DNA of 64,000 nt from an uncultured Acidobacteriota bacterium (GCA_963713825.1 CAVQNG010000001.1:288001-352000); one strand, 5' to 3'; shown: positions 1 to 64,000, counted from the first letter of the stretch. Notes: generated by a model not told the origin, from the sequence alone. Made by a program: numbers and translations.

Positions 1-2
1 CT

Positions 3-965
3 GTGGTCGGGATCAGTGAAGCCATCAAGGTGCTACCTCGGGCGCGCGAGATCTTCCATCACCTGGTGACGGAAGTGGAGGGCCGGGATAGCGGGGCCGC
101 CGTCCTGGTCGACTCTCCCGATTTCAACTTGAGGCTGGCCAAGGCTCTGAAGCAGAGCGGCAGAAGGGTCATCTACTACATCAGTCCCCAAGTTTGGGCT
201 TGGCGCAAGGGACGCGTGCGGCTGATCTCGAAGGTTGTCGACAAAATGATCGTGGTCTTGCCCTTCGAGGTCGATTTCTACCGCAGGTACGGGATCGAGG
301 TCACCTATGTGGGGCACCCGCTGGTGGATGAAGTTCCCAGATTGGATCACGTTTGGGATACCGAGCAAGCTCCCTCAGGACCATTCACCATATCCCTGCT
401 GCCAGGTTCCAGGCGTAGTGAGGTGGATTCCATCCTCCCGACGCTCTTACAGGCCGCCCGCGAATTGGGACGACACCTGGAGATCCGATTGCAGTTGATC
501 CAGGCCAGCAGCCTGGAGCGAAGCTATCTGCAGCCTTTTGTCGAGGCCAGTGGCTTGGAAGTGGAGTTCGTCGACGAGGATCGGTTCGAAGCGCTGGCAG
601 CTTCCCATTTGGCCCTTTGCGCTTCGGGTACCGCAACCCTCGAAGTGGGATTGATCGGAACTCCGATGATCGTGGTCTACCGGGTTCGTCCGTGGACTTA
701 TCTTCTCGGTCGGTTCTTGGTCCGCCTGCCCAACGTAAGCCTGGTCAACCTCGTTCTGGAGGACCGGGTCGTCCAAGAGTTGATTCAGGGACAAGCCCGA
801 CCGGCTGCTATTTCTGAAGAAGCAGTACGCCTCCTGACCAATCAGGGTAGGATTCGGCGGATGAGATCTTCCCTCCGGGAGCTGTGGGTTCGTCTTGGCG
901 AATCGGGCGCTAGCCGCCGAGCCGCGGAAGAAGTCGTTGAATATCTCGATGAGATAGCTCGTTGA
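3..965 (+). CDS. lpxB: Lipid-A-disaccharide synthase (5'-truncated by window edge)
   Basis: Motifs VDSPDFNLRLA, YYISPQVWAWR, YVGHPL, LLPGSR, ASGTATLE; upstream of msbA. Confidence 0.95.
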   Translation: MVGISEAIKVLPRAREIFHHLVTEVEGRDSGAAVLVDSPDFNLRLAKALKQSGRRVIYYISPQVWAWRKGRVRLISKVVDKMIVVLPFEVDFYRRYGIEVTYVGHPLVDEVPRLDHVWDTEQAPSGPFTISLLPGSRRSEVDSILPTLLQAARELGRHLEIRLQLIQASSLERSYLQPFVEASGLEVEFVDEDRFEALAASHLALCASGTATLEVGLIGTPMIVVYRVRPWTYLLGRFLVRLPNVSLVNLVLEDRVVQELIQGQARPAAISEEAVRLLTNQGRIRRMRSSLRELWVRLGESGASRRAAEEVVEYLDEIAR

Positions 966-987
966 GGCGACCCAAGAAGGACAACGA

Positions 988-2865
988 TTGAAGCTCCTGA
1001 CCTTTCTACTGCGCTACTTTCGCCACTATGTCGGCTGGGCTGTGCTCGCCGCGGTCGCCGCGCTGTTGTACGGAATTCTGACAGCGGGCATCGTCGCCTT
1101 GATCGAGCCGATCTTTGGCGAGGTGTTGCTGGCCGGGGATAGCTCTCCCGTTGGTCTGTCAACTCCCGATCTGCCAGCGCCGGGCGATACGGATGGCGAA
1201 GCGACCTCCAGGCTCCAACAACTGGCATCTCACTTCCAACTCAAAGACCGGCTAGACGACGGTTACCAGAGCGTCAAGCGGCGTTTCGGAGTCGATGAGA
1301 CGAACGTTGTCTACTTTCTGCCCTTGCTGGTGGTTGGGATCTTTTTGTCGCGAAGTCTCGCGAACTTCATCAGTGGGTACTCGTTCCGGCGCATCGGCTT
1401 GGGAATGACTAATGATCTGCGGAATGACCTTTACCGGAGGGTCCTGACGCAGTCGAGCCGGTTCCACGCTGCACATCCCTCGGGAGAGCTGATCAGCCGT
1501 GTCGTCAATGACATTGGGGTCATGCAGAGCGCTGTCTCCTATCAAGTCGTGGACTTGGTGCAGCAAAGTCTGACTCTCGTCTTTCTGGTCGCGCTGTTGT
1601 TGTCGACCGATTTCCGGCTCGCCATAACGTGTCTGGTGCTGACTCCCATATTCCTGTTCCCCATCGTCAGGTTCGGCTCCAGCATGCGAAAGACCAGCTA
1701 CCGAAGCCAGGAACGGATGGCGGATCTGGCAAATCTGGTCGGAGAAGGAGTGAGGGGACACCGGGTAGTCAAGGCCTTTGGAATGGAGGAGTTCGAGATC
1801 GGGAAGTTCCGCCAGGCCACCAGGCGTCACCTGAGGGTCAACCTGTGGGCTCAAATGCTCTCGACTCTCTCCAGTCCCGTAGTCGAGTCGATGGGAGTGA
1901 TTGGCGTCGCGGTACTGCTGATCTACGCCGGACTCCAAATCCGGGCCGGAAGCCTCTCTGCACCCTTGTTCGTAGCGTTCCTCATAAACCTCTTCTGGAT
2001 GTACGAGCCGATTCGCAAGTTGAACAAGGTCAACCTCGTGCTGCAGCAGTCGCTGGCTGCTGCTCACCGAGTCCATGACGTAATCGAGGTTCCGAACGAA
2101 ATCGTGGAGGCACCCGACGCTGGCACGCTGGAGACTGTGACCGAGGGCGTCAGTTTCGAGAGTGTCTCCTTCGCCTATGAAGAGCAGCCAGTGCTGCAGG
2201 ATGTCAGCCTGAGTCTTCGAAAAGGGGAAGTCGTGGCCTTGGTTGGACCCTCCGGGGCGGGAAAGTCGACTCTGGTCAACTTGCTGCCACGGTTCTTCGA
2301 TCCCAATTCCGGGGTCATCGAGATCGATGGTATCGACATCCGGAAGCTGACGCTGAAGAGTTTGCGCTCTCTCATCGGTCTTGTAACCCAGGATACGGTT
2401 CTGTTCGATGATTCGATTCGGGCCAACATCGGTTACGGCAGGAGCGATCTGCCGCTCGAGCAGATTCGAGAAGCTGCCGCCGCCGCCTACGCGGACGACT
2501 TCATCATGCAGACCCCGGCTGGTTACGAAACCGGCATCGGTGAGGCAGGCGTGCACCTCTCGGGTGGCCAAAGGCAGCGTCTGGCAATCGCCCGCGCTCT
2601 GCTGAAGAATGCGCCGATTCTCATTTTGGACGAGGCGACATCGCAGCTCGACTCGGAGTCGGAGGCACTGGTGCAGAAGGCTCTATCGAATCTCATGGCC
2701 GGTCGCACGACTCTGGTGATCGCTCATCGCTTGTCGACTGTCATGAATGCGGATCGAATCGTCGTGATGGACGGTGGCAAGATCGTGGAGCAGGGTGATC
2801 ATGAGCATCTACTGGCCGTCGGTGGGCTCTATCGGCGACTCTATGACCTGCAATTCGAAGTCTGA
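988..2865 (+). CDS. msbA: Lipid A export ABC transporter, permease/ATPase
   Basis: N-terminal TM domain, Walker A GPSGAGKST, LSGGQRQR, ILILDEATS; TTG start; follows lpxB. Confidence 0.88.
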   Translation: MKLLTFLLRYFRHYVGWAVLAAVAALLYGILTAGIVALIEPIFGEVLLAGDSSPVGLSTPDLPAPGDTDGEATSRLQQLASHFQLKDRLDDGYQSVKRRFGVDETNVVYFLPLLVVGIFLSRSLANFISGYSFRRIGLGMTNDLRNDLYRRVLTQSSRFHAAHPSGELISRVVNDIGVMQSAVSYQVVDLVQQSLTLVFLVALLLSTDFRLAITCLVLTPIFLFPIVRFGSSMRKTSYRSQERMADLANLVGEGVRGHRVVKAFGMEEFEIGKFRQATRRHLRVNLWAQMLSTLSSPVVESMGVIGVAVLLIYAGLQIRAGSLSAPLFVAFLINLFWMYEPIRKLNKVNLVLQQSLAAAHRVHDVIEVPNEIVEAPDAGTLETVTEGVSFESVSFAYEEQPVLQDVSLSLRKGEVVALVGPSGAGKSTLVNLLPRFFDPNSGVIEIDGIDIRKLTLKSLRSLIGLVTQDTVLFDDSIRANIGYGRSDLPLEQIREAAAAAYADDFIMQTPAGYETGIGEAGVHLSGGQRQRLAIARALLKNAPILILDEATSQLDSESEALVQKALSNLMAGRTTLVIAHRLSTVMNADRIVVMDGGKIVEQGDHEHLLAVGGLYRRLYDLQFEV

Positions 2866-2876
2866 GGATTGATCTC

Positions 2877-3764
2877 ATGCGGAGCATGACGGGGTTCAGT
2901 CGGGCCTCTGGGGAGAATCAGCGATTGCGGCTGGAGGTGTCCATCCGGACTGTGAACCATCGTCACCTCGACATCACGGTCCGAGTTCCAGAGGAAATTC
3001 GCGAGTTCGAAAGTCCAGTTCGCAAAGCGGTGGCGGAAAAACTCACCCGAGGGCGAGTAGAAGTCCGGATCGATGTTCTCTACCTCGGTGGCGAAGTGCC
3101 GCAGGTAGAGATCGAGGACGATGTCGTGGCAGCCTTGCGACAGAGGATCGACGGGCTCTCTGCGAAGGGCTGGATAACGTCGGAGTTGAGCTTCATGGAT
3201 CTCATGAAGTTCCCAGGTGCGGTGCGGGCTTCGTCGGGTTCGGTGGAGTTCGGATCGGAGGACGCCGAGCTCTTGATCGAGACGGTCGGCAGGGCGGCAG
3301 AGGGAGTTGTGGTGGCCCGGCAGACGGAGGGAAACAGTCTCAAAGTCGTTCTCGAGGGGTTGGCGGCAGATCTGAGCGCAGTGGTGACTGCAGTAGAGGG
3401 AACCTGGGAGGATGTGACGGCAGACCTGCCCGAAAAGCTACGAGCCAGGGTGGAGGAGCTGCTGCAAGCCCCAACGCCGGCCCTGGACGAAAATCGGTTG
3501 GCGCAGGAGGTGGCCATACTGGTAGAACGCGGTGATGTTCGCGAGGAGCTGGACCGCCTGCGTTCGCATCTCGAGCATCTCCGTGAGCTGGTCGGACAAG
3601 AAGGCCAGGCGGTGGGAAAGCGTCTGGACTTTCTCGCTCAAGAGATCTTTCGAGAGCTCTCGACTTTGGCAGCGAAGTTCCGCGACCCTGCGACCGTTCA
3701 ACGGGTCATCGATGGCAAGTTGGTGTGCGAGCAGATTCGAGAACAGGTGCAGAACATCGAGTAG
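2877..3764 (+). CDS. yicC: YicC/YloC family endoribonuclease
   Basis: MRSMTGF start, DVREELDRL, GKRLDFLAQE, EQIREQVQNIE end; upstream of gmk. Confidence 0.93.
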   Translation: MRSMTGFSRASGENQRLRLEVSIRTVNHRHLDITVRVPEEIREFESPVRKAVAEKLTRGRVEVRIDVLYLGGEVPQVEIEDDVVAALRQRIDGLSAKGWITSELSFMDLMKFPGAVRASSGSVEFGSEDAELLIETVGRAAEGVVVARQTEGNSLKVVLEGLAADLSAVVTAVEGTWEDVTADLPEKLRARVEELLQAPTPALDENRLAQEVAILVERGDVREELDRLRSHLEHLRELVGQEGQAVGKRLDFLAQEIFRELSTLAAKFRDPATVQRVIDGKLVCEQIREQVQNIE

Positions 3765-3801
3765 GCTCGGCGCCACCAAGCGATAGGTGTTTCGATTTCA
3801 A

Positions 3802-4443
3802 ATGCGAAAAGGCGAGCTGTTTCTGTTGACATCGCCGTCGGGGACGGGCAAGGACACCCTCATCGATCGGGTCCTCGAGGACGAGATCGGTAGGAACGGA
3901 GCCCTGTGGCATTCGGTTAGCCACACCACCCGGCGGCCGCGAGGCAACGAAGTGGACGGTGAGCACTACCACTTCGTAGATCGTGCAACGTTCGAGGCGA
4001 TGGCCGCGAATGGAGAGTTCCTGGAGTTTGCCGAGTACAACGCGAACCTCTACGGCAGCTCGGTCCAAGAGGTAATGCCCAGGTTGGAGAGGGGGATGGA
4101 CGTCATCCTGGACATCGATGTCCAGGGCGCCGAGCAGATCCTGGAAACGATGCCGCAGGCCCACGGGATCCTGGTGCTGCCACCCTCCTACGAGACCCTC
4201 CGGGACCGGCTGCAGGGGAGAGGTCAGGAAGACGCTCTGCAGATTGCCGAACGACTGGCTGTATCTGTTTGGGAAATAGAGCGTTACGAGCTTTTTGGGT
4301 ATGCTATTATCAACGATGACTTGGACCTCGCCGTTTTGGCCCTGACGGCGATCATCCTGGAAAAGCGCCTGCGGCGAGACAAGCAGAGAGAGCGTATCGA
4401 GACTATCCTTCAGGGTTTTCGCTCGGCTGTTCAGGGCGAATAG
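3802..4443 (+). CDS. gmk: Guanylate kinase
   Basis: SPSGTGK, SHTTRRPRGNEVDGEHYHF, LDIDVQGA; yicC-gmk-rpoZ synteny. Confidence 0.96.
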   Translation: MRKGELFLLTSPSGTGKDTLIDRVLEDEIGRNGALWHSVSHTTRRPRGNEVDGEHYHFVDRATFEAMAANGEFLEFAEYNANLYGSSVQEVMPRLERGMDVILDIDVQGAEQILETMPQAHGILVLPPSYETLRDRLQGRGQEDALQIAERLAVSVWEIERYELFGYAIINDDLDLAVLALTAIILEKRLRRDKQRERIETILQGFRSAVQGE

Positions 4444-4491
4444 TCTTTCTGTGCATCGTCGTCAGTTCGGCTGTAAACGTCGAGGAGAGTT

Positions 4492-4743
4492 GTGAATATG
4501 GATCGAATGCCTGAGAGAATCGATAGCAAATTCCGGTTTGTGCTGCTGGCTGCTGAACGCGCCGAGCAGATGCTACGCGGTGCCCGACCGAAACTGGAGA
4601 TACCGGACAAGAAGGCTACCCGGATCGCGATGCACGAAATCGCCAATGATCTGGTGGAATGGGACTTCGGTCCGGCTCCTGAGCCCGTGATCGAAGAAGA
4701 GGAATCGGCTGAAGAAGCAGCGCCAGCTGAAGAGACGGAGTAG
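4492..4743 (+). CDS. rpoZ: RNA polymerase omega subunit
   Basis: SKFRFVLLAAERAEQ...IAMHEI; between gmk and coaBC. Confidence 0.93.
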   Translation: MNMDRMPERIDSKFRFVLLAAERAEQMLRGARPKLEIPDKKATRIAMHEIANDLVEWDFGPAPEPVIEEEESAEEAAPAEETE

Positions 4744-4834
4744 CAGCCTGTCTGAATCGACCCGAGCCGCTGGCCGCCAACTGGAGTGGGTTGGCTGCCG
4801 GTAGTTGGCGGTCGACCCCGACGAAAGGACGGAA

Positions 4835-6061
4835 ATGCCTGAGTCCCTGAACGTGCTTCTTGGAGTCAGTGGGGGCATCGCCGCATTCAAAGTTCCAGAG
4901 ATCGTGCGCAGCCTGCGGCTCAAGGGCCACGCGGTCCGCTGCGCCATGACCCACAGCGCTGCCGCCTTCGTGACACCGTTGACCTTGGAGGTTCTGACCG
5001 AGGCGCCGGTCTATCGCGAGGAGTACCTCGAGGCCAACAACAGCGGTGAGGAGCTCCACATCAGCGCTGCCCGTTGGGCCGACGTGATGTGCGTGGCTCC
5101 GGCCACCTGTAACACGCTGTCTCGGTTGGCACTAGGACTGGCTGACGATTTCCTGGCCACGACCTGCCTAGCATTCACCGGTCGACTCCTCGTCGCACCC
5201 GCCATGACAAGTGAGATGTGGGAGAAGTCGATCATTCAGGCTCATGTGGCCACCCTCCGAGAGCGGGGCGTCGAATTTGTCGGGCCGGTGGTGGGGCCGC
5301 TGGCGACTGGGGAAATCGGCATGGGGCGGATGGCCGAACCCGAAGAGATCGTTGCCGCAGTCGAAATGACGCCCAGGAGGGGAGACCTCGCGGGTAGGAC
5401 AGTGCTTGTAACGGCGGGCCCGACACAGGAACCGCTGGATCCCGTCCGATTTCTTTCCAACCGATCCAGCGGGAAGATGGGCTTCAGCTTGGCTGCAGAG
5501 GCGGCGAGCCGTGGGGCGAGGACTCTGTTGGTGTCGGGACCCGTTGCTCTGCCGACGCCCCGCGGCGTCGAGCGGTTCGATGTTGCCACGGCAGCCGAGA
5601 TGGCCGAGATGGTTGAACGGCTGGCACCGCAGGCCGAAGTCGTGATCATGGCGGCGGCTGTCGCCGACTTCAAGCCTCGAGAGGTCTTCGAAACGAAGCT
5701 CAAGAAGGGGGCCGGGCCACCGGATCTGAAGCTCGAGAGCACCCAGGATATCCTGAGCGCGCTTGGTGAGACGGCGCCGAACGCCCTGCGGATTGGCTTT
5801 GCCGCCGAGACCGGTGACCTCGAAGGCGAGGCGAAGCGAAAGCTGGATGAGAAGGGGGCGCACTGGATCATCGCCAACGATGTCTCGCGCAGTGATATCG
5901 GCTTCGAAGTCGACCTCAACGAGGTCACGGTCTATCGACGCGATCAGCCCCCGAAAACGATCCCTCGGCAGGCCAAGCGGCAGATCGCGAGACAGCTTTT
6001 CGATCTGGTGAGGCAGGAGTTCGAAGAGCTCGAAAGGTGGAAGGCCAGCCAGGGTGAATGA
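4835..6061 (+). CDS. coaBC: Phosphopantothenoylcysteine decarboxylase / phosphopantothenate-cysteine ligase
   Basis: GVSGGIAAFK, APATCN, APAM, TAGPTQEPLDPVRFLSNRSSGKMG, GFAAET. Confidence 0.96.
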   Translation: MPESLNVLLGVSGGIAAFKVPEIVRSLRLKGHAVRCAMTHSAAAFVTPLTLEVLTEAPVYREEYLEANNSGEELHISAARWADVMCVAPATCNTLSRLALGLADDFLATTCLAFTGRLLVAPAMTSEMWEKSIIQAHVATLRERGVEFVGPVVGPLATGEIGMGRMAEPEEIVAAVEMTPRRGDLAGRTVLVTAGPTQEPLDPVRFLSNRSSGKMGFSLAAEAASRGARTLLVSGPVALPTPRGVERFDVATAAEMAEMVERLAPQAEVVIMAAAVADFKPREVFETKLKKGAGPPDLKLESTQDILSALGETAPNALRIGFAAETGDLEGEAKRKLDEKGAHWIIANDVSRSDIGFEVDLNEVTVYRRDQPPKTIPRQAKRQIARQLFDLVRQEFEELERWKASQGE

Positions 6062-6755
6062 GCTCTTGGAGTACCTGCAGGAGATCGGCTTCGAAGATCT
6101 CTATCTGCCTAGAGCTGCAAGCGATTTGGCGACAGAGGACAAGGCGGCGGAGCGAGTGGCGTCGCCACCGCGGTCGGAGGGCGCTCTCGAGCGCCAGGCT
6201 CGCCTCGTGGGTCTCGAGGAGGAGGCGAGAGATTGCCAGCTCTGCAATCTGTGTCAGGGACGGCAAAAGGTCGTGTTTGGCAGCGGGGATCCGGACGCCG
6301 ACTTGATGTTCATCGGTGAAGGACCGGGTGCCGAGGAGGATCGGCAGGGACTGCCATTCGTAGGTCGTGCTGGGGAATTACTGACGAAGATCATCGAAGC
6401 CATCGGCTTGCAGCGCGAAGGTGTCTATATTGCCAATATCGTCAAGTGTCGCCCACCAGGAAACAGGGATCCAAAGCCCGATGAGGTGGCGCAGTGTCGG
6501 GCCTATCTGGAGCAGCAGATCGATCTGATCGAGCCCAAGATCATCGTTCTGTTGGGTCGCGTAGCGGCTCAGACCATGCTGGGCAACGACCTCACACTGG
6601 GAAGAATGAGGGATCAATGGCATCGCGTCCGGGAAATCGAGACGAGAGTGACCTACCATCCCGCAGCGCTGCTGCGCAATGCGTCATTCAAGCGACCGAC
6701 TTGGGAAGACATGCAGGTGGTACGTGACCGGCTCGCAGAAGTGTCGGCCAGATGA
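6054..6755 (+). CDS. Uracil-DNA glycosylase, family 4 (4Fe-4S)
   Basis: [39 protein letters not shown]. Confidence 0.93.
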
Positions 6756-6802
6756 ACCGCTTTCCGAGCAGGTGTCCAAACCGTCGCCGAGTGGCAAGCG
6801 GT

Positions 6803-6811
6803 TGTTACAAT
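6803..6811 (+). promoter_or_regulatory. Extended -10 element, likely leaderless transcript of the GT2 gene
   Basis: TG-t-TACAAT ends 8 nt before ATG 6820; no Shine-Dalgarno. Confidence 0.55.
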
Positions 6812-6819
6812 AGCCGATC

Positions 6820-7806
6820 ATGACCGTCGATTCGCTTCCGGCCTCGATAGAGGTCGCAGATCCAGAAGGCTACGAGCCCGAGGTGAGCATCATCGTTCCT
6901 GTGCTCAACGAGGCGGGGACGGTGTTGGAGCTGTCGCGCCGTGTAGCCGAAGTCATGGAGCGAATCGGGCGTCGGTTCGAGATCCTCTTCGTGGACGACG
7001 GGTCCTCCGATGAGACAAGACAGCGGGTCAAAGAGGCGCACGAGATCGACGATCGAGTCAAGCTCGTCAGCCTGCGACGAAATTTCGGCAAAGCCGCGGC
7101 CCTGTGCGCCGGCTTCGACCATTCGAGTGGCCAGATCCTCATCACCATGGATGGTGACCTTCAAGACGAGCCGGATGAGATTCCGCGCTTCCTCGAGAAG
7201 CTCGAGAGCGAGAACCTCGACCTGGTCTCTGGCTGGAAGCAACAGCGGCAGGATCCGGCATCGAAGCGCTATCCCTCGCGGCTGTTCAATTGGGTGACGA
7301 GAAAGCTGGCCAGTGTCGATCTGCACGACTTCAACTGTGGTTTCAAGGCCTATCGACGGGAGGTTCTGGACGAGATCGCCCTCTACGGCGAGTTGCACCG
7401 TTACATTCCCGTCCTGGCCAGCCGCCGCGGCTTCACTCTCGGCGAGCTGTCCGTGGTGCATCATCCCAGGGAGCATGGAACCAGCAAATACGGTTGGGAT
7501 CGTTACTACAAGGGACTTCTGGACCTGATTACGGTGCTGTTCATCACGAAGTACACTCGCCGGCCACTTCATCTGTTCGGCATGATCGGCCTGAGCTCAC
7601 TCTTTGTGGGTTTCGGAATCAATCTCTACCTGGCAATTCTCTGGCTGTCGGGTCAGACTTTGTCGAACCGGCCTTTACTGCTGCTGGGGATCCTCCTCAT
7701 GCTGCTCGGAATTCAGGTGCTCACGACTGGCCTGATCGGCGAGATGATCACGTTCAAGAACTTCAACCGCACCGACACCTACTCGGTCAAGGAGCGAGTG
7801 GAGTAG
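6820..7806 (+). CDS. GT2 polyprenol-phosphate glycosyltransferase (ArnC/GtrB-like)
   Basis: VDDGSSD, RNFGK, MDGDLQD, DFNCGFKAYRR, two C-terminal TM helices. Confidence 0.9.
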   Translation: MTVDSLPASIEVADPEGYEPEVSIIVPVLNEAGTVLELSRRVAEVMERIGRRFEILFVDDGSSDETRQRVKEAHEIDDRVKLVSLRRNFGKAAALCAGFDHSSGQILITMDGDLQDEPDEIPRFLEKLESENLDLVSGWKQQRQDPASKRYPSRLFNWVTRKLASVDLHDFNCGFKAYRREVLDEIALYGELHRYIPVLASRRGFTLGELSVVHHPREHGTSKYGWDRYYKGLLDLITVLFITKYTRRPLHLFGMIGLSSLFVGFGINLYLAILWLSGQTLSNRPLLLLGILLMLLGIQVLTTGLIGEMITFKNFNRTDTYSVKERVE

Positions 7807-7817
7807 GGAAGCTCGCA

Positions 7818-9074
7818 CTGAATCTCCTCTTCCTGACCCAGACCTACCCTCGCTTCGCGGGCGACACGGCAGGGCCCTTTATTCGGGACCTGGCGAGAGC
7901 TCTGGTTCGCGGCGGAGACCGCGTTACCGTTCTCACTCCGCACGCCGAGGGCGTGGCGCCTTCCTGGTCCGATGACGGAGTGGATGTAAAGAGCTTTCGC
8001 TACGCCCCGGAGCGCCTGGAAGTGTTGGGCTACGGCCGTAGCCTGAGCTCGGACGAGGCAGTTAGAGCTACCGCCGGTGCCGTCGCTCCGCTCTATGCGC
8101 TGGCAGCTCGGACGGCGGTGTCACGAGAGAGCGTTGCTGAGTCCTACGACCTGGTACACGCTCATTGGGTCGTGCCGAACGGAGTCGTGGCAGGACTTGC
8201 AAAACTGCGGGTCCCCCTGGCCGTGGGTTTGCACGGCAGCGATGTCTTCATGGCGGAAAAGGCGCTATTCAGGCCGTGGGTCAGGATGGCGCTCCAGAGA
8301 GCCTGTCTGCTAACGGGCTGCTCACCGGAGCTGGTGGAGCGCGTCTGCGAGTTGGGATTCGAGCGGTCACGGTCCGCGGTGATCCCGTACGGCGTCGATG
8401 TGGAACTCTTCAAACCCGACCCCGAGAGACGCGAGATCTGGCGTCAGAAGCTGGATCTGCCGCCCGACGCGGTGGTGGCGTTGGGCGTCGGTCGGATGGT
8501 GACGAAGAAGGGGTTCCACATCCTGATTCCGGTGCTGGCTGAGATTCTTGAACGGTTCCCCGATTTCCATCTCGTGCTTGCCGGTGGCGGTGATCGGCTC
8601 GAGGAGTTTCGGCAGAGCTCATCAGATTGGGCAGACCGGGTGCATTTCCCCGATGTCGTCCTGAGAGACACGCTACCCGATCTTTATCGAGCAGCAGATC
8701 TATTCGTTCTTCCTGCAGTGCACGATAGCAAAGGGAACGTCGATGGTCTGCCCAACGTCATCCTCGAGGGTATGGCGAGCGCCCTGCCGATTGTTGCTTC
8801 GGGCATCTCTGGTATTCCTTTGGCGGTAGCCGAAGGGGAGCAAGGACTGCTCGTAGAGGAGAATAATCCCGAACAGCTGTCCCGGGCTCTGACCCGGCTC
8901 CTCGAGTCCCCCTCGGAAAGAGCTCGTATGGGAGCAGCGGCTCGACGCAAGGCCACAGAGGAGCTCACATGGACTGTAGTAGCGGGGCGTTACCGCAAGG
9001 CATATGAGGCTGCCCTCGGATGGGACAATGACGGCTCCCAGCGGATCGTCAGCGGGGCTCCAACGAATCAGTGA
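7818..9074 (+). CDS. GT4 glycosyltransferase (probable CTG start)
   Basis: LLFLTQTYPRF, HAHW, HGSD, VIPYGVD, VGRMVTKKG, DGLPNVILEGMA; start inferred at CTG 7818 after the GT2 stop. Confidence 0.88.
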   Translation: MNLLFLTQTYPRFAGDTAGPFIRDLARALVRGGDRVTVLTPHAEGVAPSWSDDGVDVKSFRYAPERLEVLGYGRSLSSDEAVRATAGAVAPLYALAARTAVSRESVAESYDLVHAHWVVPNGVVAGLAKLRVPLAVGLHGSDVFMAEKALFRPWVRMALQRACLLTGCSPELVERVCELGFERSRSAVIPYGVDVELFKPDPERREIWRQKLDLPPDAVVALGVGRMVTKKGFHILIPVLAEILERFPDFHLVLAGGGDRLEEFRQSSSDWADRVHFPDVVLRDTLPDLYRAADLFVLPAVHDSKGNVDGLPNVILEGMASALPIVASGISGIPLAVAEGEQGLLVEENNPEQLSRALTRLLESPSERARMGAAARRKATEELTWTVVAGRYRKAYEAALGWDNDGSQRIVSGAPTNQ

Positions 9075-9105
9075 TGCTAGCTGCTAGATGCGGAGATCGG
9101 TCAAC

Positions 9106-10248
9106 ATGAACTGGGCCAGGGAGTTGGTTTCATCGCAGAGCGGCCGCAGCCTCGGCCTGGAGGAGCAGCCACCAACAACGGGCGAAGAAGTTCCGTGGCT
9201 TGTTGCCTACGACCTCGATCGCAGCAAGGGACAGGAGCTTGTGCGGTGCTTGCCAGAAAGAGCCTGGAGTCTCTGGCGATACAGGGAGCTGCTGCCCGTC
9301 GAAGACTTCGAGGGGCGGATCGATCTGGGTGAGGGTGGCACGCCGTTGGTCCGTGTCCGCAGTGCGCCGCGGGATCTGGAGGTCTGGCTGAAGGAGGAAG
9401 CGGGGAATCCGACCGGATCGTTCAAGGATCGGGGTTTGTCGTTAGCGGTGAATCGAGCCAGAGAGCTGGGTGCACCAGGGGTGCAGCTGCCGAGCGCGGG
9501 GAATGCTGCGCTGGCGACTGCTGCCTACGCCGCGGCTGGAGGTTTGCGCTGCCGCGTAGCCCTGCCGGGCGACACGCCGGGTATCATCGTCGATCGGTGT
9601 CGGGCGTATGGCGCCGAGGTTCTTCGCAGTGGAGCGACTCTCGTCGATTCGGCTGCTGCGCTGGCTACCTTCGAGGATGGGTTCTGGGATCTGTCGACAT
9701 TTCGTGAGCCCTACAGGGTTGAAGGCAAGAAGACCATGGGGCTGGAGCTTGTAGAACAGCTTGGATGGACCGCCCCTGACTGGATCTTCTATCCAACCGG
9801 CGGTGGCACTGGCATCGTCGCCATGTTCAAGGCGTTCCAGGAGCTTCAGGTACTGGGACTTCTGGGAGACAAGTTCCCCCGATTGGTTTCCGTTCAGATG
9901 GAGGGCTGCGCACCCATTGTCCGAGCCTTTGACGCTGGGCACGAGCGAGCCGAAGAATGGCAGAAGCCAGAGACACAGGTTTGGGGACTTCGAGTCCCGA
10001 GGTCGCTGGCGGATGCGCTGATTCTGCAAGCCCTTCGCAGCACGGGCGGAGTAGCTGTGAGTGTTCCTGAAGAGAGCCTGGGGGAGATCCAATCTCGGTA
10101 TGCCCAGCAGGAGGGACGCTGGCTGGGACCCGAGGGAGCAGCTGCGGTGGCAGGATTCGAGAAGCTGTGGGATGAAGGCCGAATCCAGCCGGGCGAGCGA
10201 GTCCTGATCTTTCAGACTGGGCACCCGGCAAACTACCTGGAGCGATAG
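9106..10248 (+). CDS. thrC: Threonine synthase-like PLP enzyme
   Basis: SLWRYRELLP, LGEGGTP, NPTGSFKDRG, SAGNA, EPYRVEGKKTMG, YPTGGG. Confidence 0.85.
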   Translation: MNWARELVSSQSGRSLGLEEQPPTTGEEVPWLVAYDLDRSKGQELVRCLPERAWSLWRYRELLPVEDFEGRIDLGEGGTPLVRVRSAPRDLEVWLKEEAGNPTGSFKDRGLSLAVNRARELGAPGVQLPSAGNAALATAAYAAAGGLRCRVALPGDTPGIIVDRCRAYGAEVLRSGATLVDSAAALATFEDGFWDLSTFREPYRVEGKKTMGLELVEQLGWTAPDWIFYPTGGGTGIVAMFKAFQELQVLGLLGDKFPRLVSVQMEGCAPIVRAFDAGHERAEEWQKPETQVWGLRVPRSLADALILQALRSTGGVAVSVPEESLGEIQSRYAQQEGRWLGPEGAAAVAGFEKLWDEGRIQPGERVLIFQTGHPANYLER

Positions 10249-10284
10249 GGCATGGGCCCTGAGGTCTGAAAAGGAGGCTGTGAA

Positions 10285-11472
10285 ATGGAGATCCAAGACC
10301 TGATACTTCTGGAAGGCGCCAGAACTCCGATGGGGGAGTTCGGGCAGTCCTTTGCACACTTGTCAGCGCTGGAGCTCGGTGCGTTGGCTGCCAAGGAGAC
10401 CCTGGCGCGAGCAGCGATCGACCCCGAATCGATCGATCACACGTTCGTCGGCAATGCTCTGCAGACATCATCCGATGCTATCTACGGGGCCCGTCACGTG
10501 GCTCTCAACGCAGGCGTTCCGAAAGCGAAGCCGGCGCTGACGGTCAACCGGCTCTGTGGCTCGGGAATCCAGTCGATCATCTCCGGCTCTCACGCCATCC
10601 TGCTCGGCGAGGCCACGACCTGTCTGGTAGGGGGGATGGAGAGCATGTCGCAGGCACCCCACTGTATCTGGGGTGCCAGGCAGGGCTTCCGTCTCGGCCA
10701 GGGCAAGCTCGAAGACCTGCTCATGGCTTCGCTCTACGATCCCTATTGTGGCTGTTTCATGGCACAGACGAGCAACAATCTGGCCAATGACTATGGAATC
10801 AGCCGTCGTGAGCAGGACGAGTTTGCGGTCGAGAGCCAGCGTCGCGCTGCTGCCGCTTGGGAGACCGGGCGATTGGCGGAGGAGGTGTTTGCAGTGGAGG
10901 TGGGGAGAGGTAAGCGGAAACGACTGATCGAGCGCGACGAGCACTTGCGTCAGGAGACGACCCTCGAGCAACTCTCGAAACTGCCACCGGTCTTTGGTGA
11001 GGACAGCGATGTTACGGCCGGCAATGCCTCGGGAATCGTCGATGGTGCGGCGATGTTGGTCTTGACCGCCGACAAGGGAGTTCAGGGTCGCTCAGAGCGG
11101 CCTCTCGGACGGATTCTCTCCTGGTCGACGGTCGGCGTAGAGCCTTCCAGAATGGGCATCGGGCCGGCTCCTGCGATCAGCCTGGCTCTGGAGCGAGCCG
11201 GTCTGTCGATGAAGGACCTCGACCTGTTCGAGATCAACGAGGCTTTCGCCGGTCAACTCCTGGCGGTAGTGCGCGAGATGAAATTGGATCAGAGCAAGCT
11301 GAATGTCAACGGTGGGGCAATTGCTCTAGGCCACCCACTGGGCGCGACCGGCAGTCGTTTGGTGCTGACTCTCCTGAAGGAGCTCCAGCGTCGGGGTGGC
11401 GGCAAGGGTGTTGCGGCGGCCTGCATCGGCGGCGGCCAGGGGATTGCCATGATCGTCGAGGCTTTCGCATGA
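10285..11472 (+). CDS. Acetyl-CoA C-acyltransferase (thiolase)
   Basis: [27 protein letters not shown]. Confidence 0.95.
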
Positions 11473-12224
11473 TCGATCTCGCAGGGCTCAGGGTGCTGGT
11501 CACTGGCGGTAGCAGAGGAATAGGAGCTGCCTGTTCGCGGCTGTTCGCAGCGTCAGGGGCCGCAGTAGGCGTGCACTATCGAGCCAACGAGCGGGCGGCG
11601 GCTGCCGTCCTGGAGAGTCTGGAGGTCACCTCGACTCAACCGCACTTCAAGGTGGCAGCCGATCTGGCTGATCCCGGGGGTGTGAACGTCCTCTTCGAAG
11701 CTGTGGAGAAGAACTGGGGCCGTCTCGACTGCTTGGTAAACAACGCAGGAATCTGGATTCAAAATCCGCTGGCAGAGTTGAATGTACGTCGGCTCGAAGA
11801 GACCTGGGCGATCAACGAGCGCGCTGTCTTTCTCTGTGCGTCGAAGTCGATCCGCTTCTTGAGTTCCTCGCAGGATGGCAACATTGTCAACATCAGCTCC
11901 ACCGCTGGGCAGAGGGGCGAGGCTTTCTACAGCCCGTATGCCGCCAGTAAGGGTGCGATGATCTCGGCCACAAAATCGTGGAGCTCTGAGTTGGCGCCAG
12001 AGATTCGCGTCAACGCTGTTGCTCCGGGTTGGGTCGACACGGAGCTGTGTGACGAGGCCTTTGCGGATGGAGGGCGAGAGGCCATCGAAGAGACGATTCC
12101 CCTACGTAGAGTGGCATCGCCTGAAGACATCGCTGGAGCGGTAATCTTCCTGGCATCGCCACTCGCGCGGCACATCACGGGTGAGATTCTCAACGTCAAC
12201 GGCGGCAGCGTCTTGGCTGGCTGA
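11469..12224 (+). CDS. SDR family oxidoreductase (FabG-like)
   Basis: [24 protein letters not shown]. Confidence 0.92.
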
Positions 12225-12253
12225 GACAAGAAACTCGACTCCAATTTCGTCTA

Positions 12254-13000
12254 TTGACCCTGAAGACGCCATTGCGTCTCCAAGGAACGTCGAAATTGGC
12301 AACCCAAACCTCTGGGCAGCGACCGAGCCTTCTCCGCGAGCTGCCCCGCGATGAACGTCCCCGCGAGCGACTCCTAGCCAATGGTAGTGCTGGCTTGTCC
12401 GACGTGGAGCTGGTCGCTGTCCTGTTGCGAACCGGGAGGCCTGGACAATCAGTGCTCGACCTGGCGCGGAACCTACTGCGAGCCAGCCAAGGATTGAACG
12501 GTCTGCTGGGAACCGGGCCCCTGGCGTTGCGGCAAGCCGGCCTTGGACCGGCCAAGGCAGCATCCCTGCTTGCCGCGGTCGAGCTGGCACGGCGTTTTTC
12601 GAGGGCCCGAATGGCCGATCGTGAGCTGCTCAAGGATCCACAGTCGGTGGCTTCGTACCTGGAGTTGCGCTACAGCCTCAAAGGGCAAGAGGTCATGGGT
12701 GCGCTCTACCTGGATACGCGCAATCGTCTGATAGGAGAGACCGAGTTGTACCGGGGTACCCTGAGCCGCGCCGCCGTCGAGCCGCGTGCGATTCTCAAGC
12801 AAGGTCTCCTCCGGGATGCTGCCGGCCTGGTTCTATTTCACACGCATCCCAGCGGCGACCCGTCTCCCAGCGCGGAGGACCTCGGATTCACCCGTCGGAT
12901 GGTCGAGGCAGGCGAGCTCGTGGGGCTGCATCTCGTCGACCATCTGGTCTTGGGCTCGGGTGGAGCATGGACCTCACTGCGACGCCAGGGTTTCTGCTAG
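12254..13000 (+). CDS. radC: RadC family JAB-domain protein
   Basis: ERPRERL, HhH GLGPAKA, HTHPSGDPSPSAED, LVDH; start uncertain. Confidence 0.92.
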   Translation: MTLKTPLRLQGTSKLATQTSGQRPSLLRELPRDERPRERLLANGSAGLSDVELVAVLLRTGRPGQSVLDLARNLLRASQGLNGLLGTGPLALRQAGLGPAKAASLLAAVELARRFSRARMADRELLKDPQSVASYLELRYSLKGQEVMGALYLDTRNRLIGETELYRGTLSRAAVEPRAILKQGLLRDAAGLVLFHTHPSGDPSPSAEDLGFTRRMVEAGELVGLHLVDHLVLGSGGAWTSLRRQGFC

Positions 13001-13041
13001 GTCTCTGGTAAGCTCATGTCGTTTCGAGGAGGGAGCCGAGC

Positions 13042-13368
13042 ATGTCATCCATTTCCATCGAGCAGTTCTTCCAGACCGAGTTGAGGGTGGCTACCGTCAC
13101 CGGGGCCGAGCCGATTCCGAACTCCAAAAAGCTCTTGAAGTTGATTGTCGAGCTCGGAAGCGAGAGTCGTGTTCTGGTGGCCGGGATCGCGCGACAGTAC
13201 TCCACTGAGGAGCTGGTGGGAAAGCAGGTTGTGGTCGTCACCAACCTCGAACCGGCCAAGCTCATGGGCGTCGAGTCCCAAGGGATGGTTCTGGCTGCCT
13301 CGGTCGAAGGCAAACCGGTGCTTCTGCAACCCGGTGAGGCAGTGCCTAGCGGCACTCCGGTCAAGTGA
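13042..13368 (+). CDS. Stand-alone tRNA-binding OB-fold protein (MetG C-terminal / Trbp111 / CsaA-like)
   Basis: ELRVATV, KLLKL, VAGIA, TNLEPAKLMGVESQGMVLAA. Confidence 0.9.
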   Translation: MSSISIEQFFQTELRVATVTGAEPIPNSKKLLKLIVELGSESRVLVAGIARQYSTEELVGKQVVVVTNLEPAKLMGVESQGMVLAASVEGKPVLLQPGEAVPSGTPVK

Positions 13369-14168
13369 AGAAGGCCGAGCCAAGCTACGTTACGTCGGTC
13401 ATCGATTCCCACTGTCATTTACAGAGCCTGTCGGCAGACGATTGTCAGGTGGCGATCGAGAACGCCAGGTGTCGGGGTGTATCCGGCTTTCTGGTACCGG
13501 CGCTGCGTCTGGAGGACGCCGACGGGATTCTGTCACTGTGCCATCGCGAGCCTGACGTTTGGTGCGCCCTCGGAGTCCACCCCCACGAGGCCTCCTCATG
13601 GACGGCCGTTCACCAGAAGGCGTTGGCGGAGCTGGTTACCGATCCGAAGGTGGTGGCGATTGGCGAATGCGGTCTGGATTTCCACTACGACCTGTCCGAC
13701 CGGGATGCTCAAGTGTGGGCCCTACGTGAACAGTGGGACCTGGCGATCGACCACGGTCTGCCTGTTGTTATCCACAACCGTGACAGTAACGACGTCATGT
13801 TGGATCTCCTCGAAGGGGCTGCTTTCGAGGCTCTCGAGGGAGATTTCCACTCCTTTGCTGGCGGTCGAGAAATGGCCGAGGTGTTGATTGGCAGAGGGTT
13901 CTATCTGGGCTTTTCCGGTATGGTGACGTTCAACAGCGCAGAGAATGTTCGGCAAGTTCTGCCTCATCTCTCTGTCGAGCGTATCCTGGTCGAAACGGAC
14001 ACTCCATATCTGGCCCCGGTGCCTTATCGGGGCAGGCCAAGTAGGCCTGGTCATGTGATCGAGGTGGCAGCCCGGGTGGCCGACGAGCTGGAGATCGAGT
14101 TCGACGAGCTGTGCCGCTCGACCAGTCAGAACTTCTATCGGCTTTTCCCCAAAGCAGTCGGCAGCTAG
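13365..14168 (+). CDS. tatD: TatD family deoxyribonuclease
   Basis: DSHCHL, GVHPH, AIGECGLD, IHNR, HSF, ETDTPYLAP. Confidence 0.94.
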   Translation: MKKAEPSYVTSVIDSHCHLQSLSADDCQVAIENARCRGVSGFLVPALRLEDADGILSLCHREPDVWCALGVHPHEASSWTAVHQKALAELVTDPKVVAIGECGLDFHYDLSDRDAQVWALREQWDLAIDHGLPVVIHNRDSNDVMLDLLEGAAFEALEGDFHSFAGGREMAEVLIGRGFYLGFSGMVTFNSAENVRQVLPHLSVERILVETDTPYLAPVPYRGRPSRPGHVIEVAARVADELEIEFDELCRSTSQNFYRLFPKAVGS

Positions 14169-14920
14169 ACCGGGTTTGGAATGTCCTCGAAGCGGACCTC
14201 GATACCGAATTTCTGAGCCAGGTGATCCCCGAGAGCCATGATGCCGAGGCGTTCGGTGGCGTAGTGGCCAGCGGCGATGAAGTGCGTGTTGGTTTCGCGA
14301 GCGACATTCATGACCCACTCGCTGGCCTCGCCGGTGATAAAGGCGTCGAGCTCGTCTGCGATGGCGTCATGAAAGGAGCCCTCTGCTGCCCCACTTATGA
14401 TTCCAATGGTGGCGACGTTCTCGGCCCCCTCGAAAAAACCCAGAGGCTCCTGTTGGAAGGTCGATCGGCATCGATCGAGGAGCTCCGAGATGGGGATCGC
14501 CGCCTCGAATTCGCCTTTGAATCCGATGCTGAGGCCAGAATGCTCCCCGAAAGGTCGAAGTCGGGAGAGTCCGAGGCGCCGAGCTGCGATGGCATTGTTT
14601 CCAACCTCGGGATGTCGATCGAGCGGCAGATGGTAGGCGATGAGATTCAGTCCTCCCTCGATGAGCTCAGCCACACGACGGCGCTGGAAGCCAGTCAGGA
14701 CTCTGGGCGTACCCTCCCAGAAGATGCCGTGATGAACGAGGACTGCGTCGGCTTGCCCTTGGCGGGCCCGTTGAAAGAGCTCTTGGCAGGCTGAGACACC
14801 GGTCACAATCTTACCTATGGTCGGGACTCCTTCGACCTGCAGGCCGTTGGGACAGTAGTCGGTTCCCTGATCCGCTAGAAGATACTCGTGTAAGAACGAA
14901 ACAAGGTCGTCGCGTTCCAT
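14165..14920 (-). CDS. Nif3-like dinuclear metal center protein (YbgI family)
   Basis: DYCPNGLQVEG, VHHGIFW, YHLPLD, FITGE, AGHYATE. Confidence 0.93.
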   Translation of the reverse strand: MERDDLVSFLHEYLLADQGTDYCPNGLQVEGVPTIGKIVTGVSACQELFQRARQGQADAVLVHHGIFWEGTPRVLTGFQRRRVAELIEGGLNLIAYHLPLDRHPEVGNNAIAARRLGLSRLRPFGEHSGLSIGFKGEFEAAIPISELLDRCRSTFQQEPLGFFEGAENVATIGIISGAAEGSFHDAIADELDAFITGEASEWVMNVARETNTHFIAAGHYATERLGIMALGDHLAQKFGIEVRFEDIPNPV

Positions 14921-14958
14921 ATTGACCTCGGAGATGGGACTATCGATGCTCATGGCAA

Positions 14959-16128
14959 TCACTCCTCCTCAGTTGGGCCCTCGTAGCCTGACGGCCGTCC
15001 CGCCTGCGACTCCGTCCTGGATACCTGCTCACGAATGACTTCGAATTCCGAGTGGCAGGCCATGAAGGCATCGACGATGGCAGGATCGAAGTGGCGGCCC
15101 CGATCGACCACGAGGCGTCGAACAGCTTCTGCATGAGCCACGGCCCGTTTATAGGGGCGATTGCTCGTCAGGGTGTCGTACGAGTCCGCCAGGGCCACGA
15201 TTCTGGCCGCCAGAGGAATCTCTCCGCCACTCAACCCTCGCGGATAGCCGCAGCCGTCCCATCGCTCGTGGTGGCTATAGGCGATCTCCATTGCCATTCT
15301 CAAGAATCCATGGGTCGCGAACCGTTCGACTACCGAACGCAGCGTATCGCCACCGATCGTGGAGTGAGTCTGCATGAGTCGAAACTCGCTGCTGGTCAGG
15401 GGGCCCGGCTTGCGGAGGATCGCATCGGGGATTCCGACCTTGCCGATATCGTGCAGTGGACTGGATTTCACCAGCTGGTCGATGTAGTCGTGGCTCATGC
15501 GACCTGCGTAGACACCGACTCTGAGCTCATCGGCAAGACGACGACAGTAGGCCGCGATGCGCTCGAGATGGAGTCCCGTTGTGCTGTCCCGTGATTCAGC
15601 CAGCTTGGCCAGAGTGAGCAGCGCGATGTCACGCGTCTCGCGGATCTCCTCTGTTTGCACCTGAACCAGCTGCTCTAGACGGGTCCGATAGCGGTCGTTC
15701 TCGCGCAACAGGTCATGGCGCTCGAGGGCCCGCGAAACGGTATTCGAGAGGAGCTCCCAATCGAAGGGTTTGAGGAGGTAGTCGTAGGCGCCCTCGCGGA
15801 GACAGCGCCGCACGGTCTCGAGATCCTGATGGCTCGAGACCATGACAACCTGAACGTTCCTGTTGCTCTGCTTGAGGCGATGCAGCAGTTCGACGCCGCC
15901 GACGCCTGGCATCCGTATGTCGGTCAGAACGAGAGCTGGATCAGGATACCTTGCAGTGAGAGAGAGCGCTTCTTCTGCCGTGGCAGCAGTGCGGCACAGA
16001 TGCCCGCGCTCTTCCAGGTAGCGCGAGATCAGAGCCCGGATCTGCTCTTCGTCGTCTACGATGAGAACGTAGTCCGACGAAGAGGCGATCGATCGGGGTG
16101 CGGCCGGTGCACCGGAAGAGTCGCTCAT
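14959..16128 (-). CDS. Response regulator with HD-GYP c-di-GMP phosphodiesterase domain (RpfG-like)
   Basis: Receiver (IVDDE, TDIRMP, KPF) plus HDIGK and HHERWDGCGYPRGL. Confidence 0.92.
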   Translation of the reverse strand: MSDSSGAPAAPRSIASSSDYVLIVDDEEQIRALISRYLEERGHLCRTAATAEEALSLTARYPDPALVLTDIRMPGVGGVELLHRLKQSNRNVQVVMVSSHQDLETVRRCLREGAYDYLLKPFDWELLSNTVSRALERHDLLRENDRYRTRLEQLVQVQTEEIRETRDIALLTLAKLAESRDSTTGLHLERIAAYCRRLADELRVGVYAGRMSHDYIDQLVKSSPLHDIGKVGIPDAILRKPGPLTSSEFRLMQTHSTIGGDTLRSVVERFATHGFLRMAMEIAYSHHERWDGCGYPRGLSGGEIPLAARIVALADSYDTLTSNRPYKRAVAHAEAVRRLVVDRGRHFDPAIVDAFMACHSEFEVIREQVSRTESQAGRPSGYEGPTEEE

Positions 16129-16161
16129 GCGGAGATCGACGGAGGCGCCGATTCCTCCGCC

Positions 16162-18390
16162 CTAGTTGCGATCCCGTCGCGGGCCTCGGGACCCGCCGCC
16201 GCCACCGCGACGCTGATTGGAGCGCGGTCCGCGGCCGCCACCGGAATCGCGCCGCTCCGGAGGTGGTCCTTCGTACCCCATGCCTTCGTACTTGGCCGGA
16301 TCGTAGTCGGGGGCCTCCATGATGACGGCCTTGCGAGAGAGTCGAACCTTGCCCTGCTCGTCGATGTTGATGACCTTGACCTCGACGCTGTCACCTTCTT
16401 GAACGATATCGGTCACCTCGCGCACCCGATAGGGGGCCAGCTCACTGATGTGAATGAGGCCGTCGGAACCGGGAAGGATCTCGACAAAGGCGCCATAGCC
16501 TTCGATTCGGCGCACGGTTCCTTCGTAGATCTTGCCGATCTCCGGGGTCTCCGTGAGGCGCTCGATAATCTCTCTGGCGCGCTTTGCGGCGACACCGTCT
16601 GGCGAGGCGATGATGACGGTGCCATCATTCTGCACATCGACCTCGCACCCGGTCTCGTCGATGATCGAGCGGATGGTCTTGCCTCCAGGCCCGATGATGT
16701 CGCGGATCTTGTCGGTGGGCACCGACATGGTGTAGAGGCGGGGTGCGAACTCCGAGAGCTCTTCCCGGGGTGTGTCGATGGTCTGCTGCATGATATCGAG
16801 AATGTGCATGCGGCCGTTGCGTGCCTGGGCCAGGGCCTCCTGCATGATGTCGCGGGTGACGCCCGCGATCTTGATGTCCATCTGCAATGCTGTGATGCCG
16901 TCGCGGGTACCAGCTACCTTGAAGTCCATGTCTCCGTAGTGGTCTTCCTGACCTGCGATATCGGACAGCACGGCAAACCCGTCGCCACTCTTGATGAGCC
17001 CCATCGCCACTCCGGCGACGGGTGCGAGCATGGGAACTCCGGCGTCGAAAAGGGCCAGCGAACCGCCGCAGACGGTAGCCATGGAGGAGGAACCGTTGGA
17101 TTCCAGGATGTCTGAGACGACACGAACGGTATAGGGGAAATCGTCTTCGTGCGGCAGTAGGGGAGTCAGCGCTCGCCGGGCGAGGACGCCGTGACCGATC
17201 TCGCGTCGGCTGGGGCCGCGAAGGAACTTCACCTCGCCAACGGAGAACGGAGGAAAGCTGTAGTGCAAGATGAACTTCTGCCGGCTCTCTCCCTCGTACT
17301 CCTCGATAATCTGGGCATCACGGCTGGTGCCGAGGGTAGCGGTTACCAGAGCCTGGGTTTCGCCGCGCGTGAACAGAGCAGACCCGTGGGTGCGAGGTAG
17401 GGGCCCTACTTCCACCTCGATGCCGCGAATCTGATCGAGGCTCCTGCCGTCGAACCGCGTGCGATTGGTGAGGATCTCCTGTCGCAGGATCTCTTCTTCG
17501 AGCCGCTTGATGATCTGCTTGATCTTCTGTGGCTTGTCGTCGTCCTCCTCGGCTGCGGATTCGAGATACGGCTCGATAGTTGCTGCCACAGCCTCGCGCC
17601 GTTCGAACTTTCCGGTCGTATGGAGCGCGGTGGAGAGAGAGTCGTAGAGGTCAGCTTTGACTTGCTCGAAGAGCTCGGCGGAAAAGGTCTCCGGTGCGAC
17701 CCACTCGGGTTTCTGAACGCCGACCTTGCGCTGCAGCTCGAGCTGGGCTTGGATGATCTTCTGGATCTCCTGGTGCCCCTTGTAGATGCAGTCGAGAATG
17801 AAGTCCTCTGACAGCTGATTGGCACCAGCTTCCACCATGACCACGGCCTCTTCAGTGCCGACGACGATCAAATCGAGATCGGAAACATCACGCAGGCTGT
17901 TGGTTGGATTGAAGACGAGTTCGCCTTCAACGAGACCCACCCGAACCGCCCCTACCGGGGTGTAGAACGGAATCGCTGAGACGGCCAGGGCGGCCGAAGC
18001 TCCGTTGATGGCCAGGATGTCGGGATCGTTCTCTCCATCAGCGGAGAGGACCAAAGAGATGATCTGGGTCTCGTAGTTGTACCCTTCGGGGAACAGGGGC
18101 CGCAACGGGCGGTCGGTCATCCGACAGGTGAGGATTTCCTTTTCGCTCGGACGGCCCTCGCGCTTGAAGAAACCTCCCGGAATCCGCCCTCCCGCATAGG
18201 TGTACTCACGGTAGTCGACGGTCAAAGGGAGGAAATCACGCCCGCTGGCAGATTTCGCCATACAGGCGGTGCTCAAGACGACGGTGTCGCCGCATCGAGT
18301 GACACAAGAACCGTCGGCCTGCTTGGCGATCTTGCCGGTTTCAAAGGTGACGGTCGCGTCACCAACAGTGACTTCACTTTGCTGTTTCAT
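16162..18390 (-). CDS. pnp: Polyribonucleotide nucleotidyltransferase
   Basis: DFLPLTVDYRE, RREIGHG, ESNGSSSMA, DMDFKVAG, KH and S1 domains. Confidence 0.98.
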   Translation of the reverse strand: MKQQSEVTVGDATVTFETGKIAKQADGSCVTRCGDTVVLSTACMAKSASGRDFLPLTVDYREYTYAGGRIPGGFFKREGRPSEKEILTCRMTDRPLRPLFPEGYNYETQIISLVLSADGENDPDILAINGASAALAVSAIPFYTPVGAVRVGLVEGELVFNPTNSLRDVSDLDLIVVGTEEAVVMVEAGANQLSEDFILDCIYKGHQEIQKIIQAQLELQRKVGVQKPEWVAPETFSAELFEQVKADLYDSLSTALHTTGKFERREAVAATIEPYLESAAEEDDDKPQKIKQIIKRLEEEILRQEILTNRTRFDGRSLDQIRGIEVEVGPLPRTHGSALFTRGETQALVTATLGTSRDAQIIEEYEGESRQKFILHYSFPPFSVGEVKFLRGPSRREIGHGVLARRALTPLLPHEDDFPYTVRVVSDILESNGSSSMATVCGGSLALFDAGVPMLAPVAGVAMGLIKSGDGFAVLSDIAGQEDHYGDMDFKVAGTRDGITALQMDIKIAGVTRDIMQEALAQARNGRMHILDIMQQTIDTPREELSEFAPRLYTMSVPTDKIRDIIGPGGKTIRSIIDETGCEVDVQNDGTVIIASPDGVAAKRAREIIERLTETPEIGKIYEGTVRRIEGYGAFVEILPGSDGLIHISELAPYRVREVTDIVQEGDSVEVKVINIDEQGKVRLSRKAVIMEAPDYDPAKYEGMGYEGPPPERRDSGGGRGPRSNQRRGGGGGSRGPRRDRN

Positions 18391-18525
18391 ATCTTTTCCT
18401 GTTCGCTTGGCTTGCGCGGACTTGACCGGTCCCGACTCTAGACTGGGTTGAGCAGCAGTCAGGGACGGCCAGTGAATGTGCCGCCGCGGAGCATTCTCCA
18501 TGGCGCGCACAGGCGCAGGGTTTCT

Positions 18526-18795
18526 CTACTTGCGGATGCCCAGTCGCTCGATTGTGGTGCGATAGCGCTCGAAGTCCTGCCTTTTCATATAGTCGAGCAA
18601 ACGTCTCCGCTGCCCGACGAGTTTGAGCAAGCCCCGTCGGCTGTGGTGGTCCTTGGCGTGAGTTTTGAAGTGCTCGGTCAGCTCGGTGATCCGATGCGTC
18701 AGAAGCGCCACTTGCACCTCGGGAGAGCCTGTATCGTTCTCGTGCAGGCGGGCCTCTTCAATAATCTGTGTTTTGACCTCTTTGGTCTGGGACAA
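18526..18795 (-). CDS. rpsO: 30S ribosomal protein S15
   Basis: [23 protein letters not shown]; TTG start with SD aaggagg. Confidence 0.98.
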
Positions 18796-18873
18796 CGCTA
18801 CTTCCTCCTTGCTTCTCTAGACTTCTATCTTTCGCAAACAACGCATGCTAGCACAGCGCGCTCTTCGCGCGGA

Positions 18874-19782
18874 CTAGGAAAAAACGATCTTCGGTTGAAC
18901 CAATCCAACCTTGCCGCTGCCGATCCTCTCAGCGACTGTTCCGACGGCAATCAGTTGACCACGACGGTCGACGAGCTTCACCCAATCGCCTTCTTCACCA
19001 TCCAGGTCTCGGAACAGGGCGGACTGACCGTGAATGAGCCGCTTGGACTGTTGGCTGTCCGTTGCGAGCTCAGGGAAGGGGAGTGGTACCTGATCGATCG
19101 GAACCCACCCCTCCGCGGGGGTCTCGTTGGCTTCTGCCTGCAGGCTGAGATGTTCCAGTGTCACGGCCCGATCGACGTCAAACGGGCCCACCTTGGTTCT
19201 TCTCAGCTCGGCGAGATGAGCCCCACAACCGAGGGACTGACCGAGGTCGTGGGCCAGGCTTCGAACGTAGGTTCCTGACGAACACTCGAGTCGGAAGGGC
19301 AGAACACCTTCCTGCAGCGGTCCCGTAGCGGCCAACTCGTAGACTGTGATCTCCTTTTTCGACTCGGGAACCTCTTCGCCGCGGCGGGCCATTTCGTAGA
19401 ACTTCTCGCCCTTGAACTTCTTGGCACTGAAAGGTGGAGCGGCTTGATCGAGCGTGCCGACAAGCTCCTCCATGGCAGTGGTGACGATCTCGGTCTCGAG
19501 GTCGGCGATCGAGGCCTCGGCCGTGACTTCTCCGTGTCGGTCGTAGGTGTCAGTGGTGGCACCAAACCGAATCTCACCCTCGTAGATCTTCGGGGCTCGA
19601 ATCAGGAAGCGTGTCAATCGGGTGGCGCGACCCAGCGTGAGCACAAGGAGACCTGTCGCACCGGGGTCGAGTGTCCCACAGTGGCCGATCTTGCGCTGTC
19701 CAAGGATCCTGCGTACCTGCTGTACCACGTCATGCGAGGTGCAGTCGGGTTCCTTGTCGATTAGGAAGAGACCATCGTGCAT
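18874..19782 (-). CDS. truB: tRNA pseudouridine(55) synthase
   Basis: KIGHCGTLDPGATGLL, CSSGTYVRSL, LRRTKVG. Confidence 0.96.
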   Translation of the reverse strand: MHDGLFLIDKEPDCTSHDVVQQVRRILGQRKIGHCGTLDPGATGLLVLTLGRATRLTRFLIRAPKIYEGEIRFGATTDTYDRHGEVTAEASIADLETEIVTTAMEELVGTLDQAAPPFSAKKFKGEKFYEMARRGEEVPESKKEITVYELAATGPLQEGVLPFRLECSSGTYVRSLAHDLGQSLGCGAHLAELRRTKVGPFDVDRAVTLEHLSLQAEANETPAEGWVPIDQVPLPFPELATDSQQSKRLIHGQSALFRDLDGEEGDWVKLVDRRGQLIAVGTVAERIGSGKVGLVQPKIVFS

Positions 19783-19786
19783 GAGT

Positions 19787-20764
19787 TCAACTCAGTGCCG
19801 CTTGAAGCTCGCCAACGACGGTCTGCCGCAGATCCTCGATGGGGCCGTCGGCCATGTAGCCAGCGGCATTCCGGTGGCCGCCTCCATCGTGCTGGCGAGC
19901 GATCTTCTCGACATCGATGTCACCGTGGCTTCGCAGTGAAACCTTGAACTGGTTCTTGTCCACTTGTCGAATCAACGCCACGGCGTCGACTCCCGCAATC
20001 GAACGAGGATGATCGATCAGGCCCTCGGTGTCGCTGGTCGAGGCACCTGCGCTGTTGAACATCTTCTGGGTGACGATCGCGGTAGCGACGCGCTCGTCGT
20101 GGATTTCTAGGGTCTTGAGCATTTCTCCGAGTAGGCGCAGAGCGGACTCTGGTTGACTCTCGTAGAGCCACTGAGATACCTGTTCGGGGCGGGCCCCTTC
20201 GGTGACGAGCGCCGATGCTGCGGCGAAGGCGGCTGGCGTCGAGTTGGCGAATCGAAAGCCCCCTGTGTCGGTCACCAGCGTCAGGTAGAGCGCAGTTGCG
20301 GTCTCCTGATCGAGGTTGACCATCAGCCCCTGGGACAGGCGATAGATCATCTCGCCGAGGGAGGGGGCGGCGGTGTCGATCCAGTTGACCTCACCGTAGT
20401 GCTCGTTGCCGAGATGATGATCAATATTGATGATCGGCATGTCGGCCAGTTGCTCTTCCAATCCACAGCGATCCAATGTCGGGCACTCGAGGACGATGAC
20501 GCCGTCGAATGCGTCTGGAAACCCAGCGGGTGGCTCGCTGCCGATGTGGATTCGATCGCTGCCGGCCAGGGAGCGGTAGAGCTTGGGTGGTTCGTCTCGG
20601 CTCCAGACGACGGCTCCCTTGCCGATCGCCCTCAGGATGCGAACCAGACCCAGTGACGAGCCGATCGCATCGCCATCGGGGTTGATATGGCTCGTAATGA
20701 CGTACCGGTGTCCGGCGCGGAGCCTTTTGAGGAGGTTCTCAGGTGCTTTCGTGTTCGTTGTCAT
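19787..20764 (-). CDS. nrnA: DHH/DHHA1 phosphoesterase (oligoribonuclease / pAp phosphatase)
   Basis: SHINPDGDA, IDHH, TDTGGF, GGGHRNAAG; rbfA-nrnA-truB synteny. Confidence 0.9.
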   Translation of the reverse strand: MTTNTKAPENLLKRLRAGHRYVITSHINPDGDAIGSSLGLVRILRAIGKGAVVWSRDEPPKLYRSLAGSDRIHIGSEPPAGFPDAFDGVIVLECPTLDRCGLEEQLADMPIINIDHHLGNEHYGEVNWIDTAAPSLGEMIYRLSQGLMVNLDQETATALYLTLVTDTGGFRFANSTPAAFAAASALVTEGARPEQVSQWLYESQPESALRLLGEMLKTLEIHDERVATAIVTQKMFNSAGASTSDTEGLIDHPRSIAGVDAVALIRQVDKNQFKVSLRSHGDIDVEKIARQHDGGGHRNAAGYMADGPIEDLRQTVVGELQAALS

Positions 20765-21098
20765 GAAGATTCTCCAACAGGTCGCTGATTTTCTGGCTGT
20801 ACTCTGGGCCACGGTCGAGTTCGAAGATCAACTCGGGAATGTTGCGCATTCTCTTCAGGTCCTTGGCGAGACAAGAGCGAATGAAGCCCTGGGCATGGCG
20901 CAGCGCTTGGACGCTGGCCTCGCGCTCGTCGTCCGTGCCGAGAGTGGATACCTGTACGACAGCCCGTTTCAAGTCTGGACTGACATCGACATCCGATACG
21001 GATGCCATTCGCACGCGAGGATCCTGAATACGACGCAGGATGATCTGCGAAATCTCGGTCCGCAGCAAGTCCTCCACTTTGTGGGTTCGTCGGCTCAT
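20739..21098 (-). CDS. rbfA: Ribosome-binding factor A
   Basis: IQDPRV, VSPDLK, GFIRS, PELIFELD. Confidence 0.95.
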   Translation of the reverse strand: MSRRTHKVEDLLRTEISQIILRRIQDPRVRMASVSDVDVSPDLKRAVVQVSTLGTDDEREASVQALRHAQGFIRSCLAKDLKRMRNIPELIFELDRGPEYSQKISDLLENLHDNEHEST

Positions 21099-21388
21099 CC
21101 TGCGCTTTCTAGATACTGAGGCTCCCACGAGAGCAACAGGGCTCCCGGTGTGTCCTCGACGAGATTTCTGATGCCCTGCATCATGCGCTCCATCTCGGAC
21201 CGGGAGCGATGAACGGCTGCTATGGCGATCTCGGCCCGCTGATGCAGGTCATGGTAATCGGTCTCGGCGATAGAGACACGATAGCGATGATGAATTCTTT
21301 CCATGATGCCTTTGATGATCCGCCGTTTCTGCTTGAGACTACGCCCCTCCGGAATGTGAAGCTCGAAGACTGAGATGACGACCACCAT
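21095..21388 (-). CDS. DUF503 (YlxP) family protein
   Basis: SLKQKRRII, VSIAETDYHDLHQRA; typical position between infB and rbfA. Confidence 0.9.
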   Translation of the reverse strand: MVVVISVFELHIPEGRSLKQKRRIIKGIMERIHHRYRVSIAETDYHDLHQRAEIAIAAVHRSRSEMERMMQGIRNLVEDTPGALLLSWEPQYLESAG

Positions 21389-21515
21389 GTTGACACCGGA
21401 TGGCGCCCTGCCGGACGAAACGCCCTTCTACGTCGTGTGTTGCCGGTAGAAGTCCCTACTTCTGGCTCGAGGAGCCCCTCGGTAGCGATGCGTCGCTTGG
21501 AGAGCGCTACCCGCT

Positions 21516-23960
21516 TCAGAGAGTTGGTGCGACCTCTTCTTGGATAAATGCCTCGATTGTGTCTCCCGGCTTGACGTCCTGGTAACGGTCCAGGCGGATG
21601 CCGCAATCGAAACCGGTTCGAACTTCGGATACGTCATCCTTGAAGCGTCTCAGGGAGCCGATCTTGCCCTCGTAGACCACGATATTGTCCCTCAAGAGCC
21701 GTACCGACGCGCTGCGAGGGATCACTCCCTCGACGACATGACATCCAGCGACCACACCCAGTTTCGGCACACTGAAGGTATCGCGGACCTCCGCGCGCCC
21801 TGTCTGCACCTCCTTGAAGGTGGGTTCCAGCAATCCCACCATGGCCTTGCGGATCTCATCACTCAGCTCATAGATCACGGTATGGAGTCGAATGTCGACT
21901 TCTTCCTTGTCAGCCAGATCGGTCGCCTTGCGTTCAGGTCGCACGTTGAAGCCGACCACGACCGCCCCCGATGCTGAGGCAAGGATGACATCGTCGGTTG
22001 TAATGGCGCCAACTGCAGCGCGAATCACCTGCAGCTTGACCTGGTCGGTGGAGAGCTTGCCGAGCGTGTCTCGAAGAACCTCGACGGAGCCTTTGACATC
22101 CGCCTTGAGGACGATTGGTAGCTCCTTGATCTCGCCTTGCTGAATCTGGCTGAACAACTGCTCGAGAGAGGTCTTGCCGATGCTCGGTGCGAGCTCTCGT
22201 ATCCGCTGCTCATGGTGTCGGAACTCCGAGATGGCGCGGGCCTTGGCCTCCTCTTCGACGATCTGGAAGAGGTCCCCAGCCTCCGGAACGTCTCCGAATC
22301 CCGTCACCTCGACGGGCGTGGCTGGGCCTGCTTCCTGAATCTTCTCGCCCCGGTCGTCCATCATGGAGCGGATGCGGCCCCACGTGGCACCGGCCACGAA
22401 GATGTCACCGCGCCTCATGGCACCGTTCTGAATGAGCACGGTAGCAACGATGCCTCGACCGACCTCCTTGCGGGCTTCGAGAACCACGCCCTGCGCCGGA
22501 AGGTCCGGATTGGCTTTGAAATCGGCCAATTCGGCGGTCAAGAGGATCATCTCCATCAACTCGGGTATGCCCTCATTCTTGAGAGCAGAAATAGCAACGG
22601 AGACTGTCTCACCGCCCCAATCCTCGACGGCCAGGTCGTGCTCGGCAAGCTCCTTCTTGACGCGATCGGGGTTGGCGTCCGACTTGTCTATTTTGTTGAT
22701 TGCGACGAGTATCGGTACGCCAGCAGCTCGGGCGTGGTCGATGGCCTCGACGGTCTGGGGCATGACGCCATCGTCAGCGGCTACTACGAGAACCACGATG
22801 TCGGTTGCTCTTGCGCCCCGGGCGCGCATCATGGTGAAGGCTTCGTGACCTGGTGTATCCAGAAAGACGATCTTCTTGCCGTTGACATCGACCCGATAAG
22901 CACCGATGTGCTGGGTGATGCCGCCGAACTCGCTTTCGGTGATTTTCGACGATCGAATGGCGTCGAGGAGTGTGGTCTTGCCGTGGTCGACGTGCCCCAT
23001 GATCGTCACTACCGGGGCTCGCGGAGAGGTAGCGGCTTCTTCCTCATCGAGCTCCAGTGTCTGCTCCTGCTGGAGCTGCATCTCTTCCTCGAAGGTGACC
23101 TCCGTGGCTTCAATACCATGCTGTTCGGCGATCTCGAGAGCGAGCTCGGTCTCCAAGACATGGTTGATGGTGGCCATGATGCCGCGCCTGACGAGAACCT
23201 GAATGAGGTCTTTGGCCTTGACGCCCAGCTTGTCGGCGAACTCACGGACCGTCATGCCCTCGGAGAGGGTGATTGGCGAATCGGGGGCCGTCGTCTTGAA
23301 GGTCAGAACCTGGCCGGCGCCAGCGCCCTCCTGCTTCCGACGCTCGGCCCGGCGCTCACTACGGCCCTTCGACAGGTCGACTCTGCCTACGACCCTTCTC
23401 GCGCCCTTGACCGGTGCAACCGTAGCTCTGGGGGTCTCGATTGGGGTTGTCTCCGTCGTCGGCGCCTCGGCGCCACTTGCGGAGGTCTCCTTGCCGACAG
23501 CGGAGTCGATAGTCTTTGCTCCGACGGCAGGATCGGCCGGAGCGGTGGTCGAGGTCGCCTCTTCAGAGAGCGTTACCTCAGGAGGAACGGGAGTCGTCTC
23601 GACCGGCGGCTTGTCGACCTTCGGCGGCTCGGTAGTCGGTAGCGTCTTGATCCGAGGCTCTACCCTCTGAATCATGGGTCGGCGGCGACCCGGACGAACC
23701 GGGCTGGTAGGCATTCTTCTCGGCGCCGGTCTGCGTCGAACGGTCGTCGTCGTGGCGCTCGCCTTGGCCTCCTCGTCCCTGAGAATGACCTCGCGAGGCT
23801 GTGGAAGCCTCTTGCCCTCCAGGATGGCTTGAATAACACCGGTGTCGATCTCGGGGTTCTCTTCATCCAGGCGGACGCCAATGGACTTCAGCTTGAACAG
23901 GAGGTCCTGCTCCGGAACGCCCATCTTCTGCGCCAGGTCTCTGACCCGAATCTTTCCCAT
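21516..23960 (-). CDS. infB: Translation initiation factor IF-2
   Basis: [33 protein letters not shown]. Confidence 0.98.
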
Positions 23961-24008
23961 TTCCTATGAAGCTCCCCTGTACCGTTGTCTATGCATTTCG
24001 ATCCGGCT

Positions 24009-25551
24009 CTATTCTTCTGCGGTCTGTTTGTCAGCGGCCGGATCTTCGGCGCTCGTTGGAGACTCTTCCGCCGGCTCCTCGGACTCGGCGAGCGCGGTGG
24101 CATCGGCTTCGCTCTTCTCAGCCTCGGCAAGTGCCTGGCTCAGGGCAGCCATGAAGTCGTCTCCCTCGTCCATGACTGCTGCGGCGAGCTCGGGCTCGGC
24201 GGCTCCATCTCCGTCTTGAGTGGGCACCTTGCTCAGGCTCTCGGCCTGATCGGCGGCCCAGGCCAGGATGGCTTTTGCGGTCTTGGGTCCGACACCTTCG
24301 ACGGCTTCGAGTTGCTCTGGCGCCGCGGCCAGCAGAGACCTCGAGGTCGCCGAATCCAGCCTCCTCGAGCTTCAAGGCCATCTTGGCGCCGACGCCAGGA
24401 GCGGACTTGATCGAGAACTCGGTGGCGCCCCCTTCGGGCATTTCCTCAGAAATCGCAGTTTGCAGGAGGTTGGCGAGCGCCCCGGCGACCTCGTCCTTGA
24501 TGTCGCTTTCACTCTTGATCTCGATCTGCGAACCGAGCAGCTCGGCTGCAAGGCGAACGTTCTGCCCTCGCTTTCCGATTGCCAGCGACAGCTGCTCGTC
24601 TTCGACAATCACATCGAGATGGGGCACCTCACCATGATGTGTGACTGAGACGCGAGTGATCCTGGCAGGAGCCAAAGCGCTTTGTGCGAATGTAACCAGG
24701 TCATCGCTGTGCTCGATGATGTCGATCTTTTCGCCGCGCAGCTCGCGAATGATGGACTGCACCCGGGAGCCCTTCATGCCAACGCAGGCACCGACAGGGT
24801 CGACGTCGCGCTCGCGACTGACGACCGCGACCTTGGCACGCTCACCCGGTGCGCGAACGGCCGCCTTGATCTGTACAGTGCCGTCGTAGATCTCGGGCAC
24901 CTCCATCTCGAAGAGCTTGACGAGCAATCGGGGATCGGTGCGGGAGAGGACCACCTGCGGCCCCTTCGGCTGCTGATGGACTTCGACGATGACGGCGCGA
25001 ATCCGTTCGCCCTGACTGTAGCGCTCATGACGGGCCTGCTCGCCGCGTGGAACGACAGCTTCGGTTCGACCAAGATCGACGATGATGTCGCCGCGCTCGA
25101 ATCGTTTGACCGTACCGTTGACCACCTCCCCGACACGATCGATGAACTCGTTGTAGATCTTTTCCCGTTCGGCTTCCCGAATCCGCTGATAGAGAACCTG
25201 TTTGGCAGATTGAGCCGCGATCCGGCCGAGTCCTTCCGTTGAGATGGGGATATGGATCTCATCGCCGACCTCAGCGTCCGCCTGATGATCCTGGGCTTCC
25301 TCGACAGTCCACTCCGAAAGAGGATCCTCGACTTCTTCGGCGACTGTCTTGACGATAAAGGCCGCGAACTTGCCAGTTTCGGGATCGAATGTCGAGCGCA
25401 CAGGTGCTTTGATTCGGTGCTGCTTCTTGGCTGCAGAGGCCATCGCATCCTCGAGGGCCGATATCCAGCGCTCGTAGTCGATGTCCTTCTCTCGCGCTAC
25501 CTGTTTGAGGACTTCGCTGAGGTTCACTTCAGCTGTCGGTGCTTGTGCCAT
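24009..25551 (-). CDS. nusA: Transcription termination/antitermination factor NusA, with +1 frameshift near 24339-24340
   Basis: GRIAAQSAKQV, S1, KH domains, DPVGACVG, LSLAIGKRGQNVRLA; HhH tail continues in the shifted frame to stop at 24009. Confidence 0.93.
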
Positions 25552-25563
25552 GTCAATCTGTTC

Positions 25564-26031
25564 CTAGAGTTCCGGCTCGAGGCGAGTCAGTTCAACGTGT
25601 TGCAGTGAGATGTTGAGGCTCTCACCGGTGGACGCTTCTTTCACTGCGACCTCTTTACCATTCTGGTCGAAAGCTTCCAGAGTACCCACTGTAGTCGTCT
25701 TGCTATTCGTAGCAGGATCACGCCAAGTGATCCTGACCTTGCTCCCGAGGTATTTGTCGTAGTCGTCTTGGCTGTAGAACTTGCGGTCTAGGCCGGGCGA
25801 GCTGACTTCGAGAAGATATCGACTGCTGCCGAATGCGGCCACGTCGAGAAGGGCCGAGGCATGTCGCGACACCGTTTGGCAATCGTCGACGGTGACACCC
25901 TCCGTTCGATCGATGATGAGTCGCAGCACACTACCTTGGAACTCACAGTCCAAGAGCGTGCAGCCGGACGCTTCGGCGGCGTCGGCCAGGTCATCCAGGA
26001 GTCCTGGATCGAGAGGGCTCGATGCATTCAT
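25564..26031 (-). CDS. rimP: Ribosome maturation factor RimP
   Basis: VTVDDCQTVSR, YLLEVSSPGLDR; first gene of nusA operon. Confidence 0.95.
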   Translation of the reverse strand: MNASSPLDPGLLDDLADAAEASGCTLLDCEFQGSVLRLIIDRTEGVTVDDCQTVSRHASALLDVAAFGSSRYLLEVSSPGLDRKFYSQDDYDKYLGSKVRITWRDPATNSKTTTVGTLEAFDQNGKEVAVKEASTGESLNISLQHVELTRLEPEL

Positions 26032-26061
26032 CTACTTTCTCTGAAGCTCTTTTTAGGCAAC

Positions 26062-26091
26062 AAAAAAAGTGAGTGAACCACCCACTCACTT
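26062..26091 (-). terminator. Intrinsic terminator/attenuator in the rimP leader
   Basis: Minus strand aagtgagtgg-gtgg-ttcactcactt followed by T run, between promoter and rimP start. Confidence 0.8.
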
Positions 26092-26117
26092 CGTCGCCTG
26101 ACAAAGCCAGCACCGAG

Positions 26118-26146
26118 AGTATAGTCGATCGTTCGGCAGTCTTCAA
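26118..26146 (-). promoter_or_regulatory. Sigma70 promoter of the rimP-nusA-infB operon
   Basis: TTGAAG-N17-TATACT on minus strand. Confidence 0.75.
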
Positions 26147-26327
26147 GGCAGTCTAGGCCCCGCATGGTCGATCGGCGGTCGGCAGAACCGGAGTGCCCCC
26201 CATCAATCGCTCGTCGAGCGGACGCGGTTCGATCGGCTACCAGGCCTGTCGGCTTTGGGCTCTGCCACTTTGGCACTCTCTGTCTGAGAACGGTCGCCCG
26301 ATGGCTGCAATTGCAGGGTGCGGTGTC

Positions 26328-26343
26328 TGGCAAGATCTTTGCT
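26328..26343 (+). promoter_or_regulatory. Sigma54 (-24/-12) promoter of degP
   Basis: TGGCAAGATCTTTGCT: GG-N10-GC, close to TGGCAC-N5-TTGCW; 56 nt before degP ATG. Confidence 0.7.
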
Positions 26344-26399
26344 AGACTTTCACTCAGTTGCTTCACACGATTGTGTGAGGAAAGGAGTCGCAACCGCAA

Positions 26400-27920
26400 A
26401 TGAAAGTACTGACGAAACAGAATCTGGTTACGCTGGTGGTCGTCTTCGGGGCGATCATCTTCGGTATGGTCCTGGCTGGTGGATTGGGACTTACCCCCAA
26501 GGGGCAAACCTCACCCGAGCCATCTCCCGCCACTCCCGCAGTGGCATCGGTCGCTGGCCAGAGCGCTGGTGGCCTGCCGAATTTCGCCGACCTGGCGGAG
26601 CTGGTCTCGCCGGCTGTTGTGACGATCGAAGCATCGACCTTCGAGCGCACCCGGGGAGGGCGGATGTCGGATCCCTTCGAGTTCTTCTTCGGGCCCCGGC
26701 GCCGTGAGCAGCAGGGGGAGCCCGAAGACGATGAGTTTCGATCGGATTCTGGCGGTAGCGGTTTCCTGGTTAGCGCGGACGGCCTGGTCGTAACCAACAA
26801 TCACGTTATTCGAGGGGCTGAGCAGGTTCGCGTGAGAATGGGCGACAGCGCCTATGACGCCGAAGTCAAAGGTGTGGATGCTGCGACTGATCTGGCGCTA
26901 CTGAAAATCGAGGCCGATGACGATTTACCTTTCCTTCCGCTCGGCGATAGTGACGAACTGCGGCCAGGCGATTGGGTCATGGCGATTGGAAGTCCTCTCG
27001 ACTTGGCCGATACGGTGACTGTCGGGGTGGTAAGTGCGAAAGGTCGGCGAATCAATATCAGTCAGGAGACGAGCTCTTTCGAGAGCTTCATTCAAACGGA
27101 CGCAGCGATCAATTTCGGCAATTCCGGTGGACCTCTGGTCAATCTGTCGGGGCTCGTAGTGGGGATCAACACGGCCATCAACTGGGGTTCGGAGAACATC
27201 GGATTCGCCGTGCCTGTCAATATTCTCAGGCAGGTACTACCCCAGCTGCGGGACCACGGGCGGGTGCGTCGGGGTTACCTCGGAATCGGTGTCAATGATG
27301 TGACCGATCGAGCTGCTGAGGCTTTCGGCCTCGAGTCGACCGATGGGGCCCTGGTGAGCAATGTCATTCCGGGCCTACCCGCTGACGTTGGAGGGCTGCA
27401 GGCCGGCGACATCATCTTGACGGTGGATGGCCGCCCGATAGCCAATACCCGCGAGTTGATCGACTATGTTTCGAATCAAGGTCCGGAGGCGACGGTCGAA
27501 GTGGAGATTCTGCGTGATGGGAAGCGCCTGGAGAAGTCCATCCAGCTCGCTGAGCGTCCTAACGAGACGGGCGAGGCCGAAGAGGAAGAGGGCTCTGAAG
27601 ATGCCGGCATCGAGTGGCTTGGCCTGCGATATCAAGACATCACCCCTGGACTGCGCTCCACGCACGGACTCCCGGAGGATGTGGTCGGCGTGTGGGTGAC
27701 CGAGATCTCGCCGCGCAGCCCCCTCTACGACGAGGGTGTTCGCTCCGGCCAGGTGATCAATGTCATCACCGAAGTGAATGGGCGTAGTGTCAGAGGTGTT
27801 GCCGAGTTCGAAGAGCTGGTGCGCGACGTAGAGTCGGGAAGTCGTCTGCGCCTCTATCTGCGAAGATTTGGGCGCGGCCAGGAGCTGCAGCCGCTGTTTG
27901 TTTTTCCAGCAGTTCCCTGA
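26400..27920 (+). CDS. degP: Do/DegP family serine protease with two PDZ domains
   Basis: GSGF, TNNHV, DLALLK, IQTDAAINFGNSGGPL, two PDZ regions, N-terminal membrane anchor. Confidence 0.92.
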   Translation: MKVLTKQNLVTLVVVFGAIIFGMVLAGGLGLTPKGQTSPEPSPATPAVASVAGQSAGGLPNFADLAELVSPAVVTIEASTFERTRGGRMSDPFEFFFGPRRREQQGEPEDDEFRSDSGGSGFLVSADGLVVTNNHVIRGAEQVRVRMGDSAYDAEVKGVDAATDLALLKIEADDDLPFLPLGDSDELRPGDWVMAIGSPLDLADTVTVGVVSAKGRRINISQETSSFESFIQTDAAINFGNSGGPLVNLSGLVVGINTAINWGSENIGFAVPVNILRQVLPQLRDHGRVRRGYLGIGVNDVTDRAAEAFGLESTDGALVSNVIPGLPADVGGLQAGDIILTVDGRPIANTRELIDYVSNQGPEATVEVEILRDGKRLEKSIQLAERPNETGEAEEEEGSEDAGIEWLGLRYQDITPGLRSTHGLPEDVVGVWVTEISPRSPLYDEGVRSGQVINVITEVNGRSVRGVAEFEELVRDVESGSRLRLYLRRFGRGQELQPLFVFPAVP

Positions 27921-27946
27921 TTCAGCGCGATCTTTCGAGTGTGAAT

Positions 27947-27978
27947 GGGTCGGCCCCGGGAGGGGCCGGCCCTTTTTT
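27947..27978 (+). terminator. Rho-independent terminator after degP
   Basis: gggtcggcccc-ggga-ggggccggccc-tttttt. Confidence 0.9.
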
Positions 27979-28040
27979 GTGCAACTGCTCGGGGTCTCCA
28001 TTTCGGTGAGGAAGATCCGAGGTAAACTCGAATTGACATC

Positions 28041-29429
28041 ATGAGCAAACCGGAAAAGACCACTCAGGCAACCGTGCTGATCGTCGACGACGAGAGCGCC
28101 ATCCGCGACAGCCTGCGAATGGTCCTCGAGTACGAGGGCTTGAACGTTGTGGAGGCCTCCAGTGGAGACCAGGGGCTGCAGCAAGTTCGCCGGGTCCAGC
28201 CGGATGCGGTGCTCCTGGACATCAAGATGCCGGAGTTGGATGGACTCCAAGTTCTGCAGCTTCTCCGGGAGCGTGGGTACGAGATGCCGGTCATCATCAT
28301 TACGGGACATGGCGATATCTCGACTGCTATCGAGGCAACGCGCAAGGGTGCATTCGATTTCTTCGAAAAGCCTCTGCAGCGCGACCGGGTTCTGCTGAGC
28401 TTGCGCAATGCCCTCGAAAGCTATCGGCTGCAGCAGGAGAGTCAGACCTATCAGGTTCGGGCCGACGAGTTGATCGGTTCTTCGGAGCCGATGCGAAAGC
28501 TCCGCGAGACAATCAAGAAAGCCGCGCCTTCGACCGCAACGGTGTTGATTACGGGTGAGAGCGGCACCGGCAAGGAGTTGGTTTCGAAGGGGCTTCATCT
28601 CCTCGGCTCGCGTCGCGACCGACCCTTCGTGCAAGTCAATTGTGCGGCCATTCCAGATGAGTTGATCGAATCCGAGCTCTTCGGACATGAGAAAGGCAGC
28701 TTCACGGGAGCGGTTCGCAAGCAGGTCGGCAAGTTCGTGGCCGCCGACGGTGGCACGATCTTTCTCGATGAGGTCGGCGACATGTCACCGCGAACGCAAG
28801 CGAAGGTCTTGCGGGTGCTGCAGAACGGGGAAGTCGAACCCGTGGGGTCGCATCAACTGGTGAGAGTCGATGTGCGAGTCCTGGCGGCTACGAACCGGTC
28901 GCTCGAGGAGGAGATCGGCGAAGGGCGGTTCCGCGAAGATCTTTACTACCGCCTGAATGTCCTACCGATCGGCACACCTCCACTGCGGGAGCACCTCGAG
29001 GACATACCTGAGCTGGTGGAATACTTCGTCCGCCGCTATGCGGCTGCCAACAACTTGCGTCCCAAGGAGTTCTCGGACTCCGCCATCCGCAAGCTCCAGA
29101 CGATGGAGTGGAAGGGCAACATCCGCGAGTTGAAGAACATCATCGAAAGACTGTTGATTCTGGGAGAGGACGCTTCGATCGAGGGCTCGGATGTGGCGGC
29201 GTCGTTTGGTGGTCAGCAGAATGACCTGACCGCCCTGCTGGGCTCCGCAACCACGCTGAGGCAGTTTCGTGAAACCGCGGAGCGGCTCTTCCTCGTCGAG
29301 CAGCTCGACAGGAACGACTGGAACGTGACGCGGACTGCGAAGGCCATCGAGACGCCGAGAAGCAACCTCTACAAGAAAATGGAGCACTACGCCATTCAAC
29401 GGGCCGGAAGCAATGACGAGGACAACTGA
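28041..29429 (+). CDS. Sigma54-dependent response regulator (NtrX/NtrC family)
   Basis: Receiver, GESGTGKE, ESELFGHEKGSFTGA, FLDEVG, FREDLYYRLNV, Fis-type HTH. Confidence 0.94.
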   Translation: MSKPEKTTQATVLIVDDESAIRDSLRMVLEYEGLNVVEASSGDQGLQQVRRVQPDAVLLDIKMPELDGLQVLQLLRERGYEMPVIIITGHGDISTAIEATRKGAFDFFEKPLQRDRVLLSLRNALESYRLQQESQTYQVRADELIGSSEPMRKLRETIKKAAPSTATVLITGESGTGKELVSKGLHLLGSRRDRPFVQVNCAAIPDELIESELFGHEKGSFTGAVRKQVGKFVAADGGTIFLDEVGDMSPRTQAKVLRVLQNGEVEPVGSHQLVRVDVRVLAATNRSLEEEIGEGRFREDLYYRLNVLPIGTPPLREHLEDIPELVEYFVRRYAAANNLRPKEFSDSAIRKLQTMEWKGNIRELKNIIERLLILGEDASIEGSDVAASFGGQQNDLTALLGSATTLRQFRETAERLFLVEQLDRNDWNVTRTAKAIETPRSNLYKKMEHYAIQRAGSNDEDN

Positions 29430-30006
29430 AGCCTGGTTGCGGCAGCAGCTGATCGACACCGGGGCGCTGCTGGAGGGGCATTTCCTGCTCTCCTCGGGTC
29501 TCCACTCCGCCGGCTATGTGCAATGTGCACTGCTGCTGGAGAATCCTCGCCGAGCGCGGCAGATCGGCGAACGACTCGCCGAGCAGTTGTCGGATCTGGG
29601 GCCGGATTCCGTTCTGGCGCCAGCCCTCGGAGGACTGCTGATCGGTCACGAGGTGGCGGCCGCTCTCGATGTTCCCTTCCGATTCACGGAGCGGGTGGGG
29701 GAGGGAATGGCACTGAGAAGGGGATTCGCTCTAGAGCGGGGTGAGAGGGTCGTGCTGTTGGAAGATGTGGTGACAACCGGCCGATCTTCTCTCGAAGCGA
29801 TGACTGTGGCCAGAGATCACGGGGCTCGAATCGTCGGTGCGGGATCGATCCTCGATCGGACCGGAGGGAGCAACCCTTTCGACGTGCCGTTTCGAGCTCT
29901 GCTGGCCTTGCGCCTCGAAACCTACCCCGTCGAATCCTGTCCACTCTGTGCGGCAGGCGACCCGGTCGTCAAGCCGGGCAGCAGACCGGCGCGGTCGGGG
30001 GAGTGA
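29413..30006 (+). CDS. pyrE: Orotate phosphoribosyltransferase
   Basis: GHFLLSSGLHS, LRRGF, PRPP motif LLEDVVTTG, KPGSR. Confidence 0.94.
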   Translation: MTRTTEAWLRQQLIDTGALLEGHFLLSSGLHSAGYVQCALLLENPRRARQIGERLAEQLSDLGPDSVLAPALGGLLIGHEVAAALDVPFRFTERVGEGMALRRGFALERGERVVLLEDVVTTGRSSLEAMTVARDHGARIVGAGSILDRTGGSNPFDVPFRALLALRLETYPVESCPLCAAGDPVVKPGSRPARSGE

Positions 30007-30019
30007 GAGTGCCGCTTTC

Positions 30020-30048
30020 TTGACCCCTCGAGGGGCGGTTGCTACGAT
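30020..30048 (+). promoter_or_regulatory. Sigma70 promoter of the acyl-CoA dehydrogenase gene
   Basis: TTGACC-N17-TACGAT. Confidence 0.6.
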
Positions 30049-30109
30049 CGCTAGCGTTCAGCCTGTCCCATTTCTTTTCGACGATTTACTCCCAGTTAGA
30101 GTCGAGATC

Positions 30110-31255
30110 ATGCATATCGAGCTCAGTGAGGAACAGTGTTTATTGCGAGACTCCGTTCGGGAGTTTGCAGAAGAGGTCGTGCGGCCTCGCGCCAAAGAGA
30201 TCGACGAGACTGGGGAGTTTCCGCGACAGTTCTTTGCGCAGGCTGGAGAGCTCGGACTGACAGGGGTGGCGATCCCGGAGGAGTACGGAGGTGCCGGAAT
30301 GGACCCTCTCTCCTACAGCATCGTCATCGAAGAGATCAGCCGGGTTTGTGCGAGCAGCGGGGTGATCCTGTCGGTCAACAATTCCCTCGTTTGCGACCCG
30401 ATCCTGAAGTTCGGCACCGACGAGCAGAAAGACGTTTTTCTGCAACCACTCGCCCGAGGTGAGAAGCTCGGTTGTTTTGCGCTGACGGAACCCGAGGCTG
30501 GTAGTGATCCAGCGGCGATTCGTACGACGGCAGTGCGAGATGGCGAAGAGTACATCCTCAATGGCAACAAGGTGTTCATCACGAGTGGTACGGACGCCGA
30601 CGTGGCGATCGTCTTTGCCACTGTTGACAGGAGCCTGAGGCACAAGGGAATCACCGCGTTCATCGTGCCGGCCGAGACCACTGGCTACAGTCACGGCAGC
30701 CATGAGTACAAACTCGGGGTCAACGCCTCCGGCACGACAGAGTTGTCGTTTGCGGAGATGAGGATTCCCGTGACTCAGAGACTGGGCGAGGAGGGCGGCG
30801 GGTTCAAGGTGGCAATGAGTGCCCTCGATGGCGGCCGGTTGGGGATTGCCTCACAGGCCCTCGGAATCGCTCAAGGGGCGTTCGAAGAAGCTCTCTCATA
30901 CTCGATCCAGAGAGAACAGTTCGGGCGTCCGATCGCCGATTTTCAAGCGATTCAGTTCTATCTCGCGGACATGTCTACGGAGATCGACGCCGCCAGACTC
31001 CTGACCTGGAAGGCGGCATGGGCCAAAGGCTCGGGCCGCAGGTTCAGCCTCGAGGCCGCTCAAGCGAAGTTGTTCGCTTCCGAGATGGCGCAGAGAGTCA
31101 CCAGCAAGGCTCTGCAGATCCACGGGGGCTATGGCTACATTCGGGAGTACAACGTCGAACGGTACTTTCGAGATGCGCGGATCGCGGAGATCTACGAGGG
31201 CACGAGCGAGATCCAGAAGATGGTGATTTCAAACTGGGTGCTGCAGAACACTTGA
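30110..31255 (+). CDS. Acyl-CoA dehydrogenase (short-chain/butyryl type)
   Basis: CFALTEPEAGSD, LNGNKVFIT, REQFGRPI, QIHGGYGY, IYEGTSEIQ. Confidence 0.95.
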   Translation: MHIELSEEQCLLRDSVREFAEEVVRPRAKEIDETGEFPRQFFAQAGELGLTGVAIPEEYGGAGMDPLSYSIVIEEISRVCASSGVILSVNNSLVCDPILKFGTDEQKDVFLQPLARGEKLGCFALTEPEAGSDPAAIRTTAVRDGEEYILNGNKVFITSGTDADVAIVFATVDRSLRHKGITAFIVPAETTGYSHGSHEYKLGVNASGTTELSFAEMRIPVTQRLGEEGGGFKVAMSALDGGRLGIASQALGIAQGAFEEALSYSIQREQFGRPIADFQAIQFYLADMSTEIDAARLLTWKAAWAKGSGRRFSLEAAQAKLFASEMAQRVTSKALQIHGGYGYIREYNVERYFRDARIAEIYEGTSEIQKMVISNWVLQNT

Positions 31256-31359
31256 GCGCCAAACTGGGCACACATTGGGTAGCAATCAACCTGTTACAAT
31301 CGAGCCGCTTGAAAAGCTCAGAGACTGGTTTTCAATGAGCTGAGCGATTTGGAGAGCCT

Positions 31360-32151
31360 ATGAGTAAGACGATTCTCTTGGCCGACGACAGCCTGACGAT
31401 CCAAAAGGTGGTCGAGCTGACTTTCATGGAGGGAGACTACAGCGTCTCCTCTGTCAGCAACGGTGACGATGCCTTGAGTCGCCTCGACGATTTGGCGGTA
31501 GACCTCGTAATCGCTGATATCCATATGCCCGGGGCCTCGGGGTATGAGATCTGCAAGGCCGTGAAGGATCGCAATCCAGACACTCCTGTGCTGCTATTGG
31601 TAGGCACTTTCGAGCCGTTCGAAGCTGCCGAGATGGAGGAGTGCGGTGCCAATGGGCATCTCAAGAAGCCCTTCGATTCGCAAGAGCTCGTTCGTCTCGT
31701 GGAGGAGATGTTGGGTGACGGCGATGGCGGGGAGCGAGCATTCGAGCTCCATACAGTCGAGGAAGGTGCTGACGGCGGAAGCGGGGAAGAGGATCAGGCG
31801 GCAATCGACGCGTCGGGTTTCGGGGCAGTGGTCACCGAGTTTCCGACGGGCGAAGCGGATTCTGTTGAGTCCTTCGAGGTCGAGATCGGTGAGGCTGGAG
31901 AGGACAGTGCAGAAGAGGTGGCAGTGGAGGAGTTCGAGGAGACCGTGGAGCCAGAAACGGAGGTCCAGGTGGAGATCGAGGATCAACAGGCTATAGCACT
32001 TTCGGACGACGACGTGGATCGAATCGCCCGCCGGCTGGTCGAGCTGTTGGGTGACGAGGTCGTCCGCGAGATCGCCTGGGATGTGATCCCGGATCTCGCC
32101 GAAATCGTCATCAAGGATCGTCTCCGGGAGCTCGAGAGTCAGGTTGACTGA
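31360..32151 (+). CDS. RomR-like response regulator (receiver, acidic linker, conserved C-terminal helical motif)
   Basis: ILLADDSLTIQKVV receiver; E/D-rich linker; C-terminal VREIAWDVIPDLAEIVIKDRLREL; upstream of valS. Confidence 0.8.
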   Translation: MSKTILLADDSLTIQKVVELTFMEGDYSVSSVSNGDDALSRLDDLAVDLVIADIHMPGASGYEICKAVKDRNPDTPVLLLVGTFEPFEAAEMEECGANGHLKKPFDSQELVRLVEEMLGDGDGGERAFELHTVEEGADGGSGEEDQAAIDASGFGAVVTEFPTGEADSVESFEVEIGEAGEDSAEEVAVEEFEETVEPETEVQVEIEDQQAIALSDDDVDRIARRLVELLGDEVVREIAWDVIPDLAEIVIKDRLRELESQVD

Positions 32152-32332
32152 GCGGCGCAAGAGTCCAGCCATGCCTCGTTACGGCAGCGGCTGAATACAA
32201 TCCCATCGAGCACGTACAGATTCCGCGGTTCCAACGGACCGAAGGTGGCTTGACCCATTTTGAGGTCTGTGCCGAGCTCGAGGGGAGTCGGCAGGCAAGG
32301 TGATTCGCCTGCCCATCGGAAGGACTGATTTG

Positions 32333-34972
32333 ATGGAAAAACGATTCGATCCAGCGGGCTATGAGGCGAAATGGCAGAAACTCTGGTCCGATGAGGGGTA
32401 CTTCGTCGCCGAAGCGCCCTCTTTGAAACCCAGCTTCTGCATCATGATTCCTCCGCCCAACGTGACGGGCAACCTACATGCCGGACATGCCCTGCAGACC
32501 ACCATCCAGGATCTCCTGACCCGGTGGAAGCGAATGAGCGGCTACAACACCCTCTGGCTTCCCGGCACCGACCATGCGGGCATCGCCACACAACTCATGG
32601 TGGAACGACAGCTGATCGCCGAAGGTACCGATCGCCAGAGCCTGGGGCGTCAGGCCTTTGTCGAGCGGGCCTGGGATTGGACGCGCCAGCACAGCGGCCA
32701 CATTCGTTCCCAGCTCGACCAGTTGGGGGCCAGCTGCGACTGGAGCCGCGAGCGCTTCACCCTCGATGATCGCCTTTCGACGGCGGTACGCGCGGCATTC
32801 GTGAGGCTTTACCGGGACGGACTCATTTCCCGCGACGAGTACATGGTCAACTGGTCGCCGGCCCTCGAAACCGCCATCTCCGATCTCGAAGTCGAGATGA
32901 GGGCCGTGAATGGCGCGCTGTACCACATCGCCTATCCGGTGAAAGGGTCTGACGAGCGGATTGTGGTCGCGACGACCCGGCCGGAAACGATGCTGGGTGA
33001 CACTGCGATCGCCATGCATCCAGAGGACTCCCGTTACTCGCACTTGCTGGACGGCAGGGCAATGTTGCCTCTGATCGGTCGTGAGCTGCCCTTCGTTACC
33101 GACGATGTCGTAGATCTCGAGTTTGGAACCGGGCTGGTCAAGGTGACACCGGCCCACGATCTGACCGACTTCGAGATGGGGCGACGACACGGCCTGCAGA
33201 GTATTCAAGTCATCGACCGGCAAGGCCGAATGACAGCAGAGGCTGGCGACGAGTTCGAAGGTCTCGACCGCTTCGAAGCCCGGGAGAAAGTCGTGCAGAT
33301 GCTCGAGGACCAGGGGTATCTCACCAAGGTCGAGGACTATGCCCACAATGTCGGGCACTGCCAGAGGAGCGGCGTTCCCATCGAACCGATGGTCTCTACG
33401 CAGTGGTTCATGGATGTCGAAGGGATGGCAGGTCAGGCATTGGCCGCCGTCTCGTCAGGGAACCTGCAACTGGTGCCGGACAGCTGGAACAAGACCTGGA
33501 ACCACTGGCTGGAGAACATCCGGCCCTGGTGTATTTCGCGTCAGCTCTGGTGGGGCCACCAGATTCCGGCGTGGTACACGGACGATGGGAAGGTCTTTGT
33601 TGCTGAAAGCCGGGAGGAAGCCGTCGCGTTGGCGGGAACCGACCAGCTTTCTCAGGATCCAGACGTGCTCGACACCTGGTTTTCCTCGGCCCTGTGGCCT
33701 TTCTCGACGCTGGGATGGCCCGAGAAGACGGACGATTTCGAGACGTTCTATCCAACCGATGTCCTCGTAACGGGGTTCGACATCATCTTCTTCTGGGTGG
33801 CTCGGATGGTGATGACCGGGCTGCACTTCACGGCTGAAACGCCCTTTCATGCGGTTCACCTCACGGGCCTGATTCGGGACGCTGAAGGTCAGAAGATGTC
33901 GAAGACTCGGGGCAACACAGTAGATCCACTCGACCTTGTGGAAGAGTATGGAGCCGACGCGGTGCGCTTCACGCTGGCCATCCTCGACAGTCCTGGCCGC
34001 GACATCCCTTTGGACCCCGACAGGATGGCCGGATATCGTTCGTTTGGAAACAAGATCTGGAATGCGGTGCGGTTCTCACTGGCACGGGTCGGGGATGCGA
34101 GGATTCAGGAGAGTCTGGATCCCTCGGATCTGGCAGCCCCTGAACGATGGATTCTGTCTCGATTGTCGAAGACCGCGGCCGAGGTGAACGAGAAGTTCTC
34201 TGACTATCGTTTCGACGAGGCCTGCCAGCGCCTGTACCACTTCTTCTGGGGCGAGCTGTGCGACTGGTACATCGAGCTCTCCAAGCCCGCCCTTTCGGGC
34301 GAATCGCCGCGACCTGAGGTCGGGGAGGTCCTGCTCACGGTCCTGGATCGCAGCCTTCGACTACTGCACCCTGTCATGCCGTACCTGACGGAGGAGCTGT
34401 GGCAACGCCTCCCCGGGCGCGAGGGGATCCACGCGTCCACTATCTGCCTGGCGCCCTATCCCGAAGGTGAGAGTACGTGGGACGATCCCGCCACCGAGGA
34501 GAAGATGGAGGTCTTCTTCCGCATCGTCGCCTGGGCGAGGAACCTGCGAGCCGAGCTTGGGGTGCCACCCAGAGACAAAGCAATCCTCTACCTTCAGAGC
34601 GAGAATCCAGAGGTCGAGTCCTTCTTGGGCAATCTGGAGGCCATGGCACTACCACTCCTCCAGCTTGAAGCTCTGAGACTGGAGTCGATGCCGGAAGAGG
34701 CACACAGTGATGTCATCGCGGGTGTGGCCGTGGGCTTGGTCATTCCGGAGCGCGAGCTGAGCGCCGAGGATCGGCAGCGACTTGTCGTGGAAAGGGAGAA
34801 GCTCCTGGCGCAGCGTGAGCGAACTGAAGGGTTACTGGCGAACGAGGCGTTTCTCGCCAAGGCGCCCGACCAGGTCGTGGACCAGAATCGTCGACGCCTC
34901 GAAGAGATCCGTGAGCGGTTGGAGCGACTCGAAGCGGGGCTGGCTGGTGAGGAGGGGCCGGGGCCTTCCTGA
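32333..34972 (+). CDS. valS: Valine--tRNA ligase
   Basis: PPPNVTGNLHAGHA, WCISRQLWWGH, DVLDTWFSS, KMSKT, C-terminal coiled coil. Confidence 0.98.
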   Translation: MEKRFDPAGYEAKWQKLWSDEGYFVAEAPSLKPSFCIMIPPPNVTGNLHAGHALQTTIQDLLTRWKRMSGYNTLWLPGTDHAGIATQLMVERQLIAEGTDRQSLGRQAFVERAWDWTRQHSGHIRSQLDQLGASCDWSRERFTLDDRLSTAVRAAFVRLYRDGLISRDEYMVNWSPALETAISDLEVEMRAVNGALYHIAYPVKGSDERIVVATTRPETMLGDTAIAMHPEDSRYSHLLDGRAMLPLIGRELPFVTDDVVDLEFGTGLVKVTPAHDLTDFEMGRRHGLQSIQVIDRQGRMTAEAGDEFEGLDRFEAREKVVQMLEDQGYLTKVEDYAHNVGHCQRSGVPIEPMVSTQWFMDVEGMAGQALAAVSSGNLQLVPDSWNKTWNHWLENIRPWCISRQLWWGHQIPAWYTDDGKVFVAESREEAVALAGTDQLSQDPDVLDTWFSSALWPFSTLGWPEKTDDFETFYPTDVLVTGFDIIFFWVARMVMTGLHFTAETPFHAVHLTGLIRDAEGQKMSKTRGNTVDPLDLVEEYGADAVRFTLAILDSPGRDIPLDPDRMAGYRSFGNKIWNAVRFSLARVGDARIQESLDPSDLAAPERWILSRLSKTAAEVNEKFSDYRFDEACQRLYHFFWGELCDWYIELSKPALSGESPRPEVGEVLLTVLDRSLRLLHPVMPYLTEELWQRLPGREGIHASTICLAPYPEGESTWDDPATEEKMEVFFRIVAWARNLRAELGVPPRDKAILYLQSENPEVESFLGNLEAMALPLLQLEALRLESMPEEAHSDVIAGVAVGLVIPERELSAEDRQRLVVEREKLLAQRERTEGLLANEAFLAKAPDQVVDQNRRRLEEIRERLERLEAGLAGEEGPGPS

Positions 34973-35039
34973 GTTGTGGGCCGACCGAACACAGTCTGCC
35001 GAAGTCAGTAGGCGTCTTGGGGAGAGTGCAAAGCGAGGC

Positions 35040-35843
35040 ATGAATTTGGGTCGGCTCAACGATGTTCTGAAACGCCGGACAGGGGAATTCGCTCCCAATC
35101 GGGTGCTCCTGGAGAGCGTCGATTCGACCAACAACCTGGCACTACGCCTCGTGAGGTCGTTCTTGGATCGGGAGTCTTTGCCGCCGAGAATTCTCGTTGT
35201 AGCCCTGCAGCAAAGCTCGGGCCGAGGTCGTCAGGGCAGACGCTGGGTGAGTCCAGGTGGGCAGGGGGTGTATCTGTCTCTCGTCGTCGCTTCGCGGGGG
35301 CCCGACGACCTGGCTAGTTTGCCTCTTCTCGTCGGCGTCGGTCTTGGTCAGACGATCTCCGAGATCTGTAGCTGTTCCTGCCAGCTGAAATGGCCCAATG
35401 ATTTGCTGGTCGACGGTAGAAAGGTTGGTGGCATCTTGATCGACTGCATCAGCCGAGGCGTCGTGGGCACGGCAGCGGTGATAGGCATCGGCGTAAACTA
35501 TCGTCAGAGCCATCGCGTCGCCGAGGCCGGCGGAGTTGCGATGGACGAGATCGCTCTCGAGCTGCCGTCCTTTCCCGCGGTCTTGTCGGAGCTCGTGGTG
35601 GGTGTCGAGCAGCAGATGACTCATCTAGGTGACATGGGCTACGCGTCGCGCCGGTTTCGAGAAATGAGCCTCCACCGGCCGGGCGACACGGTGCAGTATC
35701 GGACGGATGAGGGCCTCCAGCGAGCAAGATTCTCGGGTCTCGATGAGAGGGGATTTCTCGTGCTGCAGAATGACCAGGGGATGATTCGCCTTGGTGCGGG
35801 CGAGGCTATCGAGGAGTGGAAAGAGGATGACCATGAGTCATGA
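35040..35843 (+). CDS. birA: Biotin--protein ligase (group I, no HTH)
   Basis: VDSTN, GRGRQGRRW, LKWPND, KVGGIL. Confidence 0.92.
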   Translation: MNLGRLNDVLKRRTGEFAPNRVLLESVDSTNNLALRLVRSFLDRESLPPRILVVALQQSSGRGRQGRRWVSPGGQGVYLSLVVASRGPDDLASLPLLVGVGLGQTISEICSCSCQLKWPNDLLVDGRKVGGILIDCISRGVVGTAAVIGIGVNYRQSHRVAEAGGVAMDEIALELPSFPAVLSELVVGVEQQMTHLGDMGYASRRFREMSLHRPGDTVQYRTDEGLQRARFSGLDERGFLVLQNDQGMIRLGAGEAIEEWKEDDHES

Positions 35844-36612
35844 AGACCTTCTGATTGTCGTCGATGTAGGGAACACGAATACCGTTTGCGGCGTGTTCCG
35901 AGAGGACGAGATCCTGCGGGATTTCCGGTTCTCTACCGACATCGACCGGACGGCGGACGAATACGCTTCCCTTCTCCTGCCCCTGCTGAGCGCTGCAAAA
36001 CTGGATCCAGGGGAAGCCTCCGGCGTGATCATCTGCTCGGTCGTTCCGCCTCTGAATCTGACCTTCGAGTTGCTGTCCAAGCGCTACTTCCACCAGGAAC
36101 CCCTGTTCGTCGAGCCCGGAATCAAGACGGGGCTGTCGATTCGGTATGAGAACCCGACGGAAGTCGGGGCGGATCGGATCGTCAACGGCCTTGCAGCCCG
36201 GGAGCTCTACGGGGCGCCGGTTGTCGTGGCGGACTTCGGAACGGCGACGACGTTCGATGTCGTCAATGCCGAGGGCGAATACGCTGGTGGCGTCATCGCG
36301 CCTGGACTGGGCATCTCCGCCGAGGCTCTCTTCTCACATGCGTCTCGCCTCTATCAGATCGATCTGCGGCGGCCCAAGCATCTTGTCGGGCGTAATACAG
36401 CGGGAGCGATGCAGTCGGGCCTCTACTACGGTTATGTCGGGCTGGTGGACGGTATTCTGGCTCGCTTGATCGGCGAGTTGGGGACAGAGACGACCGTCGT
36501 CGGCACAGGCGGCGAGGCCGACCTCATCGCCAGTGGCTCGGAGTACATTCGCGAGGTGAATCCGCAACTGACGCTGCTCGGCTTGAAGATGATCTATGAC
36601 CGAAACCGGTAA
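35833..36612 (+). CDS. coaX: Type III pantothenate kinase
   Basis: DVGNTN, SVVP, VGADRI, DFGTATT, GGVIAPG; birA-coaX synteny. Confidence 0.95.
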   Translation: MSHEDLLIVVDVGNTNTVCGVFREDEILRDFRFSTDIDRTADEYASLLLPLLSAAKLDPGEASGVIICSVVPPLNLTFELLSKRYFHQEPLFVEPGIKTGLSIRYENPTEVGADRIVNGLAARELYGAPVVVADFGTATTFDVVNAEGEYAGGVIAPGLGISAEALFSHASRLYQIDLRRPKHLVGRNTAGAMQSGLYYGYVGLVDGILARLIGELGTETTVVGTGGEADLIASGSEYIREVNPQLTLLGLKMIYDRNR

Positions 36613-37276
36613 ACGTGCCGGGGACATGCAGACCTATTTCGAGGCGATCGAAGGTACCTTCATTCGTCTGCGAGGAGCCCCGCTGCTGCTGTCGCCGACC
36701 GATTGGCAGGTCGCCAACGAGTGGTATGAAGCCGGAATCCCCTTGGAGACCGTGAATCGGACCCTGGAGGAGGTGTTCTCCCGACGCGAGGAGCGGGGAG
36801 GGAAGGGCCGCGTCCAGAGTCTGCGCTACTGCTCGGAGGCGGTCCTGAAGGCCTGGGAAGAGACCCGGGAGCTGGAAGCCGGCGGGGGACGGCAGCGCGC
36901 TATCGCTGTGGATGTGCAGGCGCGTCTTTCTTCTCTGGCTGACAGTCTGCCCGCCACCTTAGGAGCTCGGGAGGAGTGGGTGGGGATGATCAGCTCTTTG
37001 ACTGGAAGCTCCGACGAGGTCGAAAGGACTCTGACCAAGTTGGATTCAGAGCTTCTTCAGGCGGCCGAAGAGTCCCTGACAACAGAAGATCGAGAGCGGC
37101 TCTCAGGTCGTGTCGATGGGGTCCTCTCGAGTCTCCAGCATCGACTTCCCGAGGAGGAGATCGAGGCCGCCCGCGAACGAATCTGGCGCGGAGTCCTGCG
37201 TGAAGTGACGCGGTTGCCCCTGCTCTCCCTATTCTCGCCTGAGGCCCTGACGGCTGACCGCGACTCCAGTTCCTGA
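36596..37276 (+). CDS. Hypothetical protein with DnaD-like N-terminal helical motif
   Basis: 226-aa ORF overlapping coaX stop; LLLSPTDWQVANEWYEAGIPLETV motif. Confidence 0.7.
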   Translation: MTETGKRAGDMQTYFEAIEGTFIRLRGAPLLLSPTDWQVANEWYEAGIPLETVNRTLEEVFSRREERGGKGRVQSLRYCSEAVLKAWEETRELEAGGGRQRAIAVDVQARLSSLADSLPATLGAREEWVGMISSLTGSSDEVERTLTKLDSELLQAAEESLTTEDRERLSGRVDGVLSSLQHRLPEEEIEAARERIWRGVLREVTRLPLLSLFSPEALTADRDSSS

Positions 37277-37341
37277 CCCGCCAGAACTCGTCACCTCCAA
37301 ATTCTTGCAAGATCGATCCGGCTGACTCCGTCAGGAGTCGT

Positions 37342-39594
37342 GTGGGGCCTTCATCATGGCCGGCGCTGCCGGTGTCTGCGGCCTGTCTTGCGGGAGTGCT
37401 GCTCGCCGGGTCTGGCGCGGCTCGAACGATTCCAGGGGCCGTGGTTCTGCTTGGCCTTGGACTCTGCCTGGACGGGAGGCTCAGATCGTTGACTTCCGGG
37501 GTGGCTCTCGGGCTCATCGGTGGATGGTCGGACGTACCAGAGAGAGGACCAGGGCCCGAAGTTCCAGTCGTTCTGATCGCTCATCTCGAGGGGCACTGGA
37601 GCACATCGCCGGAAGGCGCCGCGGCTGTGGTCCGTGGGGAATGGCTGCGGGTTGGGGAGCAGGTCTGGGCCTGGGATGGTAGAGCCGTGATTTCCCTGCC
37701 TCTCGGGATGGTTCAGCCGGCGTCGCGCCGACTTAGGGCTCGAGGCTATCTGAGGAAACCGGTGCCGCTGGCCAACGGAGTGCGAATGGCGCCCTCTGGT
37801 TGGCACTTGTACATCAAGTCACCGCACTTCATCGAGGCGCTTGCGGAGAAAGGGCCGCTGGCCTGGTTTCATCGCCTTTCAGTGGTCCTGAGAGGCAGAA
37901 TTCAGAGCGCCCTGGAGCATGACGAAGTCGAGGGTTCTCCAGGGGCTACCCTGATTCGGGCACTTGTTCTCGGGGACAGCTGGTCTGTTCCAGGCTCTTG
38001 GAAGCGGTCTCTCCAAGCCTGTGGTTTGTCTCATCTGCTGGCTCTTTCCGGGCTGCATGTAGGCCTACTTGCCGGCATGGTTCTGCTCCTGACCTTTCGG
38101 CTGGGGATTGGCGCTCGCGCGATGATGCTCATGACCTTGGCCTTGGGCTACCTGATGTTTGTCGGACCACGTCCTTCCTTGATCAGGGCTTGCTCGATGC
38201 TGGTTGCCGCTTGGGTAGCGCCATGGTGGCGGCGATGCCCGGTTCCTGGCAACGCCCTGGTGGCCGTTGCTGGGGCGATGGTGACGACCGAGCCTCGATT
38301 GGTCGGTGATATCGGTTTTCGCCTGACAGTTTCGGCCACGGCGGGGATCATCGTCCTGTCTCCGATCCTCGAGCGCCGATGGACCCGTTTGCCGGCCTGG
38401 CTAGGCCAATCCTTGAGCATCACCGTTGGAGCGCAATTGGCGACGCTCACCTGGGCCCTGCCGATATTCCACCTCCTCACTCCAATGGCACCAATCTGGA
38501 ATCTGGTCGCTGTCCCCTGGACCGGTGTAGCGCTGGCGATTGGGGCTCTTTGGGGCCTGGTCGCCCTTGCATCACCCGATTTGGCGGCTGCAATGGGATT
38601 CCTCGTCGACCTCGCAGCGGCGCCCTTCAGAGCGGTGGCGACCCTTCCTCCGACCGTGACTCGGCCGCACGTGGTCGATTTGGGCTACCTGCAATCGCTG
38701 AGTCTGGCTGTGGTGGCGCTCGGAGCACTGTCCGGTCGGAAGGTGATTCGATTCGTATGTGTCGGCATCGCCACGGTGTCCTTGGTGAATGGATTGATAC
38801 CGGTGCCAGGGCGGACTGAGCTGACTCTGCTGGATGTCGGTCAGGGCGAATCGATTCTCGTTCGAGACGGGCGCTCTGCTGTGCTCCTCGACGGTGGGGG
38901 TTGGAGGCGCGGCGATATCGGCAGTCGGGTGCTGCTGCCGGTACTGGCGAGCCAGGGTGTGAAGCGGCTGGATGCGTTGATTCTGAGTCATCCCGATCTG
39001 GATCATTGCGGTGGTCTTGTTCAGATTGCCTCGTTCCTTCCTGTGGGGGAGGTGTGGAGTTCTTCGGGCTGGAGTGCGGGGGGGTGTGTGAGTGATCTGT
39101 ATGGTCTACCCAAGGTGAAGATTCGCACCGCTTGGGCCGGCGATCAAATGCAGGTTGGAGCATGGAATCTCCAGGTGCTCAATCCACCGCCTGGTTCGCG
39201 TCGGGGCATCAACGATCGGTCCCTGGTGCTCATGGCGACACTAGGCGATCACACCTTTCTCTTGACTGGCGATATCGAAACGGTCGCTGAGCGCCGACTC
39301 GTGAGGGCCTACCCCGAGGCTCTTCAGGGCGTAGATATCCTGAAGGTGGCGCACCATGGCAGTCGTACATCCTCGAGTGCGGAGTTTCTGGATCATCTGC
39401 AGCCCTCGTTGGCCCTGGTTTCCGCCGGTGTTGGAAATCGCTATGGGCACCCAGCTCCGCAAGTGATGGAGCGACTGAGGGCGCGAGGAGCCTTGGCCCT
39501 GCGGACGGATGAGCAGGGCATTGTCCGTCTGGAGATTGATCGATCCGGAGCCTTGAGGATCCACCTTCCTGGGATACCGCGCCCCTTGGAGTAG
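37342..39594 (+). CDS. comEC: DNA internalization competence protein ComEC/Rec2
   Basis: GLSHLLALSGLHVG, multiple TM helices, DVGQGE, SHPDLDHCGG, KVAHHGS, NRYGHP. Confidence 0.93.
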   Translation: MGPSSWPALPVSAACLAGVLLAGSGAARTIPGAVVLLGLGLCLDGRLRSLTSGVALGLIGGWSDVPERGPGPEVPVVLIAHLEGHWSTSPEGAAAVVRGEWLRVGEQVWAWDGRAVISLPLGMVQPASRRLRARGYLRKPVPLANGVRMAPSGWHLYIKSPHFIEALAEKGPLAWFHRLSVVLRGRIQSALEHDEVEGSPGATLIRALVLGDSWSVPGSWKRSLQACGLSHLLALSGLHVGLLAGMVLLLTFRLGIGARAMMLMTLALGYLMFVGPRPSLIRACSMLVAAWVAPWWRRCPVPGNALVAVAGAMVTTEPRLVGDIGFRLTVSATAGIIVLSPILERRWTRLPAWLGQSLSITVGAQLATLTWALPIFHLLTPMAPIWNLVAVPWTGVALAIGALWGLVALASPDLAAAMGFLVDLAAAPFRAVATLPPTVTRPHVVDLGYLQSLSLAVVALGALSGRKVIRFVCVGIATVSLVNGLIPVPGRTELTLLDVGQGESILVRDGRSAVLLDGGGWRRGDIGSRVLLPVLASQGVKRLDALILSHPDLDHCGGLVQIASFLPVGEVWSSSGWSAGGCVSDLYGLPKVKIRTAWAGDQMQVGAWNLQVLNPPPGSRRGINDRSLVLMATLGDHTFLLTGDIETVAERRLVRAYPEALQGVDILKVAHHGSRTSSSAEFLDHLQPSLALVSAGVGNRYGHPAPQVMERLRARGALALRTDEQGIVRLEIDRSGALRIHLPGIPRPLE

Positions 39595-39664
39595 GCCCTG
39601 ACCACTCCGGATCCGAGAGGAGACTCCGGGGTGGCGCTTCCAATCACGGGGTAGACTTTCCCGC

Positions 39665-40687
39665 ATGTCACCCGTCCTGGTCATCGTCGGACCGACAGCG
39701 GTAGGCAAGACCGACATCGGTCTGCAGCTTGCCTCGAAACTGGATGGTGAGATCGTCAGTGCCGACTCATTGCAGGCCTATCGGGGATTCGACATCGGAA
39801 CCGCGAAGCCAACCCCTGAGGAGCAGAGGCTCGTCCGTCATCATCTGATCGACGTTCTGGATGCGAGCGAGGACTTCTCGGCCGGAGCCTTTGCACGGCG
39901 TGCGAGGGTGGCCATCTCGGAAGTGGAGCAGAGGCGGAAGCTACCGATCATCGTCGGCGGTAGCGGATTCTATCTGCGGGCCCTGCTGAGTGGCCTGAGC
40001 CAGATACCAGCGGTCAGGCCGGGCATACGCGAGGAGCTGAGGCAACGACTCGAGCAGCAGGGCTTGGAAGAGCTTTCTGCGGAGCTCCAAAAGGTGGACC
40101 CGGCGACAGCTGAGAGACTTCGACCGGGAGACACGCAGCGCGTTCTGAGAGCCCTGGAAGTGGCGATCTCGACAGGCCGTCCTTTGTCCGCCTGGCATTC
40201 TGATCCTCCAGCTGTCGAATCGACTCTGCAGGCAGTTCGCATCGGATTGACCCTGGAGAGGAGCCTCTTGTACGATCGCATCGCGCACCGGGTCCATCGC
40301 ATGATCGAAGCCGGATGGGTGGGAGAGGTGGAAGAGCTGTTGAGTCGGGGGGTAAGCCCTCATGATCCAGCGTTCCAGGCGATTGGCTATCGGGAGTTGG
40401 CCGCGCATCTCGCCGGTGAAGTTTCGCTGGAAGAGGCTATTGAGGGGACTATTCGAGCAACGCGCCGCTTCGCCAAACGGCAATTGACCTGGTTCCGCAA
40501 AGAAAGAGACATCCACTGGTTCGCGGCGGAGGATCTGGAAGCCGCTAGGCAGACGATTGGGAGCTTTCTCGCGCGGCTGGGATTGGGAGTAGGAGATGGC
40601 AAAGCCGACAATCAACATTCAGGACGGGTTTCTTTTTCAGGCCCTGAAAGCGAACACACCGGTAGCGGTACAACTGACGACCGGTGA
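39665..40687 (+). CDS. miaA: tRNA dimethylallyltransferase
   Basis: GPTAVGKT, DSLQAYRGFDIGTAKP, VGGSGFY, FAKRQLTWF; 3' end overlaps hfq by 92 nt. Confidence 0.96.
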   Translation: MSPVLVIVGPTAVGKTDIGLQLASKLDGEIVSADSLQAYRGFDIGTAKPTPEEQRLVRHHLIDVLDASEDFSAGAFARRARVAISEVEQRRKLPIIVGGSGFYLRALLSGLSQIPAVRPGIREELRQRLEQQGLEELSAELQKVDPATAERLRPGDTQRVLRALEVAISTGRPLSAWHSDPPAVESTLQAVRIGLTLERSLLYDRIAHRVHRMIEAGWVGEVEELLSRGVSPHDPAFQAIGYRELAAHLAGEVSLEEAIEGTIRATRRFAKRQLTWFRKERDIHWFAAEDLEAARQTIGSFLARLGLGVGDGKADNQHSGRVSFSGPESEHTGSGTTDDR

Positions 40688-40811
40688 TCGTCTCATGGGT
40701 CTGCTGAAGCGCTTCGATCGGTTCGCTCTGGTGGTAGAAACGGATGGGCAAGAGATTCTCGTCTACAAACATGGGGTCGTCACTGTTGAAACAGCCAGTG
40801 CTGAAGAGTAG
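40596..40811 (+). CDS. hfq: RNA chaperone Hfq (divergent)
   Basis: IQDGFL, FDRF, VYKH Sm motifs; miaA-hfq synteny; SD aggag. Confidence 0.9.
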   Translation: MAKPTINIQDGFLFQALKANTPVAVQLTTGDRLMGLLKRFDRFALVVETDGQEILVYKHGVVTVETASAEE

Positions 40812-42159
40812 GCCTCTTCAGTCCGCCGCGACCTCGGTAGCGCTCCTGGGGATTGGAGTCCTACTCGCATTCCTCGGCAGCTGTGCTGGTGTCGACAAGC
40901 CGGAGCCAACCCCCCGGCTGCCAAGTGAGGATCTACGCTTCCTCGTGCCTCCGAGCACTGGATATCCGCTCGCACTGAAGCCTGGAGAGGGCGAGCGTGT
41001 CGATGCAGCCTTCGAGAACCTGATTCGGGAGGGTCAACGGGACAATGCTCTTTCCCTGAGTCAGCAGGCTCTGAGCCGAGATCCGGACTTCTATCCTGCG
41101 ACTGTCCTGGCAGCGCAAGTCGCCTTTGTGGATCGGGATTTCCACCGAGCGAAGGAGCTGTTGACACCTCAGGTGGCAGAACTCGCCCACTACACGAGCT
41201 GGCAGTTGCTGCTCGGCAGAAGCTCAGAAAAGATGAGCGACCTCGTTTCGGCTTACGAAGCCTATGAGAACGTGGCTGAGGCCACTCCGGTGGCGCGTTC
41301 CAGGACCCGGGAGCTCGGGCCGAGGGTTGCGCAGGTTCTGGCCCAGCGCATCGAGAGCGACCTCCAGAAGGGGAGCTCCGAGGAGGCGATGACTGAGCTC
41401 GCCCGCATGGAGAAGTGGCTTCCGGAGGAGACCCTTACTCTGGAGTCTGTCGCGGCGGTCGCCCAGGCGACCTCGAATCCAGAGGCCGAACTGAAGGCCG
41501 TGTCAAAGCTCTCTGCTCGCGATCCCGGCGATCGCTCGCTGGCTGAGCGGCAGGCCGTTCTCGAGTTGGAGGTCGGTGACGCCGGCGCTGGATTGCGCAT
41601 CTTCCAGGAGCTTGCGTCGGAGGATCCGCAGGACGCAGAGCTGCAGGACCAGTTGGCCCGAGCCCGGTTCTTGTGGCGACTACAGCTTCTACCTATCGAA
41701 GCACGTGGTCTGGTGAGCCAAGCGGAGTTGAGCCGGGGAGATTTCTCCGCCATGCTCTACTGGCTGTTTCCTGAAGTGAGGTACGGTCAGAGCAGACAAG
41801 TACGAATCGCTAATGATGTTCTTGACCACCCGTATCGCGAAGAGATTGTCCGAGTCGTCAATCTCGGAATCATGGACATCGACGAGAGATTGCATCAGTT
41901 CTCTCCGAACGATGCCGTCACCCGAGCTGAGGCCCTGACATCGATGGTGCGACTTCTGATTCGAAAGCAACCTCCACTGGCCTGTGTCGGCGGATTGCAG
42001 AGAAACGCCTCTCTCGATCTCGACACGGTCTGCGCAGTCGTTGCGAGGTGTGGGCTGATCGCTGCCTCCTCGGACTGCAGGCCGGCGGCGGCTGTTTCGG
42101 GCACCGAAGCCGTCGAATTGAGCCGTCTCACACTGAATCTGCTCGGGGTTCCCCAGTAG
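40798..42159 (+). CDS. TPR lipoprotein with C-terminal SLH-like domain
   Basis: Lipobox LGSC, helical TPR-like repeats, NDVLDHPY...LGIM...FSPNDAVTRAE; start approximate. Confidence 0.7.
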   Translation: MLKSRPLQSAATSVALLGIGVLLAFLGSCAGVDKPEPTPRLPSEDLRFLVPPSTGYPLALKPGEGERVDAAFENLIREGQRDNALSLSQQALSRDPDFYPATVLAAQVAFVDRDFHRAKELLTPQVAELAHYTSWQLLLGRSSEKMSDLVSAYEAYENVAEATPVARSRTRELGPRVAQVLAQRIESDLQKGSSEEAMTELARMEKWLPEETLTLESVAAVAQATSNPEAELKAVSKLSARDPGDRSLAERQAVLELEVGDAGAGLRIFQELASEDPQDAELQDQLARARFLWRLQLLPIEARGLVSQAELSRGDFSAMLYWLFPEVRYGQSRQVRIANDVLDHPYREEIVRVVNLGIMDIDERLHQFSPNDAVTRAEALTSMVRLLIRKQPPLACVGGLQRNASLDLDTVCAVVARCGLIAASSDCRPAAAVSGTEAVELSRLTLNLLGVPQ

Positions 42160-42249
42160 AGGAAGAGGATGTGATTCCTGGGAGTAGAGAGGCGACTCCT
42201 ATGCAATTGCATCCTCAGACGATCTGATACGATTTTCGCGAAGGGCGCG

Positions 42250-45200
42250 ATGGCCTCTTTCGTTCACCTACATCTCCACAGTCAATACAGTCTTCTGGAC
42301 GGTGCGAATCGTCTAGATGATCTCTTACAGGCAGCGGTCGAGAACGAGATGCCCGCCGTCGCGCTGACGGATCACGGCAACATGTTCGGTGCGATCGACT
42401 TCTATCAGAAGGCGAGGCGCGCCGGTGTCAAGCCGATTCTCGGGATGGAGGCCTACGTCGCCCAGGGCGATCGGACCGATCGGCAACCGAGTCGCAGCAG
42501 TAGCAATCATCTGGTCCTGCTGGTGGAAAGCGAACAGGGATACCGGAATCTCATCAAGCTGACCTCGCGCTCCTACCTCGAGGGCTTCTACTACAAGCCC
42601 CGAGTCGACAAGGCCCTGTTGGCGGAGTACAGCGAAGGTCTAATCTGTTTGTCAGCCTGTCTGAAGGGAGAGGTCAACCAGAGAATCCTCGAGAATCGTG
42701 AGGCGGACGCGGAAGCCGCTGCCAAGGAGTTCCTGGATATCTTCGGGCCGGGCAATTTCTACCTGGAGTTGCAGGACCACGGCATTCCGGAGCAGGCCCA
42801 GGCCAACGAAGTCCTGAGGAAGATCTCCCGCCGCCACGGCATACCGTTGGTGGCGACGAATGATTGCCACTATCTGAAGCAGTCCGACTCGTTCGCCCAT
42901 GACGTCCTTCTGTGTATCGGCACACAGCGCAATTTGAGTGACGAGGGAAGGCTGAAGTACGCCTCCGATCAGTTCTACCTCAAGACCGGTGAAGAGATGG
43001 CCCAGCTCTTTCCAAAGGACCCCGAGGCCATTGAGAACACCCTGGCGATTGCCGAGCGCTGCGACATCGAGATTCCTTCGGGAGATTTCCATCTGCCGGA
43101 ATTCCCTTTGCCTTCTGGGTACGATCTGGACTCCTACTTCAAGAAAGTGGTGCAGGAGGGGCTGCAACAGCGCCTGGCCGAGCTGCGCAGTCAGGGCTCT
43201 CCAATGCTGAAGGAGTTCTCGGAGAGCCTCTACCACGAGCGGTTGGCGACCGAGACGAAGATCATTCTGAAGATGGGCTTTTCGGGTTACTTTCTGATCG
43301 TTTGGGACTTCATCCGTCACGCCAGGGAGCAGAGCATCCCAGTTGGTCCCGGTCGGGGCTCCGCTGCGGGCTCACTGGTGGCCTACGCTCTGCGGATTAC
43401 CGACATCGACCCTCTGCGCTATAACCTCCTGTTCGAGCGCTTCTTGAATCCGGATCGGGTCAGCTTGCCCGATATCGACATCGACTTCTGCATGCGTCGC
43501 CGGGGCGAGGTCATCCAGTACGTCAACGAGAAGTATGGCCGAGACCACGTCGCGCAGATCATCACTTTCGGAACGTTGGCAGCCAAGGCCGTCTTGCGCG
43601 ATGTCGGCCGGGTCATGGGGATTCCCTATTCGAAGGTCGATCGCGTCGCCAAGCTCATCCCGGACATGACCCGCTCGCTCAGTGAAGCGGCCAAGTCGGT
43701 CGACGCACTTTCGAAGGAGATCGAACGGGATCCGGAGGTGCGCGAGATCGTCGAGGTCGGCAGTCGTCTCGAGGGGCTGACCCGCCACGCCTCGCTACAC
43801 GCGGCCGGAGTGGTGATTGCGCCCCGGCCCATCGACGAACTCGTACCGCTCTACAAGACGAGCAAGGATGAGGTTGTCACACAGTGGGACAAGGACGTCA
43901 TCGAGGATCTCGGACTTCTGAAGATGGACTTCCTGGGCCTTCGAACCCTGACCGTGATCGACGACACCTTGCAGATACTTCGTGAGCTAGGAATGGAGCT
44001 CGACCTCGATCACGTGCTGCTGGACGATGACGAGACTTACAGGTTGTTTTGTGATGGTCGGACGAGTGGCATATTCCAGTTCGAATCCACTGGTATGAAG
44101 GATTTGTTGCGGCGAGCCCAGCCGTCGAAGTTCGAGGACCTGGTGGCGTTCAACGCTCTCTATCGCCCCGGCGCCTTGTCGGTCGGCATGGTCGAGGAGT
44201 ACATCAAGCGCAAACGCGGAGACAAAGCGGTTCGGTATGCGCTGCCTGAGACACAGCCCATCCTGGAGGAGACCTACGGCGTCATCGCCTACCAGGAACA
44301 GGTCATGCAGATCGCGGTCGATGTCGCCGGGTTCACGATGGGAGAGGCCGACATCTTGCGTAAGGCCATGGGCAAGAAGAAGCCCGAGGTCATGGCTGAG
44401 CAGAAGGAGAAGTTCATCCAGGGTGCCACCGCACGAGGTGTCGCCAAGAGAAAGGCTCAGGAGCTTTGGGAGTACATCGAGCCCTTTGCCGGCTATGGAT
44501 TCAACAAGAGCCACAGTGTGGCCTACGCGATGCTGGCCTACAAGACGGCCTACCTGAAGGCCCATCACCCAGTCGCGTTCATGACAGCGATGCTGACCTC
44601 TGAGATGTCCTCCAAGGACAACGTGGCGAAGTACTTTCAGGAATGCCGGGAGATGAACATCGATGTCCTGCCGCCAGACATCAACGAGAGCAGTTGGTCG
44701 TTCACCGCGGTCGGGGATTCCATCCGATTTGGGCTCGGAGCGGTCAAAGGGATCGGCGAATCGGCTGTGGAGGCCATTCTGGAAGCGCGTCGACACAGCG
44801 GCAACTTTCGCAGTCTGGCCCATTTCGCGATGGAAGTGGATTCGAAGTCCCTGAACCACAAGGCGATGGAGAGTGTCATCTGTGCCGGCTGCTTCGACAC
44901 CCTCGGGTTCCACCGCAGCGACCTCCTTGCCGCGCTCGATCGCATCTTGGACTACGCTCAGAAGAAGCGGCGGGAGAAGGAGGCCGGGCAAGGGAGCCTT
45001 TTCAGCTCGGAAGCCTTGCCTGAGCCGCAGCCGGTAGAAGGTTCGGAGGTCTGGAGCGAAAGGGAGAGGCTACATCGCGAAAAAGAGGCCTTGGGCTTCT
45101 ATCTGACCGGGAATCCCCTCTCCGAGCACCAAGGCAAGCTGTCTCATCTGACCGATCACACGACGAGCTCGGTGAGGTCCAACGGCGAGGGGAGCGTCCG

Positions 45201-45720
45201 AATCGGCGGCATCGTGACCCGGTTGACGCAGAGCCGAATCCGCAGCGGACCGAATGCGGGCCGGATGATGGGTAGGTTCATGCTCGAGGACCTCGAGGGC
45301 TCTGTGCCGGTCGCGGTTTTCGCAGATCAGCTCCAGAAATTCGGTCATCTCCTCAAGGACGAGGCGATCGTCGTCATCAAAGGCATGGCGCGAGATCGAG
45401 GCGCCGATGTCGAGATCACTATCGAGGATGTGACGGCTCTCGAGCAGGTCGACAAGTCACTCATTCAGGAGTTGGTGATTCAGCTACCGGGAGACCTGCA
45501 GACCGCGAAGATGCTGCAATTGAGAGACATCCTGATCGAGCACACGGGAGACCTGCCGGTTCGCATGGTCATTCCCGTGGCTGGTCGAGAGGTATCGATC
45601 AGTCCGGAGCAGCGCTTCCGTGTGCATCTCGACCAGACCTTGGTAGATGCCGTCGAGAAGGTTCTGGGGCGCGGGGCGCTCCGCAAGCTCTACGGCGAGC
45701 CACCTGTTGGCGTGAGCTGA
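42250..45720 (+). CDS. dnaE: DNA polymerase III alpha subunit
   Basis: FVHLHLHSQYSLLDG, GPGRGSAAGS, PDIDIDF, KMDFLGL, YGFNKSHS; normal length. Confidence 0.98.
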   Translation: MASFVHLHLHSQYSLLDGANRLDDLLQAAVENEMPAVALTDHGNMFGAIDFYQKARRAGVKPILGMEAYVAQGDRTDRQPSRSSSNHLVLLVESEQGYRNLIKLTSRSYLEGFYYKPRVDKALLAEYSEGLICLSACLKGEVNQRILENREADAEAAAKEFLDIFGPGNFYLELQDHGIPEQAQANEVLRKISRRHGIPLVATNDCHYLKQSDSFAHDVLLCIGTQRNLSDEGRLKYASDQFYLKTGEEMAQLFPKDPEAIENTLAIAERCDIEIPSGDFHLPEFPLPSGYDLDSYFKKVVQEGLQQRLAELRSQGSPMLKEFSESLYHERLATETKIILKMGFSGYFLIVWDFIRHAREQSIPVGPGRGSAAGSLVAYALRITDIDPLRYNLLFERFLNPDRVSLPDIDIDFCMRRRGEVIQYVNEKYGRDHVAQIITFGTLAAKAVLRDVGRVMGIPYSKVDRVAKLIPDMTRSLSEAAKSVDALSKEIERDPEVREIVEVGSRLEGLTRHASLHAAGVVIAPRPIDELVPLYKTSKDEVVTQWDKDVIEDLGLLKMDFLGLRTLTVIDDTLQILRELGMELDLDHVLLDDDETYRLFCDGRTSGIFQFESTGMKDLLRRAQPSKFEDLVAFNALYRPGALSVGMVEEYIKRKRGDKAVRYALPETQPILEETYGVIAYQEQVMQIAVDVAGFTMGEADILRKAMGKKKPEVMAEQKEKFIQGATARGVAKRKAQELWEYIEPFAGYGFNKSHSVAYAMLAYKTAYLKAHHPVAFMTAMLTSEMSSKDNVAKYFQECREMNIDVLPPDINESSWSFTAVGDSIRFGLGAVKGIGESAVEAILEARRHSGNFRSLAHFAMEVDSKSLNHKAMESVICAGCFDTLGFHRSDLLAALDRILDYAQKKRREKEAGQGSLFSSEALPEPQPVEGSEVWSERERLHREKEALGFYLTGNPLSEHQGKLSHLTDHTTSSVRSNGEGSVRIGGIVTRLTQSRIRSGPNAGRMMGRFMLEDLEGSVPVAVFADQLQKFGHLLKDEAIVVIKGMARDRGADVEITIEDVTALEQVDKSLIQELVIQLPGDLQTAKMLQLRDILIEHTGDLPVRMVIPVAGREVSISPEQRFRVHLDQTLVDAVEKVLGRGALRKLYGEPPVGVS

Positions 45721-45727
45721 GTCTTCA

Positions 45728-47041
45728 GTGCGCCGTTCGATTCCTCTGAGCCCCGAGCAACATCAGACTCTGGAAGATCGCGCGAACCAGGTACACCCTG
45801 GCCTGCTCGACGCGATTCAGAGCACTTCGCAGCGACTCGGCTGTCCGGTCTTCGTGGTAGGTGGAGCGCCCAGAGACCTCGTCTCATCGAATCCGATGGG
45901 CGATCTGGATCTCGTAGTGGAAGGTGATGGCGAGAGTTTCGCGCCAGCTCTGGCCAACGCTCTCGGTGGGAAGGTGAAGAGGCACCCGCGGTTCTTCACT
46001 GCGGAAGTGGAGTTGCCCGGAGGGCGACTCGACGTGGCTACCACGCGTCAGGAGTACTACGACTCTCCAGCGGTGCTGCCCAGCGTAAAGCCAGGGCCAT
46101 TCGAGGATGACCTGAGAAGGCGCGACTTCACCGTCAATACCCTGGCGATCGAGTTGGGAAAGGGCCCGCCATTTGCGATTGAGGATTCATACGAGGCTCT
46201 GCGGGATCTGAAGGAGCATCGGCTGCGGGTACTTCATGATGAGTCCTTCATCGACGACCCGACGAGGATCCTCCGTGGAGTCCGGCTCGAGAGCCGCCTC
46301 GGCCTCAGGCTGGACGAGGTGACGGAGCGTCTGGCAACAGGGGCCGTGAAGGACGGCGTGTTCGACTCTCTCAGCAGCGATAGGTTGCGTCGAGAGCTCT
46401 TCCGTCTATTGGAACCGATTGGCTCGATCGAGACCCGGCTGCAGAGGCTCGATGAGCTCGGCGTCCTGAGCGTGTTGTCCCGGGATCTGCAACTGTCGGC
46501 GGAAGATCAGGCCTGGATTGGCAGAGCAGCAGAGAAGGCAGAAGGCCTCCCCGTAGATATCGCTGACGTCGAAGGCTGGCGCCTGGCTTTTCCTGCACTC
46601 CTCGGGGGTCTCGACCGGACGGCAGTAGAGTCGGTAGCTGCTCGACTCGCGCTGCGGCCGAACGAGAGGGAGTGGCTGCTCACATCGCGCCTCGACCTCG
46701 ATCATGCTGTGGAGGTCCTGCGTCATCCGGATTCGAGGCCGAGTGATGTGGATCGCGCGCTTGGCCCCCTGCGCTCCGAGCAGATAGCGCTGCTTCTGGC
46801 CGTGACCGAGTCGCCGGTGGTGCGGCAGGCCCACGCATGGCTCGATGATTGGCGCGCTGTTCAGCTGTCCTTGACCGGGCAGGAGCTCCTGGAAGCGGGC
46901 ATCGCGCCTGGAGCGTGGATCGGTCGCGCTCTGGACTCGACCCGCGAAGCCCGATTGAACGGTACGATTACCGCCAGGGGGGAATTGGACTTCGCCCTGA
47001 ATCTGCTGAAGAAGGAGAATTCGGGGGCTGAGATCGAATGA
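45728..47041 (+). CDS. tRNA nucleotidyltransferase (CCA- or A-adding type)
   Basis: VGGAPRD...DLDLVV, DLRRRDFTVN, SFIDDPTRILR. Confidence 0.88.
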   Translation: MRRSIPLSPEQHQTLEDRANQVHPGLLDAIQSTSQRLGCPVFVVGGAPRDLVSSNPMGDLDLVVEGDGESFAPALANALGGKVKRHPRFFTAEVELPGGRLDVATTRQEYYDSPAVLPSVKPGPFEDDLRRRDFTVNTLAIELGKGPPFAIEDSYEALRDLKEHRLRVLHDESFIDDPTRILRGVRLESRLGLRLDEVTERLATGAVKDGVFDSLSSDRLRRELFRLLEPIGSIETRLQRLDELGVLSVLSRDLQLSAEDQAWIGRAAEKAEGLPVDIADVEGWRLAFPALLGGLDRTAVESVAARLALRPNEREWLLTSRLDLDHAVEVLRHPDSRPSDVDRALGPLRSEQIALLLAVTESPVVRQAHAWLDDWRAVQLSLTGQELLEAGIAPGAWIGRALDSTREARLNGTITARGELDFALNLLKKENSGAEIE

Positions 47042-47730
47042 AGACGTCAGCACAAGTAGGCTGGGCTCCTGCGGGTCGGTGTAGCGCTATCTTGGCGAGT
47101 GTCTGCGTGACCCTTGGGGCATCCCGAGCTGGAGCAGAGGTGGATCGTCGTAGCCATGAGCTGGTGCGGCGGGAGTGCCGAGCTGTCATCGATACCGAGG
47201 ACGTGACGCTATTCGCGAACGGCACGGTCCGCTTGATCTCCAAGCACGACGAGGAGCGCTCCGTCCAACTGACCGAGCTGACGCCGGACGAAGTGGAGGC
47301 ATTCCTGCGCCGGGTGAGAGAAGTCGATTTGTCGGAGGAAGACCCCATCGGCGTGACATTGCAGGGAGATTGGGTCGAGCAATGCCAGCTCTATCTCGAC
47401 GTCGACCCGGAAGTCGAGCCGGTGAGGTATCGATTCGGTCGCTATGACAGCCTTTCACTCGGCCTTTCCAGGGTCAACCGGGTGGCCGATGACCTTCTTC
47501 AGGTCGTCCTGGAGCGGGCTCCCACTGTGGGATTGCCCTATGGGTACGTTCCCGAGCCAGGGGACGTTCTGGAGCGGGTCGACGGAGTCCTGTTCGAGGT
47601 CATCGGACTGACCGGGGACAAGAAAGGCATCGAGCTGATCGGCGTCGAGCAACCTCTGACCATCTATGTGCTCAATGAAGCGGTCGGCCAGCAGTTCAAG
47701 GCATTGGTGAAAAAGCGAAAATTCCCGTGA
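47038..47730 (+). CDS. Hypothetical exported protein
   Basis: Overlaps both neighbours by 4 nt; hydrophobic N-terminus. Confidence 0.65.
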   Translation: MKTSAQVGWAPAGRCSAILASVCVTLGASRAGAEVDRRSHELVRRECRAVIDTEDVTLFANGTVRLISKHDEERSVQLTELTPDEVEAFLRRVREVDLSEEDPIGVTLQGDWVEQCQLYLDVDPEVEPVRYRFGRYDSLSLGLSRVNRVADDLLQVVLERAPTVGLPYGYVPEPGDVLERVDGVLFEVIGLTGDKKGIELIGVEQPLTIYVLNEAVGQQFKALVKKRKFP

Positions 47731-48284
47731 CGAAGCCCGGGGTGCGGATCTCTGCGGGGAAGTTGAGAGGACGGAGTCTGGCGGTGCCGGCCAGCGCGCG
47801 GCCCACTTCGGCCCGCCTCCGAGAGGCCTTGTTCGACATCTGGCAGCACCGAGTTGCGGGATGTCGATTTCTGGATCTATTTGCTGGTAGTGGAGCTGTC
47901 GGCCTCGAGGCTTTCAGCCGAGGGGCGGACTCTGTGGTCTTTGTTGAGATCGACCGAGAAGCCTCTCGGCGGCTGCGGATGGTCTGCGCTGAGCTGGCAC
48001 CGGATACAAGCACGGTGTTCCAGGCCAATCTGCCAGGTGAGCTGGACCGAGTGATGCGCACGGTCGGGAGTGGCTTCGATCTGATTTTTGCCGATCCGCC
48101 GTACGACTTTGATGCGTACGCGGAGTTGTTGGCGTCGCTCGCTGATTCCCTGGAGATGGGTGGAGAAGTGGCGGTCGAACACTCGGTTCGGAGGGAGCTG
48201 CCGGAGTTGCCAGAAGGTCTGACGCGCCTGGCTATTCGGGACTACGGGGAGAACCGGATTAGTTTCTATGCCGTCGGTGAGTGA
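47727..48284 (+). CDS. rsmD: 16S rRNA m2G966 methyltransferase
   Basis: RISAGKLRGR, RPT..RLREALF, DLFAGSGAVGLEA, DPPY. Confidence 0.94.
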   Translation: MTKPGVRISAGKLRGRSLAVPASARPTSARLREALFDIWQHRVAGCRFLDLFAGSGAVGLEAFSRGADSVVFVEIDREASRRLRMVCAELAPDTSTVFQANLPGELDRVMRTVGSGFDLIFADPPYDFDAYAELLASLADSLEMGGEVAVEHSVRRELPELPEGLTRLAIRDYGENRISFYAVGE

Positions 48285-48307
48285 GCTCTGCCGGAGCTGG
48301 AAGGCGC

Positions 48308-48934
48308 TCAGGTCGTGAGGAAGAAGGCGAGCTCTTCGAGATTGATTTGAAAGTCGACGTTCTTCGTCCGCACGGACGGGTGCTGCTTCAGCTGGGTCGG
48401 AGCGAAATTCAGCACCGCCTTGATGCCGCTGGCGACAAGATCGTCATAGCAACCCTGGGCTGACGAAGCCGGAACAGAGAGAACGGCGATTTGGGCCCGG
48501 GCTTGCGGCACGACCTCGGGGATCTCACGACTGTGGTGGATGACCAGGTGACCGATCTTGCGCCCGACCTTTCTGCCGTCGACATCGAAAGCGGCGACGA
48601 TTCGGAAGGGCTTGTCATTGACGCTCAGATAGCGAGCCAAAGCGCTTCCAAGGCTACCCATTCCGACCACTGCCAGATTGTGAGCCCTGTCGAGCCCGAG
48701 GAGGCGATTGAGACTCTCAGCGAGATCGTCGATCCGGTAGCCTGTTCCGCGGATGCCGAATTCGCCAAACTGTGCGAGATCCTTCCGTATCAGCGGTGCT
48801 GAGAGCTCGAACTGCTGCGCCAGTTGAATCGAGGAAACATGGGTCGCACCCGATCTCTGAAGTTGCCGCAGACAGCGTAGGTACACTGATAGGCGGTTCA
48901 GCGTGAGGGTGGAGATTTGTGCTGGCTCGGCCAT
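48308..48934 (-). CDS. rex: Redox-sensing transcriptional repressor Rex
   Basis: RLSVYLRCL, IRKDLAQFGEFGIRGTGY, GMGSLG, LNFAP. Confidence 0.95.
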   Translation of the reverse strand: MAEPAQISTLTLNRLSVYLRCLRQLQRSGATHVSSIQLAQQFELSAPLIRKDLAQFGEFGIRGTGYRIDDLAESLNRLLGLDRAHNLAVVGMGSLGSALARYLSVNDKPFRIVAAFDVDGRKVGRKIGHLVIHHSREIPEVVPQARAQIAVLSVPASSAQGCYDDLVASGIKAVLNFAPTQLKQHPSVRTKNVDFQINLEELAFFLTT

Positions 48935-49004
48935 GGCGAACAGGTGAAGGCAAAGTTGCAGGAAAACCGCGGTCGGCGCTGTAGGCTCGTGACAGGCCGC
49001 CACG

Positions 49005-49022
49005 TTGTGAACGATCTCACAA
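49005..49022. promoter_or_regulatory. Rex operator upstream of rex
   Basis: TTGTGAA-cgat-CTCACAA; one mismatch to TTGTGAA-N4-TTCACAA. Confidence 0.85.
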
Positions 49023-49129
49023 GCGCAAAAGCGAGACAAGAGGGTTTTGGGGTCGAAGGAAAAATCGACCACCACCGCCATCTGGCGATCGGTTACGATG
49101 TCAGTTGTTGATTGGCCGAAGAGGAACTT

Positions 49130-49217
<88 letters not shown>

Positions 49218-49228
49218 GGCCAAGAGGG

Positions 49229-49257
49229 ATTCTAGGGAGGGCAATCGAAGGTGTCAA
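49229..49257 (-). promoter_or_regulatory. Sigma70 promoter of tRNA-Leu
   Basis: TTGACA-N17-TAGAAT on minus strand, 11 nt before the tRNA. Confidence 0.85.
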
Positions 49258-51455
49258 CTGAATTGAGCGGCCTGGACGGGGTGACTCGCCAGGAAGTGCT
49301 AGAGAGGCTGCTACAGGCAGGCGCACGAGGGCTGGAAACCGACCAGCTCCAGAAAGCTCTTGCTGCTGACTGGGAAGCGGCGGCTGTCGAGAAGGCTCTC
49401 GTCGAGCTCCAACGAGACGGCCTGGCGGTCGAGTGGAATCGCCGCTGGATGGCCGTCCGCCACACGGAGTGGGTCGCCGGGCAGGTGAACCAACTCGAAA
49501 AGGGCGATGCCCTCATTCGATCCGGCGATCGCAGAGAAGCCGGATACTTCGTCTCGCGACGCAATCTCAAAGGCGCCATCGACAAGGACCGGGTTCTTGT
49601 TCGCAGGGTCAAGACATCTCGTGGAAAGCACGACACTCGGCTGCCGGAAGCCACGGTCGTGAAGGTGCTGGAGAGACCTCTCAGGACCGTGGTCGGCACC
49701 TTGGACTGGGAAGGGGATCGACGCTGGTTGGCGCCGTTCGATCCCAAGGTGAGCCTCGATCTGGAAGTGGTCGATGGCGACAGGATGCTGGAGGATCAAT
49801 ACGTTGTTGTCGAGGTGCTGGAGCCCAATAGAGGCGAGCGAGGGAGATTGAGAGGGCGAGTCGTGGAGGTCCTGGGAAGTGCCAGCTCACCCGGAGTGGA
49901 CGTTCTCGTCATGCTGCGCCATTTTCGGATCCCTGACACGTTTCCGGGCGAGGCCCTGGCAGAGGCCGAGCGCTTCGGGGAGGACCCGGCACAAAGCGAT
50001 CTCGTGGGACGCCGAGATCTGACAGCCGCGATAGCAGTGACGATCGATGGTGAAACCGCCAGGGACTTCGACGACGCCATCACCGTCCAGAAGCGATCGG
50101 ATGGGGGGTTCTCCGCCGGGATTCACATCGCTGACGTTTCTCACTATGTGCCGGAAGGACAGGCTCTGGACCTCGAGGCCTTTCGCCGGGGTACCAGCGT
50201 CTATTTCCCGGATCGGGCAGTTCCGATGCTTCCAGAGTCTCTGTCAAATGGACTGTGCTCCCTACGACCGGACGTTCAGCGATTGACACTCTCGGCGTTC
50301 CTCGAGTTCTCCCCTGATGGGGAAGTGGAGTCTCGGAGCTTCCAAACGACGGTTATTTGCAGCAAGAAGCGCCTCACTTATGGCGAGGTGCGGAGACTAC
50401 TCGAGGCGCCTGAGCCAACGGACGCGCAAGAGTATGGCGAGGTTCTGCCGGCCCTTCGCGCTGCCGAGGCGCTGGCGCGGGTGCTCAATCGCCGCAGAAT
50501 GGAGCGCGGCTCGATCGACTTCGATTTGCCCGAGGGGAATGTGATCCTCGATGAAGAGGGTTTTACCGTTGGAGTGCGACCAGGGGAACGCAACATAGCT
50601 CACCGAATCATCGAGGAGTTGATGATCGCTGCGAACGAGGCTGTGGCCTTCCACCTTGATACGCATGAGAGCCCAGCTGTCTATCGAGTTCATGATTCCC
50701 CGCAGCTGACGGCACTGGAGGAGTTGCGCAGCGTGGTCAAGCCGCTGGGTCTGAAACTGGAGGGAGATCTGGAGCTCTTGAACCCCGCCGCCCTGCAAGC
50801 CCTCCTGAAGCAGGTCGAAGGGAAGCCGGAAGAGCCGTTTGTCGCCTCGCTTGTCCTGCGATCCATGCAGCAAGCTTCTTATGATCCGGATTGCCGGGGT
50901 CACTACGCTCTCGGGTCCACGCACTACACGCACTTCACCTCGCCAATTCGTCGATACCCCGATCTCCTGGTGCATCGCCAGCTGAAGCGCTTGAGTGAGC
51001 CCTCCGAGTCAGCCGAAGCAGCAGACTCGATGCTGGAACGCCGGTTGCCGTCGATCGCAGAGCACTGCAGCTTCACCGAGAGGCGCGCCGAGCGCGCCGA
51101 GCGCCAATTGCTGCAATGGAAACTGGTGCGGCTCCTGGCCGGTCGGATCGGTGAGAAGTTCTCGGGCCGGATCACCGGAGTGCAGCCATTTGGACTGTTC
51201 GTGCAGCTGAGCGACTATTTTGTCGATGGTCTGGTTCCCATCCGATCCATGGCCGACGACTACTATGTTTTCGAGGCGGACAGTCATCGGTTGGTCGGCC
51301 AGGAGAAGGGACGCGTCTATCGACTTGCCGATCAGGTCGAGGTCGTCCTCAGTGGGGTCGATCCACGGCAGCGGGGCCTGACTCTCAGCATCGAGGGTAT
51401 GCCCGAGCCGCGAAAGCCGCCACGGCGGAGGCAACGCCGCCAGCGTCCAAGGTAG
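49251..51455 (+). CDS. rnr: Ribonuclease R
   Basis: TIDGETARDFDDA, HIADVSHYV, SNGLCSL, HFTSPIRRYPDL, S1 domain, basic tail. Confidence 0.95.
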   Translation: MSTELSGLDGVTRQEVLERLLQAGARGLETDQLQKALAADWEAAAVEKALVELQRDGLAVEWNRRWMAVRHTEWVAGQVNQLEKGDALIRSGDRREAGYFVSRRNLKGAIDKDRVLVRRVKTSRGKHDTRLPEATVVKVLERPLRTVVGTLDWEGDRRWLAPFDPKVSLDLEVVDGDRMLEDQYVVVEVLEPNRGERGRLRGRVVEVLGSASSPGVDVLVMLRHFRIPDTFPGEALAEAERFGEDPAQSDLVGRRDLTAAIAVTIDGETARDFDDAITVQKRSDGGFSAGIHIADVSHYVPEGQALDLEAFRRGTSVYFPDRAVPMLPESLSNGLCSLRPDVQRLTLSAFLEFSPDGEVESRSFQTTVICSKKRLTYGEVRRLLEAPEPTDAQEYGEVLPALRAAEALARVLNRRRMERGSIDFDLPEGNVILDEEGFTVGVRPGERNIAHRIIEELMIAANEAVAFHLDTHESPAVYRVHDSPQLTALEELRSVVKPLGLKLEGDLELLNPAALQALLKQVEGKPEEPFVASLVLRSMQQASYDPDCRGHYALGSTHYTHFTSPIRRYPDLLVHRQLKRLSEPSESAEAADSMLERRLPSIAEHCSFTERRAERAERQLLQWKLVRLLAGRIGEKFSGRITGVQPFGLFVQLSDYFVDGLVPIRSMADDYYVFEADSHRLVGQEKGRVYRLADQVEVVLSGVDPRQRGLTLSIEGMPEPRKPPRRRQRRQRPR

Positions 51456-51489
51456 TGGTTCCCAAGGTTCAGGTTGCTACACTAGACGC

Positions 51490-51957
51490 ATGAGACCCGT
51501 ACCTCGACTTGCCTGCGCGCTCATGATGGCCCTGGGGATTTTTACCCTCGCCTGCGGTACCTCCGAGGAGCAGGAGAAGCTGAATACGGATGAGATTCAG
51601 GCCGCCCTCGAGAGCTATCTGCCAATTCTGGGAGAGGTCTACGCAACCGGCGATCTGAGCCTGCTCGAGGGCCTGGCTGCCGAGAAGGAGATCGCTCGCA
51701 TCCACAAACGGATCGAGGATCTGTCCTATCAGGGGCGACGGCTGGTGCCCACGTTCCGCGCCCTTACGGTCGAAGACGCCAACGTCTGGAACTACTCTAA
51801 CTGCTATGTCACGACCCTCGAGATATGGGATCTGGAGGTCCGGGCCACAGGCGTGGAACAGGTCCTCTCGAGCCAACTCGAACAGTCGAACCGGGTCAAG
51901 TATCAGTTGAAACGTGAAGATGGTCGCTGGCGGGTCCTCTTTCGGACCATTCAATAG
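51490..51957 (+). CDS. Lipoprotein, NTF2-like/IMS-like fold
   Basis: Lipobox LAC; C-terminal VKYQLKREDGRWRV. Confidence 0.7.
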   Translation: MRPVPRLACALMMALGIFTLACGTSEEQEKLNTDEIQAALESYLPILGEVYATGDLSLLEGLAAEKEIARIHKRIEDLSYQGRRLVPTFRALTVEDANVWNYSNCYVTTLEIWDLEVRATGVEQVLSSQLEQSNRVKYQLKREDGRWRVLFRTIQ

Positions 51958-51965
51958 GGAACGGT

Positions 51966-53267
51966 ATGGGCGTCACGCCTTCGGTGGCCATTGTCGGCCG
52001 ACCCAACGTCGGTAAATCGACGCTCTTCAACCGCTTGCTGCGGCAGCGCAAGGCCATTGTCCACGATCAGCCGGGAGTGACTCGCGATCGGATCACCGGT
52101 CAGATGGAGTTCGAGGATGACCGCGCGGTGCTGCTGGTGGACACCGGTGGCCTGGTGCCGGGTGACGATGATGTTCTGGGGTTGAATCGGCAGGTACTCC
52201 TGGCAGTGGAGGAGAGCGACCTCTTGATTTTCGTCGTGGATGGCAAGGAAGGGCTTGTGGCTGCGGATGAGACCGTCTGGCAGGAGCTCAGAGAGTACTC
52301 CAAGCCCTCGATCTTGGTGGTGAATAAAGCCGACACGCGGGCCGCGCAGGAAGGTCACTACGAGTTCTATCGACTGGGCTTTGAAAAGCAGATTCTGGTC
52401 TCGGCGGAGCATGCCATGGGGATCGGGGAGCTTCATGAGGCGATTGCCGAAATGCTGCCGCCCGCGATCGCGCCGGAGGAGAGCGAGGCTCCGCACCTGG
52501 CCATCGTTGGCCGACCCAACGTCGGAAAGTCCTCCTTGCTGAACCGCATTCTGGGGAGGAACCGAGCCCTCGTATCCCCAGAGCCCGGCACCACCCGAGA
52601 CCCAATCGACACTCTGATCAGTAGTGGTGACAAGGAGTATCTCTTGGTCGATACTGCCGGTATTCGGCGCCGCAGCCGGGTGTCAGGGACGCCAGAGGAG
52701 CTGGCGGTCATGATGGCCAGGCGTCAACTGGATCGGGCGGATGCCGCACTGCTGGTCATCGATGCTTCCCAGGGGATCACCAGTGGAGACTTGGCAATTG
52801 CTGGAACCGCATGGGAGCTGGGTCGGCCGAGCGTGGTGCTGGTCAACAAGTGGGATCTGTTGGACGAAAAGAAGCGAGAGGACCTGGATGAAAGCTGGGA
52901 GAGACTCGAGCAGCTGCTGGCGAGCCCTTCGAGGGTCAACATCTCGGCCTTGACGGGGCGAGGAGTCGAGAAGGTCCTGCCGGCAGCGGCAGAGGTTCTT
53001 GCACTGTTGGCGACCCGCCCAGGGACCTCGGAGCTGAACCGAATCATGGCCACGGCCGTGTCGCGGCATCGGGCTCCACACCTGGCTGGAAAACCCTGGA
53101 AACTACGCTACGCCACCCAGGTCTCCTCTACGCCACCGACCTTCGTCGTCTTTGCCAACCGCCGGCTGCCGCGCCAAGCGCCTTATCGAAGGTATCTAGA
53201 GAACTTCCTCCGCGAAGCGCTGGGGTTATGGGGGATTCCGATACGTTTCGTAATCAGGACGGAGTAG
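51966..53267 (+). CDS. der: Ribosome biogenesis GTPase Der/EngA
   Basis: Two G domains (GRPNVGKST, GRPNVGKSS, DTGG/DTAG), C-terminal KH-like domain. Confidence 0.97.
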   Translation: MGVTPSVAIVGRPNVGKSTLFNRLLRQRKAIVHDQPGVTRDRITGQMEFEDDRAVLLVDTGGLVPGDDDVLGLNRQVLLAVEESDLLIFVVDGKEGLVAADETVWQELREYSKPSILVVNKADTRAAQEGHYEFYRLGFEKQILVSAEHAMGIGELHEAIAEMLPPAIAPEESEAPHLAIVGRPNVGKSSLLNRILGRNRALVSPEPGTTRDPIDTLISSGDKEYLLVDTAGIRRRSRVSGTPEELAVMMARRQLDRADAALLVIDASQGITSGDLAIAGTAWELGRPSVVLVNKWDLLDEKKREDLDESWERLEQLLASPSRVNISALTGRGVEKVLPAAAEVLALLATRPGTSELNRIMATAVSRHRAPHLAGKPWKLRYATQVSSTPPTFVVFANRRLPRQAPYRRYLENFLREALGLWGIPIRFVIRTE

Positions 53268-53301
53268 GGGTCCAAATGCGGTTGCCAACGTCAAAAGCGG
53301 C

Positions 53302-53330
53302 TTGATGATCGTTGGTTCTGGTCATATACT
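53302..53330 (+). promoter_or_regulatory. Sigma70 promoter of the HU/IHF gene
   Basis: TTGATG-N17-TATACT. Confidence 0.65.
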
Positions 53331-53381
53331 TCATGTAGATTCTCAGAAGTGATACTTGAGGTCTCACTCTGTGTAGTGCTA

Positions 53382-53717
53382 ATGGTGAAGAAGCCCGCAT
53401 CGCAGTCGCCGCTCAAGAAAGGCCTGACGAAGGGAGACCTGGCTGGGTTGGTCTATGACCTGCATGGTGGGCTCACCAAGAATGAGGCCGTCGAAGTTGT
53501 CGACACGATCCTCGGAACCGTCAAGGCGAGCCTCCTCGAAGGGCGCAAGGTCAAGATCCCGAACTTCGGAGTCTTCGAAGTGACACGGCGCGAGGGGCGG
53601 CGTGGCGTGAGCCCGGTCAGTGGCGAGTCGATCTTCATCCCGTCCCACAAGGGCCTGAGCTTTCGTCCGGCAAAGAAGTTGCAAAGTGCTGTCGAGGACT
53701 CGCGGTCCGAGGACTGA
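53382..53717 (+). CDS. ihfA: HU/IHF family DNA-binding protein (IHF alpha-like)
   Basis: LTKGDL, VKIPNFGVF, RRGVSPVSGE, FRPAKKL; ihfA-merR-tRNA-Pro synteny. Confidence 0.75.
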   Translation: MVKKPASQSPLKKGLTKGDLAGLVYDLHGGLTKNEAVEVVDTILGTVKASLLEGRKVKIPNFGVFEVTRREGRRGVSPVSGESIFIPSHKGLSFRPAKKLQSAVEDSRSED

Positions 53718-53783
53718 TTCGCGATCACGTGCTGTTCATCGAAGTAATGGCTGGGTTCGCATTCGCGAGATAGGAGTTATCTG

Positions 53784-54281
53784 GTGGCAAAGAAGCTCTA
53801 TTACAAAATCGGTGAAGCCTGCAAGATCTTGGACATCCAGCCCTATGTGCTGCGGTATTGGGAGACGGAGTTCTCCTCTCTGAGTCCAAGCAAGAGCAAG
53901 TCTGGCCAGCGCACCTACACGGAAGACGATCTCAAGGTCATCGGGCGCATCAAGGAGTTGCTCTATGAAGAGGGCTTCACGATCGCCGGCGCCAAGAAGA
54001 GACTCGAGGGCGAGCTTGAAGGTGGGGGTCTCAAGCCCCTGAAGCCGGTCGATCTGGGCGGGAAAACTCCCCCGAAAAAGACGGCAGCTACCAAGCCAGA
54101 GAAGCCGCCGAAGGCTCAGTCAGGCAAAGCTGAGGAGAAGGAGAAGGCGGCGGAGCCGGCGAGTCCGAGCGGGGAAGTCGAGTCCGGCAGAGTCGAAGAG
54201 CTCGAAGCCGGAATCGAGGCCGCTCTTGGGCAGGCACGGGAGATCCTCGCCCTCCTAGATACGGGTTCCAAAAAGAGATAA
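53784..54281 (+). CDS. MerR family transcriptional regulator
   Basis: YYKIGEA, YVLRYWETEF, GQRTY, LLYEEGFTIAGA. Confidence 0.92.
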   Translation: MAKKLYYKIGEACKILDIQPYVLRYWETEFSSLSPSKSKSGQRTYTEDDLKVIGRIKELLYEEGFTIAGAKKRLEGELEGGGLKPLKPVDLGGKTPPKKTAATKPEKPPKAQSGKAEEKEKAAEPASPSGEVESGRVEELEAGIEAALGQAREILALLDTGSKKR

Positions 54282-54296
54282 GATCCCGCTTCCGGT

Positions 54297-54373
54297 CGGG
54301 ACGTGGCGCAGCCTGGTAGCGCACCTGAATGGGGTTCAGGGGGTCGCGAGTTCAAATCTCGCCGTCCCGACCA
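54297..54373 (+). tRNA. tRNA-Pro(GGG)
   Basis: CGGGACGTGGCGCAGCCTGGTAGCGCA-CCTGA-ATGGGGT-TCAGG...GTTCAAATC...GTCCCGACCA. Confidence 0.97.
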
Positions 54374-54511
54374 ATCAAGTACCTGCAGATAACCGAGCAC
54401 AATCAAGCGGTACATAGCTTTCCCAAGGGAAGCTCTCTACGACTGTCTGCGATTCGCCTCGACAGGCTACGCTGGAATTGTTGCTCCCACAGGGTCCCAG
54501 CAGGACAGGGC

Positions 54512-54988
54512 CTACCCATCCTGCCCGTACTTCTCCAGCAGGGCCTGAAAGCGGGGGTGGTCGCGAAGGGGATCCCAGCGAGGTTCGCTCCGCAGTAGAG
54601 GTACCGATAGAGAACAGGGGATCGAGAGAAGATAATCGAGTCGATCCACCGCAAGACTCGTTTCACCCACCCAGGAATAGATCTCTGCGAGGTGCATGAC
54701 TTGAATGCACCCGATATAGGCGTCCTTCGCGACCGGCTGCAACTCCACCGCCTTCCTACCTGCTTGGATGGCCTCGGCCTTCACGGGGAGCCTACGATAC
54801 GGTCCTCTGAGAAGTACCTGCTTCTTGTTCAGCGGTGGCTTGAAACCGAGGCACGAGAGACCCACTTCGACCGAACCGATGTCGCATCCTGGCCCTTGTG
54901 GATGAATGATTCCTCGTTGATCGACACCTACGCTCCAGTCATCTGAAGGGATCACGTTGATGGCGGGGCTCTGTACCAGAGGCCGATG
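54512..54988 (-). pseudogene. Mosaic remnant: choice-of-anchor-Q motif, PxKF-like segment and TPR-protein C-terminus
   Basis: SPAINVIP...DQRG...PQGPGCDIGSVE, then GFKPPL...RLPVK, then AGRKAVEL...EPRWDPLRDHPRFQALL; no in-frame start ahead of the first motif. Confidence 0.65.
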
Positions 54989-55204
54989 CTTCCCAAGAAG
55001 GATCGTCTCTTGCTCATGGCGTGGTCGCCCTTGTTTGTCAAATCATACGATCGCCCTACCTAGTGCCATCGGCCTTGGACGTAGGCGCCTGAGGCGTGGT
55101 AGTGTCTCGGAACTCAATTCGGATTGTGCAGTAATCCCCCGCCGCGGATGTCATGCCTTGCGCGTCCGCGTCGACTGAAAGAGACGAGTCGAAGGAGACG
55201 CCTC

Positions 55205-55948
55205 ATGACGCAACGTTGGAATACACCCGTCTGGCCGACGCTGGCCCTTTGCACCTTGATACTCGCGACGCTGGCCTGCGGTGGAGGTGGCGCGGGCTCC
55301 GAGGGATCGGGCTACGCCGTGGCCGACGAGAGCGGGACGACTCCCGCAGTCGAGGCGTCCCCAGACCGCGAGGATCGTGTCACCGTGGTCGAGTCCAGCG
55401 CGACGCTCGAGGGGGTTCCCGACGCCTGCTCGCTCCTCAGCGAGAAGGATCTCGCAGATCTCCTCGCGGTCGATCCTTCCGAGATTGATGTGCGGGCCGT
55501 TCCGGGGTCGGACAGGTGGCACTCTCAGTGCGACTGGAGGGTCGGGTCCGGTCTGAATGTGAGTCGCCGATTGGACCTTACCGTTCAGGCTGCCTACATC
55601 CGTGCCGAGTACGAGGCGGGCATCGCCACTCTGCCCTTTTGGAGCGGCGGCACCGACTTCACGACGGATGACTACGTGCTTTGCATCACTGCCGTCCCGG
55701 ACGCGGAGTTGGTCGAGTATGATCCGCAGTTTGGCGCCGGCGCCTATCTGATCAAGATAGGGTCCCTCACCTATCTTCGCGTCGAATCCAACGTAGCTCT
55801 GGCCTCCGTGCCCGAGGGCATGCCCGACAAGCTGATCCTCAGGCTCTCGATGAGTGGTTCGGACGACTGGCTCGAGGATGCGAGGCTGCAGTTCGTCTTG
55901 GACTCTGCCAGTCGAGCTCTTCACAAGCTCGAGTCGGAAACCGGCTGA
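55205..55948 (+). CDS. Hypothetical lipoprotein (DUF3558-like motif)
   Basis: SD aaggag, lipobox LAC, PDACSLLS...CDW. Confidence 0.7.
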   Translation: MTQRWNTPVWPTLALCTLILATLACGGGGAGSEGSGYAVADESGTTPAVEASPDREDRVTVVESSATLEGVPDACSLLSEKDLADLLAVDPSEIDVRAVPGSDRWHSQCDWRVGSGLNVSRRLDLTVQAAYIRAEYEAGIATLPFWSGGTDFTTDDYVLCITAVPDAELVEYDPQFGAGAYLIKIGSLTYLRVESNVALASVPEGMPDKLILRLSMSGSDDWLEDARLQFVLDSASRALHKLESETG

Positions 55949-56237
55949 GCCTCGGAGGCGGCCTGTCCCAAGCGGCCCACTCTGGAAGCGGACTCGACGC
56001 TGGCGGCAGCCGCGGCGGTCTTGGGGTCCTTCGTGTTCTGAGTCCCGACTCTGCAAGAAGGAGGCGAGGACCTGGATGCTAAGCCTTAATCTGTAGTGAC
56101 TACAGAGGACCACCTTCCAACTCTTGGCGGTTTTGGTCGAGCGCGGGCTCATAGCAGAGCTTCGTCGCCTTGAAAAGCGCCGAGGCGAGGCATATCCCCC
56201 ACGAAAAGACAAGCTGAAGCGAGGTCGCCCGATCCGG

Positions 56238-57065
56238 CTACTGCACGATGATCGACCAGGCGGAAAGATCGCCTGACTCGAAGCTGTCGACAAGGACAGG
56301 GCGGCTGGCGAAGCGCTGCGCTTGCACCACATCAGACCAGGCCGGCAGGTTGAACGCGCCCTGGCTCTCCCACACCACGACGAAGTTTCCCTCCGGATCG
56401 ACCGAGGCTACCTTGGGCGACCCTTGCGCGTAGGTGGTGTAGGAGTTGACCTGGAACTGACCTCCTACGGGCCTCCCGCAAGCATCGAAAAACTGCGCCT
56501 GAACGCTGAGGGTGGTGGTATCCGTACCGTACGACCCTTCACTCTCCCACGCCACGATGAAATTGCCCATGGCGTCTATACCGACTGCGGGCTTGTATTG
56601 ATCTTCGGTCGTGTAGGAGTTGACCTGGAATTGGCCGCCCACAGGCGTGTCACTGGCGTCGAAGCGTTGCCCCTGGATACTCCACCGAGAGGTATCCGTG
56701 CCGTACGAGCCATAGCTCTCCCAAACCACGACGAAGTCTCCCTGTGGGCCGACTGCCACCTCAGGCCAGTCCTGGTTGGAAAAAGTGTAGGTATTGACCT
56801 GGAAATCAATCCCTTTGGGCGTGCCATCGGTTTCGAAGCGCCGCGCCTGAATGCTGCTGGAAGAGGTATCGGTGCCGTACCCGCCGGTGCTGTACCAGAC
56901 CACGACGAAATCGCCCTGCTCGTCCGCGGCCACTTCGGCCTGCTTCTGTGAACCGGTGGTGAAGGCGTTGATCTGGAATTCTCCGCCCAGGGGGACCACT
57001 TCTTGTGCCGGCGCCATCCCTCCAAACAGCAACAGTCCAACCACACACGTCGTCCGCAGCTTCAT
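56238..57065 (-). CDS. Secreted repeat protein (4 x ~58 aa) with C-terminal DSFESGD..WS tag
   Basis: Signal peptide, SD gggagg, repeated GGQFQVNSYT...GNFVVVWES...QRF. Confidence 0.85.
   Translation of the reverse strand: MKLRTTCVVGLLLFGGMAPAQEVVPLGGEFQINAFTTGSQKQAEVAADEQGDFVVVWYSTGGYGTDTSSSSIQARRFETDGTPKGIDFQVNTYTFSNQDWPEVAVGPQGDFVVVWESYGSYGTDTSRWSIQGQRFDASDTPVGGQFQVNSYTTEDQYKPAVGIDAMGNFIVAWESEGSYGTDTTTLSVQAQFFDACGRPVGGQFQVNSYTTYAQGSPKVASVDPEGNFVVVWESQGAFNLPAWSDVVQAQRFASRPVLVDSFESGDLSAWSIIVQ
56304..56987 (-). repeat. Four tandem ~174-bp coding repeats (beta-propeller-like blades)
   Basis: Unit GxxFQ[IV]Nx[FY]T-x3-Q-x2-PxV...G[DN]F[IV]VxW.S.G...Q[AG]xxF repeated four times; boundaries approximate. 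Confidence 0.85.
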
Positions 57066-57104
57066 GGATGCCTCCCTTCCATCGAAAGTCGACTCCTGCG
57101 CCAC

Positions 57105-57198
57105 CCTTCGGAAGCCCGGCGGTCCTTAGGTCCTGGTCGGAGATGAGGACCCGTGGCTTTGTGCGCTCGACCTTGCGGTCGGCTTACCTTTGTCGAGG
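57105..57198 (-). ncRNA. Cyclic di-GMP-I (GEMM-I) riboswitch
   Basis: AAAGGUAAGCCGACC-GCAA-GGUCGAGCGCACAAAGCCACGGGUCCU...AGGACCGCCGGGCUUCCGAA in the 5' UTR of the 57065 gene; GNRA loop and G20/A47/C92 equivalents present. Confidence 0.82.
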
Positions 57199-57324
57199 TA
57201 TACCCACGAATATCACGAGATGGCTCTCGGCACACCACCCGCAGGGGTAGGCCACGCACCAGGCGCACTCTCTCCCCTGTGGGGAAGGGAAGGGAGGGGG
57301 AGGGGAGGGTCCTATGGAACGGAT

Positions 57325-57879
57325 CTACGCAGGAACCTCGGCAGGTTTGTTCAGCAGCTCGTCGACGGTCGTCACGGTGGCTCCGTAGGCCATCTTCAGG
57401 TAGTCGAGGGCTTCGTCTTCGTCAATGCCGTCGAATGCACAGACAGCGTCGCGCGGAATGGTGATGTCGTACCCCCGAATAAGAGCGCCGTAGGAGGTGT
57501 GACGTACGCAGATGTGGGTGTGCTGACCGGTGACGACGACCTCCTGGACACCCAGGGCCTCGAGCTGCTCGTGGAGGCCGGTGCCATCGAAGGCCCCATA
57601 GACCCGCTTTGGGGATAGCCATTCATTCTCTCCCTGCCGGGGTTCGAGCGCGCCGATGACCCGTGCGCCGGGATCGCCCTCCATGGCGTGCTCTCCCCAG
57701 ACCTTCAGCTCTGGGTCGTCCGGCCGATGGGCATCGTTGGAGAAGACGATGGCCCAGCCATGATCGCGTGCATGATCGAGCAGCCGTCGTAGCGGGTCGA
57801 TGATTCGTTCGGCCCGGGGATTGGCCAGCTTGCCATCGACAAAGTCAACCAGCATATCGACCACGATCAGTGCTTTCAT
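57325..57879 (-). CDS. Isochorismatase/nicotinamidase family cysteine hydrolase
   Basis: ALIVVDMLVDF, DAH, WGEHA, KRVYGAF, GQHTHICV. Confidence 0.92.
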   Translation of the reverse strand: MKALIVVDMLVDFVDGKLANPRAERIIDPLRRLLDHARDHGWAIVFSNDAHRPDDPELKVWGEHAMEGDPGARVIGALEPRQGENEWLSPKRVYGAFDGTGLHEQLEALGVQEVVVTGQHTHICVRHTSYGALIRGYDITIPRDAVCAFDGIDEDEALDYLKMAYGATVTTVDELLNKPAEVPA

Positions 57880-58035
57880 ATCGAATTCCTCCCGTCGAGA
57901 GGCGGAGTATAGCGGCTCCGGGAGTGAGTCAGTTTGGGGGCGCTGCCGCGCTGTCGCAAACGAACCGGGATAGGACTTTGGTGAAACGACGGACTTCACT
58001 GCCAGAGCGCGCGTCCACTGCTACCCTGGAAACCG

Positions 58036-59451
58036 ATGTCGACTCGATCCGCTGCGGTTCTGATTCAGGTTTGTCTTTTCGTACTTCTTGCGGAGTCTGC
58101 TACCGGACAGGAGGTCGTGTTCAGCGACGGCTTCGAGTGGGCAGATACCAGCGATTGGTCTCTGGTGGAACCGCCGAGATGCGACAGGATCGAGTCGTTC
58201 GATCGAGGCCTACAGCCAACGACGGAGCTGCACGTCTCGACAGAAGGTGACGACGTCTCGGGCGATGGCTCAATCGGCAGTCCCTACGCAACCATCGAGA
58301 AGGCAGTCGGTGAAGCAGTGCCGGGAACGGCGGTGCGCATTCATTCCGGTACCTACAGTGGTGGTGTCTACCTGGCGGCGGTCTCCGGCACGCTCGACGC
58401 GCCGATCTGGATCGGTGGAGCAGTGGGGGAGACCCGACCGAAGCTGGTCGGAGGAGCGACGGGCCTTCATCTGGTTCGAGCCAAGTACGTGGTGGTTCAC
58501 GATCTGGAAGTCGAGGGTGCCAGTGCCAACGGCATCAACTGCGATGATGGTGGCGACTACAACGATCCGCTGGCCTCGCATCACCTGACCTTTCGCGGCC
58601 TGTCCATCCACGATATCGGAGCTGGAGGCAACGAAGACTGCCTCAAGCTCTCTGGTCTGGATGACTACTGGGTTCTGTTCTCGGACTTCGAGCGCTGTGG
58701 AGGAGGCCAGTCTGGAAGCGGGATCGATCATGTCGGATGTCATCAGGGACTGATTGCTCGCAATCGATTTCAGAACCTGTCCGCCAACGCCGTGCAGTCG
58801 AAAGGTGGAAGTCAGGACATCGAGATTCGCTGGAACCACTTTCTCGAATCCGGGGCTCGCAGCCTGAATCTTGGCGGCAGCACGGGGTTCACCTACTTCA
58901 GGCCTCCCCTGTCCACCAGCGCTCTCAACGCCGAAGCGCGAGACATTCGAGTCATCGCCAATGTGATCGAAGGTTCTGACGCCTCGGCGGCCTATGTCGG
59001 CTGCGTTGGCTGTCTGGTGGCGAACAACACGCTGGTCGATCCGCACAACTGGATTCTCCGCATTCTCCAGGAAACGACCAGCAGTGGCTCTTATGGCTTC
59101 GAGGAGTGCCGAGACGGTGTCTTCGTCAATAACCTCGTCTATTTCGAGCGCGGTGACCTGTCGACCTACGTCAACGTTGGTCCGGACACGGCTCCGGATA
59201 GCTTCACCTTTGCGAACAACCTTTGGTATGCCTGGGACAATCCGGCGCAATCGGAGCCCAATCTGCCAGCACCCGAGGCCAACGGCATCTATGGGCAGGA
59301 TCCCGAGCTCGATTCGCAGCTGCGAATCGTCACGAGCAGTCCGGCCGCTGGTGCAGGGACGGGTACTGTCTGGACGTGGGGTGACCTCGACGGTAGGTGT
59401 TACTCGGGACCTCCCAGCATAGGCGCTTTCGAAGCTCGACCTGTCCATTGA
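58036..59451 (+). CDS. Secreted right-handed beta-helix protein with N-terminal DGFE..D..WS tag
   Basis: Signal peptide; GDGSIGSPYATIEKA (DUF1565-like), beta-helix repeats, C-terminal SPAAGAG...DLDG...PSIGAFE. Confidence 0.85.
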   Translation: MSTRSAAVLIQVCLFVLLAESATGQEVVFSDGFEWADTSDWSLVEPPRCDRIESFDRGLQPTTELHVSTEGDDVSGDGSIGSPYATIEKAVGEAVPGTAVRIHSGTYSGGVYLAAVSGTLDAPIWIGGAVGETRPKLVGGATGLHLVRAKYVVVHDLEVEGASANGINCDDGGDYNDPLASHHLTFRGLSIHDIGAGGNEDCLKLSGLDDYWVLFSDFERCGGGQSGSGIDHVGCHQGLIARNRFQNLSANAVQSKGGSQDIEIRWNHFLESGARSLNLGGSTGFTYFRPPLSTSALNAEARDIRVIANVIEGSDASAAYVGCVGCLVANNTLVDPHNWILRILQETTSSGSYGFEECRDGVFVNNLVYFERGDLSTYVNVGPDTAPDSFTFANNLWYAWDNPAQSEPNLPAPEANGIYGQDPELDSQLRIVTSSPAAGAGTGTVWTWGDLDGRCYSGPPSIGAFEARPVH

Positions 59452-59550
59452 AACGTCGATGTTGCACTCCGCAGTGAGGCGTTGCGACGTAGTAGCCTTG
59501 GGCTGCCGGTGGTTGCACCGACAGCCGGTTCTGCGGGTAGGTGTCTGCGA

Positions 59551-60348
59551 ATGAAGATACTTCGAGGACTTCGGAGTTGGATCGCATGGCAGAAAGTGCC
59601 AGTCGACGATCTGTTGATCAAAAGGCCCGCCAAGGAGGCGGCGATCGCGACCACGTTCGCGGTCCTCTACGTCCTGGCCGCCGTGGTGACAGGCCTGCTA
59701 ATTCGTTGGAAACCGCTGCCTCTGCTGGGCTCAGCTAGCTTCATTTACGATTTCTGGTACTCCATCGTTTTCAAGATTCTGCTCCTTTTGACGATCCCAT
59801 TGCTCTGGTACTTCCGGCAGGGCTATGCACTCCGAGATCTGTCACCGAGTTGGAAGTTGAGTCCTAGGAGCGTTACTGTGGTCACGTTCGCCTTCTTCGC
59901 GGGGCTCGGCGTCAATCTTCTGCAGGGCAGACTGGACCTGGTCATCGAGGGGGCCGCCAACTTCTCAGCTACGGAAAGAGGGGTTCGTCTCACGGCAGGT
60001 GTGGTGCTCCCTTTCCTGATTGCAGGCTTTCCCGAGGAGTTCGTCTACAGGGGCATCCTCCAGACTCGGCTGGAAAAGGTCGGTGGGAGACTTGCTGCCA
60101 TCTCGATCTCGGTCCTGCTGTTCACGGCCTGGCATATCCCGACCCGCTATCTGCTGGCCCAGGGCGTCGAGGGGTCGGCCGGCGACCTCTCGTCTGTCGT
60201 TCTGGGCACGGGGGTACCCGTCGCGATCGTCGGTCTCGTCTTTGCGCTGCTGTGGGATCGCTATCGGAATCTACCGGCGCTGATCGCGGCTCATTGGGGA
60301 GTGGATGTGCTGCCGGCGATCATTGCCTTTCTGGGAATCGACTACTAG
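59551..60348 (+). CDS. CPBP (CAAX/Abi) family intramembrane glutamic endopeptidase
   Basis: EEFVYRG, FTAWH, AAHWGVD; about 7-8 TM helices. Confidence 0.92.
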   Translation: MKILRGLRSWIAWQKVPVDDLLIKRPAKEAAIATTFAVLYVLAAVVTGLLIRWKPLPLLGSASFIYDFWYSIVFKILLLLTIPLLWYFRQGYALRDLSPSWKLSPRSVTVVTFAFFAGLGVNLLQGRLDLVIEGAANFSATERGVRLTAGVVLPFLIAGFPEEFVYRGILQTRLEKVGGRLAAISISVLLFTAWHIPTRYLLAQGVEGSAGDLSSVVLGTGVPVAIVGLVFALLWDRYRNLPALIAAHWGVDVLPAIIAFLGIDY

Positions 60349-60352
60349 ACGG

Positions 60353-60790
60353 CTAGCCGCATGAGACGTTGTTCCAGAAGGCCTCGCCTGTATACCGACT
60401 CGCCGCCTTGGCGGTCTCGGAGGTAATACAGCAGTCCTGGATAAGGAACGTCTCACCCGGCTGGACGACTATTGAAGTCGGCAGCGACCAGTCGACCGTT
60501 TCCAGCAGGGTGTCTCCTTGAAATGCCCGAACCTTGCCTCGGAGGTTGTTGCCGCAACCGGTGCCGGTGTTGCGATAGCTCTGCGAATAGGAGCACTCGA
60601 GTCCGAGCCCGGAACAGAGGCCGATCTCGACCCCGCCATTGGCTACCACGTTGGCCGCGGTTACTTCCGAGGGTGGCTCGGTCGGGCCACCCCCACCCCC
60701 TCCAGATCCCACGCCCTCGCCGCAGGCGGACAGGACGAGCAGCAAGACAAGGGGCAAGAGCCTCATAGGCTTGATCACCAGAACTCCCAT
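60353..60790 (-). CDS. Small Cys-rich lipoprotein
   Basis: Lipobox LSAC, Gly-rich linker, six further Cys; alternative start 60766. Confidence 0.75.
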   Translation of the reverse strand: MGVLVIKPMRLLPLVLLLVLSACGEGVGSGGGGGGPTEPPSEVTAANVVANGGVEIGLCSGLGLECSYSQSYRNTGTGCGNNLRGKVRAFQGDTLLETVDWSLPTSIVVQPGETFLIQDCCITSETAKAASRYTGEAFWNNVSCG

Positions 60791-60873
60791 AAATCAGCGG
60801 CGACGATCGAGAAACCGCACCTCAAGTGTAACGCTCCAGAGGGTGCGAATCGAGAGCAGGAGCTCGCCCGCTG

Positions 60874-61164
60874 CTAGGGCTCGACGAAGGCGATCCCAGC
60901 ACGGAAGATCGGGATGGAATCGCCATCTGTGGTGCGCTTCGTTTCGGAGAGGCGACACCAGCGGACCCTACCCTGCACGGTTGCGTTGGATCTCCCGATT
61001 CCGAAGGTGAACGGTCGTTCCTCGAGGACCTTCAAGGGGCTGTGCGACTCGACGCCTGCACCGAACGCCGTGATGTCGACAATGCGGCCCGAGATGGGGC
61101 TCTTCAACGCGAATCCGATCGCCGGCTCGCGGTCGAGGCGTCGCTTCTCGGGCCGGTCGGTCAT
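60874..61164 (-). CDS. Single-domain PilZ protein
   Basis: RxxxR (RRLDR), DITAFG (DxSxxG variant), GRVRW, AGIAF. Confidence 0.85.
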   Translation of the reverse strand: MTDRPEKRRLDREPAIGFALKSPISGRIVDITAFGAGVESHSPLKVLEERPFTFGIGRSNATVQGRVRWCRLSETKRTTDGDSIPIFRAGIAFVEP

Positions 61165-61358
61165 TCTCTTCTTTCGATGAGATTCCGTGACACCTTGTCG
61201 CATGAGTCCGTCGCTTTCTCGTCGGTGCAGACGGAGGCACTTCATGGAAGAGCCGGCTGATTGCCTGTTTGTAGCAGATTGCCATTCGGCTGGACAACAC
61301 CCTCGGGGGTGGCGCGGCACCCCTCCGATCGGGCGGGAAACACATAGCGATATGGCTT

Positions 61359-62015
61359 TTAGGGGATTTGACTCGACCAGGCCGCTGTGTCACCCGACTC
61401 GAATCCGTCCTTGAACAGGATCTCTGGGCAGTCGACGACGGCACGAATCGCGAAATCGCCGCCGACCCCTAGAGCGCAGGCGTCGAACCAGAAACCAGGG
61501 GGAATGGCGTAGAGGCCGTTCTTCACTGCTTGGCAACCATCGATATCGGTGACAAGGCTCGGTCCTGTAACCGGAGGCGCCTCGAAGAAACGAAAGTCCA
61601 CGACGAGAGTCTCGCCAGTCATCACCGCAATTGGTGGAACGACCGGGTACTCGTTGAAGAAGCCGTCGTTGAGCGCGGGGGCGGGGAGCTTCGCCAACTG
61701 GGATCCGGGGGTGGGAAAGGCTCCAATTTCAGAGATGGTGATCGAGTCTCCCAGGGTTTGACCGGAACCACCAGTTACCGACATCCAGAGGACCTGGACC
61801 GCCGTGAGATTTCCTTCGCAGGTCGAGGTGAGCCAGGCCGCCGCCCTTTCGCTGGCCGCGAAGCCCGCCTGAATCGCTACATTGCTGAAATCTTCGATGG
61901 AATCGTTCTTGAGCACTGCGGCGTCGAGTCGAGCCGAGCCAGTCCACAGGCAGGCCAGGATGGCAAGAAGGGAACGTCGACCGACGCTGAGTCGGATGCC
62001 TCGTCGCTGTCTCAT
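61359..62015 (-). CDS. Secreted beta-rich protein with C-terminal DGFESGD..WS tag
   Basis: SD aaggag, signal peptide, four Cys in mature part, ends ILFKDGFESGDTAAWSSQIP. Confidence 0.82.
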   Translation of the reverse strand: MRQRRGIRLSVGRRSLLAILACLWTGSARLDAAVLKNDSIEDFSNVAIQAGFAASERAAAWLTSTCEGNLTAVQVLWMSVTGGSGQTLGDSITISEIGAFPTPGSQLAKLPAPALNDGFFNEYPVVPPIAVMTGETLVVDFRFFEAPPVTGPSLVTDIDGCQAVKNGLYAIPPGFWFDACALGVGGDFAIRAVVDCPEILFKDGFESGDTAAWSSQIP

Positions 62016-62118
62016 GAGCCAGCTGCTCCTTTTTCGGAGTCTGACTGACGAGTCTAGCCAAGGGCGAGCGCGCGCGCCGCGACATTCGTCACAGCTCTCT
62101 GAGAGCTCGGGTGCTCTG

Positions 62119-63342
62119 CTACTGGACCTCGTCGGACCAAGCCCAGGTATCGCCCCACTCGAACCCATCCGCGAGGAAGATGAAGGTGTTGACCAGCACT
62201 CCGACATCCTCGGAATCCTGATTGGCGGTGACCAGATCGTCGGACCCGTTGCCGTCGAGGTCAGCGGCGGCGAGTCCAACCGGCTTCTCTAGAACTCTAA
62301 CTAGGAGGGGCGGGTTGAAGAAGCCGGCGCCATCACCCAACAGGTTCCCCATTCGATTGGTTTCGAGGTTCGTGAGTGTTAGATCGACGGAGCCATTGAG
62401 GTCGAGGTCCTTGGCAATCAAGGCTCTGGGATTACCTGTGTCGTTGATCGGGTGGTTCTCATCGGTTCTGAAATGTTCGGGTGCGCCAAACTGGCCAGCG
62501 CCGAGATTCATGAACGTGGTAGCGAAATCTCCTGCCGGCCCCGTCGTCACCACCGCAACATCGACCTTCTGGTCACCGTCGAGGTCACCTGCTGCAACGC
62601 CCCCGCTCGGGCTCAAGTCGGTGCCAACAGCGAGACTCGAATCGAGTCCGAGGATGCCGCTGCCGTCGTTGAGGAGGATATCGACCATACCGGTGTCGCT
62701 GCTGGCGACGGCAAGGTCCAAGCTACCTTCGCCGTCGAAGTCGGACAACGCCAGTCCCCGTGGACCCGAGCCAACGGCGTATGCAACCCCAGAGGACAAC
62801 ACTCCCGTGGTGTTGAACAAGACTGAGACGTCGGAGGAACCTCGATTCGAGGTTACGATATCCACAAAGCCATTGCCGTCGATGTCTCCCGCTGCGATGT
62901 CACTTGGCAGAGTACCTCCCACTCCGGTGGTTGCTCCGAGCGACAGAACGCCACCAGTATTCGTCAGGACTTGCACGTCGTTCATCCCCGTCAGCGTGAC
63001 CACGAGATCGAGGTCCTCGTCGTTGTCGATATCGACAGCTACGACAGAATGCGGTGCACTACCTCCGGCTAGTGGGATGTCGAGGGCTGGATCGAATTGT
63101 GCGCCCGCCCTGGAGTTCATCAGAATGGCGAGTTTGTCATCACCTTGAACCGCGACCGCAATATCGGTCCATCGGTCGGCGTCGAAATCAGCGAGGGCCA
63201 CGCCGGTTGGATTGGAACCTGCTGCAAAATAGTAGGGGCTGCACCAGCGTCCGGAGCAAAGGACCGGAGTGGATTGGGCAGCTCCGCCCAGGAATGCTGC
63301 TGATGCCGTGATTCCGACTGCAAGTGCTACCGATAGCTTCAT
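62119..63342 (-). CDS. Secreted FG-GAP/VCBS seven-bladed beta-propeller with C-terminal DGFEWGD..WS tag
   Basis: Signal peptide; seven D[FIL]Dx[DNE]xxxD[ILV] Ca-binding repeats; ends IFLADGFEWGDTWAWSDEVQ. Confidence 0.9.
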   Translation of the reverse strand: MKLSVALAVGITASAAFLGGAAQSTPVLCSGRWCSPYYFAAGSNPTGVALADFDADRWTDIAVAVQGDDKLAILMNSRAGAQFDPALDIPLAGGSAPHSVVAVDIDNDEDLDLVVTLTGMNDVQVLTNTGGVLSLGATTGVGGTLPSDIAAGDIDGNGFVDIVTSNRGSSDVSVLFNTTGVLSSGVAYAVGSGPRGLALSDFDGEGSLDLAVASSDTGMVDILLNDGSGILGLDSSLAVGTDLSPSGGVAAGDLDGDQKVDVAVVTTGPAGDFATTFMNLGAGQFGAPEHFRTDENHPINDTGNPRALIAKDLDLNGSVDLTLTNLETNRMGNLLGDGAGFFNPPLLVRVLEKPVGLAAADLDGNGSDDLVTANQDSEDVGVLVNTFIFLADGFEWGDTWAWSDEVQ

Positions 63343-63508
63343 CGAGATACTCCTTCTTGGTCTGATCCTGGCGAGTTGGCTGCCTCGAGGTGATTCTGCT
63401 CGGCGAGACTACACCAGAACGACCTGTAATCGGGTGATCAGGATTTGCGAAGGTGGCTCAAGGAGGCGAGTTCCGAGATAGAATCGAGCTGGCGAAAGGA
63501 GGCTCCGA

Positions 63509-64000
63509 ATGCAACTCTCACGCCGTTGTTGGATCGTCTTGCTGGCTTTCCTGCTTGGACCCGTTCCTCTGACATTGATCTCAACCGACTCTGCGCTTGC
63601 GCAGACCGAAGAACAGGAACTGATACCCGAGTTGGAGAACGAGTGGGATACCGGTTTCGAACGTTCGGATTCCGGCAACGTTGCACAAACTGCAAGGACC
63701 GAGTACGCGGCAGGCAGTCGGAATCTGACCCAGGCTAGAAAGCTCCGGAAACGGATTGCCGAGACCGACGATCCGGAGAAGCGGGCCAAGCTCGAAGAGA
63801 AGATGGAGGCCACTTATGGGAGCGCGGCCAAGTCTTTTACCGAGGCGATCGGCTTCGCCCCGAAGATGTCGGAGGCCTATGCAGGTCTCGGTGAGACCTT
63901 GAGGGATTGGGGGAGGCTGGACCAATCGCTCGAGGTTTACGCGGCAGCTGTTCGGCGGTTCCCGGATGACCTCGAGAACTTCGAGGGCTGGGCGGAGACC
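63509..64000 (+). CDS. Exported TPR protein (3'-truncated; not in ORF track)
   Basis: SD aaggagg, ATG 63509, open to window end; signal peptide; TPR motif FTEAIGFAPKMSEAYAGLG. Confidence 0.8.
   Translation, partial: MQLSRRCWIVLLAFLLGPVPLTLISTDSALAQTEEQELIPELENEWDTGFERSDSGNVAQTARTEYAAGSRNLTQARKLRKRIAETDDPEKRAKLEEKMEATYGSAAKSFTEAIGFAPKMSEAYAGLGETLRDWGRLDQSLEVYAAAVRRFPDDLENFEGWAET

Follow-up and report, generated by a model that had tools for sequence, protein, structure and literature searches.

A terminal hairpin tag and a separately encoded headless jelly-roll protein: a putative docking system for exported proteins in Acidobacteriota

Introduction

Why should exported proteins that have nothing else in common share one short peptide at a chain end? 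The question is raised by four genes, A to D, in the window, the whole stretch of 64,000 nucleotides analysed here. Their host genome (G000) is that of a Thermoanaerobaculia-type Acidobacteriota, a sediment bacterium. A first-pass annotation of this DNA took the shared peptide for a candidate undescribed surface-sorting or anchoring tag, possibly a docking peptide that donates a beta-strand to a surface scaffold. We followed this proposal through the genome, through 401 Acidobacteriota genomes and through structural models.

Results

The tag in the window and in the genome

Re-translation of the coordinates confirmed the motif in 4/4 window proteins. The features are as follows.

56238..57065, minus strand: gene A, encoding a 275-aa exported protein with FQVNTYT-type repeats and a C-terminal tag; start (MKLRTTCVV) and stop verified
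56241..56306, minus strand: tag of A, SRPVLVDSFESGDLSAWSIIVQ then stop; HMM score 33.7, E 7e-8; the profile ends where the ORF ends
58036..59451, plus strand: gene B, encoding a 471-aa exported protein, tagged at the mature N-terminus
58036-58107, plus strand: signal peptide of B, 24 aa, with the tag directly after it
58108..58173, plus strand: tag of B, QEVVFSDGFEWADTSDWSLVEP then PP; HMM E 2.6e-7, ORF residues 43-63
61359..62015, minus strand: gene C, encoding a 218-aa exported protein, tagged at the C-terminus; the final 30 residues of the protein are the first row of alignment A1
61362..61427, minus strand: tag of C, PEILFKDGFESGDTAAWSSQIP then stop; HMM E 7.5e-10, at the last residue
62119..63342, minus strand: gene D, encoding a 407-aa exported protein of FG-GAP/VCBS repeats (FG-GAP_3, E 2e-26), tagged at the C-terminus
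62122..62187, minus strand: tag of D, TFIFLADGFEWGDTWAWSDEVQ then stop; HMM E 1.4e-7, at the last residue

No Pfam family was found in A (L006) at E<=1e-4 or in C in the Pfam scan, and the weak Beta_helix and DUF1565 matches of B both lie below the Pfam cut-off.

The consensus of the ~20-residue tag is phi-phi-F-x-D-G-F-E-S-G-D-x-x-x-W-S-x-x-x-[P/Q/E], an acidic and aromatic peptide in which Glu and Trp are invariant across the tail alignment. A 22-position HMM built from copies in G000 was searched against the six-frame ORFs (E<0.01), as the first-pass annotation had proposed, and returned 79 tagged ORFs, a lower bound because at least two further divergent terminal copies score under the threshold. 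The control, all 78,117 ORFs reversed, gave 0 matches at the same E<0.01. The strict pattern DGFE[ST]GD-x3-W has 45 matches in the G000 DNA and, read backwards, 0 across all 401 genomes. The tag is terminal in nearly every case: 73/79 copies are C-terminal, of which 60 stop exactly at the last profile residue, five residues past the Trp, and 13 have 1-6 residues more. Five copies lie on the N-terminal side (three right after the signal peptide of full-size proteins, two in short ORFs), and one is internal, in an RHS protein.

The spacing proved less general than first supposed. Four residues separate WS from the chain end in the three C-terminal copies of the window (A, C and D), as had been noted, but as a rule this is lineage-specific: other sampled genomes have 0-6 residues after the tag Trp, and in the sampled proteins of G005 the Trp is the last or the next-to-last residue.

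At the DNA level, third codon positions vary freely, Ser is written with TCN as well as AGY codons, and conservation is lost in the next 80 nt downstream (27% identity). Selection therefore acts on the peptide and not on a DNA repeat. The tag is matched by no Pfam or NCBIfam model, and literature searches by motif and by concept returned nothing relevant to it, in keeping with its description as undescribed.

The tagged genes are dispersed in G000. Their products fall into at least 20 unrelated Pfam architectures in a scan of 70 tagged proteins, including proteases (M36, M43, M23, reprolysin, trypsin-like), GDSL lipases, beta-helix and FG-GAP proteins, an MtrC-like multihaem cytochrome and a Tat-signal DUF1501 protein; three LamG_3 proteins carry the tag immediately after their jelly-roll domain. 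Some copies sit in short fragmentary ORFs or on duplicated small contigs. Signal peptides were predicted for 47/63 tagged and 1409/3838 untagged genes by a hydrophobicity heuristic, which is crude and flags 37% of the untagged genes too. This passenger set fits docking outside the cytoplasm.

The tag is homologous to the first hairpin of a whole domain

Searched against 1.84 billion representative proteins, a profile of 52 tag tails (A1) matched 8095 at E<=1e-3. In the top multi-copy matches inspected (P0001, P0002, P0003 and P0007), each motif copy opens a repeat of ~190 aa that ends in ..FDD[VA].. and aligns with PF14099 (Polysacc_lyase) from the first profile position onwards, with 23.6-24.4 bits, below the cut-off of 29.9. 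Profile comparison thus identifies the tag as the first beta-hairpin of what is, in other proteins, a ~190-residue ConA-like jelly-roll domain of the lectin/polysaccharide-lyase type; the homology of tag and hairpin is established at the computational level. The first-pass annotation had counted against its own proposal the case that the motif is just the first strand of a larger domain. This is true of other proteins and genomes, and it is what explains the tag in G000.

How the tag relates to the whole domain can be followed in G131, a genome of the same family, where large proteins have, at the C-terminus, a hairpin that runs on into the remainder of the domain (hereafter the body). The best G000 homologue of the G131 FG-GAP protein L078 is window protein D, which ends after the hairpin; the alignment reaches residue 403 of the 407 of D, where L078 has the hairpin and a complete body. 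Likewise, three PQQ-dehydrogenase proteins of G131 have as their best G000 homologue a 423-aa protein that also ends after the hairpin. By these comparisons the G000 exoproteins keep the hairpin only, and the domain is split over two genes. Whole C-terminal ConA-like modules (CBM/lectin-type; PF14099, LamG-like clan) are the evolutionary parent: hairpin and body form one domain in G131 and in P0001-P0007, often at the C-terminus of enzymes, whereas in G000 only the first hairpin is on the enzymes.

The same homologues might suggest that the tags are functionless relics of truncated C-terminal domains, or artefacts of assembly or gene calling, a reading to which the fragmentary ORFs and duplicated contigs also lend something. 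We regard it as very unlikely. The 60 of 79 copies that finish at an identical profile position make independent decay improbable; the amino acids are strongly conserved while synonymous sites are free; four other genomes, which belong to different families, are in the same state; and N-terminal copies are kept between G000 and G119 orthologues.

A single headless body gene in G000

An HMM of the ~190-aa repeat without the motif was used to look for the rest of the domain. Its only small secreted match in G000 lies outside the window.

Contig C25:782668-783348: headless body gene, encoding a 226-aa secreted protein

The protein has a signal peptide (..AMASA, followed by NALDV), no hairpin, and the C-terminus VYLDEYVSTR. 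Besides its own record it has 19 relatives of the same length (201-238 aa, 41-88% identity), all hypothetical and from Acidobacteriota wherever named. No Pfam family was found in it at E<=0.01, and it does not reach curated cut-offs such as those of PF14099 and PF13385. The AF2 model (pLDDT 89, pTM 0.86) has 13 strands in a predicted ConA-like jelly roll. Foldseek matched this model to PL7, PL18 and PL20 lyases and to lectin-like subdomains (E 5e-7 to 1e-5, TM 0.44-0.60), so that the predicted two-sheet fold resembles solved members of the ConA-like superfamily.

G000 has one body gene for ~80 tagged clients, unlinked to the tagged genes. No recognisable anchor was found in the G000 body: it has no Pfam or NCBIfam family, no lipobox and no SLH domain.

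Tag and body are co-distributed

We surveyed 401 Acidobacteriota genomes, scoring at most seven body candidates in each. The counts below come from a body profile (A3) that includes bodies from hairpin-bearing proteins, and related genomes in them are not independent.

Strict tag pattern present (17 genomes): body found in 9, not found in 8
Strict tag pattern absent (384 genomes): body found in 3, not found in 381

Each of the genomes with at least 12 tags (G000, G119, G005, G165 and G276) has exactly one body match, 5/5, in a protein with a signal peptide and no hairpin, which stands alone in four and is fused to an SLH domain in G276. The bodies of G119, G005 and G276 were missed by a single-protein query and found by the profile only, with E values of 2e-10 to 5e-21; the G119 match spans the profile in two pieces. 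G282, one of the three genomes with a body only, does carry a divergent tag, and G002 and G093 have weak body matches and no tag by the A1 profile. Computationally, these surveys show both that the body exists and that it is distributed with the tag.

The 8/17 pattern-positive genomes without a body match all have five pattern hits or fewer. They could be taken to mean that the hairpin works alone, by associating with itself or binding glycans or metals and so making proteins adhere to one another or to the matrix, or by capping the passenger fold. An acidic, aromatic peptide with invariant Glu and Trp would suit such a role, as would the tag that directly follows a jelly-roll domain in the three LamG_3 proteins. 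However, the 1-5 hits in the body-less genomes may be heads of ordinary whole domains, and the diversity of the passengers makes a common role in cis unlikely. A lone 20-residue hairpin would probably not fold or bind, and the A1 profile has no match among PDB chain sequences. An independent function of the hairpin is, in our judgement, unlikely.

In a model, the tag fits the position of the missing strand

The complex was modelled from body residues 32-226 and 30-aa tag tails, with window protein C as the first row. The three ipSAE values were 0.71, 0.75 and 0.82 (median 0.75), against 0.02 for the best of three controls. In a benchmark, such a score was reached by 116/157 solved complexes and 2/215 mismatched pairs; here tag and body are two halves of one fold, and likeness to solved whole domains can raise scores. 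The runs had at least 96% of their contacts in common, with a partner pLDDT of 76-78.

In the model, tag residues 11-17 pair with the last strand of the body (220-225), and the invariant Trp contacts body residues 69-71. The interface is enriched in body columns with full or at least 90% conservation (15/39, 6.8 expected). The body lacks the hairpin that its whole-domain homologues have, and the model seats the tag by the last strand; the control, a complete cis domain modelled from five alignment rows, was of low confidence (mean pLDDT 63, hairpin region <50). The modelling shows that the tag would fit the missing-strand position, and says nothing of actual binding.

Genes around the body and a possible reader of the tag

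In 6/6 loci examined, the body gene sits among polysaccharide genes, with glycosyltransferase and sulfatase-family genes around it and, in some loci, sulfotransferase, methyltransferase or Wzy-type genes. The G276 body gene adjoins a polysaccharide pyruvyl-transferase gene, and its product alone among the body orthologues has an SLH domain above the Pfam cut-off (PF00395, E 2e-11, 43.9 bits against 20.8). Tag and body are operon-coupled in G282: the first 4 nt of the body gene overlap a gene whose product is tagged at the N-terminus. Between the G005 body gene and a tagged gene ~2.2 kb downstream of it lie two paralogues of the tagged gene.

Could the tag be read by another machine? It might be a sorting or processing signal for an outer-membrane translocon, a peptidase or a transpeptidase, with the body as its evolutionary source and not its receptor. 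A candidate reader would be the Rce1-like/CPBP intramembrane protease encoded beside gene B, between tagged genes of the window (PF02517, E 3.5e-18); some C-terminal signals are processed by CPBP-family enzymes. In favour of this reading, exported proteins carry the tag strictly at a chain end, as with known sorting signals, and G000 has a single body gene, whose product lacks an anchor, for ~80 clients. We find it doubtful all the same. No candidate machine co-varies with the tag, and tagged genes in G000 have no recurrent neighbour. G000 has ten Rce1-like genes, three of them within 5 kb of a tagged ORF (~1.5 expected), and the family is present in 11/14 control genomes and is therefore not specific. 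N-terminal tags are unusual for C-terminal sorting signals. This reading also leaves unexplained that the body co-occurs with the tag, that it is fused to SLH in G276 and shares an operon with a tagged gene in G282, and that the interface is modelled with confidence.

Discussion

We propose, with a probability of about 0.6, that the tag and the body form an undescribed docking system for exoproteins that works by strand complementation. Beta-strand donation, one of the options raised at the outset, is the reading we favour: it accords with the hairpin homology, with the separate, co-occurring headless body and with the predicted strand pairing. The suggested surface scaffold finds a possible counterpart in the SLH anchor fused to the G276 body orthologue. 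The stoichiometry of one body gene to ~80 clients and the missing anchor of the G000 body count against docking.

Several known systems resemble this one in part. LPXTG/sortase, PEP-CTERM/exosortase, GlyGly-CTERM/rhombosortase and MYXO-CTERM signals are also short conserved C-terminal signatures on unrelated exported proteins. Such tripartite signals, including that of myxosortase, need a transmembrane helix and a basic tail past the motif; the few residues after the tag Trp leave no room for either, as the first-pass annotation had recognised, and the tag also occurs at N-termini. At E<=1, the four window proteins gave no match to an NCBIfam sorting-signal model. The T9SS C-terminal domain (PF18962/TIGR04183) is likewise a C-terminal element common to unrelated exoproteins of one phylum and tied to surface attachment. 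It is a folded beta-sandwich of 70-100 residues that is cut by a sortase-like protease, and its Pfam model has 75 positions against the 20 residues of the tag. No terminal Por_Secre_tail match occurs in the 70 tagged proteins scanned with Pfam; the sole match is sub-threshold and internal (residues 278-319 of the 1306-aa L019).

Closer in logic is the dockerin-cohesin pair, in which a short terminal module on unrelated secreted enzymes docks non-covalently to a separately encoded receptor, as we propose here. Cellulosome scaffoldins are often SLH-anchored, and the SLH wall anchor of the G276 receptor orthologue parallels that of anchoring scaffoldins. There is no relation in sequence or fold: a dockerin is a duplicated Ca-binding helix module of ~70 aa, whereas the tag is a single ~20-aa beta-hairpin, and the putative receptor is an incomplete ConA-like jelly roll in place of a complete cohesin sandwich. 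Binding here would complete a fold, where dockerin and cohesin join two folded domains. Pfam scans of the tagged proteins and the body found no dockerin or cohesin family.

Donor-strand complementation in chaperone-usher pili also completes, in trans, a domain that lacks an edge strand with a segment of another polypeptide, as our model predicts here. Those Ig-like pilins form polymers of pilins, linked by an N-terminal extension and aided by a chaperone and an usher. The body is not an Ig-like pilin; it is a predicted ConA-like jelly roll, and ~80 unrelated donors would share one small acceptor protein.

In G000, ~80 proteins exported by Sec or Tat carry the detached first hairpin of the domain at a chain end, and the remainder is encoded once, as the separate secreted 226-aa headless body. 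If the proposed docking is right, the hairpin would, after export, insert beside the exposed C-terminal strand of the body and complete the jelly roll in trans. We infer that this binding would take place in the cell, in the periplasm, at the wall or on the outer surface, and that its purpose may be retention by polysaccharide. Each tagged protein would in this way gain a lectin-like module, which may keep it on the envelope or within exopolysaccharide made by the cell itself.

Tagged proteins of the window

All four secreted proteins reported in the first-pass annotation were found as claimed, with the motif (core DGFESGD-x3-WS, within a hairpin peptide of about 20 residues) at the C-terminus in A, C and D and behind the signal peptide in B. 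Re-translation placed the gene B motif immediately after a 24-residue signal peptide. Pfam assigned the gene D product to the FG-GAP repeat proteins and gave weak beta-helix matches only for the gene B product, while no Pfam family matched the products of genes A and C. The features of this part of the window are as follows.

54297-54373, + strand: tRNA-Pro(GGG), an ordinary feature of the window
54512-54955, - strand: 147-aa ORF containing VDQRGIIHPQGPGCDIGSVEV, adjoining tRNA-Pro(GGG)
56238-57065, - strand: tagged gene A, stop codon 56238-56240
58036-59451, + strand: tagged gene B
59482-60348, + strand: gene for an intramembrane protease of the Rce1-like/CPBP type (PF02517, E 3.5e-18), lying between B and C
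61359-62015, - strand: tagged gene C, stop codon 61359-61361
62119-63342, - strand: tagged gene D, stop codon 62119-62121

A MerR regulator, an isochorismatase and a TPR protein are also encoded in this region and, like the tRNA and the protease, are ordinary features. On contig C34, a short ORF has a segment like VDQRGIIHPQGPGCDIGSVEV immediately before its tag. The 147-aa ORF of the window may be the remnant of a tagged gene beside the tRNA. We considered the Rce1-like protease as a tag-processing enzyme and rejected it: G000, the source genome, has 10 such genes, 3 of them within 5 kb of a tagged ORF against about 1.5 expected, which is no specific association.

The tag across the genome

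The G000 assembly comprises 5.42 Mb in 38 contigs. A loose regular expression found 59 tag copies, and the genome-wide motif HMM scan that the first-pass annotation had proposed, using an HMM built from these copies, retrieved 79 six-frame ORFs at E<0.01, nearly all with a terminal tag; this count includes duplicated pairs on contigs C14/C38, C13/C15 and C1/C24, where identical or near-identical tagged genes lie beside the same neighbours, indicating an assembly with duplicated or collapsed regions. The same HMM matched none of 78,117 reversed ORFs. The tag ended at the exact last residue in 60 of the 79 ORFs and was followed by 1-6 extra residues in 13; the others were three full-size proteins whose tag follows directly on the signal peptide, two short ORFs and one internal copy. 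This last, the only clearly internal tag, occupies residues 1311-1329 of a 1600-aa RHS-repeat protein (L069, G000:C35:14180-18982), 271 residues before its C-terminus.

Alignment of 52 tails showed invariant Glu and Trp, with conservation of 90% or more for Asp, Gly, Phe and Gly; the final tag residue was Pro (33), Gln (20) or Glu (7). In the tag DNA, third codon positions carried little information, Ser was drawn from both codon families and the downstream DNA was unrelated, from which it follows that conservation acts on the peptide. A mobile DNA cassette supplying the last codons was ruled out by the unconserved third codon positions and downstream 80 nt. The tagged genes are dispersed in G000 and mostly solitary, and no conserved neighbours were seen around them. 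In a separate observation, TAG was the stop codon after 41 of the 60 exactly terminal tags, compared with 38% of 4130 untagged genes (Fisher p 3e-6, with paralogues that are not independent). The excess might come from a tag-plus-stop unit passed down by common descent, or from codon context.

Passengers and their export

Pfam families were recognized in 44 of 70 tagged proteins of at least 100 aa. They included FG-GAP, beta-helix/NosD, CarboxypepD_reg, LamG_3 and GDSL lipase domains, peptidases (M36, M43, M23, reprolysin and trypsin-like), Calx-beta/BACON, RCC1 and C-type lectin domains, and DUF362. Most N-termini of tagged proteins resemble signal peptides; a crude heuristic scored 47 of 63 tagged and 1409 of 3838 untagged genes as positive, and is too permissive for an export rate to be quoted. 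One tagged DUF1501 protein (L002, G000:C1:105866-107239) has an N-terminus of the twin-arginine type (TRRGFI), so pre-folded Tat-exported proteins appear to be clients too. A further client, L021 (G000:C3:904611-906626), ends in the tag; it is a multihaem cytochrome of the MtrC/MtrF type and has a Big_9 domain. Relatives of MtrC-like cytochromes act at the cell surface, and L021 may be a surface-displayed electron-transfer protein.

Distribution of the tag among Acidobacteriota

A strict DNA pattern for DGFE[ST]GD-x3-W had matches in 17 of 401 Acidobacteriota genomes, and none in any of the 401 when read backwards. Five genomes were rich in the tag, and the other 12 positive genomes had 1-5 matches apiece.

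Strict pattern matches in the five tag-rich genomes
G000, own genome: 45
G119, same genus: 38
G005, same order: 74
G165, same class: 66
G276, same order: 12

The pattern was absent from close relatives, for example from one genome of the same family (G314) and from nine genomes of family f4. Among 21 copies sampled from the four other rich genomes, 19 were C-terminal. In these copies the Trp was followed by 4-5 residues in G119 and G165, 0-1 in G005 and 1-6 in G276. The earlier claim that the stop lies 4 residues past WS therefore holds for A, C and D but not as a general rule: tail length varies by lineage, and the unit ends at Trp. Judging from loci L112-L116, the G005 lineage has trimmed a tail that G000, G119 and G165 kept.

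The tag as part of a larger domain

A profile built from 52 tails, with window protein C as first row, matched 8095 representative proteins at E<=1e-3, a count that contains some noise, such as the high-ranking false positive P0005, a 2229-aa low-complexity repeat protein (..EVLFRDGFQPSSF..). Among the best 150 rows, 58 proteins were single-copy and 52 of these 58 had the match at the last residue; many were short metagenome fragments. The top rows were multi-copy and internal, and in the four that were read (P0001, P0002, P0003 and P0007) every copy opens a repeat of about 190 residues ending in ..FDD[VA]... This repeat gave sub-threshold matches to PF14099 Polysacc_lyase, from profile position 1, and to CBM_4_9. 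For the first-pass annotation, a motif that was simply the first strand of a larger known domain would have spoken against the sorting or anchoring reading; this is partly the case, in other proteins only, and in G000 nothing follows the hairpin.

That the tag is without an existing model held up, as neither Pfam nor NCBIfam has one on the four window proteins, nor has Pfam on the 70 tagged proteins. The tail profile had no match among PDB sequences at E<=10, and literature searches by motif and by concept, covering titles and the opening of abstracts, returned no description of the tag or of the remainder of the domain, here called the body. A signal read by a sorting machine is one alternative reading of a short terminal tag, and it fits fewer observations than docking on a separate body; the tag qualifies neither as a T9SS CTD nor as a tripartite sorting signal.

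A secreted body protein without the hairpin

We searched the 4204-gene call of G000 with an HMM of the ~190-aa repeat from which the motif columns had been removed. Two proteins matched: L038, a tagged passenger that itself contains a complete jelly roll, and a headless body encoded outside the window.

C25:782668-783348 of G000: headless body, 226 aa, signal peptide cleaved before N32, no hairpin
L072 (G000:C25:774001-793000), positions 2862-8431: three Peptidase_S74 paralogues directly upstream of the body gene

The C-terminus of the body, VYLDEYVSTR, corresponds to the last strand of the domain. Besides its own record, we found 19 relatives, 201-238 aa long and 41-88% identical to it; all are hypothetical proteins, from Acidobacteriota where named. 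A relative with 85% identity is encoded on a contig whose title gives a Thermoanaerobaculia MAG. Sixteen aligned members share the signal-peptide position and the same terminal R, and none has the hairpin. The AF2 model of the mature body was confident (pLDDT 89, pTM 0.86), and Foldseek grouped it with ConA-like jelly rolls, a likeness of fold only; neither Pfam nor NCBIfam matched the G000 body. The idea that a headless receptor in G000 comes from LamG_3 (PF13385) was considered and rejected: four of the six LamG_3 matches are passengers that end in the tag or in a divergent form of it.

Only four longer proteins with a fused body were found, each a PQQ-dehydrogenase with the whole domain. 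In G131, a genome of the same family with 4 pattern matches, FG-GAP and PQQ-dehydrogenase proteins end in hairpin and body joined without a break. For the G131 FG-GAP protein the best G000 homologue is window protein D, aligned up to its residue 403 of 407, and for the three G131 dehydrogenases it is a 423-aa protein ending in ..VFTGGFESGGTSEWD-stop, a divergent tag below HMM detection. Thus, the same passengers carry the whole or the split domain depending on the genome. G131 also has, on contig C118, a 321-aa ORF (L099/L080) that is secreted, body-like and without an N-terminal hairpin, its body interrupted by an insert with a degenerate LGDGFET segment.

Co-occurrence and gene context of the body

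Searching 49 genomes with one body protein as query gave matches in only 5, and G119, G005 and G276 were not among these. A 12-row profile that included bodies from hairpin-bearing proteins detected the body in 9 of the 49. Each of the five tag-rich genomes is in this set, with a single match apiece, and none of the 32 tag-free relatives is. The body is stand-alone, secreted and without hairpin in G119, G005, G165 and G000; that of G276 likewise has no hairpin and runs on into an SLH domain. Over the 401 genomes, 9 had tag and body, 8 the tag only, 3 the body only and 381 neither, related genomes not being independent. One 'body only' genome, G282, does have a divergent tag; it opens the mature chain of a 304-aa protein, and the stop of that protein's gene overlaps the body-gene start by 4 nt. 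G002 and G093 stay exceptions, with a weak body match and no tag by the tail profile. Autonomous action of the hairpin, or tags that are relics, would be further readings of these patterns, and both fit fewer observations than docking on the body does.

In all six loci inspected (G000, G119, G165, G005, G176 and G276) the body gene lies amid polysaccharide genes, including those of glycosyltransferases and the sulfatase family; sulfatase-family genes flank it in five of the six genomes, and some loci also have sulfotransferase, methyltransferase, Wzy-type or asparagine-synthase genes. In G276 it adjoins a polysaccharide pyruvyl-transferase gene fused to glycosyltransferases. The three paralogues upstream of it in G000 are fibre-like secreted proteins of 557, 520 and 611 aa; Peptidase_S74 is the intramolecular-chaperone domain of fibre and spike proteins. 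In G005, a tagged PD40/GEVED protein is encoded about 2.2 kb downstream of the body gene, with two paralogues between. A locus search with a further alignment (A2) gave two genome and four metagenome loci, with no tagged neighbour in any.

Modelled complex of tag and body

We modelled body residues 32-226 (16-row alignment) together with 52 aligned tails of 30 residues, headed by that of window protein C. The ipSAE values were 0.71, 0.75 and 0.82, against 0.02 for the best of three controls; 116 of 157 solved complexes reach this ipSAE mark, as do 2 of 215 mismatched pairs. The partner had a pLDDT of 76-78, and the runs agreed on at least 96% of contacts. In the model, tag residues 11-17 pair with the last body strand (220-225) and the Trp touches body residues 69-71. 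The interface includes the last residues of the tag and the first of the body (32-34), as expected if the chain had been cut there, and is enriched in conserved body columns (invariant or at least 90% conserved), at 15 of 39 against 6.8 expected. Because halves of one fold can pass through likeness to solved whole folds, the model supports fit, not binding. An AF2 control model of the whole domain in one chain had low confidence.

A proposed split jelly-roll docking system

Taken together, a split jelly-roll docking system is the best-supported explanation of the tag on computational evidence: the terminal hairpin of exported proteins would complete a separately secreted body by strand complementation. 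We favour the view that the completed module would retain its clients on envelope polysaccharide, on three grounds: the body gene lies among polysaccharide genes, the G276 body is fused to an SLH domain, and an MtrC-like cytochrome is among the clients. One body gene would serve about 80 clients, and the G000 body has no recognized anchor.

The nearest analogue in function is the dockerin-cohesin pair, to which the tag and body do not belong, and the nearest in principle is donor-strand complementation in pili; a 2026 preprint reportedly describes donor-strand exchange in a Gram-positive pilus, a distant analogue. The most far-reaching reading is that Thermoanaerobaculia have a natural, proteome-wide 'tag and catcher', in which one split jelly-roll lectin gene would supply a single secreted body, open to completion by any of about 80 enzymes, adhesins and cytochromes that bear the 20-residue first hairpin. 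This would give modular enzyme display on the cell's own polysaccharide, cellulosome-like but through strand complementation, and possibly a small, genetically encodable pair for non-covalent protein coupling. We put this at a little under even odds (about 0.45).

Soils and sediments are rich in Acidobacteriota, whose ways of exporting and positioning their many hydrolases are poorly known. If the reading is true, exoproteins would be localized by a principle not yet described, a gene-level domain split with the hairpin as address, on about 2% of the proteome, and one receptor body. Thousands of 'hypothetical' C-terminal tails would be accounted for, and tag and body could each be modelled in Pfam/NCBIfam. 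The compact natural tag-receptor pair is a candidate protein-engineering tool, and the tag offers a handle to predict the surface-displayed secretome of uncultured lineages. How diderms outside the Bacteroidota retain their exoenzymes would become testable with two small recombinant proteins.
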